The notes under the pieces are model-generated. The model did not search any database. It had not been told where the DNA came from and saw only the letters and a list, made by a program, of their open reading frames with translations. A program made the translations under genes and the position numbers. A stretch of DNA of 64,000 nucleotides from Promethearchaeota archaeon (lineage in GTDB: Archaea; Asgardarchaeota; Lokiarchaeia; Sigyniarchaeales; SOKP01). The stretch is from the NCBI GenBank assembly GCA_048937405.1, contig JBHLNF010000002.1, positions 501,462 to 565,461 on the forward strand. The letters are read 5' to 3'. Within the stretch, counting starts at the first letter, position 1. Every line of letters begins with the position of its first letter. This document shows, piece by piece, positions 1 to 64,000 of this stretch.

Positions 1-1431
1 ATAAACAGCACCTATATAGGTTCCATATACTCCCGTTCTTCTTCCTTTACCAAAAAATGCACCAACCAAGACCACATCAATAGTATCTTTTAATTTTCCT
101 CCTTCTAGACTTTTTAATTTTAACCATTTGTAACCACGATTTCCTGCTTGATAAATTGAATCTTCTTTAATCGATTTTGCCATTATTCCTTCAGTTCCTT
201 CTTCTTTTGCCTTATTAAAGAAACTGAGTAATTCCTCAGTACTATGAATAGTTATAGATTTAACTAACCTTAATTCATCTCTTTCCTTAACAACTTCTTC
301 AAGTTTTCCCCTTCTTTCTAAAAATGCTTTATCTACGTATGATTCATCACCAAATTTTAAAAGATCAAAAACAAATAAACAAACAGGGACTTCTTTTGCA
401 ATATCATCAATATCATATTTTCGTCTCCTTTGACTTAAAACCTGAAATGGTTGCATCTTCTCATAGAATGGGTCCATAGCTACAACTTCTCCTTCAATAA
501 TAACCTTTTTGGCTTTAATATTTTCCCTTATAACTTGACATACATCAGGATATTGGTTTGAGATATCTAGCAACCTTCTTGAAAATAACATAATATCATC
601 ACCTACTTTATGGATTTGTAGCCTTTCTCCATCTAGCTTATATTCTGCAATAAATGGAGATCCTAGTCTTGATATGAACTCTGTGTATAATTCACGAGAG
701 GCAAGCATACTAAGAATAGGTATTCCATATTGTATATCAATCTTTTTTACATTTTCTAAACCGTTTATTGCTAATACTTTTGCAATTTCTCCTAAATCTG
801 GATATAAACTATACGCTCTTTCTATAAATTGTTTATTTTCCTTTAGATCTGTGAAAGCTAGAGCTAAACCTTCTATAATAGTTGGAGATTGAACTCCTAC
901 TCTCAGTGTTGATGTTATAATTCTTAATAAATATTTTGTTTCTAATGGTGTACATTTTCTCATAAGGCCTCTTAAAATCCTTAATTTAGTATCATGTGAC
1001 CCTATACCCTCAGATAATGCTATTTTCTTTAATTTAGAGTATAATTCAACAATCTCTATTGATGCCTTTAAATCTTCATTCGGATTGATATCTAATATTG
1101 ATCTTTGCTTTTTACTTTTTGATAACATAAATTCAGCAGTAGCTCCTATATCTCCTTTTTTAACCAAAACTTCTTTAATTCTTTTAACTCCAACACCAGA
1201 ATGTACTGATAAAGCTTCAATTATCATTTTTTCAGCTAACCCCATCTTAGGAAATTGCATTATATTAGGTGTTAATTGACCTTGTAAAAGATAAATAATT
1301 TTATCTAAATCTTCAAATTTTTTACTTTTTTTAATTTCAGTAAAAAAAGTTGATAGTAGATCAATCATTTCTAGTCTTTTAGTAGTACTTTCAAGTTTTA
1401 AAAACAACTGAGATAATCTATTGAATTTCAT
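1..1431 (-). CDS. lig: ATP-dependent DNA ligase (3' end runs off the window)
   Basis: Not in the ORF track. Manual minus-strand reading from ATG at 1431 gives MKFNRLSQLFLKLESTTKRLEMID..., adenylation motif EYKLDGERLQIHK, IEGEVV, VFDLL, EGIMAK and RGYKWLKLK. Confidence 0.95.
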   Translation of the reverse strand, partial: MKFNRLSQLFLKLESTTKRLEMIDLLSTFFTEIKKSKKFEDLDKIIYLLQGQLTPNIMQFPKMGLAEKMIIEALSVHSGVGVKRIKEVLVKKGDIGATAEFMLSKSKKQRSILDINPNEDLKASIEIVELYSKLKKIALSEGIGSHDTKLRILRGLMRKCTPLETKYLLRIITSTLRVGVQSPTIIEGLALAFTDLKENKQFIERAYSLYPDLGEIAKVLAINGLENVKKIDIQYGIPILSMLASRELYTEFISRLGSPFIAEYKLDGERLQIHKVGDDIMLFSRRLLDISNQYPDVCQVIRENIKAKKVIIEGEVVAMDPFYEKMQPFQVLSQRRRKYDIDDIAKEVPVCLFVFDLLKFGDESYVDKAFLERRGKLEEVVKERDELRLVKSITIHSTEELLSFFNKAKEEGTEGIMAKSIKEDSIYQAGNRGYKWLKLKSLEGGKLKDTIDVVLVGAFFGKGRRTGVYGTYIGAVY

Positions 1432-1514
1432 GTTCAATCATAAAATATAGTTTAAAAAGTAGATGTTATTTAAATCCACAATTTAATAAATAATAAAAAA
1501 GAAGTAATAAAAAA

Positions 1515-2348
1515 TTATATTAGTTTTGAGAGTTCAATAAATTTCTTTTGAATTGCTGTTTTTACTTTAGGATCTACTCCAGAAAAGCTATTGACCGTAA
1601 AATTCAATTTTGAACCTTCTTTGATTGAAAATTGACATATAGGACCATCCATTTGTTCAACAGCATAACTTCCATCTTGCTTCTTCGAAATCCAGATGTC
1701 ATCATAATGATCCATAATTGCCGAAAAAACAAATGATATCTTCGCATCTACCATTAAATCCGTAGAAGACACCTTTTTTGCTGGTGCTGGTTGTGTTTTA
1801 ATACTAGGCATTGGTTCAGTAGATTCATATTCAGAGGCTATTGTTTTAGGTTTAGCCGAAGTAACAGGTTTTGAGACAGCAGGAGATGCCATAGGAGTTG
1901 GAGTGGGTTTTGCTTGCACTTTTGGTTCTGTCTTTTTAACTGTTACAGGTTGCATTACTCCTGTTTGAAAAGTAACAATAAAATTTTCTAACTCTGTATG
2001 CTTTTTATCTAAAATTTCCTGAAGTTCTTCGTTCATCTTGGTATCTTCAGGAACTTTTCCGACTTTTCGAGCATCAATTTCTTTTATGCTTTTAATATCT
2101 CGTCCTATAATACTTTTTCCAACTGTATATCCATGTCCTTTAAGTGATTCCGCTTGTCTAAGAGCTGTTCTCCGTGCAACTAATCCTTGTTTGGCACCAT
2201 GCCATAAATAGACAGATTCACTACCTTCATCTAAAACTATAATAGAAGTCTCTGGCATAAAGCTATTTTTATCCCATTTAATTGGAACAATTTCTCCCCC
2301 GGGTCTCGCGTCGAACATTAGCGCAAATGAAGTCGTTATAATCACCAA
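1515..2348 (-). CDS. Single gelsolin-domain protein with Pro/Lys/Thr-rich linker and C-terminal domain
   Basis: IIVLDEGSESVYLWHGAKQGLVARRTALRQAESL matches the gelsolin repeat pattern (ILD...YxWxG...A...A). Start uncertain. Confidence 0.75.
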   Translation of the reverse strand: MVIITTSFALMFDARPGGEIVPIKWDKNSFMPETSIIVLDEGSESVYLWHGAKQGLVARRTALRQAESLKGHGYTVGKSIIGRDIKSIKEIDARKVGKVPEDTKMNEELQEILDKKHTELENFIVTFQTGVMQPVTVKKTEPKVQAKPTPTPMASPAVSKPVTSAKPKTIASEYESTEPMPSIKTQPAPAKKVSSTDLMVDAKISFVFSAIMDHYDDIWISKKQDGSYAVEQMDGPICQFSIKEGSKLNFTVNSFSGVDPKVKTAIQKKFIELSKLI

Positions 2349-2609
2349 TTTGAATTTACATTAAATCTTGATTTTTATTATAATTAAAATAGTTTTCATA
2401 AATTTAAAAATTGAGTTTTCGATGATTTTATTAAATTACTGATTAAATTAAAAAATTTAAATTACAATTTGAATTTCAAAAACTTAAGTATTTTAACTTA
2501 ATAATACTAATAACGGAAATAATAAAAGATAAAAATTAAATTTTATTAAGTAAATATTTTAAGTATTTAATTCAAGAGATTCTTAAAAAAAATAAAAAAG
2601 GATACAGAC

Positions 2610-3695
2610 ATGGAATTAAATAGATTACTACGAGAAAATTTAAGAAAATATACCGCTTTTGAGCTTGTGGAACAACCAAAAGAAGATGGTTGGGTTATTT
2701 TAAATACTAATGAAAATCCTTTTCCTCCAATAAATGACATTTTAATTGATATAAAAAATGCTGTGAATGATAACATTAGACTCTATCCTGACCCCACTTC
2801 GTTTGAATTGCGTAAGGAAATCCTTAATGTATTACTAAGAGATAAGGATACACTTACTAATCGTAATTCTATACTCATTGGAAGTGGTTCAGATGAGATC
2901 TTAGACATTCTTTTTAAAATATTTGTTGACCCTGAAGATAAGGTAAATTTCTTTTATCCTTCTTATGGATTATATAAAACATTAGCAACACTTTATAATG
3001 CTAAAATCAATGAAATTCAGTTAAATGAAGATTTTTCAATACCTGATACAGTTTATTCATCTAAAGGTAAATTATTAATTATTAACTCACCAAATGATCC
3101 AAACGGAAAATCTTTTGGAAATGCTACGATCTTAAAAATCTGTGGAAGCTTTCCAGGTGTTGTTGTTGTTGACGAAACTTATGCTGATTTTTCGCCTCAA
3201 ACTTGTTTATCATTATTGAAAAAAGTAAAGAATTTAGTTGTATGCAGATCTTTTTCAATCGGGTTTTCTCTGGCATCCTTTAAATTAGCATTTGCTCTTG
3301 CTGATGCAGATATTATCAAAGAAATGAATAGTGTAAAATTACCATATAATATTAGTTATATAGATCAAATAGCAGCTTTATCTTGTATTAAACATCATAA
3401 AAAAGTATTTGAGCAGAATAAAAAAATTCTTGAAGAAAGAGAAAGATTAACTAATAAATTAAATACGTATAATGGTATTAGTGTTTTACCTTCAGATGCA
3501 AATTTCATATTCATTAAATTTGAAGATAAATCTAAAACATTAAAGTTTGTATGGGATTTGAAAGAACTTAAGATCCTAGTACGTCACTTTAGTAAACCTG
3601 GATTATATAATTATATTAGAGTTACTATTGGAACTGAAGAAGATAACAATAAATTTTTAGAAGCCTTTGAGACAATTGCAAATAAATACTTGTAA
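2610..3695 (+). CDS. Histidinol-phosphate aminotransferase-like protein (class I/II), catalytic Lys absent
   Basis: LNTNENP, YPDP, GSGSDE, VDETY, PSDANF and RVTIG are HisC-type motifs; the RTFSK motif reads RSFSI. Confidence 0.85.
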   Translation: MELNRLLRENLRKYTAFELVEQPKEDGWVILNTNENPFPPINDILIDIKNAVNDNIRLYPDPTSFELRKEILNVLLRDKDTLTNRNSILIGSGSDEILDILFKIFVDPEDKVNFFYPSYGLYKTLATLYNAKINEIQLNEDFSIPDTVYSSKGKLLIINSPNDPNGKSFGNATILKICGSFPGVVVVDETYADFSPQTCLSLLKKVKNLVVCRSFSIGFSLASFKLAFALADADIIKEMNSVKLPYNISYIDQIAALSCIKHHKKVFEQNKKILEERERLTNKLNTYNGISVLPSDANFIFIKFEDKSKTLKFVWDLKELKILVRHFSKPGLYNYIRVTIGTEEDNNKFLEAFETIANKYL

Positions 3696-3722
3696 TACTT
3701 TTAATTTATTGTCAAGTCACAC

Positions 3723-4925
3723 ATGGAGCGATTGATAAAAATTACTAATTTACACTTTTCTGAAGATAAAAGGAAAGATGAGGTTAAATGTCCGTATTGT
3801 GGATATAAAATACTAAGACCTTATCCAAAAGACAAGCTTTGTCCTAAATGTAGTAAATTTTTAGCGATTCTTCATGATTTATCTACTGAAAAGGAAGGAA
3901 GAACTACTCCTAAAGAATTTGAGAAAAAGCAAAACACACTCTCAACAAAATTAGGTAGTAAAGTAAAAGTTAAGCAACAACCATTAGCTATCTCTTTAGA
4001 AAGTGATAAAATTAAATTAAAAAAAGGAGAATATGTAAAGTTATTAGGCATTACTACAAATGAAAGAACTCAATTATATTGTAGTAATGATAATTATAAG
4101 TATTTGTTAGAATTAACAAATAACCTAGATTTCATAGCAACCGGTATTTTAGAAGGGGATCTTGATAAAATGTTGCTTATTTCGGGGGAGAAGAAAAAAG
4201 AAGAAAAATGCCAATTCTATGAAAAAAACGAGATAATCTATATTGTTTATGGGAAATTTCCTGATAAAAAAGGCAAATGGATCCTTGAACAGATGTCAAA
4301 TCATTTCACAGAATTATTACAGGGTAAAGACGCTGACAAATTAGATAAATTTGAGAAATATAATATTCAATTAGAATTTAAAAGACGAGTTAAGTTTATA
4401 CTCCAACAATACGTAAGATTACAAGAAGTATTTACTGATCAAGATTTCACTTATGTAGAAGATACAATTAGAATTGATTATTTAGGATTATCTTCAATGT
4501 CAATTGGGGTGATATCAATTTTAATAGGGGAGGATAACTTGAATATTGAGACCCTTGGTGAATTTGAAAATCCAGAAGAAGATAGAGAAATGAAGGAATC
4601 AATGCTTACAGCAAAAATAGAAGCAATAGCCGCTAATACACAAGGTAATACAGGTGCAGTACCTCAATGGATAGCAGTAAAATTAGGATTTCAAAAATAT
4701 CGATTTTTAACTTTTAAAAAATTTCAGAACGATTATTTTCTTTCTATGCTTTCGGAAGGTAATTTAGATAAGATACCCCAAGTAGAACAATTATTGAATC
4801 TTTTAATTGAAAAAGTTACATCGACAGTGTTTTCTGGTAATCTAAAACCTTTTAATGAATTAAAAGCAGAACTAAAAGACAAATTTTCTATAAGAAATAA
4901 ATTTCCTCCCTTTGATTTTAAATAA
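3723..4925 (+). CDS. Zn-ribbon protein with probable longin-like domains
   Basis: CPYC/CPKC pair at the N-terminus; two segments with longin-like beta/alpha patterning (inferred by eye). Confidence 0.5.
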   Translation: MERLIKITNLHFSEDKRKDEVKCPYCGYKILRPYPKDKLCPKCSKFLAILHDLSTEKEGRTTPKEFEKKQNTLSTKLGSKVKVKQQPLAISLESDKIKLKKGEYVKLLGITTNERTQLYCSNDNYKYLLELTNNLDFIATGILEGDLDKMLLISGEKKKEEKCQFYEKNEIIYIVYGKFPDKKGKWILEQMSNHFTELLQGKDADKLDKFEKYNIQLEFKRRVKFILQQYVRLQEVFTDQDFTYVEDTIRIDYLGLSSMSIGVISILIGEDNLNIETLGEFENPEEDREMKESMLTAKIEAIAANTQGNTGAVPQWIAVKLGFQKYRFLTFKKFQNDYFLSMLSEGNLDKIPQVEQLLNLLIEKVTSTVFSGNLKPFNELKAELKDKFSIRNKFPPFDFK

Positions 4926-4958
4926 AATATTTATCAAATTATATCAGAAATATATAAG

Positions 4959-5915
4959 ATGAATTTAACTCCTCAAATTATTTTAGACCAATTAGAGAGG
5001 AATGAAATAAGTAAATCTTTTGCTTTTGATCAATTAATCTCTTTTGTAGAAAACAGTGAAAATGAACAAATAAGAGAAGAAGCATTAGAAAATTTAGATC
5101 GGGTTGGAATTTATGATAATAAACTTTTTGAATTTTTAGAAAACATACTCCTTTCTGATTCAAATGAAAAAATCAGAAATGTCGTTTTGAAAATCATAGA
5201 AAGAAGATTTCTATACAAAGCAATTGCCCTTTTAAAGTGGGCTCTAAATCATGAGAAAGATTATGAATGCCTTGTTATCATAATCAAATCATTAAAAAAA
5301 GCTAATACTGAAGAGTCTAAAAGAATTTTATTTGATAAAACAAAGGAGATTATACACACTAAATATATCAATAAAGACAAAAGAATTGAAAATCGTAAAT
5401 TCAAATATATTTTAAAGAAATTATTAAAAACTAAGAAATATGAATTATTTACTCATAAAGAATTATCCCTTATTTTAATTAGTTTCATGACAATTATTAA
5501 TTTAACAAATTTATATCCAAATGTCTCTTATGAGATAAATCCAGAAAATGGATTGTTAAACGAATTAGATTTATCAGATTATTTTGAATATGAAGTGAAA
5601 GGGATACCTTTTGGATGGAAAAATAATATTAAATCAATTTCAGAAATAAAAGGTTTAATGTATTTAAAATCTCTCAAGAAAATTAATCTTTCAAACAATC
5701 TGATTGAAGATATTAAAGAATTAGTTTATTTAAAAAATATAACACATTTAACTCTTTCTAAAAATAATATTAGTAATGTCGAAAACATTGAATATCTTAA
5801 AAAATTCAAAAAACTAGAATATCTGGATCTAAGAGATAATGAAATTGCTACAAAAATTCAATCTAATGATTTTAATTCTAGTATAAGAGTTATTCTGAAA
5901 GATTCTTATATTTAA
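4959..5915 (+). CDS. HEAT-repeat plus leucine-rich-repeat protein
   Basis: N-terminal HEAT-like IREEALENL / DSNEKIRN; C-terminal LRRs LKKINLSNNLI, ITHLTLSKNNI, LEYLDLRDNEI. Confidence 0.8.
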   Translation: MNLTPQIILDQLERNEISKSFAFDQLISFVENSENEQIREEALENLDRVGIYDNKLFEFLENILLSDSNEKIRNVVLKIIERRFLYKAIALLKWALNHEKDYECLVIIIKSLKKANTEESKRILFDKTKEIIHTKYINKDKRIENRKFKYILKKLLKTKKYELFTHKELSLILISFMTIINLTNLYPNVSYEINPENGLLNELDLSDYFEYEVKGIPFGWKNNIKSISEIKGLMYLKSLKKINLSNNLIEDIKELVYLKNITHLTLSKNNISNVENIEYLKKFKKLEYLDLRDNEIATKIQSNDFNSSIRVILKDSYI

Positions 5916-5927
5916 AAAAAAAGTAGA

Positions 5928-7265
5928 TTATTTTTCAATTAATTGTGTTTTTCCCGTCCCCCATACTCCAAGGGCGACACCTAATTCCTTCTTCTCTTTA
6001 GCTACGTCTTTTACGTTCTTACCCTCCATAACCGCATCTATTGCTTGTCTAAAAGCAATAGCGCCAGCTATAGGCCCATCAGGATGACTATGGATACCAC
6101 CTCCACTTCCAATAAGGATATCCGTTCCAGCTTCTTTTATACATTTCTCAACCATTCCTTGTGTTATTCCACCACTAGGCATTGGGAGTGTTGGTTTAAT
6201 GTTTTGTAATGAATATCGAAGGGCCTTAAGATTTTGCTCATATCTTTCTTCTAATATTTCTGCCTTTCCATATGGGGCAGGGATGACTACTATATCAGCA
6301 CCACAAATCCGTGGTAATTTTGCAAATGTTAACATACTAGTCATTCCTGTCCATTCTCCTCCAAAATATGTACCACCAAAATCCATGTGTCCTAGAATTG
6401 GAACATTTATTGAAGGATCCTCTGCTATTTGTCTCAGAGCTTCATAACCAGTAGCTAAATAATTTATCATCAAGGCATTGGCACCTAATTCGATCATCTT
6501 ATCCGCGTGTTCAAATATATCTGGGAATTTAGAGGTAATATTGATAGTATATAAAGTTTTTTCGCCTTTCTCTGCGTCTGCTTTGTCAACAGCTTCCATA
6601 ACCTTGACAATTCGCTCTTCAAGTCTATTAAAGGAGGGATCTGAGATTAATTCATCATCTTTTACTACATCGCAACCACCGACTGCAGCTTTATAAACTA
6701 AATCTGCAGCTACATCTGCTGTATGCCCCGTACACGGTTTAACCATATTATTCAAAAGTGGACGTGTAGGAATATTCATAAGTTTCCTAATTCCATCAAT
6801 TCCAAATTTAGGACCTTTAAAATCTTCTAACCAAGCTTTAGGAAATGCTAAATCAACCAACTTTAAACCGTGAGTTATACTAATATTTCCAATTACTGTT
6901 GTGAATAACATTGGAATCCCCATTCCCTTAATATTTATGATAGGAAATCCGATTTGAACGAAGTATGTTCTTTCTTTAATATCTTTAGGGATAACATATT
7001 CATACATAGGAAGTTCATATACGCCAAGTACTCTAGCAACATGGTATTTTCTCACTTCTTCTGTTTCAGCTGGAACTCTAATCCAAGTTCCAGTGGATTG
7101 TTCAATTGCAGCAAAACGGGATAAGTAATTAACATTTTGGCCTTTAGGACGTTTAATAATGTATGAAGCAATTATATATTTTTCTATATCAATTCCATCT
7201 AACATAGCTTCTGGAACATCATAATATTGCTCACAAGAGGGAAATTCTCCTTCCATTTTAATCAC
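5928..7265 (-). CDS. RuBisCO-like protein (form IV)
   Basis: EQSTGTW, FKGPKFG, VKP, GGCDVVKDDE, PSGG and GGGIHSHPDG motifs; bona fide RuBisCO motifs KPK and HRA read KPC and HMD. Confidence 0.9.
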   Translation of the reverse strand: MIKMEGEFPSCEQYYDVPEAMLDGIDIEKYIIASYIIKRPKGQNVNYLSRFAAIEQSTGTWIRVPAETEEVRKYHVARVLGVYELPMYEYVIPKDIKERTYFVQIGFPIINIKGMGIPMLFTTVIGNISITHGLKLVDLAFPKAWLEDFKGPKFGIDGIRKLMNIPTRPLLNNMVKPCTGHTADVAADLVYKAAVGGCDVVKDDELISDPSFNRLEERIVKVMEAVDKADAEKGEKTLYTINITSKFPDIFEHADKMIELGANALMINYLATGYEALRQIAEDPSINVPILGHMDFGGTYFGGEWTGMTSMLTFAKLPRICGADIVVIPAPYGKAEILEERYEQNLKALRYSLQNIKPTLPMPSGGITQGMVEKCIKEAGTDILIGSGGGIHSHPDGPIAGAIAFRQAIDAVMEGKNVKDVAKEKKELGVALGVWGTGKTQLIEK

Positions 7266-7366
7266 TTCTAGTTTTAAAATTATAATTATTTCTATAATGA
7301 AATTATTTTTAAATATTGAAAAATCTTAGTATAAAAAAAAATAAGATAAAGAAAAATAAAAAAATA

Positions 7367-8494
7367 TTAAACTTCAGTTTTAGCAGCTTCTTTTGCAGCA
7401 GCTTTGGCTACAGCTTTAATATCACTGTAAGAATTTTCCAGTACTGTTAAATATTCAACTAATACTTGACTTGCTTTTGATTTCTGATCGTATACTTTCT
7501 TGATAGTGTTAAGTAGATATTTAGGAAATACGAGATCTAAGTAATAATCTGAAAGAAGTGCATAGTATTCATTATTTCTATCATCTTGGAATACTTGAAT
7601 CATCTGAGTATCCCAAAGCAACTTTAATACATCATCTAAGTCATCGACGCCTTTCTTTCTTAACTTCTCAAGGTCATTCTTGGTTACTATTGCTGTCCTT
7701 AATAATCGCAATGTTTCATACACTTGTGGATTAATTAGTATATCTATTATCCTAAGATTGTCTCCTTCTGATGGACGATAATTTTGAAAGTATTTCTTTA
7801 CTTCCATCTTATAATCCTCCTCAAGTTGTGAAGGTAAACCTCGATTGGAGGGATCACTATAAATTTTAACAGGAGGTACTCTTAATGCAACAACATCTTG
7901 AATTAAAAAGATTAATTCCGATGGCATACCTTTTACAGAAGTTTCTTTTACAATTTCTCGTTTAATCAGCTCTGTTAAAACGCCTTCTAGATCAACAAAA
8001 CCTTGTTTATATTGATCTTTAAGCCATACCATTAATTCAGATTTAGAAACTACACCCTCATCTCTTAAGCGACTAATTATTAATCTTTTAATCTCATCTT
8101 GATAGGTGATAGCAAGACGTTGCTCATTATTGAGTGTGGGATACACAGATAATCTTCTAAAAAGATCAGGGATCATTGGTACATAGGCATCATCTGTTAT
8201 ATTTTGAAGAATTATTCGAGAAATGTCTATTAATCCTCCTTCATAAGCGTCGGGATCATCATCTAAACTTAAAAGTAAAAGAATATAAAAGCCTTTATCA
8301 GGACCAGTGTAATATGAAGCGATATTTAAAGATCCTATCATTAGACTGATCATCCCGGATTCACCACTGTATTCATGAGTGCTATATACTTGCATAAGAG
8401 TTTTATCAGTTATATTTAACTCTTCTGGATATTTCGCGAGGATCTCAGTTCCAACTCGTTCATCCCATCTCATTATTGCTAATCCAACAGGCAT
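7367..8494 (-). CDS. Cytosolic longin/uDENN-like protein, copy A
   Basis: N-terminus MPVGLAIMRWDERVGTEILAKYP resembles the longin/uDENN start (hhhhxFDxxxGPxhxxxYP); obvious paralog of 14278..15387. Confidence 0.6.
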   Translation of the reverse strand: MPVGLAIMRWDERVGTEILAKYPEELNITDKTLMQVYSTHEYSGESGMISLMIGSLNIASYYTGPDKGFYILLLLSLDDDPDAYEGGLIDISRIILQNITDDAYVPMIPDLFRRLSVYPTLNNEQRLAITYQDEIKRLIISRLRDEGVVSKSELMVWLKDQYKQGFVDLEGVLTELIKREIVKETSVKGMPSELIFLIQDVVALRVPPVKIYSDPSNRGLPSQLEEDYKMEVKKYFQNYRPSEGDNLRIIDILINPQVYETLRLLRTAIVTKNDLEKLRKKGVDDLDDVLKLLWDTQMIQVFQDDRNNEYYALLSDYYLDLVFPKYLLNTIKKVYDQKSKASQVLVEYLTVLENSYSDIKAVAKAAAKEAAKTEV

Positions 8495-11400
8495 TAGTCA
8501 GCACCTCCTTTAAATTCTTCTTTTACTTCAGGTAATTTCATCTTCTTTTTCTCTTTGACTCCCATAATATCCTCCAAAGATAATCCAATCGAATCCCATT
8601 TATCTCCTAGTTTCTTCACTATAAATTCTTCTTTTGAAGGATAAAGTAAGGAATCGGATATAATTTTATTTCCCTTAATGCTTTTCTTCATTGATCTCGA
8701 CTTCTTGACAAATGTAGGGATTCTCCGTTGCTGAACTATACGATATGCAGTAAGACTTCCCGCAACAGCTATTATTGATCCTATAATCATTACAAAATAG
8801 AATGTTGGGAAACCAAATATTTCTTGCATATTAACTACTATAGTAATAGTTGAAGATTTGGTCTCAAAGTATTGCTTTTCGATTGTTAGTGTAGCTGTAA
8901 ATGTTTCAGGCACAAAGAATGGATTAGAAATTGCAGGTATATTAACTATATAAGAACCATCACCATTATCAGTAAAAACATAAGTTTCATCTCCAAGTGT
9001 TAAATAAACGCTTGCTCCTGTAATTGGTGCCGAATTATTATTGGGATCTGTAAGATCTATTGAAAATTGTAATGTTTTTCCTGCATCTATTTCAATCTTA
9101 GAATCTAAAAGTAACTCAGGCCAACCAATATCTATAATTCTTTCCAAAATCGTTAAAGAAACTATCGCAATTCTGTATTCATAATTTTTTTTAGCAAGTG
9201 TAACTATCACAGAATATTCTCCATCGTGTCGTAATTCTGTATCAAGATCTAACACGAATTCATTGCCTATTGGGATTAGTGAACCTATTTCTGAAGTGCC
9301 TTGAATTGGATCACCATTTTCATCCAATTCTTGCATTATATAACTCATTTCATCTAAATTTGAGATTGGACTATTCCTCAAAACATCTGTATAATCAAAA
9401 GAAAAATTAAGTTCTTCAAAGATATAAATTGATTCAGAAACATACACTATTCCTGTCGAGTCTTCCGTACTGGTTGGTCTAGTTAATATAGTTATGAAAA
9501 AATCAAAATTTACAATTTCGGTATAGTTCTCACGTCTAGCAGTAAATTCTAAATGATATGTACCAACATTCTCTACTACTGAAGTATCAAGTTCTAATAT
9601 ATAATATTCAGAATTTATTGGATCTGGGCTTAAAGTACCTGAACCATAGTCCCAATCATAAGTGAAAGATTCTGGAGTTAAAGAATTATTATTGCTTGCA
9701 TCATAGTATTTTAAGGTTATATTTATTAATTCATCATAATATTCTGAAATTGAATTACTTTCTAACTCATCTAATGTTTCATAATCATGTATGCTCATTC
9801 CTGTTGGTCTTGAATTTATTGTGATTTCAGCAAATATAGGGATAGGATCAACATATCCTAGTTTACTTCCAGTTATTTCAACCGAATATATTTCATAATT
9901 ATTTCCAGCTGAGAACTCATATGAAGGAATTGTCACTGTAAAAACTCCATCAGTAACAAAATTCATATCATAAGATTTAATTCCCCCTATTGTACAAATT
10001 ATTTCATCAGGATCATCTAGACCTACCCAGTTAGCCCCAACTCCAGCTTTAATCGTAAAATTAACAGAGAAGGTCATGTCGCTTCCCCAAATTACAGCAG
10101 TATCTCCTGAATAATCAATAAACATTGATTGGTAATCATCGATATTTATTAGTAACTTAAATACAAGTGAAGTATTGAATCTTAAAGAATAATTGTAGTG
10201 ATTAACTAAACTTGGAGATGGATCATATTGATCTGTTTTATTTACTAAAAAGTTTTTATCACTACCACCATAGAAGTTTAAACTAAAAGTGTAGTTTTCT
10301 GTTGGATTTCTTACATACCAGAAATCTGATTCGGAATTGATCTGTCCATGAGCATATCCTTCACTATCTGTAATCAAGTTTGTAATTGAATCTCCAGTAG
10401 AATTCTTAACTTTAACGATACAAGATTGGACAGGTATAATTTCATCGCTTGTATCAATTACTCGAATCTGTAATTTAGCCATTGAAGTTTTATTATATAT
10501 ATTGCATGTTTCAACGGTCTCTACTAAAATTGTACCATTACATTGAGTAAGAGTTGTACTATTAAAACCCCGAACGTCAATCAACAATCCATATGCTTGG
10601 AAATTATCATTTATTAAATTAATGCTTTCTTCAGGTGTATCACGTATATTAATCGAGATAAAATCTTCCTGTCCTCCAGAATATGAATCATTAAAATAGA
10701 TAAGACTGTTATCATCCCAATTTCCATCTTCATCCAAATAATATATTTTTACAGTATCGAGAAAATCCGTCATTTTTTCTATTGTTATATTAGCTTGAAG
10801 CAGTCTTTTATTACTAACGTCTGTGGTTGAGCCATTTGTGTATATATATTCAATAACCCTATATTCTGATCCCGGAGGATTCATTATATTAGATTGATTC
10901 ACTAATATTATATGGTTATAGTATTTTTCATTTAAAGCATCATAAGTATCTCTATAAACATAACTTTCATTCAAGTGAATAGGAATAGTACTATTATAAT
11001 CTTCGTTATCATAGGATATGTTATAGTAATATTGAGATTGATTTTTCCAAACAAAAGTTCCTTTTCCATCGATGAGTCTTATATGATCTATAACGGGATT
11101 CGTTGGGGAGTCACTTACGTTAACATAGGAATACCCTAATGGATTATTATCCCAATCAACTATTTCAAAGTCAATAGTCCACAAATTAACATAGACATCC
11201 ATTTCGTTTCTAATATATGTAAATGTATACATATCAGCATCAGGTGTTCCGAAATTCTCCTCTGTACTATTGTAAGCAAGATATTCCATTCCAGAGCTGG
11301 TATCATTGTATTTTACAGTAATATTATATGTACCTGCAGGAACTTTTTTAAAAGTTACAGAACCATCATCTCCAGTTTTTCCAGTAGTATAAACTTCAGG

Positions 11401-12672
11401 TACAGACATATTGACTAATGATAAGTATGCATTAGGTACAAATCTTCCATCTACATCATACACAGTTAGTACCAAATTTTCAATAATTCCTTTATATTGT
11501 TCTTCATTTAATTCTGCAGGAATCGCTGATAAATTATAGATTGACTCAACATCATAAGTAGAGAGACCATATTGGAAAATCCTTACATCATCTATTTCTC
11601 CATTCCAATGGTAATTATCATTAATTGGCCAACTTGATATCTGAAATCGTCTACTTGTTGATGTAGGATTATTATAAAATGCGGTTCCAGCTAACTGACC
11701 ATCAATCCAAAATTTTGAGGTTTGAATACTTCCACCAATATTTTCCCATACATAGTGGTGCCATTCGCCATCAGTTGGATATGGTACTCTTTGGGATAAC
11801 TCATCATAATATGGATTTCCACTCCCATCACCTCTATTATTATATATAAAACCTCCAGAATGATATGGGTCCATATCTGTTCCACTGTTTCTATCTATCG
11901 ACCAAGGCATTTGACCAGATCCTCCACCTTTTGTCCAACCTGCTACGATTAAGGTATCTCCACAATAAAATCCATCAAAGTGAATGTGATCATCCTGAAC
12001 ATTTCCATCAAGATCAACTGAACCCCCTACCTTCCCATCAGTGACGTATGTTGGAGTATTTTGAAAATCACCATTTATATTACCGATTGAATCTTCAGCT
12101 TCATAAGGTCCTGGCATATCCTCATCTAATCTCCACCAGTTTGTTCCAAAACGACTATTTTTATTATAATATGCAGTAGCCATTCCTACGGTATCATTTC
12201 CATAATACATATATGTATCAAGTTCTAGACTTGAAGCGCTAAGATTTGTTTCAAACCAAACAGTTGCTAAACTTGCATTTGGATAATCTATTTGAATGAT
12301 GTAATTTCTAATAGTGTTGTTTTCTATTATTCTTACATCCTTTAAGGTGCTATTCATCTTTCCGGCATTAACATAATCTGAATAATTGAACGTTATTGAT
12401 ACAATGGTGTCTACTAAATCTACAGCATGTGGATTAGTAATATTTATTAATCGTCTATACGTAAAAGAACTATTCCACCAAGCATCTTCACCAAGAGCAG
12501 CATTTTTTAATGTTGATTTAAGATTGGTTTTGTCATTAGATTTACTAACATCATTAATATTTTCTGAATTAATAGAATTTTGAGGAAATAGTGTTAATCC
12601 CGAACTTATCAAAAAAATCAACAGTAATGAAATTGAAAATACCATTCGCGATTTTTTATTTTTTGTTTTCAT
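8494..12672 (-). CDS. Large single-pass surface glycoprotein A (DUF2341-like, LamG/ConA domain, beta-sandwich stalk, TM helix, cytoplasmic tail)
   Basis: N-terminal hydrophobic signal; WWNSSFTYRRLINI...YMYYGN; LamG motifs DGEWHHY and WNGEIDDVRIF; many NxS/T sequons; TM FYFVMIIGSIIAVAGSLTAY followed by a basic tail of about 75 aa. Confidence 0.8.
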   Translation of the reverse strand: MKTKNKKSRMVFSISLLLIFLISSGLTLFPQNSINSENINDVSKSNDKTNLKSTLKNAALGEDAWWNSSFTYRRLINITNPHAVDLVDTIVSITFNYSDYVNAGKMNSTLKDVRIIENNTIRNYIIQIDYPNASLATVWFETNLSASSLELDTYMYYGNDTVGMATAYYNKNSRFGTNWWRLDEDMPGPYEAEDSIGNINGDFQNTPTYVTDGKVGGSVDLDGNVQDDHIHFDGFYCGDTLIVAGWTKGGGSGQMPWSIDRNSGTDMDPYHSGGFIYNNRGDGSGNPYYDELSQRVPYPTDGEWHHYVWENIGGSIQTSKFWIDGQLAGTAFYNNPTSTSRRFQISSWPINDNYHWNGEIDDVRIFQYGLSTYDVESIYNLSAIPAELNEEQYKGIIENLVLTVYDVDGRFVPNAYLSLVNMSVPEVYTTGKTGDDGSVTFKKVPAGTYNITVKYNDTSSGMEYLAYNSTEENFGTPDADMYTFTYIRNEMDVYVNLWTIDFEIVDWDNNPLGYSYVNVSDSPTNPVIDHIRLIDGKGTFVWKNQSQYYYNISYDNEDYNSTIPIHLNESYVYRDTYDALNEKYYNHIILVNQSNIMNPPGSEYRVIEYIYTNGSTTDVSNKRLLQANITIEKMTDFLDTVKIYYLDEDGNWDDNSLIYFNDSYSGGQEDFISINIRDTPEESINLINDNFQAYGLLIDVRGFNSTTLTQCNGTILVETVETCNIYNKTSMAKLQIRVIDTSDEIIPVQSCIVKVKNSTGDSITNLITDSEGYAHGQINSESDFWYVRNPTENYTFSLNFYGGSDKNFLVNKTDQYDPSPSLVNHYNYSLRFNTSLVFKLLINIDDYQSMFIDYSGDTAVIWGSDMTFSVNFTIKAGVGANWVGLDDPDEIICTIGGIKSYDMNFVTDGVFTVTIPSYEFSAGNNYEIYSVEITGSKLGYVDPIPIFAEITINSRPTGMSIHDYETLDELESNSISEYYDELINITLKYYDASNNNSLTPESFTYDWDYGSGTLSPDPINSEYYILELDTSVVENVGTYHLEFTARRENYTEIVNFDFFITILTRPTSTEDSTGIVYVSESIYIFEELNFSFDYTDVLRNSPISNLDEMSYIMQELDENGDPIQGTSEIGSLIPIGNEFVLDLDTELRHDGEYSVIVTLAKKNYEYRIAIVSLTILERIIDIGWPELLLDSKIEIDAGKTLQFSIDLTDPNNNSAPITGASVYLTLGDETYVFTDNGDGSYIVNIPAISNPFFVPETFTATLTIEKQYFETKSSTITIVVNMQEIFGFPTFYFVMIIGSIIAVAGSLTAYRIVQQRRIPTFVKKSRSMKKSIKGNKIISDSLLYPSKEEFIVKKLGDKWDSIGLSLEDIMGVKEKKKMKLPEVKEEFKGGAD

Positions 12673-13177
12673 TTTTACTTGCCAATTTTATTAAATTTTT
12701 TTTTAAAATACTTAATAACAAAGATATTTGTTATCATTAAATATGCAAATTGTATTATTTAACTTTTTATTTTTCAGCTCTACTTATAAAAAATACATAA
12801 TTTGTGTCAATAAAAATCAGATTAGAAACAAAAAACCATTAATAGAATTTCTTGTTATTGACTTATGGCTTAGATGGAAAGTGCTATATTCTTAAAAATT
12901 ATAATATAAAATAAATTGTTAAATTCTCATAACTGAATAATTATATAAAAATATATTCATAACTGTTTTGGGCAATTATCTAATTTACTGATTTCAGATT
13001 TAAAATAATTAAATAATTCTTTTTATAATTACTCATGTTTAATTTTTTCTAAAAATTTAAATATTTTGATTAAGATCGAAGATTCAAAGAAGAATATCAA
13101 AGAAAGGTTTTTATTCTTAAAAAAGAATTTTTAATCTTTTTTAGTATTATATTTTCATTAGATTTAGGCAGAAAATC

Positions 13178-14218
13178 ATGTTGAGGCAAGTTTATATTTT
13201 AAAAGATGAAAAGGTTATCTACAATAAAAATTTTGGAAAAGCTGTACCCTCAGAGGATTTTAATAAACTCTATCAAGAGATTATTGATGCTTCTTCCAAA
13301 GGGACTGGAATAGAACTTAATAGTTATGACTATATTCAATATAAAATAGTATTTTCATTAGTTCAGGACTCAGGATTAATGTTTATGTTTATAACTGATC
13401 TGAATGATAATCTAAGACAAACAAAAAAGGAATTAACAACATTAGAGAAGGAATTTTTAGAAACATTTGGTGAAAATATGGAAAATTTGGATCCTTCTCT
13501 TTTGGAGTTGCTCGATCCTATATTGGATTCGATTCATAGAAATCTTAAAACAAAGATTTCTTTAGTTGGATTTTCTGGAGTGGGAAAAACAACAACAACA
13601 ACACTAATATGTGCTACTGAGATTCCTTCTGTACATATTCCTACTATTACTGGTAAAATTTCAACAGTAAAAATTGGTAAATTATATTTTCATTTATGGG
13701 ATTTTGCTGGACAAGAGCAATTTAGTTATTTATGGAATGATTTTATTTTAGGCAGTGATGCAGTTCTCGTAATAACTGATTCCACATTAGAAAACGTGGA
13801 GAAGAGCAAGTTTTTCATTGAATTGATAAAAGAGCATGCTCCTTATGCTCATACAGCAATAATTGGAAATAAACAAGACTTACCTGACGCATTAAATGTC
13901 GAAAAAATTCAAGAGATAATCGGATTAAAAACATATTCTATGGTAGCTATTGACCCAAATAATCGAGATAAAATGATCCAAATAATTGCAGATATCTTAG
14001 AGATAAGCACTGATGCTTCTCCCTTATTAAAACCTTTATTTGAAAGGGATCAACTAATCCAGCAAGCAAAAATCAGTTTAGAAAATGGAGATATTTCTAA
14101 GACTGCAGAATATTTCGAAAGATTATCTGATTTATGCCTTGAATTAGGAGATGATATTCTTTATAAGGAATTTTATGAAAAAGCTAAGAAATTGAAAGGA
14201 TACTTAACCAATCAGTAA
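13178..14218 (+). CDS. Small GTPase with N-terminal longin-like domain and C-terminal helical hairpin
   Basis: G1 GFSGVGKTT, G2 PTI, G3 WDFAGQ, G4 NKQD; about 120-aa longin-like N-terminus. Confidence 0.85.
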   Translation: MLRQVYILKDEKVIYNKNFGKAVPSEDFNKLYQEIIDASSKGTGIELNSYDYIQYKIVFSLVQDSGLMFMFITDLNDNLRQTKKELTTLEKEFLETFGENMENLDPSLLELLDPILDSIHRNLKTKISLVGFSGVGKTTTTTLICATEIPSVHIPTITGKISTVKIGKLYFHLWDFAGQEQFSYLWNDFILGSDAVLVITDSTLENVEKSKFFIELIKEHAPYAHTAIIGNKQDLPDALNVEKIQEIIGLKTYSMVAIDPNNRDKMIQIIADILEISTDASPLLKPLFERDQLIQQAKISLENGDISKTAEYFERLSDLCLELGDDILYKEFYEKAKKLKGYLTNQ

Positions 14219-14277
14219 ACTCTAAAATAATGATTTTTCTTTCAATTATCAAATAAAAAATATTAAAAAAAAATATA

Positions 14278-15387
14278 TTATTCTTTTTCTATTTCAGCTG
14301 TTAATTTCATAGATCGATAGTTATCATCAAGAACGTTTAGATATTCAATCAAAACAGCCTCTGATTTTGACTTTACACCATATTGATAAATTATTGTGTT
14401 TAACATATATTTAGGATAAATTAATGAATTAAAAAAATCAGTAAGTAACGCATAATACTCATTTCCTTTAGTATCTTGAAAAACATGAATCATCTGATTA
14501 TCCCACAATACCTTCAAACCACCATCTATATCATCTACACCTTTTTTTCTGAGTTTCTCTAATACATTCTTTGTTACTATTGAAATTCTTAATAGCTTTA
14601 AAATTTCATAGATCTGGGGATCTGCAATTATTTCATCTAAAACCTTGAGATTATCTTCCTCAGTTGGTTGATAATTTTGAAAATAATTTTTAACAGCAAC
14701 TTTATACTCTTCAATAAATTTTTCAGGAAGTCCACGTTCTACTGGATTTTTGAGCAATTTGATTGGAGGTCTTCTAATCATAAAAAGATCATTGATTAAA
14801 AATATCAATTCCGAAGGCATTCCTTTTACCGATGTTTCTTTAATGATTTCTTTTTTAATTAATTCAGTTAAAATAGCATCTACATCAAAAAATCCTTCTC
14901 TATATTTATCTTTTAACCATATTTTCAATTCAGATTTCGTTATCACACCTTCCTCTCTAAGCCTATTAATAATTAGCCGGTTTACACCATCCAAATACGT
15001 GACAGCAAGATTTTGTTCTTCATTTAAATTAGGATAAGTCGATAATCTCTGGAATAAGAAGGGGATCATTTCTAAATATGCATTATCACTGTAATTTTGG
15101 AAAATTACCCGTGAAATATCTGATAATCCCCCTTCAAAAGAATCAGCATCTTCGTCTAAATTTAGGAGTAAAATAATATAAAGAGGTTTCTCTCGACCTG
15201 TATAATATGAAGCAATATTTAGCGGGCCTACTAATAAACTGATCATCCCTGGTTCCCCTGTATATTCATGCGCTGCATAGATTTGCATCAAAGTTTCATC
15301 ACTAATAATCAGTTCTTCAGGATATTTTGCAAGAATCTCAGTACTAACTTTAATATCCCATCTCATAATAACTAATCCAATTGGCAT
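14278..15387 (-). CDS. Cytosolic longin/uDENN-like protein, copy B
   Basis: Long identical blocks with 7367..8494 (TEILAKYPEEL, LNIASYYTG, KETSVKGMPSELIFLI, LEKLRKKGVDD, NEYYALL). Confidence 0.6.
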   Translation of the reverse strand: MPIGLVIMRWDIKVSTEILAKYPEELIISDETLMQIYAAHEYTGEPGMISLLVGPLNIASYYTGREKPLYIILLLNLDEDADSFEGGLSDISRVIFQNYSDNAYLEMIPFLFQRLSTYPNLNEEQNLAVTYLDGVNRLIINRLREEGVITKSELKIWLKDKYREGFFDVDAILTELIKKEIIKETSVKGMPSELIFLINDLFMIRRPPIKLLKNPVERGLPEKFIEEYKVAVKNYFQNYQPTEEDNLKVLDEIIADPQIYEILKLLRISIVTKNVLEKLRKKGVDDIDGGLKVLWDNQMIHVFQDTKGNEYYALLTDFFNSLIYPKYMLNTIIYQYGVKSKSEAVLIEYLNVLDDNYRSMKLTAEIEKE

Positions 15388-18300
15388 TATTCAATGTCAC
15401 CTCTTTGTTCTTTTAACTTATCTTTTATTGGTAATTTCTTTTTTAATTCTTCAATTCCTAAAGATTTCTCAATTGATAAATCAATTTGTTTCCAATCATC
15501 ACCGAATAGTTTTGCTATCATCTCTGCTTTAGATGGAACAGATATTATTTCGGTAATTTTCTTTTTCGATTTAATTAATCCTTTAACTTTTCTGATCTTT
15601 TTGACATGTTTAGGGATTCTGGCCTGTTGTATAACTCTATATGCTACTAAACTTCCTAATATACCGATTATTGATGCAGTGATCAATATAAAGTAGAATG
15701 ATGGCATTCCAGGAAAAATTTCCTCCATATTTACGGTAATTGTAACTGTGATTTCTTGTCTAGTGAAGTTATCAGCCTCAATGTAAATTTTACCTACAAA
15801 GGTTCGTTCACTTAAAAAAGTATCAATATTACTAGTTATTAATGTTAAAGTGTATAAGCCTGCAGTAGTATCAGATGGATCAAAAGTATGATTAACTCCT
15901 CTAAAAGCAAATTTAATTGTGGCGCCTTCTAATTCTATATCTCTGGTAGTATCCCATAAACTTATCTCAAAATCAACATCAGTTCCATGTTCGATCTGGA
16001 TTTGGTTATTGCTTCCTAATTGAAGGCTCTCAATTGTTGGTTCAAAATTCCTTAACATAATTTCTAAATTAATGAGAGCAGATTTTGCTTTGTAGTTTTG
16101 TTTTTGAAGTGTAACATATAAGTAATAATAACCAACAGATCTTATTTCAGTCTTAAAATCTAAAATAAGAGTATTATTATTATTTTGGAAAAGTGTTCCA
16201 GAACCATGTATTCCAGGAATTCTTGTACCGTTTGCATATAATTCTTCCCAAGTATATGTGGCAGTTGTTAAATTACCAATATAAGCTTCTGTAATTTCGT
16301 CTTGGTAAAAAAATTCGAAAGGATTAGGATCTTCAACCCATACTTTGGAATTAATATAGACTAAATCAGTTTCACCATTAAGAGTTGTTATTCTCTCGTT
16401 GATATTTAGAGATGTATATAATGTCTGAGATGTATGATTTTCATTCTTTGCTATAATTTCAATTGATTTTGTACCCCATACTTCTGCAATTGTAGTATTT
16501 ATTGTTGCTGTATAATACCCATCATTGATTGGATCTTCGAAGAATTGAATAGGATCTAAATTCAACCATTCATAAGTTAATACTGCGCCTTTTAATGGTG
16601 CTTCTGTAAATGAATTATAATATTTTACGGTTAAATTAACCATTTCGCCAAATATTTGAGAAAAATTAGTAATTTCTGTTAAATTATTATAATAATCGTG
16701 CATAGTTATATTAGTTGGAATAGTATCTATGAAAATTGAGTCACTTAAATTAGTTGGAGGTGAATATCCAACTTTATTTCCAGAGATAATAATGCTGTAG
16801 AGTCTACCTCTTTCACCAGCTGATAATTGAGCAGAATCAAATGTATAATCAAATATTCCATTTTCTTGTGGATTCATTTCAAGTTCTAATACAACATGAC
16901 TTCCTGGTCCAGTTGTTTTAATAGTACAAAATACATTTGCGGGAAGAGTAACAGGTTCTGAGGTATCCCACCCATCTTCTGTTAATGAGAAGTTTACCTG
17001 AATTGTAATATCTTGATCCCATATTACCGTTTCTTGAGTGATTAAGTCTTTAAACTTAGTTTGATAATCACTTGCATTTATATCTACACCTAGAAATATT
17101 TCAAAAATAAGCTCTGTTGAATTTTTTAAAGTATAATTATAAAAAGGAATATTTACACCTTGCTGGAATGTTTGATCTGATTTATTTACTATTAAATTCT
17201 TATGCGATCCAAAAAATACTAATGAAAAATTATATTCGAAACCTCTTAAATACCAAAGTGGTAGCTCTGTATTTATTTGTCCATATGCATATCCAGTAAA
17301 GTCTCTTGTTAATAAATCGTTAGTTACATTAAACAATCCATCTCTATTTGTACTATTTACTTTTATAAGGCAACCAGAAACACCTGCACCAACAGCATCA
17401 ATAATTTTAATATTCAGTTTACATAAATCCGTAACATTGTAAATATTACAAGTTTCATTAAAACTAACATTGATTTTACCCCAAACGTTTGATGAATTTA
17501 TACCTGTAGTAACAATTTTCAAGCCATAAACCTCATACTTATCTCCAGCTAAACTACTAGGCTTTTCGGGAGGTGCTCTCATATCTATCTGTATACGATA
17601 CAGATCTTCTCCTGCTGTGTTATTATAATAAACTCGATAATTATCATTGGTATAATTATTTTTATCTATATAATAAACTGAGATAGAACTTATTGTTGTT
17701 GAGCCTCTTGGAGCTGTAACATTTATTTCAGCTGAAATTATCTTTTTATTTCCAAGTTCAGTACGTGATCCATTCGTATAAAATAACTCATCAACAGTAA
17801 ATGTAGAAGGGGATGCAGACCAAGGAATCGTTTCATTTAAAGATACAGACTTTTGCTGAATCTTATCACCGATTATATCATAATTAGCCCTTGTTATCCA
17901 ACTCTCATTTAGCGCAGTAGGGTTCAAGTTATAATCGGGGTTATCATAAAATACTTTATAGTAATATTTATCTTTATTTATCCAGCGAAACGTAGCTTTT
18001 CCATCTGAGTTAAGGGTTAAATTATCTAGAAATCCACCCCCTTTAGTATAGTTAACTTCAATGTATCCATAGTTTAAGGGTTCCTTTCCATAATCAACTA
18101 TCTCAAAATCAATAGTCCATAAATCCACCTTGACGTCAAAACTATGAATAGATTTGTAAATTTTGAAATCACTTCCTCCCCCCTCGCTACTATTATACAC
18201 TACAGTTTCATTTCCGGTGTATTCTATTGTATAATTTACCACAATATCATAAGTTTTATAATCAACATCCGTAAAGACTGCACTTCCCTCATCTGTGGAA

Positions 18301-19694
18301 GTGTTTTGTGTATCAATTATGGGGTCTGGTAATGAATAATTCACCAAAGAGACTTCTGCATTAGGAACGATTCTTCCATCAATATCTTTAACTATTACAG
18401 TAACTTCTGATCTTCTTTCTTCAATATCTGAATCTAAATCTACCTGTAAAGTATAGTTGAACCTTACATCATCTACTTGACCAAATGCACTAAATGCTGC
18501 AAATTCATCAGTATGGGTATAAATCCCAAATTCCAAAAAAACTGTTAAGCCTTCATAATCTGATAGGTCGATATTAATATAACCTGTTAATCCTGGAGAA
18601 ATTGCTGCTGTATCAACTGATGGAGTCCCAGAAGGATGAACTCCTGCCCAAGTTGGTAGATCGGAAACTTTCGTCCCCTCGCCAAGGCTGTCCCACAATT
18701 CTACATTAAAAAGTTCTTCATGTAAATTCACATTTTCACTGTAAGTTGTAGCAATTCGAACAAAGTATCCAAAAACTTTTGATTTAGAAGAATCATACAT
18801 CCTGATATTACGCCAAGCATTTATACCCATACGACCACCGGTAACTTTTGGTACCTTAAACGGATAACTAAATAAAGTTCCTACTATATCATCTCCTATA
18901 CCCCCACTTGAGACATCGTGAGAAATATCACCCCATTTAAATGCATAAGACCCTTGCTCCACATGTTCTTGGGCTATAAGGGAATTAGATAAATTGTGTT
19001 GATAATAATCAGGTGTCATAGATGTTGGAGTATATGGCACATTAAGGTCATCTGGAACATCATCCGCATAATACCAACCAAATGTATTATTAATTTTAGT
19101 ACCAGTTACAATATCTTGTTCAAAATTACCATTTCTTATCCATCCGAAATTATCAGCAGCCGAAGCTGAAGATTCATTCATGAAATAGGTTGTATCAATC
19201 TCAACTTCATCATTACCATAATATAAATAGGTGTCATATTCTGTTGAACTAGCTGATATATTTGTATCAAACCAGACTGTTGCTATATTTGGTGAGGGAT
19301 AATTCTTTTGAAAATAATATTTTCTTATATGTGGATTATTAGCAGAGTCGTATTCAATGATTCTTATGTCTTTTAAACTTTTATTCATTCTGCCATCACT
19401 TACATAAGTATTATAAATAAATGAGATACTAACGCTATAGTTCTCAAAATCTACAGAATAAGGATTTGTAATATTAATAACTTGTCTAGATCGAAATGTT
19501 GTATTCCACCATGGGTGAGTGCCTGATAGCTTAATATTTAGATTGTTACCATCTTCAACTTCATTCAGTTCTTTTGTTTTAGATAAAGAATTTGAAATGT
19601 TTATTAAACAAATCGCATAAACGCTAGTAAACAACACAATTGAAATTAATGAAATTACTTTTAATCGTTGTTTTATTGGTATTATATTATTCAT
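15387..19694 (-). CDS. Large single-pass surface glycoprotein B (DUF2341-like, CBM-like jelly-roll, beta-sandwich stalk, TM helix, cytoplasmic tail)
   Basis: Paralog of 8494..12672 (LWTIDFEIVD, DGRIVPNA, ETCNIYN); tip domain IRNGNFEQ...VDDVRF differs; TM FYFILITASIIGILGSLVAY and tail. Confidence 0.8.
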   Translation of the reverse strand: MNNIIPIKQRLKVISLISIVLFTSVYAICLINISNSLSKTKELNEVEDGNNLNIKLSGTHPWWNTTFRSRQVINITNPYSVDFENYSVSISFIYNTYVSDGRMNKSLKDIRIIEYDSANNPHIRKYYFQKNYPSPNIATVWFDTNISASSTEYDTYLYYGNDEVEIDTTYFMNESSASAADNFGWIRNGNFEQDIVTGTKINNTFGWYYADDVPDDLNVPYTPTSMTPDYYQHNLSNSLIAQEHVEQGSYAFKWGDISHDVSSGGIGDDIVGTLFSYPFKVPKVTGGRMGINAWRNIRMYDSSKSKVFGYFVRIATTYSENVNLHEELFNVELWDSLGEGTKVSDLPTWAGVHPSGTPSVDTAAISPGLTGYINIDLSDYEGLTVFLEFGIYTHTDEFAAFSAFGQVDDVRFNYTLQVDLDSDIEERRSEVTVIVKDIDGRIVPNAEVSLVNYSLPDPIIDTQNTSTDEGSAVFTDVDYKTYDIVVNYTIEYTGNETVVYNSSEGGGSDFKIYKSIHSFDVKVDLWTIDFEIVDYGKEPLNYGYIEVNYTKGGGFLDNLTLNSDGKATFRWINKDKYYYKVFYDNPDYNLNPTALNESWITRANYDIIGDKIQQKSVSLNETIPWSASPSTFTVDELFYTNGSRTELGNKKIISAEINVTAPRGSTTISSISVYYIDKNNYTNDNYRVYYNNTAGEDLYRIQIDMRAPPEKPSSLAGDKYEVYGLKIVTTGINSSNVWGKINVSFNETCNIYNVTDLCKLNIKIIDAVGAGVSGCLIKVNSTNRDGLFNVTNDLLTRDFTGYAYGQINTELPLWYLRGFEYNFSLVFFGSHKNLIVNKSDQTFQQGVNIPFYNYTLKNSTELIFEIFLGVDINASDYQTKFKDLITQETVIWDQDITIQVNFSLTEDGWDTSEPVTLPANVFCTIKTTGPGSHVVLELEMNPQENGIFDYTFDSAQLSAGERGRLYSIIISGNKVGYSPPTNLSDSIFIDTIPTNITMHDYYNNLTEITNFSQIFGEMVNLTVKYYNSFTEAPLKGAVLTYEWLNLDPIQFFEDPINDGYYTATINTTIAEVWGTKSIEIIAKNENHTSQTLYTSLNINERITTLNGETDLVYINSKVWVEDPNPFEFFYQDEITEAYIGNLTTATYTWEELYANGTRIPGIHGSGTLFQNNNNTLILDFKTEIRSVGYYYLYVTLQKQNYKAKSALINLEIMLRNFEPTIESLQLGSNNQIQIEHGTDVDFEISLWDTTRDIELEGATIKFAFRGVNHTFDPSDTTAGLYTLTLITSNIDTFLSERTFVGKIYIEADNFTRQEITVTITVNMEEIFPGMPSFYFILITASIIGILGSLVAYRVIQQARIPKHVKKIRKVKGLIKSKKKITEIISVPSKAEMIAKLFGDDWKQIDLSIEKSLGIEELKKKLPIKDKLKEQRGDIE

Positions 19695-19874
19695 GAATCA
19701 TCATTTTGATTTTATTAAATTTTTTAGTATTATCGATATTTTTGATTTAATTTTTTTGGAAAAAAATGTTAAAAATAAGAAAAAAGAAGTTAAATATAAT
19801 ACTTTGTTTATCATTAAATTCTTATTATAAAACTTATCAAGGAGTTCCAATTCTTTAAGAGATAATTTTAGTTT

Positions 19875-20510
19875 TTATTTTCCCTTTTCTAATAAAAGAT
19901 AAATTTTTCTCTTTTTTGCGCTATTAGGATTATCTATTATAAAGTTTCCATTAAAATCTGTTTTTTCAGCTATAATTTTGCCGATTCTATCTAAAATGTT
20001 TTTGTTTTTTGGATAAAATTGAATTATAACACGAGAATTAGGTTTTAAAATATTAAAAAAGGATTTAGACAAATTTATTAAATCCTTTTTCATTTGTTCA
20101 TTGTTAATATCTCTATATATCCATTGTAATGCTGAGATAGATATAATTGCATCAAATGTGTTCGGTTTAAATGGAGGAAAGCACATATCTGATACAATTG
20201 GATTTAAATCTTTTATATCATAATAATTTAAAAATGAACAAATAAGATCGATAGCCACTGTTTTATATCCTATCTCATTTAAATACATAGAAGCAAAACC
20301 TGGGCCACAACCAGCGTCTAAGATTATTGCATTACGTTTTTCAAGATTTAAAAGTTCTAAAACCCTGATCGTAATTTTTTCCTGTGTTTTTATTATACTT
20401 TTAGAGTTAGCATATTGTTTAAGAATATCTCCTTTAAAGTAATCTGAGACCTCAGAATATATCTCTTCTGGTCTTTCTCTCTTAACGTTAAAATCGTAAT
20501 TGTTATTCAA
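19875..20510 (-). CDS. Bud23/WBSCR22-like class I SAM-dependent SSU rRNA methyltransferase
   Basis: RPEE, RVLELLNL, ILDAGCGPG, FDAIISISALQW, QFYPKN and IDNPNSAKKRKIYLLL parallel eukaryotic Bud23 as recalled. Confidence 0.8.
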   Translation of the reverse strand: MNNNYDFNVKRERPEEIYSEVSDYFKGDILKQYANSKSIIKTQEKITIRVLELLNLEKRNAIILDAGCGPGFASMYLNEIGYKTVAIDLICSFLNYYDIKDLNPIVSDMCFPPFKPNTFDAIISISALQWIYRDINNEQMKKDLINLSKSFFNILKPNSRVIIQFYPKNKNILDRIGKIIAEKTDFNGNFIIDNPNSAKKRKIYLLLEKGK

Positions 20511-20658
20511 TTTCTATTGAATTTTACTATTTTATTCAGGTGTTCAATGCTGAAATTAAATTTTCAATAATAAAACAAAAATTTTATTAAATTTTAAATA
20601 TTTATAATTTCATTCAGCTAATATTCTTTAAAATTTTTAAAATTCAAATTGATTAATT

Positions 20659-20958
20659 GTGTCGGATAGAGAAGAAAAGCAAATAGTCAGAAAAGCTACT
20701 CTAAATCTAAGAAGAAAATATGGAAGAACAAAACAGATAAATATAGTTGAACGGGATTCATTTATACCAAAAAATCTTGAAAATGAGATAAAGGAAGGTA
20801 TTTTGAAAAAAAAAACTATTTTAGCAACGGATATCGCATTGAAATATGATATAAGAGTTTCAACAATAAAATTACTTTTGAAACAATATGAAGAAGAAGG
20901 ATTAATCAAACTACTTGATCCATCTTTAAAATTAAAAATATATGTTCCATCATCTTAA
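20659..20958 (+). CDS. rps25e: 30S ribosomal protein eS25
   Basis: 99-aa basic winged-helix; IALKYDIRVSTIKLLLKQYEEEGLIK...IY pattern. Confidence 0.75.
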   Translation: MSDREEKQIVRKATLNLRRKYGRTKQINIVERDSFIPKNLENEIKEGILKKKTILATDIALKYDIRVSTIKLLLKQYEEEGLIKLLDPSLKLKIYVPSS

Positions 20959-21112
20959 AAATAATAATCTATTACCTCTGATCCTATATTCAAAAAGAAA
21001 TTAATGAATTTTCTTTTCCGGATTTAGAAAGGAAATAGATTTATATATCAAAGGTTTTAAGATCATTAATATATTGTATTAAAATGGCCCTAAATTTTTT
21101 CATTTTTTTAGA

Positions 21113-21217
21113 GCAGATGTAGCCTAGCTGGTAAGACGCCGGCCTCGAGCATTATAAATAATAATCAAGAAAGCCGGTGCGCGTAAGCGCTCGGGGGTTC
21201 AATTCCCTCCATCTGCG
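21113..21217 (+). tRNA. tRNA-Ser(CGA) with a 22-nt intron (21150-21171) at position 37/38
   Basis: Acceptor GCAGATG/CATCTGC, G73, anticodon stem CCGGC/GCCGG, loop CT-CGA-G|A, variable arm GCGC-GTAA-GCGC, T arm GGGGG-TTCAATT-CCCTC; BHB bulges AGC and AAA. Confidence 0.92.
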
Positions 21218-21229
21218 TATTTTTTGAAT

Positions 21230-22165
21230 TTATTGAATTATCTGATGTATTAAATTCTCCATTTGAGGCTTTGCAGCTTCAATTTTATCTAGAATACTGA
21301 TTGTTTTTTTTAAATCTGACTTATCTTCTTCTACAATGAATAATAAATAGAACTCCAAATTGCCAAAATTAAGAACTTCAATTATACCGGAAAATCTCTT
21401 TCCATTTTCAAATTTATCTGAAAATTCTAAAAGAGTCCTATTTTCATTTACAACCCGTTTGTGCAATTCGATATATATTTCATATATCTTTAATTTCTCC
21501 GACAAGTGAAGATGGGGTCTATAATATTCCCCTAAAGTTATACCCTTTGCATCAAATAATGCAATTAAAATAGAGTTATAATTCTTACTTAATTCTGAAA
21601 ATAATTGAGACACCATTTCCATTTTTTCAAATAACATTGATAGACCACTTGAGAAAGCATCCATAACGGATTTTATATCATAAATTGTGGTTTCAAAGAA
21701 AAATATATCAAATGCATTTGAATATCTTGTTAATGCCTGCTTTAATGTAAGAATCCGTTTATTTATATCTTTATCATCAACAAGTTGAGGATCAAATTTA
21801 TGAAAAAGAATACATATTGGTATATATTCTTGTTCTTCTTTAAAAAAGAGTAATATTTCCTCTAAATAATCAATAGATTCAATATAACGATTAAAATCCT
21901 GAGCGTCTATAACATAATAAAGCAGATCTGTTCCCATTAGATACTTTTCTGGATGTTTTAAATATTCTTCCCTATATTGCTTCTGACCTCCAAAATCCAT
22001 CCTTGCAAATTCAATACCTAAAAATTTGAAAGAATCACGAGCAATTCTTCTTGTAGGTGTTAAGGTAGCAATCTCTTCTTCAAAACCGAAACGTTTTGTT
22101 ATTGCAGTTATTATACTGGTTTTTCCAGCATTATCTAAGCCCATTACACCAATTCTTTTTGTTAT
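21230..22165 (-). CDS. Arf/Rag-like small GTPase with C-terminal roadblock/longin-like domain; probable AUA start
   Basis: KRIGVMGLDNAGKTS, DFGGQ, HKFD, ETT; C-terminal ILIALFDAKGITLG. The beta-1 strand lies upstream of the annotated ATG 22144; SD AAGGTGAT precedes ATA at 22165. Confidence 0.85.
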   Translation of the reverse strand: MTKRIGVMGLDNAGKTSIITAITKRFGFEEEIATLTPTRRIARDSFKFLGIEFARMDFGGQKQYREEYLKHPEKYLMGTDLLYYVIDAQDFNRYIESIDYLEEILLFFKEEQEYIPICILFHKFDPQLVDDKDINKRILTLKQALTRYSNAFDIFFFETTIYDIKSVMDAFSSGLSMLFEKMEMVSQLFSELSKNYNSILIALFDAKGITLGEYYRPHLHLSEKLKIYEIYIELHKRVVNENRTLLEFSDKFENGKRFSGIIEVLNFGNLEFYLLFIVEEDKSDLKKTISILDKIEAAKPQMENLIHQIIQ

Positions 22166-22314
22166 ATTTAATCACCTTATTTCGATTTTAAACAGTTTTT
22201 ATTGAACCTTCTTCTAAATTATGCAATATTAAAAACTATTAATAAATAATCACTTTTGTAAAAAAAAAAAGATGATATTAATATTTAAGCTTAATGTTTA
22301 AGAAAACAATCGTA

Positions 22315-22596
22315 TTATCCTCCGGATAAAGGATAAGAGAAATAAAGATCATCTCCATTCTTAAGTCTTGTTTTATAATTTTTTAGATATTTAATATTAC
22401 GACCGTTCAATAGTATCAGAATGTGGGTATTAAGTTTCTGTTTTTTCTTATCTAATAATTCGTCATCAAGTTTGTCTCCATATTCTTTTATAAATTGAGA
22501 AATTATACTTCCAACAGTATTACCCTCATACTCTAAAGTTCTTTTGTTAATTCTAAGATGAAAAATATTTAATAAGTGCAATTTCACTTTAACCAT
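22315..22596 (-). CDS. MoaD/SAMP/Urm1-type ubiquitin-like protein
   Basis: 93 aa; ILLNGRNI...LKNGD; C-terminal SGG. Confidence 0.85.
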   Translation of the reverse strand: MVKVKLHLLNIFHLRINKRTLEYEGNTVGSIISQFIKEYGDKLDDELLDKKKQKLNTHILILLNGRNIKYLKNYKTRLKNGDDLYFSYPLSGG

Positions 22597-22754
22597 ATAA
22601 CAATCCCTATATTATTAGATCACTTAGATTCAATATCCATTTTAAGCTAAATCTTTATTTTAATAAAAAAATATGACATATAAGTTTATTTTATCTCTAA
22701 AATATAAATATAAATATATTCAGAGTATTTTTTAGAAATTCCCTCAATTCCCTA

Positions 22755-24350
22755 TTATATAAAAATATTAATATTATAATTACCAACAATTTGCGCTTTT
22801 CCAGTCTTTATATTATGTTCCTTTATAACCACATTACCTTTTTCGTATATTTCAATCTCAATAAAAGTTTCATCAAAGCGTTTAGGGTTAAGATTTCCTC
22901 CATTTGAAAAAACGGTATGATCAATTTTAACATTAAATGAGATACTAGGGGAGCTATTTAAACATAGATCTATTTGAGAACGTGCAAATTGAGAAAGAAC
23001 ATCTCCTGAATCTATTAACTCTGTCCGCCATACACTTAATGGAGTAGGAATTAAGCTATGAAAACAAGAAACTCCAAAGATCTTTTGATGACTAAGAGAT
23101 AAAACTTTTTCAATAAATCTATTCAACTTCTTTCGGCCTATGAATCCATCAGTAGAATCGCGAGTTGTAGAGTTTAATCCTTGAAAATATATCATATCAT
23201 TTTCAAATAAGGGATCAGGTTCATCAAAGTAATTATTCCAATAGTTCCAAGCAGGTGGTTTCGAATCTGTATATCCAGGTACAATTAAATAGGGGTATTT
23301 CAGTTCACTTATTTTATCTCTTGCAATTCTAAATTCATCCTTGTAGCTATTTTGAGTTACGTTACCAGTGTGTACCACCAAATCTACATTTGCTAATTCA
23401 TTTATTTTCTTTACAGCTCTATCCAAATTAGTTATTTCATTTTCTAAATTCTCATTAATTAATGAATTTGACATTTGTATAAATCTACAAATAGGATGTT
23501 GACCTTTTTCTATAACTAATGGAAGATAATAATTTACTTGGCGTTGAATTTTATGTTTAGAATTTGAATTTAATATTGGAATTATTTTAAATGTAAGATT
23601 GTTTTGATAAATATCAATAATTGAGTATGTAAATAATTCCCGATATCTAGTTTTATTACAACAGAATGTTCCCGCATTAAAAATATATAAATCTTTATCA
23701 CTACTACTTACGGTATAAAGATTTGAAATATGTCTATGACCATTCAAGACTAAGTCTGTTTTTGTGTCTAAAAGCATCTTTAGCATATCTCCTGAATCTT
23801 CTATAGCAGATCTCTCTTTTCCAGTATTTGGAATTGGTATTAATTGATGGTGAAAGCATACAATTTTGAATTTATTTTCTCTTTCTGGTTTTTCTAACCT
23901 TTTTTTAATGGCATCTATTACATTATGATGAATAATTCCACCAGGTAAGTCTGGCTTAGTACTATCTATTCCAATTACATAAACTTCATCATCTTCATAT
24001 TCATAGTGCCTCCTTCCAATCATCTCCTCAAAAAGTAAATACCCTACATTCATTGCATCATGATTCCCTATTAAGATCATCAGAGGACATTTTGAAGAAG
24101 GCTTAAATTTTGCAAATTGTTCCATGGCATACTCATATTCTAAAAGAGTGCCAGTATGTGTGATATCTCCTAGATGTAAATAAAGATCAACATTTTTAAT
24201 CTTATTAATTTGTTCAATACCTAAATTATACGCGTGGAGATTAAAAGCGCCCATTCCTCTACTGATATGAGTATCTGAAATAATTACAAATCTCTTTTTT
24301 GATTTATATTTCTCTTCTGATTTTGTTTTAGTACTTCTTTCAACATTCAT
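22755..24350 (-). CDS. Tandem metallophosphoesterase (second domain degenerate)
   Basis: Domain 1 has SDTH, GDIT, GNHD, HH and GHRH; domain 2 lacks these ligands. Confidence 0.85.
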   Translation of the reverse strand: MNVERSTKTKSEEKYKSKKRFVIISDTHISRGMGAFNLHAYNLGIEQINKIKNVDLYLHLGDITHTGTLLEYEYAMEQFAKFKPSSKCPLMILIGNHDAMNVGYLLFEEMIGRRHYEYEDDEVYVIGIDSTKPDLPGGIIHHNVIDAIKKRLEKPERENKFKIVCFHHQLIPIPNTGKERSAIEDSGDMLKMLLDTKTDLVLNGHRHISNLYTVSSSDKDLYIFNAGTFCCNKTRYRELFTYSIIDIYQNNLTFKIIPILNSNSKHKIQRQVNYYLPLVIEKGQHPICRFIQMSNSLINENLENEITNLDRAVKKINELANVDLVVHTGNVTQNSYKDEFRIARDKISELKYPYLIVPGYTDSKPPAWNYWNNYFDEPDPLFENDMIYFQGLNSTTRDSTDGFIGRKKLNRFIEKVLSLSHQKIFGVSCFHSLIPTPLSVWRTELIDSGDVLSQFARSQIDLCLNSSPSISFNVKIDHTVFSNGGNLNPKRFDETFIEIEIYEKGNVVIKEHNIKTGKAQIVGNYNINIFI

Positions 24351-24356
24351 TTTTGC

Positions 24357-25094
24357 TTATTTTTCTTTTAATTTTGCTGGATGACCCATATAGATAGAAT
24401 TTTCTTTTAATATCTCATTAAAATTTGTATATGAGTGAGCAGATAATTTTACATTACGTTTAATATAAGTACCTGGTAGTAATACACATTTGGCACCGAT
24501 AATTGTATCATCCTCTACTACTATTTTCCTTAAAATAAACTTATCTTGTTCTATCCCAAAACTCAATAGCGTACTATTCATTCCAATAATTACATTTTTA
24601 CCTATAGATACAAATTCAGAAGAGATCCAGCTATTATCGTGTATTCCGTTTTTTCCAATTTTCACTCCAAAAAATCGGAGTGTAAAACGATTTTTAAACC
24701 AAGGGAAAGGATTTGAAGCAGTTATAAAAAGCGGCCATTTTTTAACAATATTTCTTAAATTCCAGTAAAAATAGGCCTTATCTTTTAAATTTCTTTTAAA
24801 ACTTCCCTCTTTTGGAACATAAATTAATTTTATAACAGTTAAAAATAAAATAGAAATTAAAATTGCACTAAACTGTAGAATATAAATTAATAATATGATG
24901 TTTAAAGGCAAAAGAAAAAAGAATAATAAATAGACTCCATTTCTCCAGAAAATATCTAAATACCCAATTTCAAATGTAACACATGGTATAATGCTTAAAA
25001 TAATGATGATAAAATAGAGAATGAGATACTTATTTCTAAGTCTTTCATCTATAGGCGTTGGAGAATCTCCTTTTAAGCTCGCTGGCTGAAACAT
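24357..25094 (-). CDS. Membrane-anchored hexapeptide-repeat (left-handed beta-helix) acyltransferase-like protein
   Basis: Two TM segments; FGVKIGKN, IGKNVIIG, IIGAKCVLLPG, MGHPAK. Confidence 0.75.
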   Translation of the reverse strand: MFQPASLKGDSPTPIDERLRNKYLILYFIIIILSIIPCVTFEIGYLDIFWRNGVYLLFFFLLPLNIILLIYILQFSAILISILFLTVIKLIYVPKEGSFKRNLKDKAYFYWNLRNIVKKWPLFITASNPFPWFKNRFTLRFFGVKIGKNGIHDNSWISSEFVSIGKNVIIGMNSTLLSFGIEQDKFILRKIVVEDDTIIGAKCVLLPGTYIKRNVKLSAHSYTNFNEILKENSIYMGHPAKLKEK

Positions 25095-25097
25095 TTT

Positions 25098-25964
25098 TTA
25101 TTTATTGACCCCGATTTTATTTTTATTTGAATTATCAATTTTTACAGCAGATTTACCCTTAATTCTTTCTGCTTTTTCTTGTGATTCTTCTAATGATTGA
25201 ATTTGAAGTGTTTTACTCACTGGAGTTCCAATATGAATTAAATCTCCCTCAAGTACTTGGTTAACCCATGTATAACTATTTACTCCTAAAATGGCACCAT
25301 CTTGAAGTATAGTTCCGGGACTAATGATGGTTTGAGGTCCAACAATGCAAGTTTTCCCTATTTTTACCTTCTTAATTAAAATTTTATCATGATAAATAAG
25401 GTGGGAAAATATGCAAATGTTTAGAGAGGTCATTGTATAATCTTCAATCTCTATAAATTCAGGATCTATATATCCTTCATACGCAACAACATTTCTTCCA
25501 ACGGATACTCCAAAAAGACGATAAACAAAAATATCAGACCAAGGGAGTGGTAAGGATCTTGCTAGCCAAATTGGAAAGTAAGCTGTCCAAAATCGTCGAT
25601 GGGTATATTTCCATTCCTTACTACCCTTTTCAAAAACACCTTCTTTTGGAGGATAAAATTTATTTAAAAGTTGAAAAATTACTGTAGAAAATAAAATAAT
25701 TGAAAACGCAAATAATAACAAATTGCCATAAATATTTAATGGGAGCAGTATCCATTCCCACCATTGACCGATTAGTACAAACGATAAGAATCTCTTTCCT
25801 GTGAGAAGAAAATATAGATCATTATAGAACCACAAATTAATTGAAATTACTACGAAAGATCCAATAAACAACTGTAAGATCACAATTAATGTAAATGGTG
25901 TCTTATATACACCTGAAGTTGAAATGTATTCGATATCGAATTGTGAATTATCAATATTTTCCAT
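25098..25964 (-). CDS. Membrane-anchored hexapeptide-repeat acyltransferase-like protein
   Basis: Two TM segments; PKEG, FGVSVGRN, IGKTCIVGPQTIISPGT, IGTP. Confidence 0.75.
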   Translation of the reverse strand: MENIDNSQFDIEYISTSGVYKTPFTLIVILQLFIGSFVVISINLWFYNDLYFLLTGKRFLSFVLIGQWWEWILLPLNIYGNLLLFAFSIILFSTVIFQLLNKFYPPKEGVFEKGSKEWKYTHRRFWTAYFPIWLARSLPLPWSDIFVYRLFGVSVGRNVVAYEGYIDPEFIEIEDYTMTSLNICIFSHLIYHDKILIKKVKIGKTCIVGPQTIISPGTILQDGAILGVNSYTWVNQVLEGDLIHIGTPVSKTLQIQSLEESQEKAERIKGKSAVKIDNSNKNKIGVNK

Positions 25965-26213
25965 TATGTTCCTCAGAATTCAAACAAGATTCCTTTATAA
26001 TAAATTATAATTGTGAAAATAATTCAATCATCATATTTATTTCTAGTATTTCATTTTCAAAATTAAAAATATTCAAAAATTTAATACACTATGATTTATA
26101 TATTATTAATAAATTTAATTCATAAAATCAATTCAACTAACAAAAAAAATTCAATAAGGTGAAATATAATTAGTATTGACTGGGCAAAGGCAGAAGAAAA
26201 ACCCGATAAGAAA

Positions 26214-27029
26214 ATGTCCGTTGAAGGCAGAGTCTTACTGGATCTCAGAGCTAAAGTTAATGACTTGGAAAAACAATTAACCGAAAACAAGAATGAATTA
26301 GCTCAAACAAAAGATCAACTTGCTGATACAATGAATTCACTTGATGAGACTCAATCCAAATTAGAACAGACTGATAATAAACTTCAAAAGGTTATTTCAG
26401 AAGATCAAGAAGTTATAAAAAACCTGAATACTGAAAATAATGAACTTAAGCAAGAACTAGCAGAATTTAAAAGCAAAACTGAAGATCTTGAAAATAATTT
26501 GTCTCTTAATGAATCTAAGGTTTCTGAATCTGAGGAAAAAATAACAAATTTAACATCAGAATTAGATAGTGCTAAAGAGAAAATTTCAAGTTTAGAATCT
26601 GAAATGGAAGAAGCTAATAATAATTTATCAACAATGACTCCCGAGTTTGAAGAATTAAAATCTAAATTAGCAACAGCCCAAGGAGAAATCACTCAGTTAA
26701 ATTCGCAATTGAGTGAATTAAACAGTACACTTTTACAAAGGGATAATCAACTCCAAGCATTAACAGATCAACTCAATGAAAAAGAACAAGTTTTGGAATC
26801 AACATCAGAACACCTTCATGAAGTAGAATCAGAATTAGAAGAGTTAAAACCACCAGAAATAGGTGCTGGAGGATTTGCCAGCGATGAACGTATTACTTGC
26901 CCCATGTGCGGAGCTGTAGGTGGTGATATAAAAACTGTTGAAGATAAAGGCAAAGTTTTAAGTTATGTTGGCCATATTCCAATGTATGCAAAGAAACATG
27001 TTTGTAAAAAATGTGGTTATGAATTCTAA
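26214..27029 (+). CDS. Long coiled-coil protein with C-terminal Zn ribbon
   Basis: About 210 aa of heptads, then CPMC...CKKCGYEF. Confidence 0.75.
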   Translation: MSVEGRVLLDLRAKVNDLEKQLTENKNELAQTKDQLADTMNSLDETQSKLEQTDNKLQKVISEDQEVIKNLNTENNELKQELAEFKSKTEDLENNLSLNESKVSESEEKITNLTSELDSAKEKISSLESEMEEANNNLSTMTPEFEELKSKLATAQGEITQLNSQLSELNSTLLQRDNQLQALTDQLNEKEQVLESTSEHLHEVESELEELKPPEIGAGGFASDERITCPMCGAVGGDIKTVEDKGKVLSYVGHIPMYAKKHVCKKCGYEF

Positions 27030-27225
27030 GTGATTTTATTACAATTCTCTTTTTTCTTTTCTAATATTATAATTTTAATCTCCTCATTTTTATTAAGCTG
27101 AATAATTCAACAGTTTTAGTATTCAATTTTTAAGATCAATCTCAAACCATTATAGCTAGTTTTTTGATATATCTCTACAATAAACAGAATTAAAATAATT
27201 AAAAGAAATTTTAAAATTAAAATTG

Positions 27226-29187
27226 CTAATTCAATTTGGATAAAATTTTACGTTTTTTAACAATTACGATTACAATTATACTTAGAAATCCGAATAAGAG
27301 ATGATAGTTACCAAAGGGGATTCTAAAACGACCTCCAGCTCCAAATCTAGCGGTCTCAATTTCTACTCTAACGGTATCAGAAATCCCAAAAACATATTCA
27401 TTATCATGGTATTCAATAGAGTAATCATAAATTCCTGTAGTAGTACTATTAATAGGAACTTGAATAATTGTTTCGTTGAGCCAACCCTGCCAATCCTGCC
27501 ATACAATAGAATGCCCAGTAGAATCATTAACCAATACTCGAAAAAATCCATTTTCAGAGTCATCATATATAGTCCAATTTATTAGTTCGTCATCATTTTC
27601 TTCAATTGATATATCTTTCGGGTGGTTTGAGGTTGGAATATTATTTTCACCCATCCATTGAAGATTTCCATCAGAATCAACTCTTTGTGCATAAATATCA
27701 CTTTCGGGTGTAATATCACCCCACATATCTAACTTACCAGTTCTAGAATCCTCCCACGTAATTATTGCTCCACCCTGACCATCAGCAACTATACCAGGTT
27801 GTTTTTGATCATAAAGAGCTGTAGCAATTGGAATACCATTTGTAGTCCATTGTATATTTCCATTTGAATCGATTCGTTGAGCATAAATGTCACTGTAAAA
27901 TTCTTCTGATCTTTCATCCTCCCATGTAATTATTCCACCTCCCACTCCATCACTGCACATTTGAATATTTTCTTTGGTAGCATTTACGGTGCATATAGCT
28001 ACGCCATTAGTAGTCCATAATATAGTTCCGCTTGGATCAATTCGTTGAGCATAAATGTCATAAATGCCTGATCTTGTATCTTGCCAAGTAATTAATGCAC
28101 CTCCTACTCCATCACTACAGATTTTCATATCATAAATATAATCTCCTGAAATTGAACATATTTCAACTCCATCTGTAGTCCATTGACCACCTCCAGTTGA
28201 ATTGATTCTCTGAGCATAAATACTAATACCGTCAAGATATAATCTATGATCAATCCAAGCAATTATTGCGCCGTTATTATCATCACTACAAATTTCAGGA
28301 CTAAATTGATCATAATAATGAGTACATACAGGTTCACCGTTAGCTGTCCAATTAATACCTCCAGAAGAATTAATTCGTTGAGCGTATATTTCTTGCTTAT
28401 CACCACCGCTAAGTCTCTTATCATCCCAAGCTATAATTGCCCCACCCTCTCCATCGCTACAAATTGCTGGATCTCCTTGACCAATACCTGCTATACATAT
28501 TGCTTCCCCATTAGACGTCCATTGAACCTGTCCTGTAGAATTAACTCTTTGAGCATAGATGTGTGGATTATATTCTTGCCTGCGATCCGTCCAAACGGCA
28601 ATTACTCCCCCATTTTCATCACTACATAAAACAGTTTTATGAATGTCTAGGGATGATTCTTCATTCGCATCACAGATTTCAACCCTCAACCCTGACCAGA
28701 GTCTTCCCCCATTTGGACTGATATGCATTCCATAAATATCAGGATCATATTCTCCCCAGGATATATACTGATAAATATCCCAAGTGAAAACAAAACCACC
28801 ATAACCATCACTCAATATTTCAAGGTTATATGCATCACCCATATCTACTGGTAACCCTTTTTCCCACCAAAGTAGATTTCCATCAGGATCAATACGTTGT
28901 GCAAAAACATCATTTCCCGCATCATTTCGTAAATCATACCACGCTATTATAGCGCCTCCTGCCCTATCGGTAGTTATTTTTGGTCTTGATTGATCACGAA
29001 CTTTGCTGCATATGGATATTCCATTTTCTGATGGAGCAGAAATCATTAAATTTGCCTCATCATCAAGATTTACATTTATATCATAAGTAAATTGATTAAA
29101 ACTTGCATAATAACTTATAAACATAGAAAATCCTAGTAGAACGGCAACAATTAGGAAAAATTTTCCTTTTTTAAATTCAGATTTCAT
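27226..29187 (-). CDS. Beta-propeller-repeat surface protein with C-terminal Loki-CTERM-like anchor
   Basis: Repeated SDGxGGAIIxWxDxR...IYAQRIxSxG...W; ends IPFGNY-TM-KKRK. Confidence 0.8.
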   Translation of the reverse strand: MKSEFKKGKFFLIVAVLLGFSMFISYYASFNQFTYDINVNLDDEANLMISAPSENGISICSKVRDQSRPKITTDRAGGAIIAWYDLRNDAGNDVFAQRIDPDGNLLWWEKGLPVDMGDAYNLEILSDGYGGFVFTWDIYQYISWGEYDPDIYGMHISPNGGRLWSGLRVEICDANEESSLDIHKTVLCSDENGGVIAVWTDRRQEYNPHIYAQRVNSTGQVQWTSNGEAICIAGIGQGDPAICSDGEGGAIIAWDDKRLSGGDKQEIYAQRINSSGGINWTANGEPVCTHYYDQFSPEICSDDNNGAIIAWIDHRLYLDGISIYAQRINSTGGGQWTTDGVEICSISGDYIYDMKICSDGVGGALITWQDTRSGIYDIYAQRIDPSGTILWTTNGVAICTVNATKENIQMCSDGVGGGIITWEDERSEEFYSDIYAQRIDSNGNIQWTTNGIPIATALYDQKQPGIVADGQGGAIITWEDSRTGKLDMWGDITPESDIYAQRVDSDGNLQWMGENNIPTSNHPKDISIEENDDELINWTIYDDSENGFFRVLVNDSTGHSIVWQDWQGWLNETIIQVPINSTTTGIYDYSIEYHDNEYVFGISDTVRVEIETARFGAGGRFRIPFGNYHLLFGFLSIIVIVIVKKRKILSKLN

Positions 29188-30784
29188 TTATTTTTAACCT
29201 CCGAGCTAAAGTAATGGAAATAATACCAATAATTCCAATTATTATAAAGATATAATATCCTGGAATAAATGGTGTTCCTCTTCCTCCTGATGTAATCTCC
29301 TTTATAACAGCTACGTTGGCAAAACCTATATTATCAAACGTATCCTTTGCATAAAAAATCATATTAATAGTAGTTCCGTTTGAAAATTTATCCCATTCAG
29401 CTTGATTAATTTGCCCTGTTAATCCGGTAAAAGTAATATTTGTAACACCTTCGTCAAGAGTATACCATGTTTCATCTAAATTAGGTTCCGAAATAGATAA
29501 TGTGTAATTTGGGGCTATTTTACCACATTTTTTATTTGTTGTAGGTGATTCAATTTCAATCTTTGGAGCGGAACTAAATTTTACTAAAGTCATTCCACCA
29601 AAATCATTAGCAATAAAAACATTTCCAGAAATATCTAAAGCAATTCCTTGTATATCATTGCTCCATCCATCTTCCCAAGTGTCATACCATTGAATTTCAC
29701 CTAGATTATTAAATTTTGCAATTGTAACTGAGGAATATTCATTTGCATCAATATCAGATTTACCTACAAGAAAAATATTCCCCGAAGAATCTAATGTAAT
29801 ATCTGAGCAAGATTCCTCTTCATCTCCACCCCATGTAGCATTCCATATTTGAGTACCACTAGAATTATATTTTACTAAACATATATCATCTTTTGCCTCA
29901 CTAAAAGTAGTTGTAACTCCCGCAAGATAAATATTATCTGAATTATCAACTGCAATTGCTTTTGCACTTTCATAACCAATACCACCCCATATTCGTTCCC
30001 ACTGAAAATTACCACTACTGTTATATTTTACCAAATACATATCATATCCAAATGAACCACCTCCATATTTGTCTCCTGCTAAGTAAATATTTCCCGCTGA
30101 ATCTAGAGCAATACCATAACACTGATCCCAACCCGGAGAAGCCCTCACCCCAGATAACTGAACATTTCCAGATTTGTTATATTTTACAAAACAAAAATCA
30201 TTTGGTTCAACATATCTAAATCCTGCAATATAGATGTTATCTAATGAATCAATTACCATATCATAACCTTCTTCACTTAAGCTAGATCCCCATGTTGAAT
30301 TCCATGCTTGAGTACCATTTTTATAATATTTTACTACACAAAAATCATGATCCTTTTCAAATCCCATAATGGTGTCGGTAAATCCTGCAATATATACATT
30401 ATCATCAGAATCTATAGCAACCGCACGAGCACGATCTTGTTCTAGATATCCAAATGTAGTATTCCATATTATATCACCATTTTTATCAAATTTAACTAAC
30501 CCTAAATCAGCATGACCAGCACTATAACTAAATGTATAACCTGCCACATATATATCTCCCGAAGAATCTATAGCTAAATCATGAGCACCTTCTCCAGATT
30601 GTGCATTACCCGCCCAAGTAACATACCATTCATCATTAAGTTCTGGAACAGTAGCAAGTTTAGGAAATTCTCTTTGCAACACAACTTTATCTCTATAATT
30701 GAAAAAATAAGAATTAATTATTAACAAATTTAAAAATAGAGAGATTGTAATACTTAAAATAAAAAACAGTTTAAAATTTTTCAT
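29177..30784 (-). CDS. SBBP-type beta-propeller surface protein with Loki-CTERM-like anchor
   Basis: Repeats IAxDSxGNIYxAG...KYNSSG...W; ends IPGY-TM-RRLK. Confidence 0.8.
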   Translation of the reverse strand: MKNFKLFFILSITISLFLNLLIINSYFFNYRDKVVLQREFPKLATVPELNDEWYVTWAGNAQSGEGAHDLAIDSSGDIYVAGYTFSYSAGHADLGLVKFDKNGDIIWNTTFGYLEQDRARAVAIDSDDNVYIAGFTDTIMGFEKDHDFCVVKYYKNGTQAWNSTWGSSLSEEGYDMVIDSLDNIYIAGFRYVEPNDFCFVKYNKSGNVQLSGVRASPGWDQCYGIALDSAGNIYLAGDKYGGGSFGYDMYLVKYNSSGNFQWERIWGGIGYESAKAIAVDNSDNIYLAGVTTTFSEAKDDICLVKYNSSGTQIWNATWGGDEEESCSDITLDSSGNIFLVGKSDIDANEYSSVTIAKFNNLGEIQWYDTWEDGWSNDIQGIALDISGNVFIANDFGGMTLVKFSSAPKIEIESPTTNKKCGKIAPNYTLSISEPNLDETWYTLDEGVTNITFTGLTGQINQAEWDKFSNGTTINMIFYAKDTFDNIGFANVAVIKEITSGGRGTPFIPGYYIFIIIGIIGIISITLARRLKINEI

Positions 30785-31085
30785 TTTCTTTTTTTTAGAT
30801 TTTAATGGATTATTTAGAGATTAGATAGTTAAATATTTAAAAATTTACAAAAATGTAACTTCAAATTTGATTTCAAAATTTTAATATATTTTTACAGGAT
30901 ATATTAAAATCATGAACAAGGATCTCAAAAATAAATATATCGGTACCTTATCTCAGAAGGAATTACTTAAATTATGTTCTTCTTTTATTTAGATAACTCT
31001 TTACTGTAAAACGTGCAGCGTAAATTGAAAGAAGATACTAACATTTATATTCGACAAAGATTTCTTTAGAATGAATTGATAGAAA

Positions 31086-32048
31086 ATGAGTAAAAAACTT
31101 GATTATAGGAACGGAGCTCGAGTTATTGTAGAGACCTGTATGGGAATAAAACCAAAAGAAAAAGTGTTAATCATTTTTTCTGAGGATTTAAATAGAAATG
31201 CAAAACTTTTAGCTGAAGAAGCTAGAGCATTAGATGCTCAAGTTACACTTGCTCAAGTAGATAATAAGGATATTCAGATAGAACCTCCTGAAGAAATAAG
31301 CAAACAAATGTTAAAATCAGATGTTGTGATGGGTGTTCTTTCCCCTAGCACGATTCAATTATTTCTTCATATGAATGCGAGAAGGGCAGCAACTGATGTG
31401 GGCGTAAGAGTAGGGGGAGTACCTTATATTAAACCCGATATTACTACTGAAGATATTTATAAAATTACAGAATTAACAGAGAAATTAGCTGATATATTGA
31501 CTAATGGGGAAGAAGCAAAAATTACAACAAAAATCGGAACTGATATTATATTATCTATCAAAGATAGAATATCAGCTCCTCTTAGGGTAAGACATGCCGT
31601 ACCTGGAGCATGGGGTGCTGTTCCTGAATATGCTGAAGCTGCTATAGCCCCCGTAGAAGGGACAACTCAAGGAATCTGGATCATAGATGTTTTTTTTGAA
31701 AAAGTTGGTGCAATTAAAACGCCTGTAGAAATATTGGTAGAAAATGGTCGTGCTGTGAAAATTGAAGGTGCCGAAGAGGCTGATAAAATAAAAGCTATAA
31801 TAAAAGCGGGGGATAATAATGCAACTAATATCGCAGAATTAGGTATTGGAACAAATCATACAAGAACAATGCCATCTGGGACTGTAGGAGATAAAATGAT
31901 AATGGGTACAGCACATTTAGCTATTGGAAAAAATATTAATATTGGAGGTCAAACATATAGCAACATTCATCATGATGGTGTAATGAAAGATGTGACAATT
32001 GAAATTGATGGGAAGAAAATTCTAAAAAACGGTAGTATTGTAGTTTAA
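31086..32048 (+). CDS. M29-like (thermophilic metalloprotease/aminopeptidase) protein
   Basis: GTDI, IAELGIGTN, GTAHLAIG, SNIHHD. Confidence 0.75.
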   Translation: MSKKLDYRNGARVIVETCMGIKPKEKVLIIFSEDLNRNAKLLAEEARALDAQVTLAQVDNKDIQIEPPEEISKQMLKSDVVMGVLSPSTIQLFLHMNARRAATDVGVRVGGVPYIKPDITTEDIYKITELTEKLADILTNGEEAKITTKIGTDIILSIKDRISAPLRVRHAVPGAWGAVPEYAEAAIAPVEGTTQGIWIIDVFFEKVGAIKTPVEILVENGRAVKIEGAEEADKIKAIIKAGDNNATNIAELGIGTNHTRTMPSGTVGDKMIMGTAHLAIGKNINIGGQTYSNIHHDGVMKDVTIEIDGKKILKNGSIVV

Positions 32049-32214
32049 TATCTATTTTTTTAAACATATCTTTACAGGAAAGGTTTTTTTATATCTTCCT
32101 TTTTCTTTTCTTACTGTTTTATTCCTTAATTATTTACTTCAGACAAAAATAAATATGATTAAATGCTTTAAACATAATATATCTTAAAATTCCCAATAAA
32201 GAATTCTATATAAA

Positions 32215-33663
32215 ATGGATTTGAACAAATTATTCAAACCTAATTCAATGGCTGTTGTAGGAATCTCCAAGAAAAACCCCCTAAGCCCAGGAAGAATAGT
32301 TTTGTTAAAAAATGAATTTGAAATGAAGGTAAAAGTCTATGGAATATATCCAAGTGGGGGAAATATTGAGAGTATCCAGTTATATGACCGTTTAGATAAA
32401 TTACCTGAGATTCCCGATCTTCTTGTGATTGCAGTGGGTCCTGATGACACATTAGAATATATTCAAGACTGTGCTGATTTAAATATTCCTGCGGCGGTAA
32501 TAATTGGTGGTGGTTTTGCTGAAATTGGGGGAAAGGGTAAAAAAAGACAAGAAAAATTAGTGAAAATAGCATATGAGAATGATATTGCTGTATTAGGCCC
32601 TAATTGTCTTGGAGTTTATGCTCCACCTCTAATAGATACAATCTTTCTACCCACAGAACGTATCACTAGACCCCCAAAAGGATCTGTTGCATTAATAAGC
32701 CAAAGTGGGGGAGTACTCGTAGATCAATTTTTTGTAAAATTCAATGAAAGAAATATTGGTGTCTCAACAGCGGTATCTATAGGGAATCGTGCAGTTGTTG
32801 ATGAAGTTATGTTATTAGAATACTTTAGTAAAGTAGATCCTGAAACATCAAATATTGCATTCTATTTAGAAGGATTCAATGAAGGTAAAGCAAGAGATTT
32901 TTTAAAATTAGCAAAAGAATCTGAAGACACCGTAATTGTCTTCTTTGGAGGTAAAACAAGAGAAGGTAAAGTAGCAACCCAATCTCATACCGCTAGTTTA
33001 GCAGGTGATTTTAAAATTATTTATGATGCATTAAGGCAGCACTATATTATTCAACCCCATTCTGAAACAGAATTATTGACATGTTTAAAGGTATATGATG
33101 TATTATCAAAACGAAGAAATCCATTTGGAAACAATTTAATAACTAATGGAGATGTAGCAATTGTATCTGTTTCTGGAGGGCATGCAGTGCTTGCCTCAGA
33201 CATGTTAAAGAAATATGGATTAAATGCTGTCCGATTTTCACCACCAGAAAAAAGACATCTAAAAGAGCTTATGAATCCAGTTGCTAGAGAAATTGCATCA
33301 TTTAATAATCCAATTGATTTAACAGGTTCCGTATTAGATACAGATATTGAAAATGCAATTCGCTATTTATCAGATTTAGAAAAGATAGAATGCATTATAT
33401 TACTGCTATTACCTTATCCGCCCAATATCTCATTTCAAATTGGACGCAGAATAGCAAATATTATTGTCCATAAAAATAAACCGGTTGTTTGTTTTATTCC
33501 ATATGTGCAAAAATATTTATTAATAATTGAAACATTAGAACTTGCCAATATACCTGTCTTTCATTCGATTAAAGAGACTATTCAAGCAGTATCCGCATTA
33601 AAACAAAGAACCAGAATGAACAATTTAAAAATAGGGAATTATTTCTGGAAAGGAAATACTTAA
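32215..33663 (+). CDS. ADP-forming acyl-CoA synthetase, alpha subunit
   Basis: GGFAE, GPNCLG, SQSGG, phospho-His SHTASLAG, NPIDLTG. Confidence 0.88.
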   Translation: MDLNKLFKPNSMAVVGISKKNPLSPGRIVLLKNEFEMKVKVYGIYPSGGNIESIQLYDRLDKLPEIPDLLVIAVGPDDTLEYIQDCADLNIPAAVIIGGGFAEIGGKGKKRQEKLVKIAYENDIAVLGPNCLGVYAPPLIDTIFLPTERITRPPKGSVALISQSGGVLVDQFFVKFNERNIGVSTAVSIGNRAVVDEVMLLEYFSKVDPETSNIAFYLEGFNEGKARDFLKLAKESEDTVIVFFGGKTREGKVATQSHTASLAGDFKIIYDALRQHYIIQPHSETELLTCLKVYDVLSKRRNPFGNNLITNGDVAIVSVSGGHAVLASDMLKKYGLNAVRFSPPEKRHLKELMNPVAREIASFNNPIDLTGSVLDTDIENAIRYLSDLEKIECIILLLLPYPPNISFQIGRRIANIIVHKNKPVVCFIPYVQKYLLIIETLELANIPVFHSIKETIQAVSALKQRTRMNNLKIGNYFWKGNT

Positions 33664-33794
33664 TTTCTCAAATTTAATCTCAATCTATTACCATATTAAT
33701 TTCATCAATTGATTTCTTTGCATAAGAGATATCTTCAATTGTAAACTTTTTTTTCTGTATTATTGTAATATTTCTCGATAAAATATGTAATTCT

Positions 33795-33941
33795 CTATTT
33801 TTTTTTACTGGAAATCCATTTTTTCCTGCAAGATTCAGAACAGAATACGTAAATGGTTGTAGGTTCATTCGGGTCGAATTCTTCTATACTGGCTCCTCCA
33901 ATAATTTCTTTCTTACATACATGACATTTAATTTTCGCCAT
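33795..33941 (-). CDS. 48-aa TRASH/YHS-like metal-binding protein
   Basis: Below the ORF-track cut-off. Manual translation: MAKIKCHVCKKEIIGGASIEEFDPNEPTTIYVFCSESCRKKWISSKKK (CxxC...FCSxxC). Confidence 0.75.
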   Translation of the reverse strand: MAKIKCHVCKKEIIGGASIEEFDPNEPTTIYVFCSESCRKKWISSKKK

Positions 33942-34069
33942 TTGTTATTCCCAATAAGATTTTTTAATTTTAAATTAGATTTAATTTTTTTAAACCTTGA
34001 TAATAATAAGAATATAATAATATTCAATTTACCTTTTAAATCTTATACTCAATTATTCTAATTACATAT

Positions 34070-35203
34070 ATGACACTTAAACCAAAGGTTTATTTTACCT
34101 CTAACGTATTTTCAGTTAAGAAGATTGGCTCTAATGAAAAGATCTCTGAAATTTTCCGCAATACTATCAAAGATTTATGGCAAGAATTAAGTAAAATCTC
34201 AATAATTAAGTTATTCAATGGAAGGTTTCCATCAGAGGAAGAAATTCAAAGTGAAATTAAAATATTTAATCCAAATATTCTTGGATGCCATTTAAGTCAT
34301 CCAATATCCTCAAAGATACTGAAAAGTTCAAGTATTTTGGCTGTTTCAACCTCTACAGCAGGATATAACCATATCGAAAGAACCGAACAAGATGATATTT
34401 TAATTACTCATACACCTGGAGTACTTCAAGCAACTGTTGCAGATTATACTATCGCATTAATAATGGCTAATTTAAGGAATTTAATCGATCTGCATTCTTA
34501 TGTGTGGAATGAACAATGGACTTCTGGTAATAAATGGGATTTAGATCAATCATTATCATCTGTCATTACTGATGAAACTCTCGGTATTGTTGGATTGGGT
34601 GAAATTGGGAAGGAATTAGTTAGAAGATTATATTCTTGGGATATTAGAATTCAATACCATGATATTGAACAACAAAAAGTATTTGAGAAGAATTTTCCTT
34701 TAATCGAATTTAAAGAAGATATTCAAGATATATTTAAAGATTCAGATATAATAACTTTACATATTCCTTTCAATAAACATACTGAAAAGTTTGTAGGTCG
34801 AAATCTTTTAAGTTTAATGAAAAAAGGAGCATTGCTTATAAATACGGCTCGAGGAGGCGTTTTAGATTTAGAAACTCTATTAAACATGCTAGAAAGTAAA
34901 GAAATACAGATTAATATTGCTTTTGATGTATTTCCAATTGAACCTATTGATTCTAAAACTCTTGAAAGGTTAAAAAATATAAAGAAAAATCAGCAAGACA
35001 TTAGAATGATTTTACTTCCTCATAATGCTTCTGCTGATGCGAATACAAGAGCCAAAATGATGATACTCTTTTTAAAAGATATAATCAAGATTATAAAATC
35101 TTCCTCCTTAGAAGATTTAAAAGATATTCATATTATTCCTGAACATAAAAAACAATTAACTGAAAAAAAATGGAGAATTTATAACTATTGGGAAGAAAAA
35201 TGA
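34070..35203 (+). CDS. D-isomer-specific 2-hydroxyacid dehydrogenase
   Basis: GIVGLGEIG, INTARG, DVFPIEP, PHNAS. Confidence 0.88.
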   Translation: MTLKPKVYFTSNVFSVKKIGSNEKISEIFRNTIKDLWQELSKISIIKLFNGRFPSEEEIQSEIKIFNPNILGCHLSHPISSKILKSSSILAVSTSTAGYNHIERTEQDDILITHTPGVLQATVADYTIALIMANLRNLIDLHSYVWNEQWTSGNKWDLDQSLSSVITDETLGIVGLGEIGKELVRRLYSWDIRIQYHDIEQQKVFEKNFPLIEFKEDIQDIFKDSDIITLHIPFNKHTEKFVGRNLLSLMKKGALLINTARGGVLDLETLLNMLESKEIQINIAFDVFPIEPIDSKTLERLKNIKKNQQDIRMILLPHNASADANTRAKMMILFLKDIIKIIKSSSLEDLKDIHIIPEHKKQLTEKKWRIYNYWEEK

Positions 35204-35778
35204 ATTCAATCAGATCATTTATAGCTATTGAGTTAAAAGATAAAGAAACAATTGAAAAAATAATCCTATTCACTCAAAGATTAAAACAAAATCAATCAAA
35301 GATTAAACTTGTTGAACCTGAAAATCTTCATATGACCATTAAATTTTTAGGAAATGTCCCTGAAGCCTTAGCACCTAAAATTTATTCTATTTTACAAGAA
35401 GAAATTAATGATAAATTATTTCAGGGTAAAAATCTTGAATATAAACTAAAGGGAGTCGGACAATTTAATAGATTCTCTGTTTTATGGATAAAACTTCTTG
35501 GAAATATTCAATTTTTACAAAATATTAAAGATACAATCGAAGATTTTCTTTTTGATAAATTAAAAATTGATCGTGATAAAAGAGCTAAATTCAAACCTCA
35601 TCTTACAATTGCTAGACTCAAAAAAGATAAAATAAATTATAAAACATTTGATTCACTTAAGAATTTAATTAATGACAACAAGGATTTAGAGTTTGGAGTT
35701 TTTACAATCAATCAAGTAAAATTAAAGAAATCAGAACTCACACCTCGCGGTCCGATTTATACAGATTTAGAATATTAG
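35200..35778 (+). CDS. thpR: RNA 2',3'-cyclic phosphodiesterase (2H family)
   Basis: RSFIAI, HMTIKFLG, PHLTIAR, GPIY; ATG overlaps the upstream TGA (ATGA). Confidence 0.88.
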   Translation: MNSIRSFIAIELKDKETIEKIILFTQRLKQNQSKIKLVEPENLHMTIKFLGNVPEALAPKIYSILQEEINDKLFQGKNLEYKLKGVGQFNRFSVLWIKLLGNIQFLQNIKDTIEDFLFDKLKIDRDKRAKFKPHLTIARLKKDKINYKTFDSLKNLINDNKDLEFGVFTINQVKLKKSELTPRGPIYTDLEY

Positions 35779-36468
35779 ATGCAAAAGAATAAACCTATTA
35801 AAGCAATTGTTTGGGATTTAGACGGCACACTAATTCATTTTAAAATCGATTATCTAAGAGCGCGAAGAAATGCAATCGAAATTTTAAAAAAGTATGGAGT
35901 TCCTAAAAAGCTCCTGACAGTTAAATTTTCCATTTTAGAAAATATAAAATATGCTAGAGAGTTTTTCGAAAAAGAAGGCTTCCACCAAAATAAAATAGAT
36001 GAAATTATTGACGAAGTAGACAGCGAGATAATTAAAATAGAGTATGAAGCTGCTTTGGGTGCCGAAATGATCAATGGAATTGATCAAGTTTTAGAATATG
36101 CAAATAGAAATAATCTAAAACAAGCAATATTTACATTTAATACCAAAAGAAATGCCGAAGTTTCTCTCAAAAAGGTGAACCTGTTACACTACTTTAGTCT
36201 TATTGTGGGAAGAGATAATACATCCAATTTAAAACCTCATCCAGATCATTTAAATTATATTTGCAAATACTTAAAAGTAAATCCCGACGAAATATTAGTT
36301 ATTGGAGACACTATTCGTGACATAGAAGCAGCTATCAATGTAGGTGCATATTCAATAGCTACTCATACAAAATTAGCAAAAGTTGAAACCCTTAAAAAGG
36401 CTGATAAAATAATAAAAGAAAATGAAATACCGAAAAAATTAATAGAAGAAATTAAGAAACTTTTATAA
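35779..36468 (+). CDS. HAD-family hydrolase
   Basis: WDLDGTL, KPHP, IGDTIRD. Confidence 0.88.
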   Translation: MQKNKPIKAIVWDLDGTLIHFKIDYLRARRNAIEILKKYGVPKKLLTVKFSILENIKYAREFFEKEGFHQNKIDEIIDEVDSEIIKIEYEAALGAEMINGIDQVLEYANRNNLKQAIFTFNTKRNAEVSLKKVNLLHYFSLIVGRDNTSNLKPHPDHLNYICKYLKVNPDEILVIGDTIRDIEAAINVGAYSIATHTKLAKVETLKKADKIIKENEIPKKLIEEIKKLL

Positions 36469-36553
36469 ACTTAAAAAAAATTAATAAACTATTAATAAAA
36501 TATCCATTAAAACTATTTTGAAATAATTACACTTAAGGGTTTAATATAAAATA

Positions 36554-36808
36554 ATGAAAGTAGAGTATTATCTCGATATTTTAAAACCTCATAAACCGGG
36601 AGTCGATCTAGTTGCGCGTACTTTAATGAAAATTAATGGAGTAACAAGAGTTCGCATCAAAGTTGATGAATTAGATCAAAAAACAGCCTCTTTACACATG
36701 AATATTGAAGGAACGAATCTTTCTCTTGATGAAATTACTGATTCATTAGATTCAATGAATTGTGCCTTACATAGTGTTGATGAGGTTCTTTTGGAAGAAA
36801 AGGATTAG
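36554..36808 (+). CDS. DUF211-family protein
   Basis: LDILKPH...IEG...LHSVDEV. Confidence 0.75.
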   Translation: MKVEYYLDILKPHKPGVDLVARTLMKINGVTRVRIKVDELDQKTASLHMNIEGTNLSLDEITDSLDSMNCALHSVDEVLLEEKD

Positions 36809-36920
36809 TTAAATTTTAACCAATTCTTTACTTTATATTTTTTTTATTATGTTAACCAAAAAAATAAAAATTAATTATACCGTTTTTATTTATAAAAAGA
36901 AAATTTTATTTTCCGTAAAA

Positions 36921-37274
36921 ATGATGAATCCAAGTGTGATTAAGATCCTCGAAGAACGAGGAGAAATTAATGATGAGCTAGACTATGCCTTAATGAATTA
37001 TCTTCTTAAAAATCGAGGTACTGGATTTACAGCTTGTCAACCTCAACTGGTTGAAATAGAAGGTGGTAAGAAAGCAATTAAAATGAACATTGATCATACG
37101 TTTGTTGATAAAGATAATCAATTGATGGGATTAGGTATTGTAGGGAATATCTATATCGAACTTGATTCCTTACAAGTTGTATATTGTACACCGTTGGAAG
37201 AGCTAGCAAATAACATAAAAAAACTGGAAGAAGCAGGAATTAAACCTCAACCTAGACCGAAAGGTAAATATTAG
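36921..37274 (+). CDS. Hypothetical protein
   Basis: ORF with typical codon usage; start moved to the in-frame ATG 36921 because the upstream part looks like AT-rich promoter sequence. Confidence 0.6.
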   Translation: MMNPSVIKILEERGEINDELDYALMNYLLKNRGTGFTACQPQLVEIEGGKKAIKMNIDHTFVDKDNQLMGLGIVGNIYIELDSLQVVYCTPLEELANNIKKLEEAGIKPQPRPKGKY

Positions 37275-37371
37275 GTATTAAATTATTTATATAAATAAAA
37301 AAGCCAAATTATACATCTTAACTTGGAAAAATAATATAAAATTCAGTTCATTTTTTACTATACTGAAAATA

Positions 37372-37920
37372 ATGTCGAGTGAAAAACACAATATCCAACA
37401 ACTAATTCAAGACTATTTGTTAGATGAGGGATTGTTACGAGGAAAGATTTCAGATCCCAAAATTGAGTTTGGATTTCAATTTGTATTTCCTCCCGGAAAA
37501 GATCCTTTAGGACGCCAAATTGGAAGGAATATGGTAGTAATTCAACCTAAGAAAAAACAACTAATAGTTGTTAGTTTAGGAGTTCAAATTTCAAAACCCC
37601 ATATAAAAGCATTAAATTCTTTGGAAGATCCCAAAAAAATGAACTTTTTCATGGATTTAAGAAAATCATTTCTTTTAAAGGATGTTTTTTATCGAATTGA
37701 CATGAAAAATCACAGATATGAAATAACAGATCAAATTTTTTTAAATAAAGATGAATACTTTTCGAAAAATTCATTTTATAAGAGCATTCGTAAGGTTTTT
37801 AACTGTGCTACTTATAGTAATATTATCCTTGGAGAATATTGCGAAGGTAAGATAAAACCAGAAGATTTTATGAAATCTAAAGAATTTACTGATGATTCCA
37901 ATTTTTCTCTCTATACATAA
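37372..37920 (+). CDS. Conserved archaeal protein (DUF2299-like)
   Basis: IQDYLLDEG...F.F...P...VVIQPK pattern. Confidence 0.5.
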   Translation: MSSEKHNIQQLIQDYLLDEGLLRGKISDPKIEFGFQFVFPPGKDPLGRQIGRNMVVIQPKKKQLIVVSLGVQISKPHIKALNSLEDPKKMNFFMDLRKSFLLKDVFYRIDMKNHRYEITDQIFLNKDEYFSKNSFYKSIRKVFNCATYSNIILGEYCEGKIKPEDFMKSKEFTDDSNFSLYT

Positions 37921-37950
37921 TTGTGAACCTATAATACGAGGCGAATATTA

Positions 37951-38469
37951 ATTTTTAAAAAGTGGTTACAAGCATTAGGAAAATTAGATTATGTTCAAGG
38001 AAAAGCAAAACCTAATGTAGAGTGCATTTTTTGTTCAGTGAGAGACAATGATGTTAGGGTTAAATCCCTAAAAATTTATGAAGATAATTTATGTTTTATT
38101 GTTTTGAATTTATACCCTTTTAATCCTGCTCATTTGTTAATTGTCACTCAAAGACATATAACTAAATTTCTTGAACTTACCAAGGAAGAACTCATTCATA
38201 TTACAAGAATAATTCAGGGAATCCAATTATTATTAAATGATTTATATAATCCGAAAGGCTACAATATAGGCTTAAATCAAGGAAAATATGCAGGTGGAAG
38301 TATTGAACACTTACATATTCACATAGTACCTCGATATGGCACTGAACTTGGATTTATAGATATTATAGGTGAGACTCGTCCTTTACCCGAAGGTTTGGAT
38401 TCTGTGAAGAAAAAATTAGAGGGTTCTATTAAAAACTATCTCAATAGAGAATTTTTTGATAACTTCTAA
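37951..38469 (+). CDS. HIT-family nucleotide hydrolase; probable non-AUG start
   Basis: HLHIHIVPR and NLYPFNPAH; in-frame upstream KWLQALGKLDYVQG...ECIFC has no ATG/GTG/TTG; SD-like GAGGCGA lies before ATT 37951. Confidence 0.85.
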   Translation: MFKKWLQALGKLDYVQGKAKPNVECIFCSVRDNDVRVKSLKIYEDNLCFIVLNLYPFNPAHLLIVTQRHITKFLELTKEELIHITRIIQGIQLLLNDLYNPKGYNIGLNQGKYAGGSIEHLHIHIVPRYGTELGFIDIIGETRPLPEGLDSVKKKLEGSIKNYLNREFFDNF

Positions 38470-38517
38470 AAGATAAAAAAAGAAAAAAAAATCTTAAATT
38501 ATAAAAATGTAAAGGAT

Positions 38518-38763
38518 TTACCTTGTTGCATTACGAATGTCTGCAGCAGTTACTCTTTTACGTTTATCAGTTTTGCATATTTTAATTGCGTCTTTAGTTG
38601 CTGTAGCAGCACTTGATTCAAGAAAATCAATTAATTTATCAAGAGCTTCAGCAGCAACTAAGTCTGCACCTTCTTTTTTCATTAATCTTCTGATGGGTGC
38701 CTTGGCAATATATCCTTCAGATTTCTTTTTTGCTGCTTTAGCTGGAGCTTTCTTTTTAGCCAT
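38518..38763 (-). CDS. Archaeal histone with Lys-rich N-terminal tail
   Basis: IAKAPIRRLMKKEGA...RKRVTAADI histone fold, preceded by AKKKAPAKAAKKKS. Confidence 0.92.
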   Translation of the reverse strand: MAKKKAPAKAAKKKSEGYIAKAPIRRLMKKEGADLVAAEALDKLIDFLESSAATATKDAIKICKTDKRKRVTAADIRNATR

Positions 38764-39386
38764 TATTATTCCTCCACAAATTGTTTATTTTAGTTTATTT
38801 TTTAGATGTTAATTAAGTATAACTACACATTTCTATTATATAAATGTTATGATTCAAATCAATGATAATCATCATCTCGAGAATTTTCTTGAAGAGATCA
38901 TACTAAATCGAAAATGAGATCGTTTTATTAATTTGATATTAATTTTTCCGACTAAAATTAAAATCTAATTTTTATTAGGTAAAGCAGTTGTTTCTTTATT
39001 TTTTGAAATTTTACTATTGGTAGCATTTCAATTTTTTTAATCGATATATTATTAATCACTAATTAAAATTTATAAAAAGTTTAATGATTCGGGGATCAAA
39101 AAAACTTAATATTTAACCTCCTATAGCGCTGAGTATAACTTTTTTTGTATTTTTACGGTTATCAAAATTTCAATAGACAATTCCCTATAAAAAATAAATT
39201 AAATCAATTTTTCCTATTTTTTACAGTATTAAAGTACTAATTAAAAGAAATTTAAAACTAAAAATGTCAAAACTTAAAATCTTGATGTTTTACATTTTTT
39301 TTCAAATCTAAAAATTAATATATTATTCGTTAGATTAGGATATTAAATATAAATAATTAGATAATTTCAATAGATCTTCAATATTC

Positions 39387-40220
39387 ATGTCTGGTTCAAA
39401 AAAAATTAGTAGTACTGAAATCGAAGATTCACTTCAATCATTGGGATTTACAAAAAATGATTCTAAGGTTTTATTGACATTATGTAAGTTTAAGATACTT
39501 AGCCCTGCAGATATCGCGAAAAATTCTGGTGTTGATAGAGCAAGAGTTTATGATTCTCTAAATAGATTAATTGAGAAAGGTTTTATTCAAAAAGAACCAA
39601 TAAAGAGGGGTGCTAATTATCAAGTAATACCTATAGAAAGAATCTTTAAAGTAATCCGTGATGATTACAAGACAAAAATAGAAGATACTTTACTACTCGA
39701 AAAAGTCATTGCGGAATTAGAGATTAATAAAGAAGAATCAGAACCTAGAGTATGGGCTATAAATTCAAGGGGAAAAATTCGAAAGAAGGTTAAAGAATTA
39801 ATAAATTCAGCAAATGAGAAAATATTTTTCATTGTAACACCAGATTTACTAATGCAAGAATTAGGAGGGTATGATTGGGTTCTAAAGGAACTATGGAATA
39901 AAAAATTTTCATCTAATATCGAGATTATCATAGCTTTAAAATATAATGAAAGTTTAAAAGAAGAAATTAAAAAACTATTGAAAATTTCAATAACTGTCCA
40001 TTCAATTGAAGGAGATAGTGTTATTCCTTTTGGATTGTTAATAACTGATAATCAATTCTTACTCACCACATTAGATAGTGTAAGAGAGGCACCTGAATAT
40101 ACTTCTGGATTATGGTTAGAAAACGGTACTACAAAACAGCTCATAGGATATGAGCATCTATTTAAACATTTTATTACTAGTGAATGCAAACTAATACAAT
40201 TAACTACAAAAAAACCATGA
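39387..40220 (+). CDS. TrmB-family transcriptional regulator
   Basis: LGFT...IAKNSGVDRARVYDSLNRLIEKG winged HTH plus PLD-like effector domain. Confidence 0.88.
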   Translation: MSGSKKISSTEIEDSLQSLGFTKNDSKVLLTLCKFKILSPADIAKNSGVDRARVYDSLNRLIEKGFIQKEPIKRGANYQVIPIERIFKVIRDDYKTKIEDTLLLEKVIAELEINKEESEPRVWAINSRGKIRKKVKELINSANEKIFFIVTPDLLMQELGGYDWVLKELWNKKFSSNIEIIIALKYNESLKEEIKKLLKISITVHSIEGDSVIPFGLLITDNQFLLTTLDSVREAPEYTSGLWLENGTTKQLIGYEHLFKHFITSECKLIQLTTKKP

Positions 40221-40345
40221 TATTCACATGAAATATAAAGAATAAATAAAAATAGGTAAAACACATTTCTAAAAAAAATATAAATTCAAATCAAAACTAA
40301 ATAAATAAATCTTAAACTTAAAAACAAATTAGAGGGTTAAATTAG

Positions 40346-40903
40346 TTGTCTTATCGAGGAAAAGTAATCCTTTGTGGAGATGCAGGGGTTGGTAAAACTA
40401 GTTTATTAGCTCAATATGTTGATAATCAATTTAGTGATGAATATCACCAGACGATTGGGGCTAACTTCTTAATTAAAGAAATTGAATTAAGCAAAGTAAT
40501 TAATAAGTTAGAGTTAATAAATCCAAATTTAAAGAAAGATATTAAACAAAAGGGATTCAAATTATACTTTTGGGATATTGGAGGACAACAAGACAAATTA
40601 TTCAGCAACGAATATTATTTTGTTCAAGCTGTTGGAGCAATGGTTATTTTTAGCTTAGAGAGTACTTCATCATTTGAACAGTTAGATTTTTGGATTTCAA
40701 AGCTAAAAGAATTAAGTGGAGATATTCCATATATTATAGTTGGAAACAAAAAAGACCTTCCTAGAAAGATTAATGCAGATATGATAAATAATAAGGTTAA
40801 AGAATTAGGTGTTGAGTATTTTGAGACTTCTGCAAAACTGGATCAAAATGTCGATAAAGCATTTGAGGTTTTATCAATTCAAATTCTCAATAAATTTAAA
40901 TAA
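40346..40903 (+). CDS. Rab-like small GTPase
   Basis: GDAGVGKTS, TIG, WDIGGQ, NKKD, ETSAK; no C-terminal prenylation Cys. Confidence 0.92.
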   Translation: MSYRGKVILCGDAGVGKTSLLAQYVDNQFSDEYHQTIGANFLIKEIELSKVINKLELINPNLKKDIKQKGFKLYFWDIGGQQDKLFSNEYYFVQAVGAMVIFSLESTSSFEQLDFWISKLKELSGDIPYIIVGNKKDLPRKINADMINNKVKELGVEYFETSAKLDQNVDKAFEVLSIQILNKFK

Positions 40904-41135
40904 GTTCAATAATTCCAAAAAAAATTTTAATTCAAATGAAAGACTTTAACTTCTGAAGTTTTTTTCCTATATTCTTACAATAATTAACCAAAAATTTATT
41001 TTTTATATAATAAAATAGTAATTGGAATTTAAATTAGACAAAAAATTCTCAATTTTGTTAAAACTTAAATTATACTTTGTTATTAATTAAGGTTAATATA
41101 TTATACGGTATATCAAATATCGATAATTTTCAAAT

Positions 41136-41867
41136 ATGAGTATTTTATTAATTCCAGTTGCACCATTATCAAGAACAAAATCTCGCCTTAGAGATTGTTT
41201 TTCTTCGGATAAACTTATCAAATTAACATTAGCAATGTTTAAAGATCTGGGGAATATACTATCTGAAGTAAAATGTTATGATGAAATTATTGTTTATTGC
41301 AATACTGATGAAATATTAGAACTAGCAAATAATTATAATTTAATTGGAATTAAGGAAAAAATAACAGCCCCCCCTAAATCATTTGATAAAGTGATCGAAG
41401 ATCTTAATAATATTGCTATAAACAAATATAATGCAACCCAAACTATATTCTCATTTCTCGACTTAATTTTAATTACTGTCAAGAATTTCTATGATATCAA
41501 TAATCTTCTTACCAAGAATCAAATGGTCATATGTCCTGCTATTCATTCTGCTGGAATTTCCATACTGGGTAGGAATCCTCCAGATATTATTAATTCTTAT
41601 TTTTCGGACCCACATATTCCTTCGTTAATTGCTCAATTTAATAATGCATTGGCAAAGGGAATTGACAAAATTGCTATATATGATTCTTTTAGAGCAGGTT
41701 TTGATATTGATCTTAAACAAGATTTAGTATTAGCTTATGAATATTTAAAAATTTTTAATCTAACTCATACAAATGTATTTAAGTTTTTGAAAAAGAACTT
41801 AAGATTATCACTCAAGAAAAAAAACCAGTTTAATAATAGAACTTTTGAATTAACCGAAAGAGAATAA
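41136..41867 (+). CDS. cofC: CofC-like guanylyltransferase (F420 biosynthesis)
   Basis: IPV...KSRL, AMFKD, DL, FDID...DL. Confidence 0.7.
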   Translation: MSILLIPVAPLSRTKSRLRDCFSSDKLIKLTLAMFKDLGNILSEVKCYDEIIVYCNTDEILELANNYNLIGIKEKITAPPKSFDKVIEDLNNIAINKYNATQTIFSFLDLILITVKNFYDINNLLTKNQMVICPAIHSAGISILGRNPPDIINSYFSDPHIPSLIAQFNNALAKGIDKIAIYDSFRAGFDIDLKQDLVLAYEYLKIFNLTHTNVFKFLKKNLRLSLKKKNQFNNRTFELTERE

Positions 41868-41871
41868 TAAT

Positions 41872-43104
41872 CTAAAACGAAAAGGTTATATTTATTTTAA
41901 GTTCTTCTTTCAAGATATCTCCTATTAACTTCTGAAACTCTTCTCTTTCAGATTTAAGAGCATTGAGATATCTGATATAATCTTTATTCTTTCTATTGAA
42001 ATCTACTTCCACATGCTCAAGTTTCAGTGTATTTGAGGAGATTTGATTTTTAATCTCCTCCACTTTTTGAATTAATCCTTTTTCTCCAATTTTTTTCTCA
42101 AGTTCATCTATTTTTTTTTTAAGTTGGAGATAGATATCAATATTAGTTTGTAATAGTTTCTCTTCGAAAATTGCATTTATTTGTTCAATTGTCTTTTGTT
42201 TAGTGTCTGATTTAAGATTTAATTTGTTTTCTTCTAAGACATGCCGTAATTGTACCATAAGAGTAGTGAAATTTGGCAAATCCTTGCGCTCATTGATGAG
42301 TACTTTTATAGGATTTTTTAAGAAATCTTTTAAATAATTAGTATCAATATTGGGAATATTGATTATTCCTTTTTCTAACTCAAACTTAAACTTTTTTAGA
42401 GCTTTTTTAAAGCCAATTTCATCATTAATAGACATTTGTAATTGAAATAATTCTTCCTTTTTGTTTTCTAGTTCTTTAAAAAACTCATTCTTTTCTATAT
42501 TAATTAATTCTGAGTTTAATTCATCCTGTTGTTTTTTTCTCTCTTCCAGTTCTTTTTCAAACTCATCTAAATTTATTTTAGCATGTTCAATATTCTCTTT
42601 AAGTTGGAAGAGTTTAGGTAATTTTTTAAGTAAATCCTCTGCTTCTTTAACATCGGTATATTTTTTTCTCATAAATTCATCTAATTGTGCCTGTTTTTTT
42701 CCCAATTTACGAGTAAGATAATTTAATTCTTTAATTTCCGCTTGTACTTTTTTATGAAACTTAGGTAAGGATTTTCTAGCAATTTCATTAATACTTGTAA
42801 ACAATTTCTTTATCGAATTTAGTAGTTCTGAAATGCTATCATAATTGACTTCCTCCTCAGGGATTTGAATTTCATCAATTTCCTTTCTTATCCGATCAGA
42901 AAAAAACTTTAAAGATCTTTGAGCTTTTTGGTCGATTTTTTCTTTCCCAGTTTCTAAAAAATGATCTAAACATACTTTTATTTCAATTAAATTCTCTTGT
43001 ATATCTTGAAGAAATTTTAAAGTAAATTTCTTAATTTTAAAGAATTGAGAATTAATTTTATTCTTATAAAAGTCTTCAAACTCATCTAAATCTGTTTCAA
43101 TCAT
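41872..43104 (-). CDS. Coiled-coil hypothetical protein
   Basis: 410-aa K/E-rich helical ORF immediately downstream of serS. Confidence 0.65.
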   Translation of the reverse strand: MIETDLDEFEDFYKNKINSQFFKIKKFTLKFLQDIQENLIEIKVCLDHFLETGKEKIDQKAQRSLKFFSDRIRKEIDEIQIPEEEVNYDSISELLNSIKKLFTSINEIARKSLPKFHKKVQAEIKELNYLTRKLGKKQAQLDEFMRKKYTDVKEAEDLLKKLPKLFQLKENIEHAKINLDEFEKELEERKKQQDELNSELINIEKNEFFKELENKKEELFQLQMSINDEIGFKKALKKFKFELEKGIINIPNIDTNYLKDFLKNPIKVLINERKDLPNFTTLMVQLRHVLEENKLNLKSDTKQKTIEQINAIFEEKLLQTNIDIYLQLKKKIDELEKKIGEKGLIQKVEEIKNQISSNTLKLEHVEVDFNRKNKDYIRYLNALKSEREEFQKLIGDILKEELKINITFSF

Positions 43105-43122
43105 TTTATTTTCTATTATGTT

Positions 43123-44412
43123 TTATTTTACTGCTTTAATAATCTTTCTACCATTCATGTATTGACGAAGAATTTCAGGTATTGTTATTGAATGGTCCTC
43201 ATTTTGAAAATTTTCAAGTATACAACAAATAGTACGTTCAGTAGCTATTGCAGTTGAATTTAATGTATGAATCGTCTCTTTAGCTTGCTGGATACCAACT
43301 TTTCCCATCCGAATTTTTAATTTTCTTGCTTGATAATCTAAGCAATTACTACATGATACTAATTCACGATAAGTTTCAGAAGCAGGAAACCATGCTTCTA
43401 AATCATATTTCTTTGCAGCATTATCATTTAATTCACCAGATGCTATGTTAACAATTCGATAAGGGATTTTTAATTCTTTAAATAGTTCTTCTGAATTTGA
43501 AATTAGTTCCTCAAAAAATTTCCATGAATCTGTTGGTTTACAGAAAATAAACTGTTCCACTTTTTCAAATCGATGAACTCTAAATATTCCTAGAGTATCT
43601 TTACCATGAGATCCTGCTTCTCTTCTAAAACATGAAGAAATACCAGCATATTTGATAGGCAAAATTTCAGGGTCAATAATTTCATTGTAATGATAAGCAG
43701 CTAATGTTTGTTCAGAGGTGGCAATCAAATATAGATCCTCATCTTGGATTTTATATAATTGTTCTTCAAAATCTGCTAATTCTGCAGCAGCTTTCATTAC
43801 CTCGTGCTTGGTAAAGAATGGAGTCCACATAGGAATATAATCTTTACTTATTAACTTGTCCAGCGCATATTTTAGAAGAGCTAAGTTTAATAAAACTAAA
43901 TCTCCCTTTAGATAGTAAAATCTTGACCCTGCTATTTCTGAAGCTTTTTTTAAGTCGGCTCCACTAATTCTAGAAATTAAATCTACATGAGAAAGTGGTT
44001 GAAAATCAAATTTAGGTATTTCTCCTATAATTTTTTCAATTTTATTCTCCTCCTCTGTCTTACCAAAAGGAACAGATTCATGTAAAATATTACCCACCAT
44101 ATAGCGATGTTTTTCTCGTAATTCCAAATATTCTCCTTTTGATTTTTCTAAGCTATCAATTCTCTCTTTAATTTCTTTTGATTTATTAATTGCATCTTCT
44201 GTTTTTTTGTCTTCTCTTAATTTTTTGAATTCCCCAATTTTAATTGAAATTTTATTTCTTTCTTTCCTTAATTCTTCAATCTCTTGTAAAGCATTCCTCC
44301 ATTTTGTATCAAATTCTAAAACTCTTTCGGCATTTGATGGATCTTTAAATCTTTTTTTCTCTGATTCAATAATTTCATTAATATTATTTCTAAATAGCTC
44401 AATATCAAGCAA
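43123..44412 (-). CDS. serS: Seryl-tRNA synthetase
   Basis: ATSEQ, FRREAG, GIFRVHRFEKVE, ELVSCSNCLDYQAR, TLNST. Confidence 0.97.
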   Translation of the reverse strand: MLDIELFRNNINEIIESEKKRFKDPSNAERVLEFDTKWRNALQEIEELRKERNKISIKIGEFKKLREDKKTEDAINKSKEIKERIDSLEKSKGEYLELREKHRYMVGNILHESVPFGKTEEENKIEKIIGEIPKFDFQPLSHVDLISRISGADLKKASEIAGSRFYYLKGDLVLLNLALLKYALDKLISKDYIPMWTPFFTKHEVMKAAAELADFEEQLYKIQDEDLYLIATSEQTLAAYHYNEIIDPEILPIKYAGISSCFRREAGSHGKDTLGIFRVHRFEKVEQFIFCKPTDSWKFFEELISNSEELFKELKIPYRIVNIASGELNDNAAKKYDLEAWFPASETYRELVSCSNCLDYQARKLKIRMGKVGIQQAKETIHTLNSTAIATERTICCILENFQNEDHSITIPEILRQYMNGRKIIKAVK

Positions 44413-44523
44413 AATTATATTCCTTTGATCAGTTTAGGATTATTGTTAATATTTTGGATTTAGATTAATTATATCTTTAAACACTTTGAAGATATTTTTA
44501 AATAATTTTTTTATAAATTGTTA

Positions 44524-44712
44524 TTATTCATGTTGAATTCGTTCAACTATTGTAGATCTAGCTAAAGCTGTTTTAACCTTCCTTTTATCATATCCAACCA
44601 TATCAATGATTTTCATAATTTTAATTCTTCTTGCTTTCCCTTTTAAACCTTCTTCAGCCATAAATTCTTTAGCAAAATCTTCTTTTTGTTTCTCTTCTTT
44701 TGACTCTGACAT
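44524..44712 (-). CDS. Small hypothetical protein
   Basis: 62-aa ATG ORF with protein-like composition, co-oriented with serS. Confidence 0.6.
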   Translation of the reverse strand: MSESKEEKQKEDFAKEFMAEEGLKGKARRIKIMKIIDMVGYDKRKVKTALARSTIVERIQHE

Positions 44713-44981
44713 ATTACTAAATAATTATTTTTTCAATAAAAAATTCACGAGAAGATCTTAAATCGATAATCAAAATTAAGGACAATCAACTAAAACCATC
44801 TTCTTTAAATCTAATATATAGAAATTTCTAATTTTTAGATAATTCTATTATCAAAATCAATATTATGAAAACTAATGAGAAAAAATAAATTATTTCTATA
44901 ATTTCTTTACGCAATAAGATTTAATGTTATATTTTGTATTAACTAAAAAGTATGGTGAAGATTTACAAAAAGGTGAAATAA

Positions 44982-46979
44982 TTGTCTGAAAGTCAGACCA
45001 CTGTTAGAATAGGAGTCTATGTATGCGAGTGAGGAGTAAATATTAAAGCCTCTGTTGATTGTGATGCTGTTAAAGATGCAATTGAGCATCTCCCAAATGT
45101 AGTAGTTGCCAAAGTAAATTCCTTTACGTGTTCCGATCCAGGACAAAATATAATCCGAAATGATATTCTGGAACAAGATTTAAATAGAGTAGTAGTAGCA
45201 GCATGTACACCAAAAATTCATGAACCTACCTATAGAGCAGTTTTAGTTGAAGCCGGAATAAGTCCATATTATTTTCAAATGGTCAATTTAAGAGAACAAT
45301 GCTCTTTTGTACATAGGGATGACCGACAAAAAGCTACAGAGAAAGCTATAAGATTAGTTAAAGCAGGAATTAATCGTGCTCGACAGTTAGAATTGGTACC
45401 CAGAAAAGAAATTCCCGTAGAAAGAGCTGTCTTAGTTGTGGGTGCAGGAATTGCAGGAATGAATGCTGCTTTAGATTTAGCTAATCAAGGAATACCTGTC
45501 TATCTAGTGGAAAAAGAAGCGACGATTGGTGGAAAAATGGCACAATTAGACAGAATATATCCAACGGATGATTGCGGTATATGAGTTTTAGCACCCATAA
45601 TGGTAAATGCATCAAAACATCCTAACATCAACTTATATACGTATAGTGATATTATTGAATTTAATGGCATCCCTGGGGATTATAATGTTAAAATAAGGAA
45701 AAATCCTCGATATGTTGATGAAAGCAAATGTACTGGATGTGGTTTATGTACAACTAAATGCCCAATAAAAGTACCTAGTGAGTTTGATAGAGGTATTGGT
45801 GAAAGAGGTGCTATATATATACCCTTTCCTCAGGCAGTTCCAAAATTAGCCGTTATGGATAGAAGTGTATGTATTGATTGTAAAACTTGTGAACGAACAT
45901 GTCCAGCTGAAGCAATTAGTTTTGAACAAGAAGCAGAATATATTGATGTAAAAGTCGGTGCAGTAATTATTGCTACTGGGTGGGACGAATATCCAATTTG
46001 GGAGTCTAATGAATATAACTATGGATATTATCCTGATGTAATAACCCAAATAGAATTAGAGAGAATGTTAAGTCCTATTGGGCCTACAGGAGGACATGTT
46101 TATCGTGTTTCTAATGGAGAAATACCAAATACTGTAGTAATAATTCAATGTGTAGGGTCTAGAGATATTAATGCTAATCCATATTGTTCTTTCGTTTGTT
46201 GTAATGTTTCACTTAAGAACGCCCAGCTCCTCAGACAGGAATATCCTGATATGGATGTAATAATGTTCTATATTGATATTCGAACTACAGATAAAGGAAA
46301 TGAGGAATATTATAGAAAAATTAGAGAGTCAGGTATAAGAATGATTAGGGGAAAAGTAGGTGAAATAATAGAAGATAAGGAAACAAATAAACTAAAAGTT
46401 AGAGCATATTCATCCTTAACTGGTGAAATTGTGAAGATTAATGCTGATTTAGTAGTATTATCAACAGGAATGATTCCTTCTAAAGGAACTGAAGAAATCA
46501 TCGAAGTATTGGGACTAAGTAAAGGACCTAGCGGTTTTCTTTCAGAAATCCATGGTTGTTTAAGCCCACAAGAAACAAAAGATATTGGAATTTATATTGC
46601 TGGATGTGCTGCTGGCCCAAAAAATATTCCATATTCAGTATCTTCCGCTTTAGCAGCTGCAAGTAAAGCATCTACTATATTATCTCATGATACAATAAAA
46701 CAGGAATTAATAATTGCTGAAGTAGATGAAGACCTTTGTATGGGATGTCATAGGTGTGAGAAACTATGCAACTATGGAGCAATAAAAGTCAATCAGAATG
46801 AAATTGCTGTGGTTGATGATTTAAAATGCAAGGGATGCGGTGTATGTATATCCTCTTGTCCAGCAAGAGCTATAGACTTGAAATATTATCGTGATAAGCA
46901 ATTTTCTCAAGAAATTAAGGGTATTAGTAGTAGCGAGTTAGGAACTGAGGAAAAGCTCACTGGGAGTATTGAAGAATAA
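44982..46979 (+). CDS. hdrA: Heterodisulfide reductase subunit A, selenoprotein with two Sec (665 aa)
   Basis: SD AGGTGA then TTG 44982; one frame: RIGVYVCE-TGA(45030-32)-GVNI...AACTP...NLREQCS...GAGIAG...PTDDCGI-TGA(45582-84)-VLAP..., ferredoxin motifs, QCVGSRD, AGPKNI. Joins ORF-track fragments 45279..45584 and 45600..46979. Confidence 0.93.
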
Positions 46980-47000
46980 ACACAATAGAGGCCATGAATA

Positions 47001-47429
47001 ATGAGTAAAATAAAAGATAATGGTACTAGAAATATAATTGCCTTTGGATGTGATAAATGAGGGTATTCTGCAGCAGATTTAACAGGCACTACAAGAAAAT
47101 CATATTCTACAGATTTTCATCTCATTAGAGTAAGGTGCACTGGTAGAATTGGAATTCATTTACTAATGGAAGCTTTATTAAATGGCGCAGATGGTGTCGC
47201 AATAATTTCTTGAAAAGAAGGAGAATGTGAATTTGGTAATGGTAATATAAATACTTATCAACATATTCTTACTTTGAAGAAATTGTTAAAACATGAAGGT
47301 ATTTCTGAAGATAGAGTTCAACAATATTTTTGTTCTGCTGCAGATGTTGAAAGATTCATAAATTCTGTTGAAGACATCTCCAAAAAAATTCACGCCCTCC
47401 CTCCTATACCAAAAAAAAATCCGAAATAG
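47001..47429 (+). CDS. mvhD: MvhD/VhuD [2Fe-2S] subunit, selenoprotein with two Sec (142 aa)
   Basis: Absent from the ORF track. MSKIKDNGTRNIIAFGCDK-TGA(47058-60)-GYSAADLTG...IRVRCTGRI...GADGVAIIS-TGA(47211-13)-KEGECEFGNGN...; TAG at 47427-29. Confidence 0.93.
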
Positions 47430-47490
47430 AATGATCTTTTCAAAAAAATTCTGGTTGAAAAGGAACTAACCCATTGCAAGGGTTTTCGGA
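47420..47490 (+). promoter_or_regulatory. Candidate SECIS element (eukaryote-like AUGA/GA core, A-rich apical loop)
   Basis: ATGA at 47431-34, stem CTTTTCAA/TTGAAAAG, loop AAAAATTCTGG, GA at 47463-64; enclosed by TCCGAAA/TTTCGGA, with side hairpin AACCC/GGGTT. Confidence 0.6.
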
Positions 47491-47518
47491 ATAATTTGAA
47501 TTTAATAAAATAATATGT

Positions 47519-49018
47519 ATGAATATGAGCCTTGAAGAAAACTATTCATGGGAATTTCTGAAGAATGTAGCGGATGCTTTAGATTCATATCGAATTCGAG
47601 CATTAATTGATGCGAAACAAGATATTTTAGATGCTGGAATTTATGATGAAACTCAATATGAATTTATTCTTCTTACTATGTTAGATGAAGAAAAATCCAA
47701 ATATTCACTATTTAATTTTTTAAAAGAAAATTCAGAAAGTAATCTTAATACTCTTATTAACTATTCAGAACATAATAGTATTGATTTAAATAAGACTTTG
47801 AGCTTGTTAGAATTGCTCAAAAATGAAAAACTTGTAATTGTAGAAGAAATCAATGAAAAAATTGAAGGAGATGAAAATACGCCAGAAAAACTCATATTTC
47901 AAGACTTTTTAATTACTCCTAATGATATCGAGATATCAAAATTAAAACCAATATATGAGCCTGTAAAGGTAATTTTTGATTCTAAAATCTGCTCAGGTTG
48001 TGGTTTATGTGCTGGAATCTGTCCAGTAAATTGCCTACAAATATATAATGGTTTCGGAAAAATTGATGAAGATAAATGCATACGTTGCGGATTATGTTAT
48101 TTTGTGTGTCCTAGAACATATCTCCCAGAAAGATTATTAAATATGACTCAAGAAAATTCTACTGAAATTAAAGAATATTCGAAAGTAGGACATTTTCTTG
48201 AAGCGTATTCAGCAAGGACAAAGATCAAAGACATTTCAGATATATGCCAAGATGGAGGGATTTCAAGTACTTGCATCCATTATCTTTTTGATAGTAAGAA
48301 AATTGATTTTGCATTAGGAGCGAAAATGAGCAATACTTTATGGCGTCCAGAACCAATTTTACTCAAAAACAAAGAAGAAATCGTTTCTACTGCAGGAACT
48401 AAATATGTAAATAATCCTAATTTACAAATACTTAACCTACCCGAGCTTAAGAGTAAAAAAATTGCTGTAGTAGGCGTACCTTGTCAAATGCAAGCACTTC
48501 TAAAATCCAAAATTTATAATATCGGATTCCCATCCTTAAATAATATCGAATATAGAATTGGAATATTTTGCATGGAATCATTTTCTTATGAATCGCTTTT
48601 AAAAATCTGTGAAAAAGCAAAGGTCGATATTAAAAATGTTAAAAAGATGGATATCAATAAAGGAAAATTTTTTATCTATACGAATAAAGGAGATGAATTA
48701 AGTGTGCCTATTAAAGAAATCTCTCATTTAGCTCGAGAAGACTGTAAGATATGTTATGATTTAACTTCGGAATCAGCTGATATTTCAATTGGATCTATAG
48801 GATCTCCCTCAGGATGGAATACCGTACTTATTAGAACTGAAAAAGGTAAAGAACTTTATAATGAACTAATTAATAATAAGTTAATTGAATCCAAACCGAT
48901 AGCAGATGTGAAACCTGGCTTACCACTTTTGCAAAGAATCGCGGGTTCCAAGAAAAATACGAGCAAAAAGCACATTAATTCAAAAATGGAAGAAAACAAA
49001 AGAATTCCATATTATTAA
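47519..49018 (+). CDS. FrhB-family (coenzyme F420 hydrogenase/dehydrogenase beta) protein with 2x[4Fe-4S] domain and N-terminal extension
   Basis: CSGCGLCAGICP, CIRCGLCYFVCP, QDGG, GTKY, VGVPCQ, IGIFCMESF, CKICYD, ADISIGSIGS. Confidence 0.9.
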   Translation: MNMSLEENYSWEFLKNVADALDSYRIRALIDAKQDILDAGIYDETQYEFILLTMLDEEKSKYSLFNFLKENSESNLNTLINYSEHNSIDLNKTLSLLELLKNEKLVIVEEINEKIEGDENTPEKLIFQDFLITPNDIEISKLKPIYEPVKVIFDSKICSGCGLCAGICPVNCLQIYNGFGKIDEDKCIRCGLCYFVCPRTYLPERLLNMTQENSTEIKEYSKVGHFLEAYSARTKIKDISDICQDGGISSTCIHYLFDSKKIDFALGAKMSNTLWRPEPILLKNKEEIVSTAGTKYVNNPNLQILNLPELKSKKIAVVGVPCQMQALLKSKIYNIGFPSLNNIEYRIGIFCMESFSYESLLKICEKAKVDIKNVKKMDINKGKFFIYTNKGDELSVPIKEISHLAREDCKICYDLTSESADISIGSIGSPSGWNTVLIRTEKGKELYNELINNKLIESKPIADVKPGLPLLQRIAGSKKNTSKKHINSKMEENKRIPYY

Positions 49019-49548
49019 ATTTTGATATTCAAAAATTTAAAGAATTTTAGTAATCTATCACCTAATTCTTAGGTAAAACCAAAAATTTGCTATTAAATTC
49101 TGTATATTCTACCAGTAGGTTTTCATTTTTATTACGATTATTAATGATTATTAAACAACTATAATAAAACTTGTTTAAATTATGGTTATATTTTGTATAA
49201 AGCGATTTCTTATCAGTAAAAATTAGAAAAGTTAAAGAATATTGAATTATAAGTATATTCCATGCTGTTTATATCCTATATCTATTAGAAATATCATCTT
49301 TTTGCTAAGAAATAACTTTTCTAAACCAAAAATTTGAATAAAACGAGAGAATCAGATCATTGAGTTTTTTCACCAATTAATTATTAAAAAAAAAAATGAA
49401 AAAAACACAAACCATGACCTTTTTATGTATTTACATAGGTTTATATATAAAAATTTTAATATACTTTTTAAAATTATTCTACATTCTATTAAACTCGAGG
49501 TGATAATGAATTTTCTTTCAAGAAATATCCACCGCAATATTAAGCATA

Positions 49549-50295
49549 GTGCTTCAACCTGTCGTTTTTCTCTTGATTTATACAGTAATTATTCTAATTT
49601 TCAAGATATCGTTAAAATCCTTAGAATTTAAGGTATTAACACTAATGGTGATAGGATATGTATATTTATTACCAGTTGTCACATTCGGACTTATATTGGC
49701 TCCAATTGATGATCCTAGTATCCCTTATACCATTTTTTCTTTGGGAACGGGAATAGGACTAGTTTTATTTATCTTTTTTTATGTAATAAGGATCATAAAA
49801 AATTATTCAAATCTTGCGGGGGAGGTCTCCTCTATGGCAACGGAGTTGGCTTCCAGTTCTGAAGAAGTTACTTCCGCATCCGAAGAAATAAGTTCAACTG
49901 TAAACAGTGTACTCGAGAATGGGAGAGCTATGAAAAATTCCTCCGATTACATCAATAAAATACTCCAACTTATCATAGAGATTTCCGATCAAACGAATTT
50001 ACTCGCCCTCAATGCCAAAATCGAAGCTAGTCGAGCAGGGGAAAACGGGAGAGGATTTGCTGCTGTAGCGGACGAGGTGAGAAAACTTGCAACCGAGACA
50101 AAAGCAGCTCTTTCTGATTCTAACACAAAAATTAACGAAATATTGTCCCAAATCGAGTATCAATTTGAGTCACTCTTAGCGGTTACGTCTGCTACTGAAG
50201 AGCAAGCGAGTACTATGGAACAAGTGTCCTCTACGGCAAACCAGTTGGATTCATTAGCTATTAAGTTGAGTGGTAAGTTTAAAAAAAGAGTATAG
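49549..50295 (+). CDS. Methyl-accepting chemotaxis-like membrane protein
   Basis: [37 protein letters not shown] signalling hairpin; N-terminal TM helices; 5' end possibly frameshifted. Confidence 0.9.
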
Positions 50296-50416
50296 TCTCA
50301 TTTTTTTTTTCCTATTTTTATAAAGCAAAATTTTACTAAAATTGTTTATTCAAAAAATTAAAATTCTATTAATAATTCTTTCTTACAAACATATTTTATA
50401 ATTTGAAATTATTATT

Positions 50417-50914
50417 ATGAGTTCTTTATCTGCTATTCGACCGAAAAATTTCCGAGAAAAGGTATTTTTTCGTACCTTAAGATCACAAGTAGATGGTAAT
50501 GCTAAAATTGAGCATGGATTAACACAAATTACCGGAATAGGTAGAAGATTCGCCCAAGCTATTGCAAAAGTATCGGGTATTAACCCAAATACAAGAATTG
50601 GTGCTGTTTCAGAAAAGGAATTAAATCAACTTGAACAGATAATCCTAAATCCAATTGATAATGGGATTCCCAATTGGATGGTAAATAGACCCAAAGATTT
50701 ACGTACTGGTGAAGACCTCCATATCATTGGCAATAAACTGGAAATTACCGTCAAAAGAGACATAGATAGAATGAAAAAAATGAAAAATTATAAAGGGATT
50801 CGACATCGTTTAGGACTAAAAGTACGAGGGCAAAAAACAAAAAGTACTGGCCGTCATGGATTAGTAGTTGGTGTTGTAAGAAAGAAACAAATTAAAAAAC
50901 AACTACAAAAATAA
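50417..50914 (+). CDS. rps13: 30S ribosomal protein uS13
   Basis: ITGIGRR, IPNWMVNR, YKGIRHRLGLKVRGQKTKSTGR. Confidence 0.96.
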   Translation: MSSLSAIRPKNFREKVFFRTLRSQVDGNAKIEHGLTQITGIGRRFAQAIAKVSGINPNTRIGAVSEKELNQLEQIILNPIDNGIPNWMVNRPKDLRTGEDLHIIGNKLEITVKRDIDRMKKMKNYKGIRHRLGLKVRGQKTKSTGRHGLVVGVVRKKQIKKQLQK

Positions 50915-50931
50915 TCTGAAGGTGAAATATT

Positions 50932-51435
50932 ATAGGAGATCCAAGACGTTTAAAAAAAAAATTTAGAAAGCCAAAACATCCTTTTCAAAAAGATCGAATA
51001 ATGGAAGAACTCGAATTTCTTGGAAAATATGGACTGAGAAACAAGAGAGAATATTGGAAAATGCGTACGATGCTAGCAAACTGGCGTAATATCGCTCGAC
51101 AATCAAGGACATTATCTAAAGAAGAAGCATTAGAAGTACAACAAACTCTCATTAAAAAATTAAATCGTCTCGGAATTATTGGATCAGAAGCAGAATTTGA
51201 AGATGTTCTCCTTTTAACTGTTGAAGATGTTCTAAAAAGAAGATTACAAACCCTTGTTTATGAAAAAGGTCTTGCTAGTACAGTTTATCAAGCACGACAA
51301 TACATTACCCACGGACACATTCAAGTTAAAGGAAAAAAAATTAATGCCCCTTCCTACATTGTAAAAAGAGAAGAAGAAGACATGATTGACTTCACCCCGA
51401 ATAGTCCATTATCCGTAGCAAAAGAAAAATCATAG
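50932..51435 (+). CDS. rps4: 30S ribosomal protein uS4; probable AUA start
   Basis: ATA-GGA-GAT-CCA gives the conserved (M)GDP...PKHP N-terminus in frame with YGLRNKRE, RRLQT and ARQYITHGH. Confidence 0.95.
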   Translation: MGDPRRLKKKFRKPKHPFQKDRIMEELEFLGKYGLRNKREYWKMRTMLANWRNIARQSRTLSKEEALEVQQTLIKKLNRLGIIGSEAEFEDVLLLTVEDVLKRRLQTLVYEKGLASTVYQARQYITHGHIQVKGKKINAPSYIVKREEEDMIDFTPNSPLSVAKEKS

Positions 51436-51447
51436 TAGGTAATAAGA

Positions 51448-51840
51448 ATGAGTAAAGATATTAAATGGGCAATTGTACATATTTTCAGTTCTTACAATAA
51501 TACCATTGTAACCGCTACAGATCTCAGCGGTGCGGAAACTTTCGCAAAATGTTCAGGCGGTATGGTTGTTAAAGCTGATCGAGATGAATCAAATCCTTAT
51601 GCTGGAATGCAAGCAGGATTCCGTGTTGCTAATGAACTCAGAGATAAAGGTATCACAGGTATACATATCAAAGTTAGAGCACCTGGGGGAAATAAATCAC
51701 AAACTCCTGGTCCAGGTGCCCAAGCATGCATCCGAGCGCTCGCCCGTTCAGGACTTCAAGTAGGTAAGATTGAAGAAGTCACTCCTAAATCACATGATCA
51801 CTGCCGTAGAAAAGGTGGGCATAGGGGTCGTCGTGTGTGA
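51448..51840 (+). CDS. rps11: 30S ribosomal protein uS11
   Basis: [25 protein letters not shown]. Confidence 0.97.
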
Positions 51841-51988
51841 TTATCTAGTTTAAAAAATTACGAAATTGGCTAAACTTTCCAACTATTTCTATTTTAAGAA
51901 GTTTTAATTAATAGTATTGTGATTTTAAGGATAAGAATAATAATTAATTAAAAGAAGATTTAAATAATTATCAATTAGTATTGTATCT

Positions 51989-52285
51989 ATGGCAAAATTT
52001 AAAATAGTGGTTAAAAAGGGGTGCTTCTTCTGTGATTTATTGATTAAATGGCTTTCAGATAAAAATGTTGATTATATTATCTTAGATTATCAAGATCCTA
52101 AAGATTTTGATGATCCTTTGATGAAAAATCCAACTTTTAATAGTCTATATTGTGATATGAGTGCGTGTGTTGAAAGTTTACCATTAATTGTAAAAGATGA
52201 CAAAAAATTTTATTATTCAGAAATATGGGATTTAGTGAATAACTCGATTATAGAAGAAAAGGCACGGGAAATCTTCGAAGTATAA
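51989..52285 (+). CDS. Glutaredoxin-like protein
   Basis: KKGCFFC near the N-terminus; SLP cis-Pro region. Confidence 0.6.
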   Translation: MAKFKIVVKKGCFFCDLLIKWLSDKNVDYIILDYQDPKDFDDPLMKNPTFNSLYCDMSACVESLPLIVKDDKKFYYSEIWDLVNNSIIEEKAREIFEV

Positions 52286-52425
52286 TCTTTTTAAAAATTT
52301 TTCTTCTTTTGTTTTAATTAGTAGCAACCCCGATATTTTTTTTTAATTTTCCATTTGAAGATTCCCTGACAAACTTTTTCTTGACAATCAAACCAATAAC
52401 TTATTCTGCAAACTTTTAATGATTT

Positions 52426-53088
52426 CTAATACAATAATTCTACTTCAAAATCTTCTTTTTTCTGATTATATAGTTTCCAATAATTTTCTGCAATAGCAGA
52501 AGGATTGTATTTTTCGTCTTCTGGTTTAACAAGTCCACAAATAATAACAGAACCGACATGAATATTCTTGGGGGTTAACTCTGCTGCCAAGGTTTTTACT
52601 AAATTAATAAGTGCACCTTTACCAATAGAAAGAGACGCGAATTCTTTATGAGGTTCAATGCCCAGATGACCACCTGTAATAAGAATAGTACCTTCTTTTT
52701 TTGCTAACATTGTTGGAAGAACCTCTTGAACTGCAGTTAACACTCCAGCTACATTCACTTTAAAATCCGTGACTAGAGATTCGAATCGTTCTTTAAGGAT
52801 ATTTCTCCTTTTTAAGCGAGCAGCATTATAGATTAATACATCCGTGTTTCCTACTTTTTGTTTTAATTCATGAAATGACTTCTTTAATGAATCTTCTATA
52901 CTTGCATCTCCTGCAAAATAATAAGCATTTATTCCATCTTTTTTTAATTCATTTTGCAGATTTTGTAATTTTTCTACATTGCGTGAAATCATAGCTATTG
53001 TAAAACCTTTTTTACCAAATTTTCTTGCAATACCCATTCCATTACCGGGACCCATTCCTAAAATGGTTATAATTTTTTTCTTTTCCAT
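52426..53088 (-). CDS. Short-chain dehydrogenase/reductase
   Basis: GMGPGNG, YNAA, ITG, LSIGK (atypical, lacks YxxxK). Confidence 0.85.
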   Translation of the reverse strand: MEKKKIITILGMGPGNGMGIARKFGKKGFTIAMISRNVEKLQNLQNELKKDGINAYYFAGDASIEDSLKKSFHELKQKVGNTDVLIYNAARLKRRNILKERFESLVTDFKVNVAGVLTAVQEVLPTMLAKKEGTILITGGHLGIEPHKEFASLSIGKGALINLVKTLAAELTPKNIHVGSVIICGLVKPEDEKYNPSAIAENYWKLYNQKKEDFEVELLY

Positions 53089-53261
53089 TACGTCTCATCC
53101 ACTTCCTTTAACAGTTATAAAAAATAAACCATATATTTTAATCATAATTAATGATATTAATTTTTAGATTGGTAAAAATTAGATATTAAAATTATTTATT
53201 CTCTATTTGAGTTATATATTTCAAATCAATCTTTTCATTCGAGATTTTAAATGTTTTACAA

Positions 53262-53642
53262 TCATATCTTCCCATTCAATTGTATTCCATAATTTTTGAG
53301 AAATTGTAATGCTTTAGAGGGATCTGCTTGAGGCATGGCATAAGCTACGAGCATACCTCCTTCAAATGGAGCGAATAATATATAACCCATCCCACTGGCG
53401 CTTGTTCCAATAAATCCTTCAGTAGTACTACCAATAACAGAATATTTTAGATCGCTTAAAACAAATGAAGTGTCTCCTTTAATGACATTCAATATGATGT
53501 TTGTTTGATTTGAAATATCCCAATTGCTCGTTTGAAAAATTAATTTTCCTGAATCGGACACAACTGCGACTCCTGCAATTTTAATATTATTCTCTAGGGA
53601 AGAAATTCCCAATTCGGCAATAATATTTTTTATATCATCCAT
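53262..53642 (-). CDS. Asgard profilin
   Basis: 126 aa from MDDI; GVAVVSDSGKLIFQTSNWD...FIGTSASGMGYIL...LVAYA resembles Lokiarchaeia profilins. Confidence 0.8.
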   Translation of the reverse strand: MDDIKNIIAELGISSLENNIKIAGVAVVSDSGKLIFQTSNWDISNQTNIILNVIKGDTSFVLSDLKYSVIGSTTEGFIGTSASGMGYILFAPFEGGMLVAYAMPQADPSKALQFLKNYGIQLNGKI

Positions 53643-53783
53643 ACTCTTATTGTAATAAATAAAATTTTTAATTATTTTCATTAACATAAATAAAATTTAG
53701 AATATTTTTAAAGAGATGAATTGATTATTTTTATTAATTTAGTTATTCTATCAAATTTGTAATCATAGAGGAAGTGAGCAATT

Positions 53784-53990
53784 TTGGTAAAGAGTATGAA
53801 AGTAAGTATAATTTTACTTGTAGTGGGTCTAATTTTGATAGTAGTCGGTTTTTTGCTTCTTTTTCTGACTATAGTTCAGTGGGAAATATGGATTGAAAAT
53901 TTAGAGCTTATTGGAATACTAATAATTTTGCTATTTTCTATTATTTTAATAATTATTGGGATTGGTATAATTATCAAGTTTATTACTTGA
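53784..53990 (+). CDS. Small two-TM membrane protein
   Basis: Two hydrophobic stretches; SD-like GAGG upstream. Confidence 0.55.
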   Translation: MVKSMKVSIILLVVGLILIVVGFLLLFLTIVQWEIWIENLELIGILIILLFSIILIIIGIGIIIKFIT

Positions 53991-54145
53991 AGTTTCTTAT
54001 TTTTTTCTATTTAGCATTGGCTTATAGATATAATTTTAAAAATTCGCTTTACTTATATCGGAAAAAAATATATTAGTGTAATGTTTTTAAATACTTAAAA
54101 ATAAAATATATGACATAGCTAAATTATAAACTGAAATTATCCTCC

Positions 54146-55807
54146 ATGAGTGAAGAAGAAAAGTTCGAATTAATAATTAAAGAGATTAAGGATATTTATT
54201 TGTTCTTGACACAGCAAGAACCTACCCCAGATGAAGAGATAGAGGCTCGAGAGAAATTAATTGATAAGATTCAATCAATAGTAACAATCGATACTCCCAA
54301 GGTTATTGAAAATGTTAGTTTATTTGAAGAAACTTATGATAAGTTAGAAAAATGGGATACATTAGAACTATGGTTTATAGAATCTGAATTACCAGAATAT
54401 TTAAAAAAAATAATTAATATTACAGAAGAATTACCAGAAATTGAATCTCAAGAAGAATATCAAGAATCCCCAACTGACAAGTTACGTGAAGATTTAGAAA
54501 CAGCTAGTGTTGATTTTGATCAAATTGTTAATAAGGTTTCAAAACAATTTCAAGAAGAAATCAAAGATCTTAAACAAGAAATTGATGTTTTAAAGTCAGA
54601 ATTGGAAAAAAAAGACGAGATTTCTAAGAAAGGACCTCCATTGAAGGTAATAAAAAAAATTTCACCTAAAAGAGACGTGAAACTACCTCCTCCTAAAATT
54701 AAAATACCCCTTGTTGGAAAACCTGGAAAATCACTACATATTAGAGCCCCAGGAGAAACAGAAATTGAAAAACCAAAAGGATTGATTGAGTTAAATTCAA
54801 TCAAACAGGTTCAGCAGAAAATTGAAGAAGAAATAGAAAAACTAAAAGTACCATTCGATGGAGAGTTAGAGATTGAACAAGATAAAACCACTGAATCTAA
54901 GAGCCTAGAAGCTTTACCAAAATTTTCAGAAACAGAAGTTGATTCAGAGTCAATTAAAGAGAAAGAATCTATTGTAGATATTCTTGAAGAATCAGAATCA
55001 TCTAATATTAAACCTATATCAGAAATTATTTCAGATCTACCTGAAAAACTACAATCAATCTCTGATATACTTGAAGAATCTGATGAATCTTCAGATTATA
55101 CAGAACCTCCAAAATTTACAGAAATGCCAGAAAAACCCAAAAAAAGCAAATTAATATCTGAAATTATAGAAATTGATACTGAAGAAGAGAAGATAATCCC
55201 ATTTACAGTAGAAGATTTAAAATTTGCTAAAAAACCAGATATCACAGTAAAATCTAATGATATTGAAAAACCTCAGGTTATCGCTCAAAAACCTAAAATT
55301 ACACCTGTAAGTGTTGAAGAAATTGAAGCAGAATCAATTCCAACTACTGGAACTGATTTATTCAATGTGTTTTCATCAGTGGGAGAAAAAACAACTGAAA
55401 AATTACCAACTCTGGATGAAACCTTTAGCAAAACACCAGAAAAAGAAAAGAAAAAGAAAGATGATAAAAAAAAGAAGAAGGAAGAAAAAGTTGAACTAAT
55501 TAAGACTGACACAGTTTCATTTGTTGAATTTGGTAATTCTAGCTTGGAAAAAACTAAGGCTGATGAAGATGAATCCTCTGTTGGAGATGAATTACCTTCA
55601 GATAAAGATTCTCTCTATCAAGAATTAATTGCCCTTGAGGGAAAACGATATTCACTAGAAAAATTTTTTAAAGAAATTGAAAATAGTTTTGCTACGGGTT
55701 CTATAAATGATAATGAATATAATAAACAAAGCAATGACCTGAGAATTCAATTAGATAATATAACTTCAAAAATCAACAACATAAGAAGAGTTATATCAAG
55801 CTTATAG
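54146..55807 (+). CDS. Acidic protein with long disordered centre and coiled-coil ends
   Basis: 553-aa E/K/P-rich ORF. Confidence 0.7.
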   Translation: MSEEEKFELIIKEIKDIYLFLTQQEPTPDEEIEAREKLIDKIQSIVTIDTPKVIENVSLFEETYDKLEKWDTLELWFIESELPEYLKKIINITEELPEIESQEEYQESPTDKLREDLETASVDFDQIVNKVSKQFQEEIKDLKQEIDVLKSELEKKDEISKKGPPLKVIKKISPKRDVKLPPPKIKIPLVGKPGKSLHIRAPGETEIEKPKGLIELNSIKQVQQKIEEEIEKLKVPFDGELEIEQDKTTESKSLEALPKFSETEVDSESIKEKESIVDILEESESSNIKPISEIISDLPEKLQSISDILEESDESSDYTEPPKFTEMPEKPKKSKLISEIIEIDTEEEKIIPFTVEDLKFAKKPDITVKSNDIEKPQVIAQKPKITPVSVEEIEAESIPTTGTDLFNVFSSVGEKTTEKLPTLDETFSKTPEKEKKKKDDKKKKKEEKVELIKTDTVSFVEFGNSSLEKTKADEDESSVGDELPSDKDSLYQELIALEGKRYSLEKFFKEIENSFATGSINDNEYNKQSNDLRIQLDNITSKINNIRRVISSL

Positions 55808-55967
55808 ACTTAATAATAGCACTTTATTCTATAGGAACAATAAATTATTATAAGTCTATAACTTAATCATTAAATTATGATAATTTTACAAATTTCTTTT
55901 ATGATTTAAGTTAATAAATAAATAATATATCATTAAAATAATTGAAAATAAAAAAAAAAGGATATTA

Positions 55968-57590
55968 TTATATTTTGAATTTCTTCTTTTTACTTATTCT
56001 AAATGTTATTAGTGAAATTCCTGAAATCCCTATCAAAAATAATGTTAAAGGTCCATAACCAGAAATTCGTCTACCTTCTTCTTCAACATATACTGTAAAG
56101 GTAGGATCTTGATTAATTGTGCTACCAGACCAAACTGGAAAACAAGTTAAGTAAAAAAATTTCGCTTCATCTAAAAACGGACTAAAAAAACCAATAAGTC
56201 CTGCAAGCTTACTTCCCGTTAAATTGGCTATTATACCAGCTAAAACTAATCGAATGTATAAATTTTCCATGAAACCCAATGGTAATGGTGTTGGAATCGC
56301 ATCATTCCTCAGCACTCTAGTTGGTGCGGGATATTCAGTAGTTCCATTTAAAGTATAATTAGGTTTAGAAGCAAAATCGATTTTATAAGCAGGATCATCC
56401 ATAAAATCATAACTAGCTTCGGTTATATTTTTTGCTGATGCTCCTAATGTATTATTGTTTTCATCAATAAAGTCTGTATTACCTGAATATTGAAATTGAT
56501 GTTGCCAATTATCTAAATCCATAACAATAATATTTACATGATTAATTACAGCAAGACTGAAACCTGGAATAAGAGAATTTCCACTTATTCTTTCAGCAGC
56601 AGCGGTTCCATTATAGTATCCGATATTAGTAGATACTGGTATTGTTATAGAAATATTTTCACCTCCAAAATTATCTGCCACTGTACCATTATCACCAACT
56701 ACCCATAAATCTGTGATTTCACCAATATCATATTCAGTTGTAGTACTAATTTCATTAAAACCTGGAATCGTACTTTCTTTTTGTGAAATTACATAAGTAA
56801 AATTTAACTCTGATAGAAGAGCAAAAGCAGAACAGTTCTGAAGTATCTCAGCCTGAGTTACAGTATTATCTAAACCCTCAGTAACATTAACTTTTTGCCA
56901 CAAAATAAAAATATTCTTGTAAGACATTCCATATTTAAAAATCCCTGGTTCAGTTTCTTCCATAGGTATTGGAAAAGCTGTAGTTCTAGTTTCATTGTCA
57001 AACCACATATATCTTGGTATTCCATTCACCAAAAAAATTAAATTGGTTATAAATTTATGATATTCTGAATAATAAGACCATCCCATATAGAGCTTATCAT
57101 TCTGATCCGGGATGTCTGGAATCCCTGGATTTTCTATATCTTCTCTATAAGCAAGTAATCCAAAAAAAGTATTTAATACAAAGATATGGATATTTGTTTG
57201 ACCTGGAGGACGAAAATGTTGTATTAATAACTGATAAGGAGCACATCCATAATTTGTTCTATTTGTATTATCCCAAGTATAGTTTTGCATAGCAATATAT
57301 AAACTTTGCACATTTTGAATATTATTCCAAGCAATAAAGAATTTCGAGTCTGTAATAGTATTATTATCTGTTAAACCCTCTGAAACATCACCTTGAGAAG
57401 GACCAGGATTATAATCTTCTTCTAAATATCCCCCCGCAAAATCGTATAAAATAGACCAATATTCTTCTGAAAATTTATGACCAATTCCAGATTCTATTGG
57501 CGCAGCTTTGCTTAATGGTATTACTGTAAATATAGACAGAACAAGTAAACAAAAAATCAATGAAATTGCAATTTTTCTCTTCAAATACAT
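55968..57590 (-). CDS. Secreted surface glycoprotein with Loki-CTERM-like anchor
   Basis: Signal peptide, NxS/T sequons, INQDPT motif; ends ISGY-TM-KKKK. Confidence 0.75.
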   Translation of the reverse strand: MYLKRKIAISLIFCLLVLSIFTVIPLSKAAPIESGIGHKFSEEYWSILYDFAGGYLEEDYNPGPSQGDVSEGLTDNNTITDSKFFIAWNNIQNVQSLYIAMQNYTWDNTNRTNYGCAPYQLLIQHFRPPGQTNIHIFVLNTFFGLLAYREDIENPGIPDIPDQNDKLYMGWSYYSEYHKFITNLIFLVNGIPRYMWFDNETRTTAFPIPMEETEPGIFKYGMSYKNIFILWQKVNVTEGLDNTVTQAEILQNCSAFALLSELNFTYVISQKESTIPGFNEISTTTEYDIGEITDLWVVGDNGTVADNFGGENISITIPVSTNIGYYNGTAAAERISGNSLIPGFSLAVINHVNIIVMDLDNWQHQFQYSGNTDFIDENNNTLGASAKNITEASYDFMDDPAYKIDFASKPNYTLNGTTEYPAPTRVLRNDAIPTPLPLGFMENLYIRLVLAGIIANLTGSKLAGLIGFFSPFLDEAKFFYLTCFPVWSGSTINQDPTFTVYVEEEGRRISGYGPLTLFLIGISGISLITFRISKKKKFKI

Positions 57591-57864
57591 TATATTCTCT
57601 CTGTAAATTGTTGGAAAAATTAATTCTTTTTTTTTAAGATAAATTATAGTTATTAATCATTATAAAAAGTCATATTTATAAAGTATTGGTTCGATTCCAA
57701 TAGAAATCCGATACATAACTTACTTAGCACCGAACTACCTAAAGAATAGTATTTAAATATGTCTCATTTTTAAACAGTTCTGAATTAATTATATTTAATC
57801 TTTCTTTATTTCTTTGTCCTCAGTTTTTAAAATACAATCATTCCTCTAATGATAATATCTTAGT

Positions 57865-58641
57865 CTAATCTTGAATAATTTTATACACAGGAGGCATTTT
57901 ATTTTTATGTTCTGCTAAACTTATCATTTGCTGAGTTTTTTCAACCTTATCACCATCTAAATCATTTAAAGATAAATTATAATCTATTCTATAAATTATT
58001 TCATCTAAATCATCATACGATATTCCAATCTCCGCTTCATCTGTTTGACCTTCCCATAATCCCGCACTTGGTGGTCTTTTAATGATTTGGTTAGGAATAT
58101 TTAGAATTTTTGCGATTTCTCTAACCTCACACTTATATAAGCTACCAATAGGTTCAAAATCAACACCACCATCTCCATATTTTGTAAAATACCCAATTAC
58201 CAATTCAGTTCTATTACTGGTTCCCGCAACAAGCAATTTTCCAAATGATTGACCAATAAAATAAATTGACATCATTCTTAGTCGAGGTTTTAAATTTGCT
58301 AATGCTATTTGACTTGATTCAATTAGAGGAGATGCAACTTTAATAAATTCATTATAAATACTTGTTAATTCTATTTTGATAAATTTAATTCCTAAATTTT
58401 CCGCTAATTCCTCCGCATCATCTAAATCTTGTGGGATTGATGAACAGGGTAGCCCCAACCCTATAACATTCTCTTTTCCAAGAGCATTAACACATAGCGA
58501 TGTAGTTACTGCACTGTCAATACCTCCACTTATGCCTACAACTACACCATCAATTTTGATTGAAGTTATATAATCTTTTATCCAATTTTGTATTTCAGGG
58601 ATTATAAGTCTATAATCTAACTTTCGCATAAAAAATTTCAC
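57865..58641 (-). CDS. nadE: NH3-dependent NAD+ synthetase
   Basis: GISGGIDS, NLKPRLRM, GYFTKYGDG, PSAGLWEGQTDE. Confidence 0.95.
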   Translation of the reverse strand: MKFFMRKLDYRLIIPEIQNWIKDYITSIKIDGVVVGISGGIDSAVTTSLCVNALGKENVIGLGLPCSSIPQDLDDAEELAENLGIKFIKIELTSIYNEFIKVASPLIESSQIALANLKPRLRMMSIYFIGQSFGKLLVAGTSNRTELVIGYFTKYGDGGVDFEPIGSLYKCEVREIAKILNIPNQIIKRPPSAGLWEGQTDEAEIGISYDDLDEIIYRIDYNLSLNDLDGDKVEKTQQMISLAEHKNKMPPVYKIIQD

Positions 58642-58784
58642 TGACTTTAATTATTAAATTCATGTTAAGCATAAACTTAAAAGAAAAGATTATAATAAAA
58701 ATTTTATAATTCAAATACAAAAAAAAAAACTTAATTTAATCAATTTACATTAATTTAAATTATAAAATTTAAAAATGATGAAGA

Positions 58785-59195
58785 ATGAGTGAGGAATTTA
58801 AAACAATTATAGATTCTTCTTTCGATAATGGAACTCCACTATTAATTTATACTAAAGACTATATTTATGGTATGATACCTACAACTGGAGATAAATGGCT
58901 GGAAGTATCATATACATTCGATGATCCTGATGAACCTTTAATAAAAGGTGAGAAAGGAGCAGATTTTGCATATCAATTGATGATGGAAGAAATCTCGAAG
59001 GGTGTTACTTTTTATGTCGAAGATTTAAAAGGGCCTTTATTAAAAGAATTCGCAGGAAGTACTGGGAAATCTGGTTCTGAGTTAATTTCAGCGGTAATTG
59101 AAGAATTAATAAATAACACTTCAAAATATACGAATAATATAGATTTTATTGTTAAAAGTAAAGACGAATTGGAAAAGCTCAAACAAAAAGTTTAA
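58785..59195 (+). CDS. Hypothetical protein
   Basis: 136-aa acidic ORF. Confidence 0.65.
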   Translation: MSEEFKTIIDSSFDNGTPLLIYTKDYIYGMIPTTGDKWLEVSYTFDDPDEPLIKGEKGADFAYQLMMEEISKGVTFYVEDLKGPLLKEFAGSTGKSGSELISAVIEELINNTSKYTNNIDFIVKSKDELEKLKQKV

Positions 59196-59207
59196 TATTA
59201 CACTTAT

Positions 59208-59702
59208 TTAAATATATAAACCACGACGTTGAGGATGTTTTTTCGTAAATTCTTTATCAATTCGTCTTCCTAATTTATGTCCGATATTTGGATCACGTTC
59301 ACTTATCAATTCTTTTAGATGATTTCCATGTTCTTGAGAATATTTTTCAATTCCTGTTGCAATAACGTTCTGATCTCTGTTTATAGGAACGATCATTCCA
59401 AATAAACGAAGCATATCATTAGGTGATAATTTTTTTCCAACTTCTTCGTCAATATCCTTGTCTAAATTCCTAACAACAGTACCCATGCTTAAAGCAGAAT
59501 AAGGACTTAATTGTTTTGATTTTAACCAATAAGCATTAGGTTTTTTTGTAATAAAAGTATCTGTATTTCCTTTATCATCATGTGCTCCTATTACTCGCCA
59601 GTCTTTTGGATCTTTATCATACTCTTTTTTCACTTTTTTAATTATTGAATTGATAGGAGCAACTCCGTAATAGTCCTTTTCATCTTTCTTATCACTTGTC
59701 AT
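59208..59702 (-). CDS. Hypothetical protein
   Basis: 164-aa ORF. Confidence 0.65.
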   Translation of the reverse strand: MTSDKKDEKDYYGVAPINSIIKKVKKEYDKDPKDWRVIGAHDDKGNTDTFITKKPNAYWLKSKQLSPYSALSMGTVVRNLDKDIDEEVGKKLSPNDMLRLFGMIVPINRDQNVIATGIEKYSQEHGNHLKELISERDPNIGHKLGRRIDKEFTKKHPQRRGLYI

Positions 59703-59822
59703 AATCTCTAATATATAAAGTTAATTTAACTATAAAAATCTAACAAAAATACTAAATTAACAATAAAATATTTTAAATTAAAAGTTATAGATGTTATACA
59801 ATAGTACTTTGAAAAAAGAGAA

Positions 59823-61709
59823 ATGACTTATCAAAAAGATTTTCAAAAATTCAAAGAATTCATTACTATATATGATAATTCTATTAAAACCAATGATTTT
59901 CAGCAATTAAATAAATTAATTCCATTGATCAAAGAATATGAAGAAAAATTCTTAACTAGTTACCATAAACGAAAAAAGGAGGGAACTTTTTATACTAACA
60001 AAAAAATTACAGATTTTATAGTATCTGAAACATTAATTCATTTAATTAATAAAAAATTCAACAGCTATGATTTAGTTCCTTCTCAAATTAGTAAAATTGA
60101 TGAAATTTATAAGCTCGATACTGAATTCAAAGAAAAAGTAAGTAAACTGTTATTCTCTGTTAAGATTTGTGATCCCGCATGTGGGTCGGGAGAATTCTTA
60201 TTAAGTTCTGCTGAAATTGCTTTTCATATCATTAGTAAATTAAATCCAAACATGACTATAGCTAATATTAAGAAACAAATCTTAAACAACTTGTACGGCT
60301 ATGACATTAATGAATATGCAATTAAATTATGTCTATTGAAACTTCTTAAATGGTATCATGATAAATTTGATTCCAATGGAAAAAAAATAGTATCTTTATT
60401 GAAATCAAATATAGTATTATCTAACAGTCTAATTAATTCAAATTTTCCCAAATTTGATATAATTATAGGAAATCCACCTTATGGAAATATTTTAACTCAA
60501 GATGATAAAGAAATTCTGAAAAAAGAAAACATCTTTAACAAGGATATTTACTGTGCTTTTCTATTAAAGGCTTTAGAGTGGAGTAAAGAATTCATAGGAT
60601 TCCTAGTTCCAAAAAGCTTTCTACTCCGACAGAGTTATATTAATTTTAGACAAAAATTTCTTTCTAAAGCTAATATCTTAAAAATTTATGATATTGGTTC
60701 TAAAATGTTTAAAACTGCGACAAATGAAGTACAAATAATAGTATATGAAAACAATAAAACTGATATAAAAAAAGACTTAGAGGTCTATGATTATCCAAAA
60801 ACTAAGATAATTACATATCCAAACCAATTTGTAGATTCATTAAGAATTTGTTTTAATCTAAAATGTCCTTTAATCTTAAAAGCGAAAAAGTTATATGTAT
60901 ATACTTTTGCGAATAAATGTCCCTTTTGTGGATCAGATACAGTAGAAATGAATCGGATTAGGATTAAACCAAATAAAGAAATATATAATTTAATTGAAAA
61001 AATTGAAAAAGTTGGAGATTTAAATTATTTAAATCCTGTAGTTTTTCCAAAAATGATCAGAGGAGAAGAAGAAAAAGGACTTAAGTTAGTAAAATCAAAT
61101 TTAAGAAAAGATATAAATGGTTCTTGTTTATTTATTAGCGCTAAAAATGATTTCACTTATTATAATTTCAAAAAAATAAAGTCATTTAATATAGAAGAAA
61201 TAAATTCAAAGTTCCTGAAAGGTATTAACTATGAATATTATAAACAACCAAAATTAATGATAAAACATAATAATATTATACCAGAAGCGATTTATACTGA
61301 AGAAAATGTTTGTTTTACATCATCAATTTATTCACTACTTCATAGTCAATCCGATGAATTAAAGTTTATTTGCGCTATACTTAATTCAGGTTTAATCCAG
61401 TTTTATTGTATCTATGGAATAAATAATCAAAAAGATACAACAATTAATTTAAATCAATATATGATTAGACATTTACCTATAATTGCAGTTAATAATAAGA
61501 TTAAGAAAACAATTGCAGATAAAGTAGAGCAAGTAAACAATTTATTAATTACAAACGAACTAATTACTAATGAAAGCGTTCAAGAATTATTAAAAGACAT
61601 TGATGACATTATATTTAACCAATATTCAATCACTGAAAAAGAAAAGAATTTGATAATCTCAGAATTGAGAAAGCAAATTAAACATTTTCAAATACTCTAT
61701 AATAAATGA
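59823..61709 (+). CDS. Gamma-class amino (N6-adenine) DNA methyltransferase with TaqI-like C-terminal domain
   Basis: GTFYT, DPACGSG (motif I), IIGNPPY (motif IV), AILNS. Confidence 0.88.
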   Translation: MTYQKDFQKFKEFITIYDNSIKTNDFQQLNKLIPLIKEYEEKFLTSYHKRKKEGTFYTNKKITDFIVSETLIHLINKKFNSYDLVPSQISKIDEIYKLDTEFKEKVSKLLFSVKICDPACGSGEFLLSSAEIAFHIISKLNPNMTIANIKKQILNNLYGYDINEYAIKLCLLKLLKWYHDKFDSNGKKIVSLLKSNIVLSNSLINSNFPKFDIIIGNPPYGNILTQDDKEILKKENIFNKDIYCAFLLKALEWSKEFIGFLVPKSFLLRQSYINFRQKFLSKANILKIYDIGSKMFKTATNEVQIIVYENNKTDIKKDLEVYDYPKTKIITYPNQFVDSLRICFNLKCPLILKAKKLYVYTFANKCPFCGSDTVEMNRIRIKPNKEIYNLIEKIEKVGDLNYLNPVVFPKMIRGEEEKGLKLVKSNLRKDINGSCLFISAKNDFTYYNFKKIKSFNIEEINSKFLKGINYEYYKQPKLMIKHNNIIPEAIYTEENVCFTSSIYSLLHSQSDELKFICAILNSGLIQFYCIYGINNQKDTTINLNQYMIRHLPIIAVNNKIKKTIADKVEQVNNLLITNELITNESVQELLKDIDDIIFNQYSITEKEKNLIISELRKQIKHFQILYNK

Positions 61710-61723
61710 GGATTGAAAAAAGA

Positions 61724-62218
61724 TTATTCAACTAATTTAAAACAAAAATCACACTTATTATCTCCTAAACCTAGTGATTTAGTTCGCTCAAATTTTATTT
61801 TTGGATTAAATTCTTCAAAAGCAGCTTTATAAAAGGGAAAACACATATTATTGCATATTAATGGAATTAACTCTTGTCGTTCTGGATTTCTATCCATTAT
61901 TCCTTTATAGGGACACTCTTTTATATTAATGATCACTTCTAAGGAAGAAATTTGAGAAATTTCATACTTCCAACCTTCTATAGACCATCTGAAAGTTATT
62001 ATTTCAATTAAATCATCTAAATTATTTGATTCAATTTTCAAATATCTTTTAATCCTTCGAAAAAAGATACTCATTAACCTTACCCAAACAGCTTTATCAA
62101 TTTTTAAAGCTGTATCCCACCCTACTTCCTTTTCAGTTTCTAACATCCATACGCCATCCATTGTAAAAAAATTTTTCTCGAAATAAAATAATTTATCTGC
62201 TTCAGTAATTTTTTTCAT
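61724..62218 (-). CDS. DUF6125/V4R-like protein
   Basis: DGVW, ECP, C...C, GDNKCDF. Confidence 0.55.
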   Translation of the reverse strand: MKKITEADKLFYFEKNFFTMDGVWMLETEKEVGWDTALKIDKAVWVRLMSIFFRRIKRYLKIESNNLDDLIEIITFRWSIEGWKYEISQISSLEVIINIKECPYKGIMDRNPERQELIPLICNNMCFPFYKAAFEEFNPKIKFERTKSLGLGDNKCDFCFKLVE

Positions 62219-62430
62219 TCAACAAAACTCCTTTAAATCTATTCTATTTATTATAATAAACTCATGCGAAGTACTTTTTATTATTTTTTAATATGAAGAA
62301 TTTGTAAAATTATTGTAAAAGATTTCATAATCTTTATTTAATAGAATAAATTAGACATATCTAATTCTTAGAATTTTTTAATAATTAATTTGTTTTCACA
62401 ATTCATAATATTCAAGTATAAAATATTAAT

Positions 62431-63288
62431 ATGGAAAGTATTTTACTTGCTTTACTTCTGACTACAATAGCAGGATTATCCACGACAATAGGAAGCTTTG
62501 TTGCCTTTATCTATAAAAAACCAAGTAATAAATTCCTCTCATTTATAATGGGTTTTTCAGCAGGTGTAATGATTCTTGTTTCTTTTGTTGAGCTTTTACA
62601 AGAAGGTATAGTATCAAATGGAACATTTGCAGGTATTATGTTCTTTCTAATAGGAATGGGAATAATGTTATTAATAGATATTGGTGTTACCCACTATTAT
62701 GAATATGAAGATGGTTTTTGTATTGAAGAAAATTCCGAAAGATATAACCAACCTTATGACTTACAACACAATCACAATCAGCGTCATGGTTATCATCGTC
62801 AATATCGTCATCTACATCTAAGAAAATTATCTCAAGAAAAACAATTTAGAAAAACCTCAATATTGGTTACATTTGGTGTTTTTATTCATAATTTTCCTGA
62901 AGGTATAGCTACTTTTGTAGGAACCTTAAAAGAATTTGAACTGGGGCTTTTAATTGCAGTAGCAATTGCTTTACATAATATCCCAGAGGGGATAGCTGTT
63001 GCCGCAACGGTTTCTACTTGTAATGATAGTAAAGGAAAGGCATTTCTCTGGTCCTTTATATCAGGCATTAGTGAACCAATAGGTGCATTAGCAGTAGGCT
63101 TATTTCTTTTTCCTTTCATAAATGAGATCTTACTGGGTGCAATGTTATCAATTGTTGGAGGATTCATGATCTATATATCACTTGATGAATTACTCCCAAT
63201 GTCTCGTTCCTTAGGTAAAGAGCACTTATCAATTTTAGGAATTACTACTGGAATGTTTGTTATGGCAATAAGTTTAGCATTATTATAA
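62431..63288 (+). CDS. zupT: ZIP-family zinc transporter
   Basis: HNFPEG, HNIPEG, SEP, DELLP; His-rich loop. Confidence 0.93.
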   Translation: MESILLALLLTTIAGLSTTIGSFVAFIYKKPSNKFLSFIMGFSAGVMILVSFVELLQEGIVSNGTFAGIMFFLIGMGIMLLIDIGVTHYYEYEDGFCIEENSERYNQPYDLQHNHNQRHGYHRQYRHLHLRKLSQEKQFRKTSILVTFGVFIHNFPEGIATFVGTLKEFELGLLIAVAIALHNIPEGIAVAATVSTCNDSKGKAFLWSFISGISEPIGALAVGLFLFPFINEILLGAMLSIVGGFMIYISLDELLPMSRSLGKEHLSILGITTGMFVMAISLALL

Positions 63289-63362
63289 AATTAAAAAATC
63301 CTTTAACTTAATATTATAATCTCAACCGAACTTAAAAATGAAAAAGAAATGAGAAAAAAAAT

Positions 63363-63524
63363 TTATTTTGATTCTTTTCTCAATAGCGTACTGAGTTCAG
63401 TTTTAAGTAAATCACGTATTGCAACGCGAATAACTTCAGAACGGTTGGGATATAAGTTCATGTTTACGAGTTCTTCTATTCCAGAAAGATAAGCTTCAGG
63501 AATGTGACATGTTATTAATTTCAT
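63363..63524 (-). CDS. 53-aa ribbon-helix-helix regulator (CdrS/CopG-like)
   Basis: Below the ORF-track cut-off: MKLITCHIPEAYLSGIEELVNMNLYPNRSEVIRVAIRDLLKTELSTLLRKESK. Confidence 0.85.
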   Translation of the reverse strand: MKLITCHIPEAYLSGIEELVNMNLYPNRSEVIRVAIRDLLKTELSTLLRKESK

Positions 63525-64000
63525 ATTTTTTTGTAAAACCCCTTTTAATATTCAAAACTTATTGTTTTTGTTATATTTTACAAAATTTGATAATATAATA
63601 TATCCGTGTAATACCACCATGTTACACTAGAATTATCTTTCTATAAACCTAACCTTTTTCAAATTGTGAGTAGAGTACAAAGGAGTTAAAAAATGAAAAT
63701 AAAAGGATTTTTCAATAATAAAATATTATAATTTTAAATTTATATTGATATAAATAGGGAAAAAAGTGTTATATTTGGAAAGCTCCAATAAGAAGCAGCT
63801 TTCTAGAAAGAAACATAGAGCTAGATTAGTGTTAATTTTATATTTCGCTTTTTTGAAAGATTATAAGGAGTATAAGAGCTAAAAATATTAAGAAAAAAAA
63901 GATTAATTAAATATTGATTTCAATTTTAGTTTTCGAGTAATAATCATTACAATAATCGATGTGAACCCCATAAGCAGGAAAAGATTATATCCAGGAATCC

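Follow-up and report, generated by a model that had tools for sequence, protein, structure and literature searches.

Duplicated surface-protein and longin-partner gene pairs flanking a longin-GTPase gene: a candidate receptor-like GTPase module in a Promethearchaeota archaeon

NPRL2 and NPRL3 are subunits of GATOR1/SEACIT and act on RagA/Gtr1. Both combine a longin domain with two or more wHTH domains (PMC3747258), and families of an "NPRL2-like longin" have been published in Asgard archaea (Liu et al., bioRxiv 10.1101/2020.10.19.343400). Another longin complex, C9orf72-SMCR8 (CSW), is a GAP for Arf GTPases, and essential WD (W33-D34) and GP (G38-P39) motifs have been defined in C9orf72 (PMC12290439). 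Regulators of the roadblock/longin superfamily may also be encoded beside a small GTPase, as in MglB-MglA and in the Asgard operon of a LAMTOR1-like protein, a Rab-like GTPase and a DENN protein (Liu et al.). Asgard archaea possess dozens of small GTPases and longin/roadblock proteins without assigned partners. Genome layout seldom helps to match them (Tran et al., PMC10933270). The module described here is an exception, since fusion, gene order and co-occurrence tie a single GTPase subfamily to a single family of longin adaptors and a single class of membrane proteins. It shares with MglB-MglA and the LAMTOR1-like operon the gene for a candidate regulator of the roadblock/longin superfamily next to a small GTPase gene. 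Those systems are, however, soluble or lipid-associated and lack a giant surface protein; in the present module two winged helices accompany the longin of the partner, and the GTPase comes from another subfamily. No description of a module of surface protein, longin partner and GTPase was found in the literature searched, the NPRL2-like Asgard longins themselves being published.

The window, a 64,000-nucleotide stretch of DNA, contains the following features of the locus:

7367..8494, minus strand: partner A, 375 aa; longin at residues 1-120 (8135..8494), winged helix 1 at 126-206, winged helix 2 at 241-323, C-terminal helix
8492..8496, minus strand: TAATG stop/start overlap of surface protein A and partner A, GGAGGTG upstream
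8494..12672, minus strand: surface protein A, 1392 aa; N-terminal signal/anchor, sequon-rich ectodomain, one TM helix, basic tail
8497..8742, minus strand: cytoplasmic tail A, ~82 aa, net charge ~+9
8743..8805, minus strand: TM helix of surface protein A (~residues 1290-1310), from a hydropathy scan
12673..13177, no strand: divergent intergenic region between the starts of surface A and the GTPase gene, 505 bp, 17% GC
13178..14218, plus strand: longin-GTPase, 346 aa; longin ~1-110, Arf-like G domain ~116-270, helical C-terminal extension ~275-346
14278..15387, minus strand: partner B, 369 aa
15385..15389, minus strand: TAATG stop/start overlap of surface protein B and partner B, AGAGGTG upstream
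15387..19694, minus strand: surface protein B, 1435 aa; build as in surface protein A
15390..15638, minus strand: cytoplasmic tail B, ~83 aa, net charge ~+10

Checking of the open reading frames confirmed the first-pass annotation as to the positions of both gene pairs and of the GTPase gene between them, which is the sole gene there; an ORF scan with a lower limit of 60 aa detected nothing else in that interval. The same gene pair is indeed present twice, partners A and B being 63% identical (E 2e-178) and the two surface proteins 33% identical over their full length, TM helix and tail included. Surface and partner genes overlap by one base at each of the two junctions, and the TAATG at 8492..8496 with its upstream GGAGGTG indicates translational coupling of surface A and partner A. 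The 505-bp divergent region is probably a promoter region. A third surface/partner pair is located elsewhere in this genome, on a different contig, and most of the loci sampled in other genomes show the pairing as well, so that, judged by this recurrence, the arrangement is not due to chance.

Each surface protein begins with a hydrophobic segment and carries one C-terminal TM helix, which in surface B spans ~residues 1332-1352 in the hydropathy scan. The ectodomain of surface A shows DUF2341-like, LamG-like and Ig/CarboxypepD_reg-like likenesses, and NxS/T sequons are more frequent than expected in both proteins (36 observed in surface A and 47 in surface B, against ~19 expected in each). Neither the surface proteins nor the partners received a family name from Pfam, NCBIfam or the ESM Atlas. 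"Complex surface proteins" have been observed on Lokiarchaeal cells (PMC9834061), and those of the module may be among them. It had been claimed that a cytoplasmic tail of about 75 aa is kept; the tail is retained, but its measured length is ~82-83 aa, and it is basic. The contrast drawn with three other C-terminally anchored proteins of the window, whose tails are ≤10 aa, holds, whereas the name "Loki-CTERM" given to these three found no confirmation in NCBIfam. In tail A a juxtamembrane R-IP-x-FVKK motif, kept across the phylum, is followed by a conserved ISDSLLYPSKEE...KWD.IGLSLED block. The parts of the pair diverge at very different rates: between orthologs the fast-evolving ectodomain is 27-46% identical, the TM helix with tail 63-74%, and the partner 72-92%. 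The charges also differ, the tails being basic (+9 and +10) and the partner acidic (net ~-11).

Structure prediction for the partner gave a model with pLDDT 96.3 and pTM 0.90, in which an N-terminal longin is followed by two winged helices, the predicted layout thus being that of NPRL2/NPRL3. The longin of ~120 residues has the topology beta-beta-alpha-beta-beta-beta-alpha-alpha (strands 4-11, 15-22, 47-53, 56-62 and 69-75; helices 30-43, 81-97 and 105-120; pLDDT 96 model). It superposes on a range of solved longins, namely those of NPRL2-length GATOR1 chains, VAMP7, a Lokiarchaeal longin, DENND1A/B, Lst4, FNIP2 and FLCN, with Z 10-11.9 and rmsd 2.6-3.6 Å over 105-123 residues. The top match was to the GATOR1 chains (Z 11.9, rmsd 2.6-2.8 Å over 118-119 residues), in which NPRL2 and NPRL3 were assigned from chain lengths and whose lead over the SNARE and adaptor longins is <1 Z unit. 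The rigid VIA-align alignment spans the longin only, and the placement of the winged helices relative to NPRL2/3 lies outside its reach. With the full-length partner as query, GATOR1 chains were also the top Foldseek matches (probability 0.87-0.98). When the C-terminal half was submitted to structure searches by itself, NPRL2/3 did not stand out; the best Foldseek match was 2zme_A, a tandem winged-helix ESCRT-II subunit (E 2.9e-3, probability 0.98, TM ~0.2). ESCRT-II subunits share the two consecutive winged helices but, unlike the partner, have no N-terminal longin.

The longin fold proposed for the 370-aa partner is therefore borne out by the predicted model and its superpositions. The accompanying label "longin/DENN-like" stands for its longin part only, as two winged helices take the place of a DENN core. 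Membership of the DENN family was rejected: what follows the longin is a pair of winged helices with a long helix, not core DENN/dDENN, DENND1A/B align over the longin only, and no DENN Pfam match was obtained.

The resemblance to NPRL2-NPRL3 extends from domain order and best structural matches to the occurrence as paralog pairs and the genomic tie to a small GTPase. Differences are nevertheless evident. The partners (P0002, P0005) had no match to the Pfam NPR2/NPR3 models at E up to 1, and the partner family profile retrieved no sequence match to NPRL2/3 in the PDB. The GTPase is Arf-like with an N-terminal longin, as opposed to Rag with its C-terminal roadblock, no DEPDC5-like partner was seen, and the module is tethered or fused to a giant single-pass surface protein. 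Among 61 sequences no near-invariant Arg was found in longin residues 1-120, the best being R13 (32/61). By comparison, W10, D11 and G15 are kept in 56, 48 and 56 of the 61, respectively, and their W-D-x3-G spacing in the beta1-beta2 loop is that of the WD and GP motifs of C9orf72. Here position 16 is T, A or V and not the Pro of the GP motif. The client-like GTPase of Arf type adds to the likeness with C9orf72-SMCR8, which remains at the motif level only, since the C-terminal half of the partner is not of DENN type and an SMCR8-like subunit with an arginine finger was not found. GAP catalysis by the partner subunit alone appears doubtful, because its longin offers neither a near-invariant arginine nor the Pro of the GP motif. 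An arginine finger is needed in just one subunit of a longin pair.

The naming of the middle gene as a longin-GTPase proved correct. Its G domain has intact motifs (G1 GFSGVGKT, G3 WDFAGQ, G4 NKQD) and scores 68.7 bits against the Pfam Arf model (cut-off 22.3), Arf being the best family in 21/21 GTPase orthologs. The N-terminal domain is a sigma-adaptin-type longin, with best matches to the sigma subunits of AP-2, AP-3 and AP-1 (E 6.2e-7 to 2e-3, the lowest value for AP-2). Arf family proteins have an N-terminal amphipathic helix that is usually myristoylated at Gly2; such a helix is absent here, the N-terminus (MLRQ...) being the 110-aa longin. Profile-profile comparison of this longin with that of the partner was not significant (probability 0.2), and the two are therefore not close relatives. 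Chance adjacency of the GTPase subfamily to a partner gene would, by our own arithmetic, be well under 1% per gene, because the genome holds only 5 close paralogs in 4.47 Mb; four of these five lie away from partner genes.

The pairing suggested by the first-pass annotation was recovered widely in other Asgard genomes by a neighbourhood survey, up to the level of gene fusion. At least nine cluster representatives are fusions of ectodomain, TM helix, tail and partner in which the initiator Met of the partner is gone, and a genome of the same genus encodes a 2661-aa fused ORF without stops. Judged by these sequences the partner is the detached cytoplasmic domain of a receptor, since surface protein and partner form one polypeptide in relatives, the same genus included. 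Among 53 partner copies sampled from 11 families, where the loci were the best-scoring ones and related genomes are not independent, ~38 had a C-terminally anchored TM protein as neighbour or fusion partner, and for 20 a GTPase of the P0003 family lay within 1.5 kb. Runs of all three genes (surface, partner, GTPase) occur at loci L060 and L073-L075. The GTPases neighbouring partners belong to one orthologous family, tied to the partner by gene order and co-occurrence. Its members lie directly beside partner genes in families f7, f8, f12, f13, f15 and f19, four of which (f8, f12, f15 and f19) lack an adjacent surface gene. Of 27 families, 17 have both the partner and the GTPase family and 6 have neither (concordant in 23/27).

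We consider it somewhat probable that each pair forms one receptor-like unit, in which a longin platform is tethered to the membrane and coupled to a GTPase dedicated to it. This reading builds on what the analysis itself shows: the layout of the genes, the predicted folds, the fusions, the preserved gene order, the co-occurrence and the unequal rates of evolution. The outer part would be the giant, presumably glycosylated, fast-evolving ectodomain on its single TM helix, and the inner part the conserved NPRL2/NPRL3-like module of longin and two winged helices, made in this genome as a separate protein that is probably translationally coupled. The inner module probably remains on the basic conserved tail, because both parts are one chain in relatives. 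It may thus act as a membrane-tethered platform for the longin-Arf-like GTPase encoded between the pairs, and could either recruit this GTPase or, as part of a GAP or GEF, govern its nucleotide state. Binding at the ectodomain would thereby be linked to the GTPase switch, and information would on this reading flow in that direction. A complex prediction for partner A and the GTPase, with alignments for both, scored 0.10 against a mark of 0.32 and speaks neither for nor against binding.

The same three parts may also work in the reverse direction, the GTPase and the longin adaptor serving to sort, position, cluster, internalise or shed the surface protein without relaying a signal. Such action on cargo tails is known from Arf GTPases and from adaptor complexes that contain longins, and the locus resembles Arf1 with the AP complexes in its Arf-like G domain, in the closeness of the GTPase's own longin to the AP-2, AP-3 and AP-1 sigma subunits, and in a short tail motif that is conserved phylum-wide, as sorting signals are. 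Moreover, ectodomain-less variants of 143-147 aa retain TM helix, tail and partner, which a pure sensor would not need. The longin is, however, fused to the GTPase itself here, no large adaptin or coat subunits and no recurrent vesicle or other adaptor genes occurred in the neighbourhoods examined, and the partner is nearer to GAP/GEF-type longin subunits than to adaptor subunits, by ~1 Z unit only. We regard this sorting role as rather unlikely.

It is less probable still that the partner serves the surface protein alone, as its scaffold or as a factor in its biogenesis, with the neighbouring GTPase of the window having no direct functional tie. The partner could then be, for instance, a tandem winged-helix adaptor of the ESCRT-II kind, as the match of its C-terminal half to 2zme_A might suggest. 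Many pairs without a GTPase nearby would fit such a role. Against it stand the families in which the GTPase subfamily lies beside the partner, with the surface gene not adjacent in four of them, the co-occurrence of partner and GTPase families, and the typical use of longin domains as GTPase platforms (PMC3747258). Release of the partner from the receptor tail as a membrane-tethered transcription regulator, whose winged helices bind DNA, seems very improbable. In structure comparison each of the winged helices resembles regulators of the ArsR, MarR and RosR types (Z 8-9.5), and the partner family profile search gave weak ArsR-type matches. Despite these fold matches a DNA-binding role was rejected, as there is no basic recognition helix or wing: helix 3 of both winged helices, the putative recognition helix, is neutral and hydrophobic (median net charge 0), the wings are negative (median -1), winged helix 2 has a median pI of ~5.0, and the acidic net charge of the whole protein points the same way. 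Fused forms would in addition need proteolytic release. The winged helices of NPRL2/3 and ESCRT-II bind proteins.

Returning to the receptor-like unit, we tentatively suggest that its fused and split forms might represent an archaeal prototype of receptor-coupled small-GTPase signalling, in which a ligand- or contact-sensing ectodomain acts through an NPRL2/C9orf72-like longin module on the nucleotide state of an Arf-like GTPase. If this is true, a longin-type GTPase regulator at the cell surface predates eukaryotes, and complexes of the GATOR1, folliculin and CSW types may plausibly descend from it. The module would place a eukaryote-like GTPase-regulator fold directly beneath the cell surface, and an unexplained eukaryote-like Asgard GTPase thereby gains testable partners. 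Plexins are receptors that span the membrane once and carry a cytoplasmic GAP domain acting on small GTPases. The fused forms share their outline of large ectodomain, one TM helix and GTPase-regulator-type cytoplasmic domain; the folds are unrelated (RasGAP-like versus longin/winged helix), which makes this an analogy of design and not homology.

The tie to the GTPase gene differs between paralogs. The A pair occurs without a nearby GTPase in several close relatives (L063, L065, L066, L042-L046), and no GTPase gene adjoins the third or the fourth partner paralog. A quick tree places partners A and B, which are old paralogs, in different clades, and throughout the partner B clade the GTPase is always adjacent.

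All five genes of the module were found as ORFs exactly at the positions assigned to them in the first-pass annotation, which had proposed a surface receptor acting on a small GTPase through a longin/DENN-like partner:

7367..8494, minus strand: partner A, 375 aa
8494..12672, minus strand: surface protein A, 1392 aa
13178..14218, plus strand: GTPase, 346 aa
14278..15387, minus strand: partner B, 369 aa
15387..19694, minus strand: surface protein B, 1435 aa

No ORF of at least 60 aa other than the GTPase lies between the two pairs. Partners A and B are 63% identical, and the surface proteins 33% over their full length, TM helix and tail included. Both surface/partner junctions have an identical one-base overlap, TAATG, preceded by a Shine-Dalgarno-like GGAGGTG or AGAGGTG, which indicates translational coupling. 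The module is flanked by genes for a RuBisCO large-subunit-like protein (5928..7265, minus strand; Pfam E 9.8e-48) and an LRR/HEAT-repeat protein (4959..5915, plus strand); the RuBisCO-like gene and a methyltransferase (19875..20510) are conserved as locus borders in related genomes. Beyond the methyltransferase gene, 1.5 kb past surface gene B, lies a Gtr1/RagA-like GTPase (21230..22144, minus strand; Pfam Gtr1_RagA E 5.4e-24), which is not a recurring module neighbour in the surveyed loci.

In both surface proteins an N-terminal hydrophobic segment and a long ectodomain precede the single TM helix, behind which about 82-83 aa form a basic tail. The ectodomains gave weak Pfam matches (DUF2341, LamG-like, Ig/CarboxypepD_reg-like) and contain 36 (A) and 47 (B) N-glycosylation sequons, versus about 19 expected from shuffled sequence. 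In the sampled loci, tails from all families have the juxtamembrane motif (R/K)-IP-x-x-[IV]-[KR]-[KQ]-[IV] in common. Some orthologous tails (loci L042, L043 and L064) are extended by acidic, proline-rich repeats of the type EEPPEPE(R/I)EYPE, up to about 200 aa and inserted behind the conserved tail block. The tails had rightly been contrasted with three other anchored proteins of the window, since in these secreted proteins the C-terminal TM helix is followed by no more than 10 residues of basic tail:

27226..29187, minus strand: secreted protein, C-terminal TM helix and short basic tail
29177..30784, minus strand: secreted protein, C-terminal TM helix and short basic tail
55968..57590, minus strand: secreted protein, C-terminal TM helix and short basic tail

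The name Loki-CTERM given to them was not confirmed by NCBIfam, which identified delta-60/SBBP beta-propeller repeats in one of the three.

Pfam, NCBIfam and the ESM Atlas gave no family name for the partner, and its hundreds of relatives are all Asgard and all unnamed. An AlphaFold2 model built with a 61-sequence alignment was very confident (pLDDT 96.3, pTM 0.90). In this model residues 1-120 have the strand/helix order of a longin and superpose on solved longins with Z 10-11.9. The best superpositions were on GATOR1 chains of NPRL2 length (7t3b_B, 9o5d_D, 9v0j_A and 8fw5_B; rmsd 2.6-2.8 A over 118-119 residues), with VAMP7, Lst4, Ykt6, a Lokiarchaeal longin, DENND1A/B, FNIP2 and FLCN at most one Z unit behind. 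A Foldseek search, as suggested earlier, placed GATOR1 chains on top for the full-length partner (probability 0.87-0.98 over 325-450 aligned columns, with a low TM-score). The C-terminal half, modelled alone (pLDDT 97.5), forms two ArsR/MarR-type winged helices (Z 9.5 and 8.1); its top Foldseek match was a tandem winged-helix ESCRT-II subunit (E 2.9e-3). NPRL2 and NPRL3 consist of an N-terminal longin followed by at least two winged HTH domains (Levine et al., PMC3747258), and the partner, as modelled, therefore has NPRL2/3 architecture. Thus the longin half of the "longin/DENN-like" description stands, whereas the DENN half was ruled out because no DENN core follows the longin.

W10, D11 and G15, in the beta1-beta2 loop of the partner longin, are conserved and spaced like W33-D34 and G38-P39, which are essential in C9orf72 (PMC12290439); the proline is not kept. 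No near-invariant arginine was found in the longin domain; if involved in GAP chemistry, the partner would resemble a subunit without an arginine finger.

An exhaustive search revealed at least nine cluster representatives with surface protein and partner fused in a single polypeptide, in the order ectodomain, TM helix, tail of about 100 aa, partner domain. The partner's initiator Met is replaced in most of them, and they have a conserved linker in common. Genome G132, of the same genus, encodes a fused ORF of 2661 aa, free of stops, with a second fused copy beside it. The partner domains of the fusions group as a separate clade in a quick tree. The separately encoded partner is accordingly a detached domain of the receptor. 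From the fusions, the TAATG coupling, the charges of tails (+9/+10) versus partner (-11) and the near-universal adjacency, we infer that in the split form it remains at the surface-protein tail.

The middle gene was correctly called a longin-GTPase; more exactly, it encodes a sigma-adaptin-type longin fused to an Arf-like G domain. The latter scored 68.7 bits with Pfam Arf (cut-off 22.3), Arf was the best Pfam family in 21 of 21 orthologs, and the closest solved relatives are Arf1 and Arf6. The motifs GFSGVGKT, WDFAGQ and NKQD are intact. A profile of the first approximately 118 residues matched sigma subunits best (AP-2, E 6.2e-7; AP-3; AP-1), followed by the longins of VAMP7, delta-COP, mu2 and MON1. 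No relationship to the partner longin was detectable by profile comparison. The other four members of the subfamily in the same genome (C28:440383-443575, C18:200207-202045, C10:9271-10626) include a tandem pair and two proteins, of 451 and 612 aa, that carry a long C-terminal extension. At locus L049 (4429-6144, minus strand) a 571-aa relative lacks both the catalytic Gln and NKxD; with its G motifs so degenerate, it is probably a pseudo-GTPase. The nearest surface-partner pair there is 3.5 kb away, and another partner-like gene 2.2 kb.

Matches to the partner profile, mostly in multiple copies, occur in 148 of 201 genomes drawn from the whole phylum and in 20 of 27 families. The gene-neighbourhood survey proposed earlier was run on 43 loci from 11 families, these being the best-scoring ones with related genomes not independent, and the pairing recurs: a membrane protein with a C-terminal anchor, as judged by a simple hydropathy criterion, is adjacent or fused to about 38 of the 53 full-length partner copies. 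Of these 53, 28 have a GTPase of the subfamily within 10 kb and 20 have one within 1.5 kb, in several arrangements:

L060 (family f13): surface gene, partner, GTPase
L073-L075 (f7): partner, surface protein of 2300-2400 aa, GTPase
L053-L055, L061, L076-L079 (f8, f19, f12, f15): partner adjoining GTPase, without a surface gene
L057, L059, L081 (f13): GTPase divergent from partner and surface gene

These GTPases are one orthologous family with common motifs, including VAIDPxNR. As the subfamily accounts for only five of the 47 small-GTPase ORFs of the source genome, its repeated adjacency to the partner is far from chance. Phyletic profiles, compared as a test independent of gene order (partner match, E <= 1e-10; strong GTPase-family match, E <= 1e-40), had both present in 17 families, both lacking in six and four discordant. 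Many pairs within the same family stand without a GTPase nearby, the third pair and fourth partner paralog of the source genome have no GTPase neighbour, and four of its five GTPase paralogs are not near partner genes, none of the four adjoining surface genes. The partner-GTPase link is thus frequent and old, yet not obligatory in gene order.

The layout of pair B, GTPase on the opposite strand and pair A is kept in G049 and G192, of the same genus, and in G065, of another genus. Surface protein A has there shrunk to 143-147 aa, comprising signal/TM, TM and conserved tail without an ectodomain, still coupled to a well-conserved partner:

L064:10757-11200: ectodomain-less surface protein A ortholog
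L067:10832-11275: ectodomain-less surface protein A ortholog
L069:9506-9937: ectodomain-less surface protein A ortholog

Three other genomes of the genus (G008, G171, G177) have pair A alone between the same methyltransferase and RuBisCO-like genes, with no GTPase at that locus. Partners A and B belong to separate orthologous clades of the quick tree, and the GTPase adjoins every B-clade member; the window GTPase therefore travels with pair B. Orthologs are 27-46% identical in their ectodomains, 61-74% in TM helix and tail and 72-92% in the partners. Rates thus diverge strongly inside a single locus, as expected where a variable outward-facing part sits on conserved internal machinery.

The reading we favour, slightly more probable than not, is that the pair is a receptor-like unit, whose tail would tether the inner longin/winged-helix module at the membrane as a platform that may regulate or recruit a dedicated Arf-like GTPase; direction, catalysis and contacts are what we infer here. 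The leading alternative runs in the reverse direction: GTPase and adaptor would act on the surface protein, sorting, placing or removing it in the way that Arf/adaptor complexes handle cargo tails. It fits the sigma-adaptin-type longin and the ectodomain-less variants well, and is a less likely but real possibility. That the partner is purely a scaffold, with the GTPase not involved, seems improbable. A tethered transcription factor is more improbable still: the "recognition" helices of both winged helices are neutral and hydrophobic and WH2, the second, is acidic, which argues against DNA binding.

A small GTPase encoded together with a regulator of the longin family is of a known kind; new here would be the tethering or fusion to a surface receptor. 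NPRL2-like longin families, including fusions to two-component domains, have been reported in Asgard archaea, with most eukaryote-like genes outside conserved neighbourhoods; the operons listed there differ from the present module (Liu et al., bioRxiv 10.1101/2020.10.19.343400). In MK-D1, GTPase genes as a rule do not share operons with longin or roadblock genes (Tran et al., PMC10933270), and Asgard longins of the FLCN/SMCR8 type that have a GP motif and an arginine finger are known from Novak et al. Among papers outside the subscription journals, none of those searched ties a longin protein of this type to a giant surface protein with a single membrane span or to the GTPase subfamily described here, and the module may be new.

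The third pair of the source genome, on contig 17 (L010:7202-13784), comprises a 1173-aa single-pass protein followed by a partner paralog of 375 aa that shares 29% identity with partner A, with no GTPase nearby; a 651-aa ORF, whose N-terminus is a TrmB-type winged helix, overlaps the end of the paralog. Stand-alone longin-only matches of 125-160 aa were found in the same genome (C9:44035-44415, C16:73052-73429) and at L056:10696-11178 and L058:10970-11416. In family f13 they lie immediately upstream of a full-length partner gene, which makes them candidates for a second longin subunit.

Follow-up and report, generated by a model that had tools for sequence, protein, structure and literature searches.

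Multi-selenocysteine gene pairs of the type analysed here are known from Lokiarchaeota, for which the available portion of the original report describes an HdrA with several selenocysteine (Sec) residues (as many as four, distributed over five positions) followed in tandem by a two-Sec VhuD, an hdrA stop codon of UAA or UAG, and one lokiSECIS element behind VhuD, which would act on as many as six UGA codons across about 2 kb (Mariotti 2016, PMC4989117). The same arrangement is included in a catalogue of 1439 Asgard selenoproteins, the accessible text of which also reports an AUGA_AA SECIS core for the hdrA/frhD genes of Lokiarchaeia (Huang 2024, PMC11227280). As stated in the accessible parts of both papers, SBP2 is absent from Asgard archaea (PMC4989117, PMC11227280). 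The HdrA-VhuD pair with a shared SECIS in Lokiarchaeota is already known, having been published in 2016 and catalogued in 2024 (PMC4989117, PMC11227280). In the Hdr-Vhu-Fwd assembly of Methanococcus maripaludis (9sfi), Sec197 of HdrA pairs with a Cys, the two residues being located between FAD and A3, the N-terminal [4Fe-4S] cluster (PMC13518236), while in the Cys enzyme Cys197 ligates the N-terminal cluster and is donated by the partner protomer (PMC9012536).

The gene pair described here was identified within a window of 64,000 nucleotides (the whole stretch of DNA analysed) of a Promethearchaeota archaeon (assembly GCA_048937405.1, contig JBHLNF010000002.1, positions 501,462 to 565,461). 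Nothing essential differs between this locus and the Loki HdrA-VhuD pairs, both having hdrA and vhuD in tandem on the same strand with a very short spacer, an hdrA ending with UAA or UAG, a multi-Sec HdrA including the canonical position near 200, two Sec in VhuD, one SECIS directly behind vhuD (AUGA with the AUGA_AA variant of the core, a stem of 9 bp, and an A-rich loop of 11 nt whose last base is G), and a tRNA-Sec with a T-loop intron at about 6 kb from EFSec. The use of Sec in Lokiarchaeota, mentioned in the initial annotation of this DNA, is borne out by PMC4989117, the available text of which describes exactly such a multi-Sec HdrA-VhuD pair with a shared SECIS. Based on the sequence comparisons given below, hdrA and mvhD of this Lokiarchaeial (Promethearchaeia) genome are very probably functional genes for selenoproteins, with UGA codons that are read as Sec through a shared lokiSECIS (a probability of about 0.93 for either statement). 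The features of the locus and of the Sec machinery are listed in Table 1.

Table 1. Predicted features of the hdrA-mvhD locus (positions within the window) and genes for Sec synthesis and decoding elsewhere in the genome (prefix C)
Feature	Position	Strand	Description
hdrA	44982-46979	+	665 codons; TTG start; TAA stop 46977-46979; frame 1 with TGA=U; predicted selenoprotein gene
hdrA UGA, predicted Sec17	45030-45032	+	N-terminal C-x-U-G motif; context VCE-U-G
hdrA UGA, predicted Sec201	45582-45584	+	canonical HdrA Sec position, D-C-x-x-U; context DCGI-U
mvhD/vhuD	47001-47429	+	142 codons; ATG 47001; TAG 47427-47429; predicted selenoprotein gene
mvhD UGA, predicted Sec20	47058-47060	+	C-x-x-U-G-Y; context GCDK-U-GY
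mvhD UGA, predicted Sec71	47211-47213	+	U-x-x-G-x-C; context IS-U-KEGEC
lokiSECIS core	47431-47465	+	AUGA; 9-bp stem 47435-47443 with 47455-47463; 11-nt loop AAAAAUUCUGG; then AA
Probable extended SECIS	47420-47490	+	three helices: outer, core hairpin, small 3' hairpin
Outer helix	47420-47426 with 47484-47490		UCCGAAA (last mvhD codons) with UUUCGGA; encloses core hairpin and 3' hairpin
Small 3' hairpin	47469-47472 with 47480-47483		within outer helix
frhB/fdhB-like gene	47519-49018	+	PF04432, PF04422, Fer4; 2x[4Fe-4S] ferredoxin domain; no in-frame TGA
SPS	C18		185 bits; one in-frame TGA (Sec-containing)
SepSecS	C7:230803-231960		377 bits
PSTK	C28		120 bits
EFSec	C7:223955-224791	-	232 bits
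tRNA-Sec	C7:230424-230577		two introns; directly upstream of SepSecS

After retranslation with TGA as U, neither a frameshift nor a TAA or TAG stop was detected across the 807 codons of hdrA and mvhD, in agreement with the initial annotation, whose coordinates (45030, 45582, 47058 and 47211) and sequence contexts for the four in-frame TGAs were all correct. The TTG start of hdrA is preceded by GGTGA, located seven bases 5' of it. The spacer between the hdrA stop and the mvhD start is 21 nt in length, and a fifth TGA in the same frame, at 46995, falls inside this spacer and is noncoding. In the list of open reading frames made with genetic code table 11, hdrA appears in two pieces (45279-45584 and 45600-46979), as had been pointed out; mvhD, which was said to be missed entirely, is represented in this list by a 51-aa tail only.

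The identity of both proteins was examined by comparison with solved structures, for which Sec was written as Cys in the HdrA query. Residues 8-651 of HdrA aligned to residues 4-652 of 9sfi_A (728 bits, E 5.9e-218), and the solved chain 5odc_A was matched with an E value of 1.3e-207. The domain set of HdrA is present in full length, including the N-terminal Fe-S domain, the thioredoxin-reductase-like FAD domain and the inserted and C-terminal ferredoxin domains, and the Pfam domains detected were Fer4, FAD-binding and Pyr_redox. MvhD was assigned to PF02662 (FlpD) with 125.3 bits (cut-off, 22.3), covering profile positions 1-122 of 123, and matched the solved MvhD/VhuD chains 5odc_D and 9sfi_K. 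In HdrA, U17 corresponds to Cys13 of 5odc_A and is likewise matched by Cys in 9sfi_A, and the counterparts of U201 are X197 (9sfi_A) and Cys197 (5odc_A). In MvhD, U20 is aligned with X of 9sfi_K and Cys16 of 5odc_D, and U71 with the second X of 9sfi_K and Cys67 of 5odc_D. The proposed location of the TGAs at Cys positions of the family is thus confirmed for all four by 5odc, and three of them fall on X in 9sfi. HdrA and VhuD are established selenoproteins in Methanococcales and Methanopyrus, as the initial annotation had noted. Three of the four predicted Sec sites (U201, U20 and U71) are the classical methanococcal Sec positions, the predicted Sec201 being the equivalent of Sec197 of Methanococcus HdrA, and U17 is an extra one, which belongs to the Cys motif (C-x-C-G) of the N-terminal cluster domain.

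The HdrA and VhuD chains of M. maripaludis (9sfi) align end to end with the proteins encoded here, with Sec201, Sec20 and Sec71 on Sec positions. In contrast, the methanococcal HdrA contains one Sec and has Cys where Sec17 stands here; the methanococcal SECIS is of the GAA_A-bulge type with one element per gene, whereas here one lokiSECIS is found for the pair; and the methanococcal enzyme serves methanogenesis together with HdrBC and the VhuAGU hydrogenase, while this organism is not a methanogen and has an FrhB-like gene next to the pair.

In a family-level genome search, HdrA was found in all 41 genomes, and the relatives of the HdrA copy under study are encoded by MAGs of Promethearchaeota or Promethearchaeia, including Loki_b32. 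The number of in-frame TGAs was two or three in every ortholog of this copy (66-89% protein identity). The family also includes HdrA paralogs of the Cys type, which lack TGA. For the comparison of codons, a total of 30 orthologous loci from 13 genera were aligned. TGA was present in 30 of 30 loci at HdrA position 17, HdrA position 201 and MvhD position 20, and in 25 of 30 at MvhD position 71, where the remaining five have a Cys codon. The reverse distribution was observed at HdrA position 75, with TGA in three loci and Cys in 27. Exchange between Sec and Cys at one alignment column is the usual signature of selenoproteins. A chance origin of the four TGAs is excluded, because they are located on Cys columns of the family and, depending on the site, recur as TGA in 25 to 30 of the 30 orthologs. 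The hdrA stop codon was TAA or TAG in all of these 30 loci and also in all of the 50 further loci in which mvhD was found.

The initial annotation had named TGY codons in the raw reads as evidence that would speak against recoding; in the independent assemblies and the 30 orthologs, the TGA codons are kept. Contigs assembled from runs of three studies span the four TGA sites, each of these contigs being short and none covering the whole stretch, and an altered TGA was not observed at the four sites among the differences listed for them. Several contigs, for instance X1 records 1, 3 and 8 and X3 record 24, showed no difference over the sites. Among the public runs listed for this locus, none was an RNA run.

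The predicted lokiSECIS starts 2 nt 3' of the mvhD stop codon and carries every feature published for lokiSECIS, with AA at the 3' side of the core, where GA is canonical; its A-rich 11-nt loop shows AAAAA at the start and G at the end. By a relaxed scan of 44700-47600, no second A-rich SECIS candidate was detected. A strict scan of the entire genome for the lokiSECIS pattern gave eight matches, versus two in a Markov-simulated genome, and all eight are located directly 3' of open reading frames with in-frame TGA. Besides this locus, the matches include three further HdrA copies, two of them with VhuD next, and also VhuU, a peroxiredoxin-like protein PrxL (W-U-x-x-C), a 158-aa protein with U-U and an 82-aa membrane protein with G-G-U-G-C.

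A SECIS was detected at the same place in 27 orthologous loci, all of which retain AUGA, AAA and the G that closes the loop; three other loci (L032, L039 and L042), which misfit the fixed-length SECIS pattern, were excluded from the alignment (A1). Within the stem of these 27 orthologs 94% of the cells were paired, a percentage biased upward by the choice of ortholog sites with a score that rewards pairing, and double changes were found at all nine pairs. None of 500 shuffles was as good in covariation, and the slid controls paired at 38-62%. The first pair of the stem is often unpaired in the orthologs. As a single sequence, the element folded no better than shuffled sequence (z = 0.31); the support for the predicted SECIS is comparative. 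The search with cmscan of 44500-48000 gave no match to the Rfam SECIS families at E <= 10. The element shares with the eukaryotic SECIS (kink-turn, RF00031) the AUGA core before the upper helix, the adenines at the start of the apical loop, the location 3' of the coding sequence and the predicted distant action on several UGAs. It differs from the eukaryotic SECIS in the shorter upper helix (9 bp), in AA instead of the 3' GA and in its place within a prokaryotic gene pair, behind the second cistron. Its mode of action would resemble that of a eukaryotic SECIS, yet the element stands outside the Rfam SECIS model.

As to the machinery for Sec synthesis and decoding, the search proposed in the initial annotation detected all of tRNA-Sec, SPS, PSTK, SepSecS and EFSec in this genome (Table 1). 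The gene for tRNA-Sec lies on the strand opposite to EFSec at a distance of about 6 kb, a layout known from Loki, and as read here its D arm is interrupted by 34 nt and its T loop by about 30 nt. With splice points set manually to allow closure of the cloverleaf, the spliced tRNA-Sec is 90 nt in length, and its MFE fold shows a 9-bp acceptor stem, a 7-bp D stem (UGGU loop) and a 4-bp T stem, together with a UCA anticodon in the anticodon loop CUUCAAA, a long variable arm and the discriminator G. This gene was found by a permissive Rfam search (C7:230459-230565, 23.9 bits, E = 0.04 genome-wide), the score being below the cut-off of 47 bits because of the introns, and it was missed by Rfam at the gathering level. 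ARAGORN, with and without the intron mode, detected only 14 tRNAs genome-wide and no tRNA-Sec. Three motif scans for an uninterrupted GC-rich tRNA-Sec also failed to find one, because the D-arm intron lowers the local GC content. Two other candidates were rejected, a GC-island near EFSec, which is coding sequence, and a T-arm-like match at C7:233111, which belongs to another intron-rich tRNA.

For this gene pair we propose that hdrA and mvhD would be transcribed together, that EFSec carrying Sec-tRNA(Sec) would decode the four UGA codons as selenocysteine, and that one eukaryote-like lokiSECIS 3' of mvhD would direct all four decoding events, acting over 0.2 to 2.4 kb. The breakage of the frames at four points under table 11 could also be taken as a sign that hdrA and mvhD are decaying pseudogenes or that the TGAs are errors of sequencing or assembly. 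The lack of any frameshift, TAA or TAG in 807 codons, the location of all four TGAs on Cys columns, the presence of TGA at the same codons in 25 to 30 of the 30 orthologs, which come from different MAGs, and the identity over the sites of contigs from independent runs (e.g. X1 records 1, 3 and 8; X3 record 24) leave a negligible probability for this explanation, which the ortholog comparison has already refuted. TGA terminates 266 of the 1822 long open frames in the genome, and the gene for uS11 (51448-51840) ends with GRRV-TGA, so that TGA is a true stop elsewhere, as the initial annotation had noted for uS11. These ordinary stops are hard to reconcile with a genome-wide reassignment of TGA to a standard amino acid (Trp, Gly or Cys), for which the Sec machinery would be unneeded. 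Some uncultured archaea and bacteria do reassign TGA, and stop-codon recoding has reportedly been observed in Asgard lineages. In this genome, however, the in-frame TGAs are limited to a few genes, each with a SECIS behind, and the Sec pathway is complete, its tRNA having the UCA anticodon and the Sec-type 9/4 fold, and genome-wide reassignment is considered very improbable. The earlier proposal of site-specific UGA-to-Sec recoding, being neither decay nor reassignment of the code, is supported by the Cys/Sec columns, the Sec machinery, the TGAs of the orthologs and the ordinary TGA stops.

Recoding may also be real but incomplete, a sizeable share of the ribosomes terminating or inserting Cys, especially at Sec17, 2.4 kb from the SECIS, with the four-Sec complex being minor or selenium-dependent. 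The presence of TGA at position 17 in 30 of 30 orthologs argues for productive decoding, and we judge incomplete recoding to be improbable, even though SECIS action at such a distance and across a cistron boundary is called "unparalleled" in the available text of Mariotti et al. (PMC4989117), and the Cys-type HdrA paralogs could take over without selenium, a role that Vhc plays for Vhu in Methanococcus (PMC13518236). Decoding of all four UGAs as Sec under the control of the shared lokiSECIS is the preferred reading.

The SECIS may extend beyond the core hairpin. In 42 orthologs the conserved region reaches from 47420 to 47490, and parts of all three helices (Table 1) were predicted by RNAalifold for these sequences. 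The outer helix is nearly invariant, the covariation being limited to the end pairs. The Pro codon CCG within this helix is kept at the site in more than 90%, as compared with 5% of the Pro codons genome-wide. Among the other SECIS elements of the genome, those of PrxL, the G-G-U-G-C protein and two HdrA genes permit the same layout with other helix sequences, as read by eye, and a constrained fold closed the outer helix in three of the eight elements, i.e. those of PrxL, the 4-Sec HdrA/VhuD pair and this locus. For the SECIS elements of VhuU and the U-U protein, neither a clear outer helix nor shuffle support was obtained. The shuffle test of the outer helix with the single element of this locus gave 124 of 2000 shuffles, which is weak alone. 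It is conceivable, and somewhat doubtful, that the SECIS is a three-way junction of 47420-47490 and not the published simple hairpin. Its closing helix would then be made up of the final sense codons of mvhD, among them a rare CCG codon retained for the sake of the RNA structure, and a conserved side hairpin would stand on the 3' side. The initial annotation makes no mention of a SECIS, yet the region that it marked stops at 47490, which is also where the extended element ends.

The products of hdrA and mvhD likely form a flavin-based electron-bifurcating HdrA core with MvhD as a [2Fe-2S] adaptor. Of the 80 related loci searched, 48 have the frhB-like gene immediately behind mvhD and the SECIS. 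A hydrogenase gene is absent from the HdrA-MvhD-FrhB-like cluster; a CofC-like gene is located 3 kb upstream, and cofH and cofE are present in the genome as well. The gene order suggests that the electron partner is F420H2 or a similar cofactor, replacing hydrogenase, and on the same basis a module of HdrA, MvhD and FrhB linked to F420 is plausible.

In the available text of PMC4989117 and PMC11227280, no mention was found of a D-arm intron as the second one of tRNA-Sec, of an outer helix and a 3' side hairpin of the SECIS, or of a conserved frhB-like gene behind the SECIS. What this locus adds is the tentative three-helix form of the SECIS, the two-intron tRNA-Sec and the conserved HdrA-MvhD-FrhB-like order. 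The locus illustrates clearly that selenoprotein genes of Asgard archaea are cut short or overlooked by standard gene calling, and that their correct annotation requires UGA-aware calling, a SECIS scan and an intron-tolerant search for tRNA-Sec. If hdrA, mvhD and the frhB-like gene share one transcript, the SECIS is intercistronic, and each ribosome finishing mvhD would then need to melt the base of the SECIS, which could time or limit the upstream Sec decoding. As judged solely from gene order, the HdrA-MvhD-FrhB-like arrangement points to an F420-linked bifurcating complex.

Further HdrA copies with in-frame TGA codons elsewhere in the source genome include the three listed in the table. The copy at C19:133329-135320 is followed by its own lokiSECIS (C19:133272), which begins 14 nt past the hdrA stop, and is not accompanied by a separate vhuD. 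This HdrA is an exception to the rule of constant hdrA-vhuD pairing. On the same contig, the HdrA of C19:205523-207600 shows a change of reading frame past about 124 codons, and VhuD comes next. For the third copy, located on C28, the strict SECIS pattern (9-bp stem, 11-nt loop) gave no match, and therefore its SECIS probably departs from this form. Four other lokiSECIS matches in the genome were located behind UGA-containing ORFs; in the case of VhuU, the UGA stop forms part of the SECIS AUGA.

Features within the window and elsewhere in the source genome (contigs C7, C16, C19 and C28); U, in-frame TGA read as Sec
Feature	Position	Strand	Remark
HdrA paralog	C19:133329-135320	-	682 codons, two TGAs; close paralog, 75% identity
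HdrA	C19:205523-207600	-	four in-frame TGAs; SECIS at C19:205046
HdrA paralog	C28:493985-495916	+	three in-frame TGAs; 5.5 kb ahead of window start
158-aa protein	lokiSECIS C7:547321		adjacent U-U
Prx-like protein	lokiSECIS C7:839657		W-U-x-x-C
VhuU	lokiSECIS C16:26673	-	
82-aa membrane protein	lokiSECIS C19:95112		G-G-U-G-C
tRNA-Sec	C7:230424-230577 (425-578 of L021, the extracted C7 piece)	+	outside window
tRNA-like stretch, ~190 nt	C7:233100-233290 (L021:3100-3290)	-	acceptor-like closure, T arm
Seryl-tRNA synthetase	window 43123-44412	-	divergent from hdrA, ~570 nt upstream
Ras/Roc-family small GTPase	window 40346-40903	+	129 bits
Short MCP-signal-domain protein	window 49549-50295	+	

Within the window, the gene divergent from hdrA encodes seryl-tRNA synthetase, which attaches serine to tRNA-Sec, and this arrangement may be a coincidence. 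The hdrA-mvhD cluster is also flanked, one on either side, by the MCP-signal-domain protein and the Ras/Roc-family GTPase, a member of a family known as a hallmark of Asgard genomes.

Two related loci, L093 and L129, with HdrA 72-78% identical, both belong to DATKTW01, a MAG titled Candidatus Nanopelagicaceae bacterium (an actinobacterium). Further related loci were found in records labelled Odin-, Thor-, Hermod- or Hodarchaeota. The records under all these titles are probably either mislabelled Lokiarchaeial contigs or contaminated with them.

Two inserts interrupt the tRNA-Sec gene, a D-arm insert of about 34 nt and a T-loop insert of about 30 nt; the gene was not called by ARAGORN and scored only 23.9 bits against Rfam RF01852. 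The published description of the Loki tRNA-Sec gives a T-loop intron only, whereas the gene identified here carries the D-arm insert as well. Although the genome is rated 100% complete, ARAGORN detected only 14 tRNA genes in the whole genome, intron mode included. The tRNA-like stretch on C7, called by none of the tools, combines a 7-bp acceptor-like closure (GGGCCAU...AUGGCCC) with a perfect T arm, and is probably a multi-intron tRNA. The majority of tRNAs in this genome are probably interrupted at non-canonical positions.
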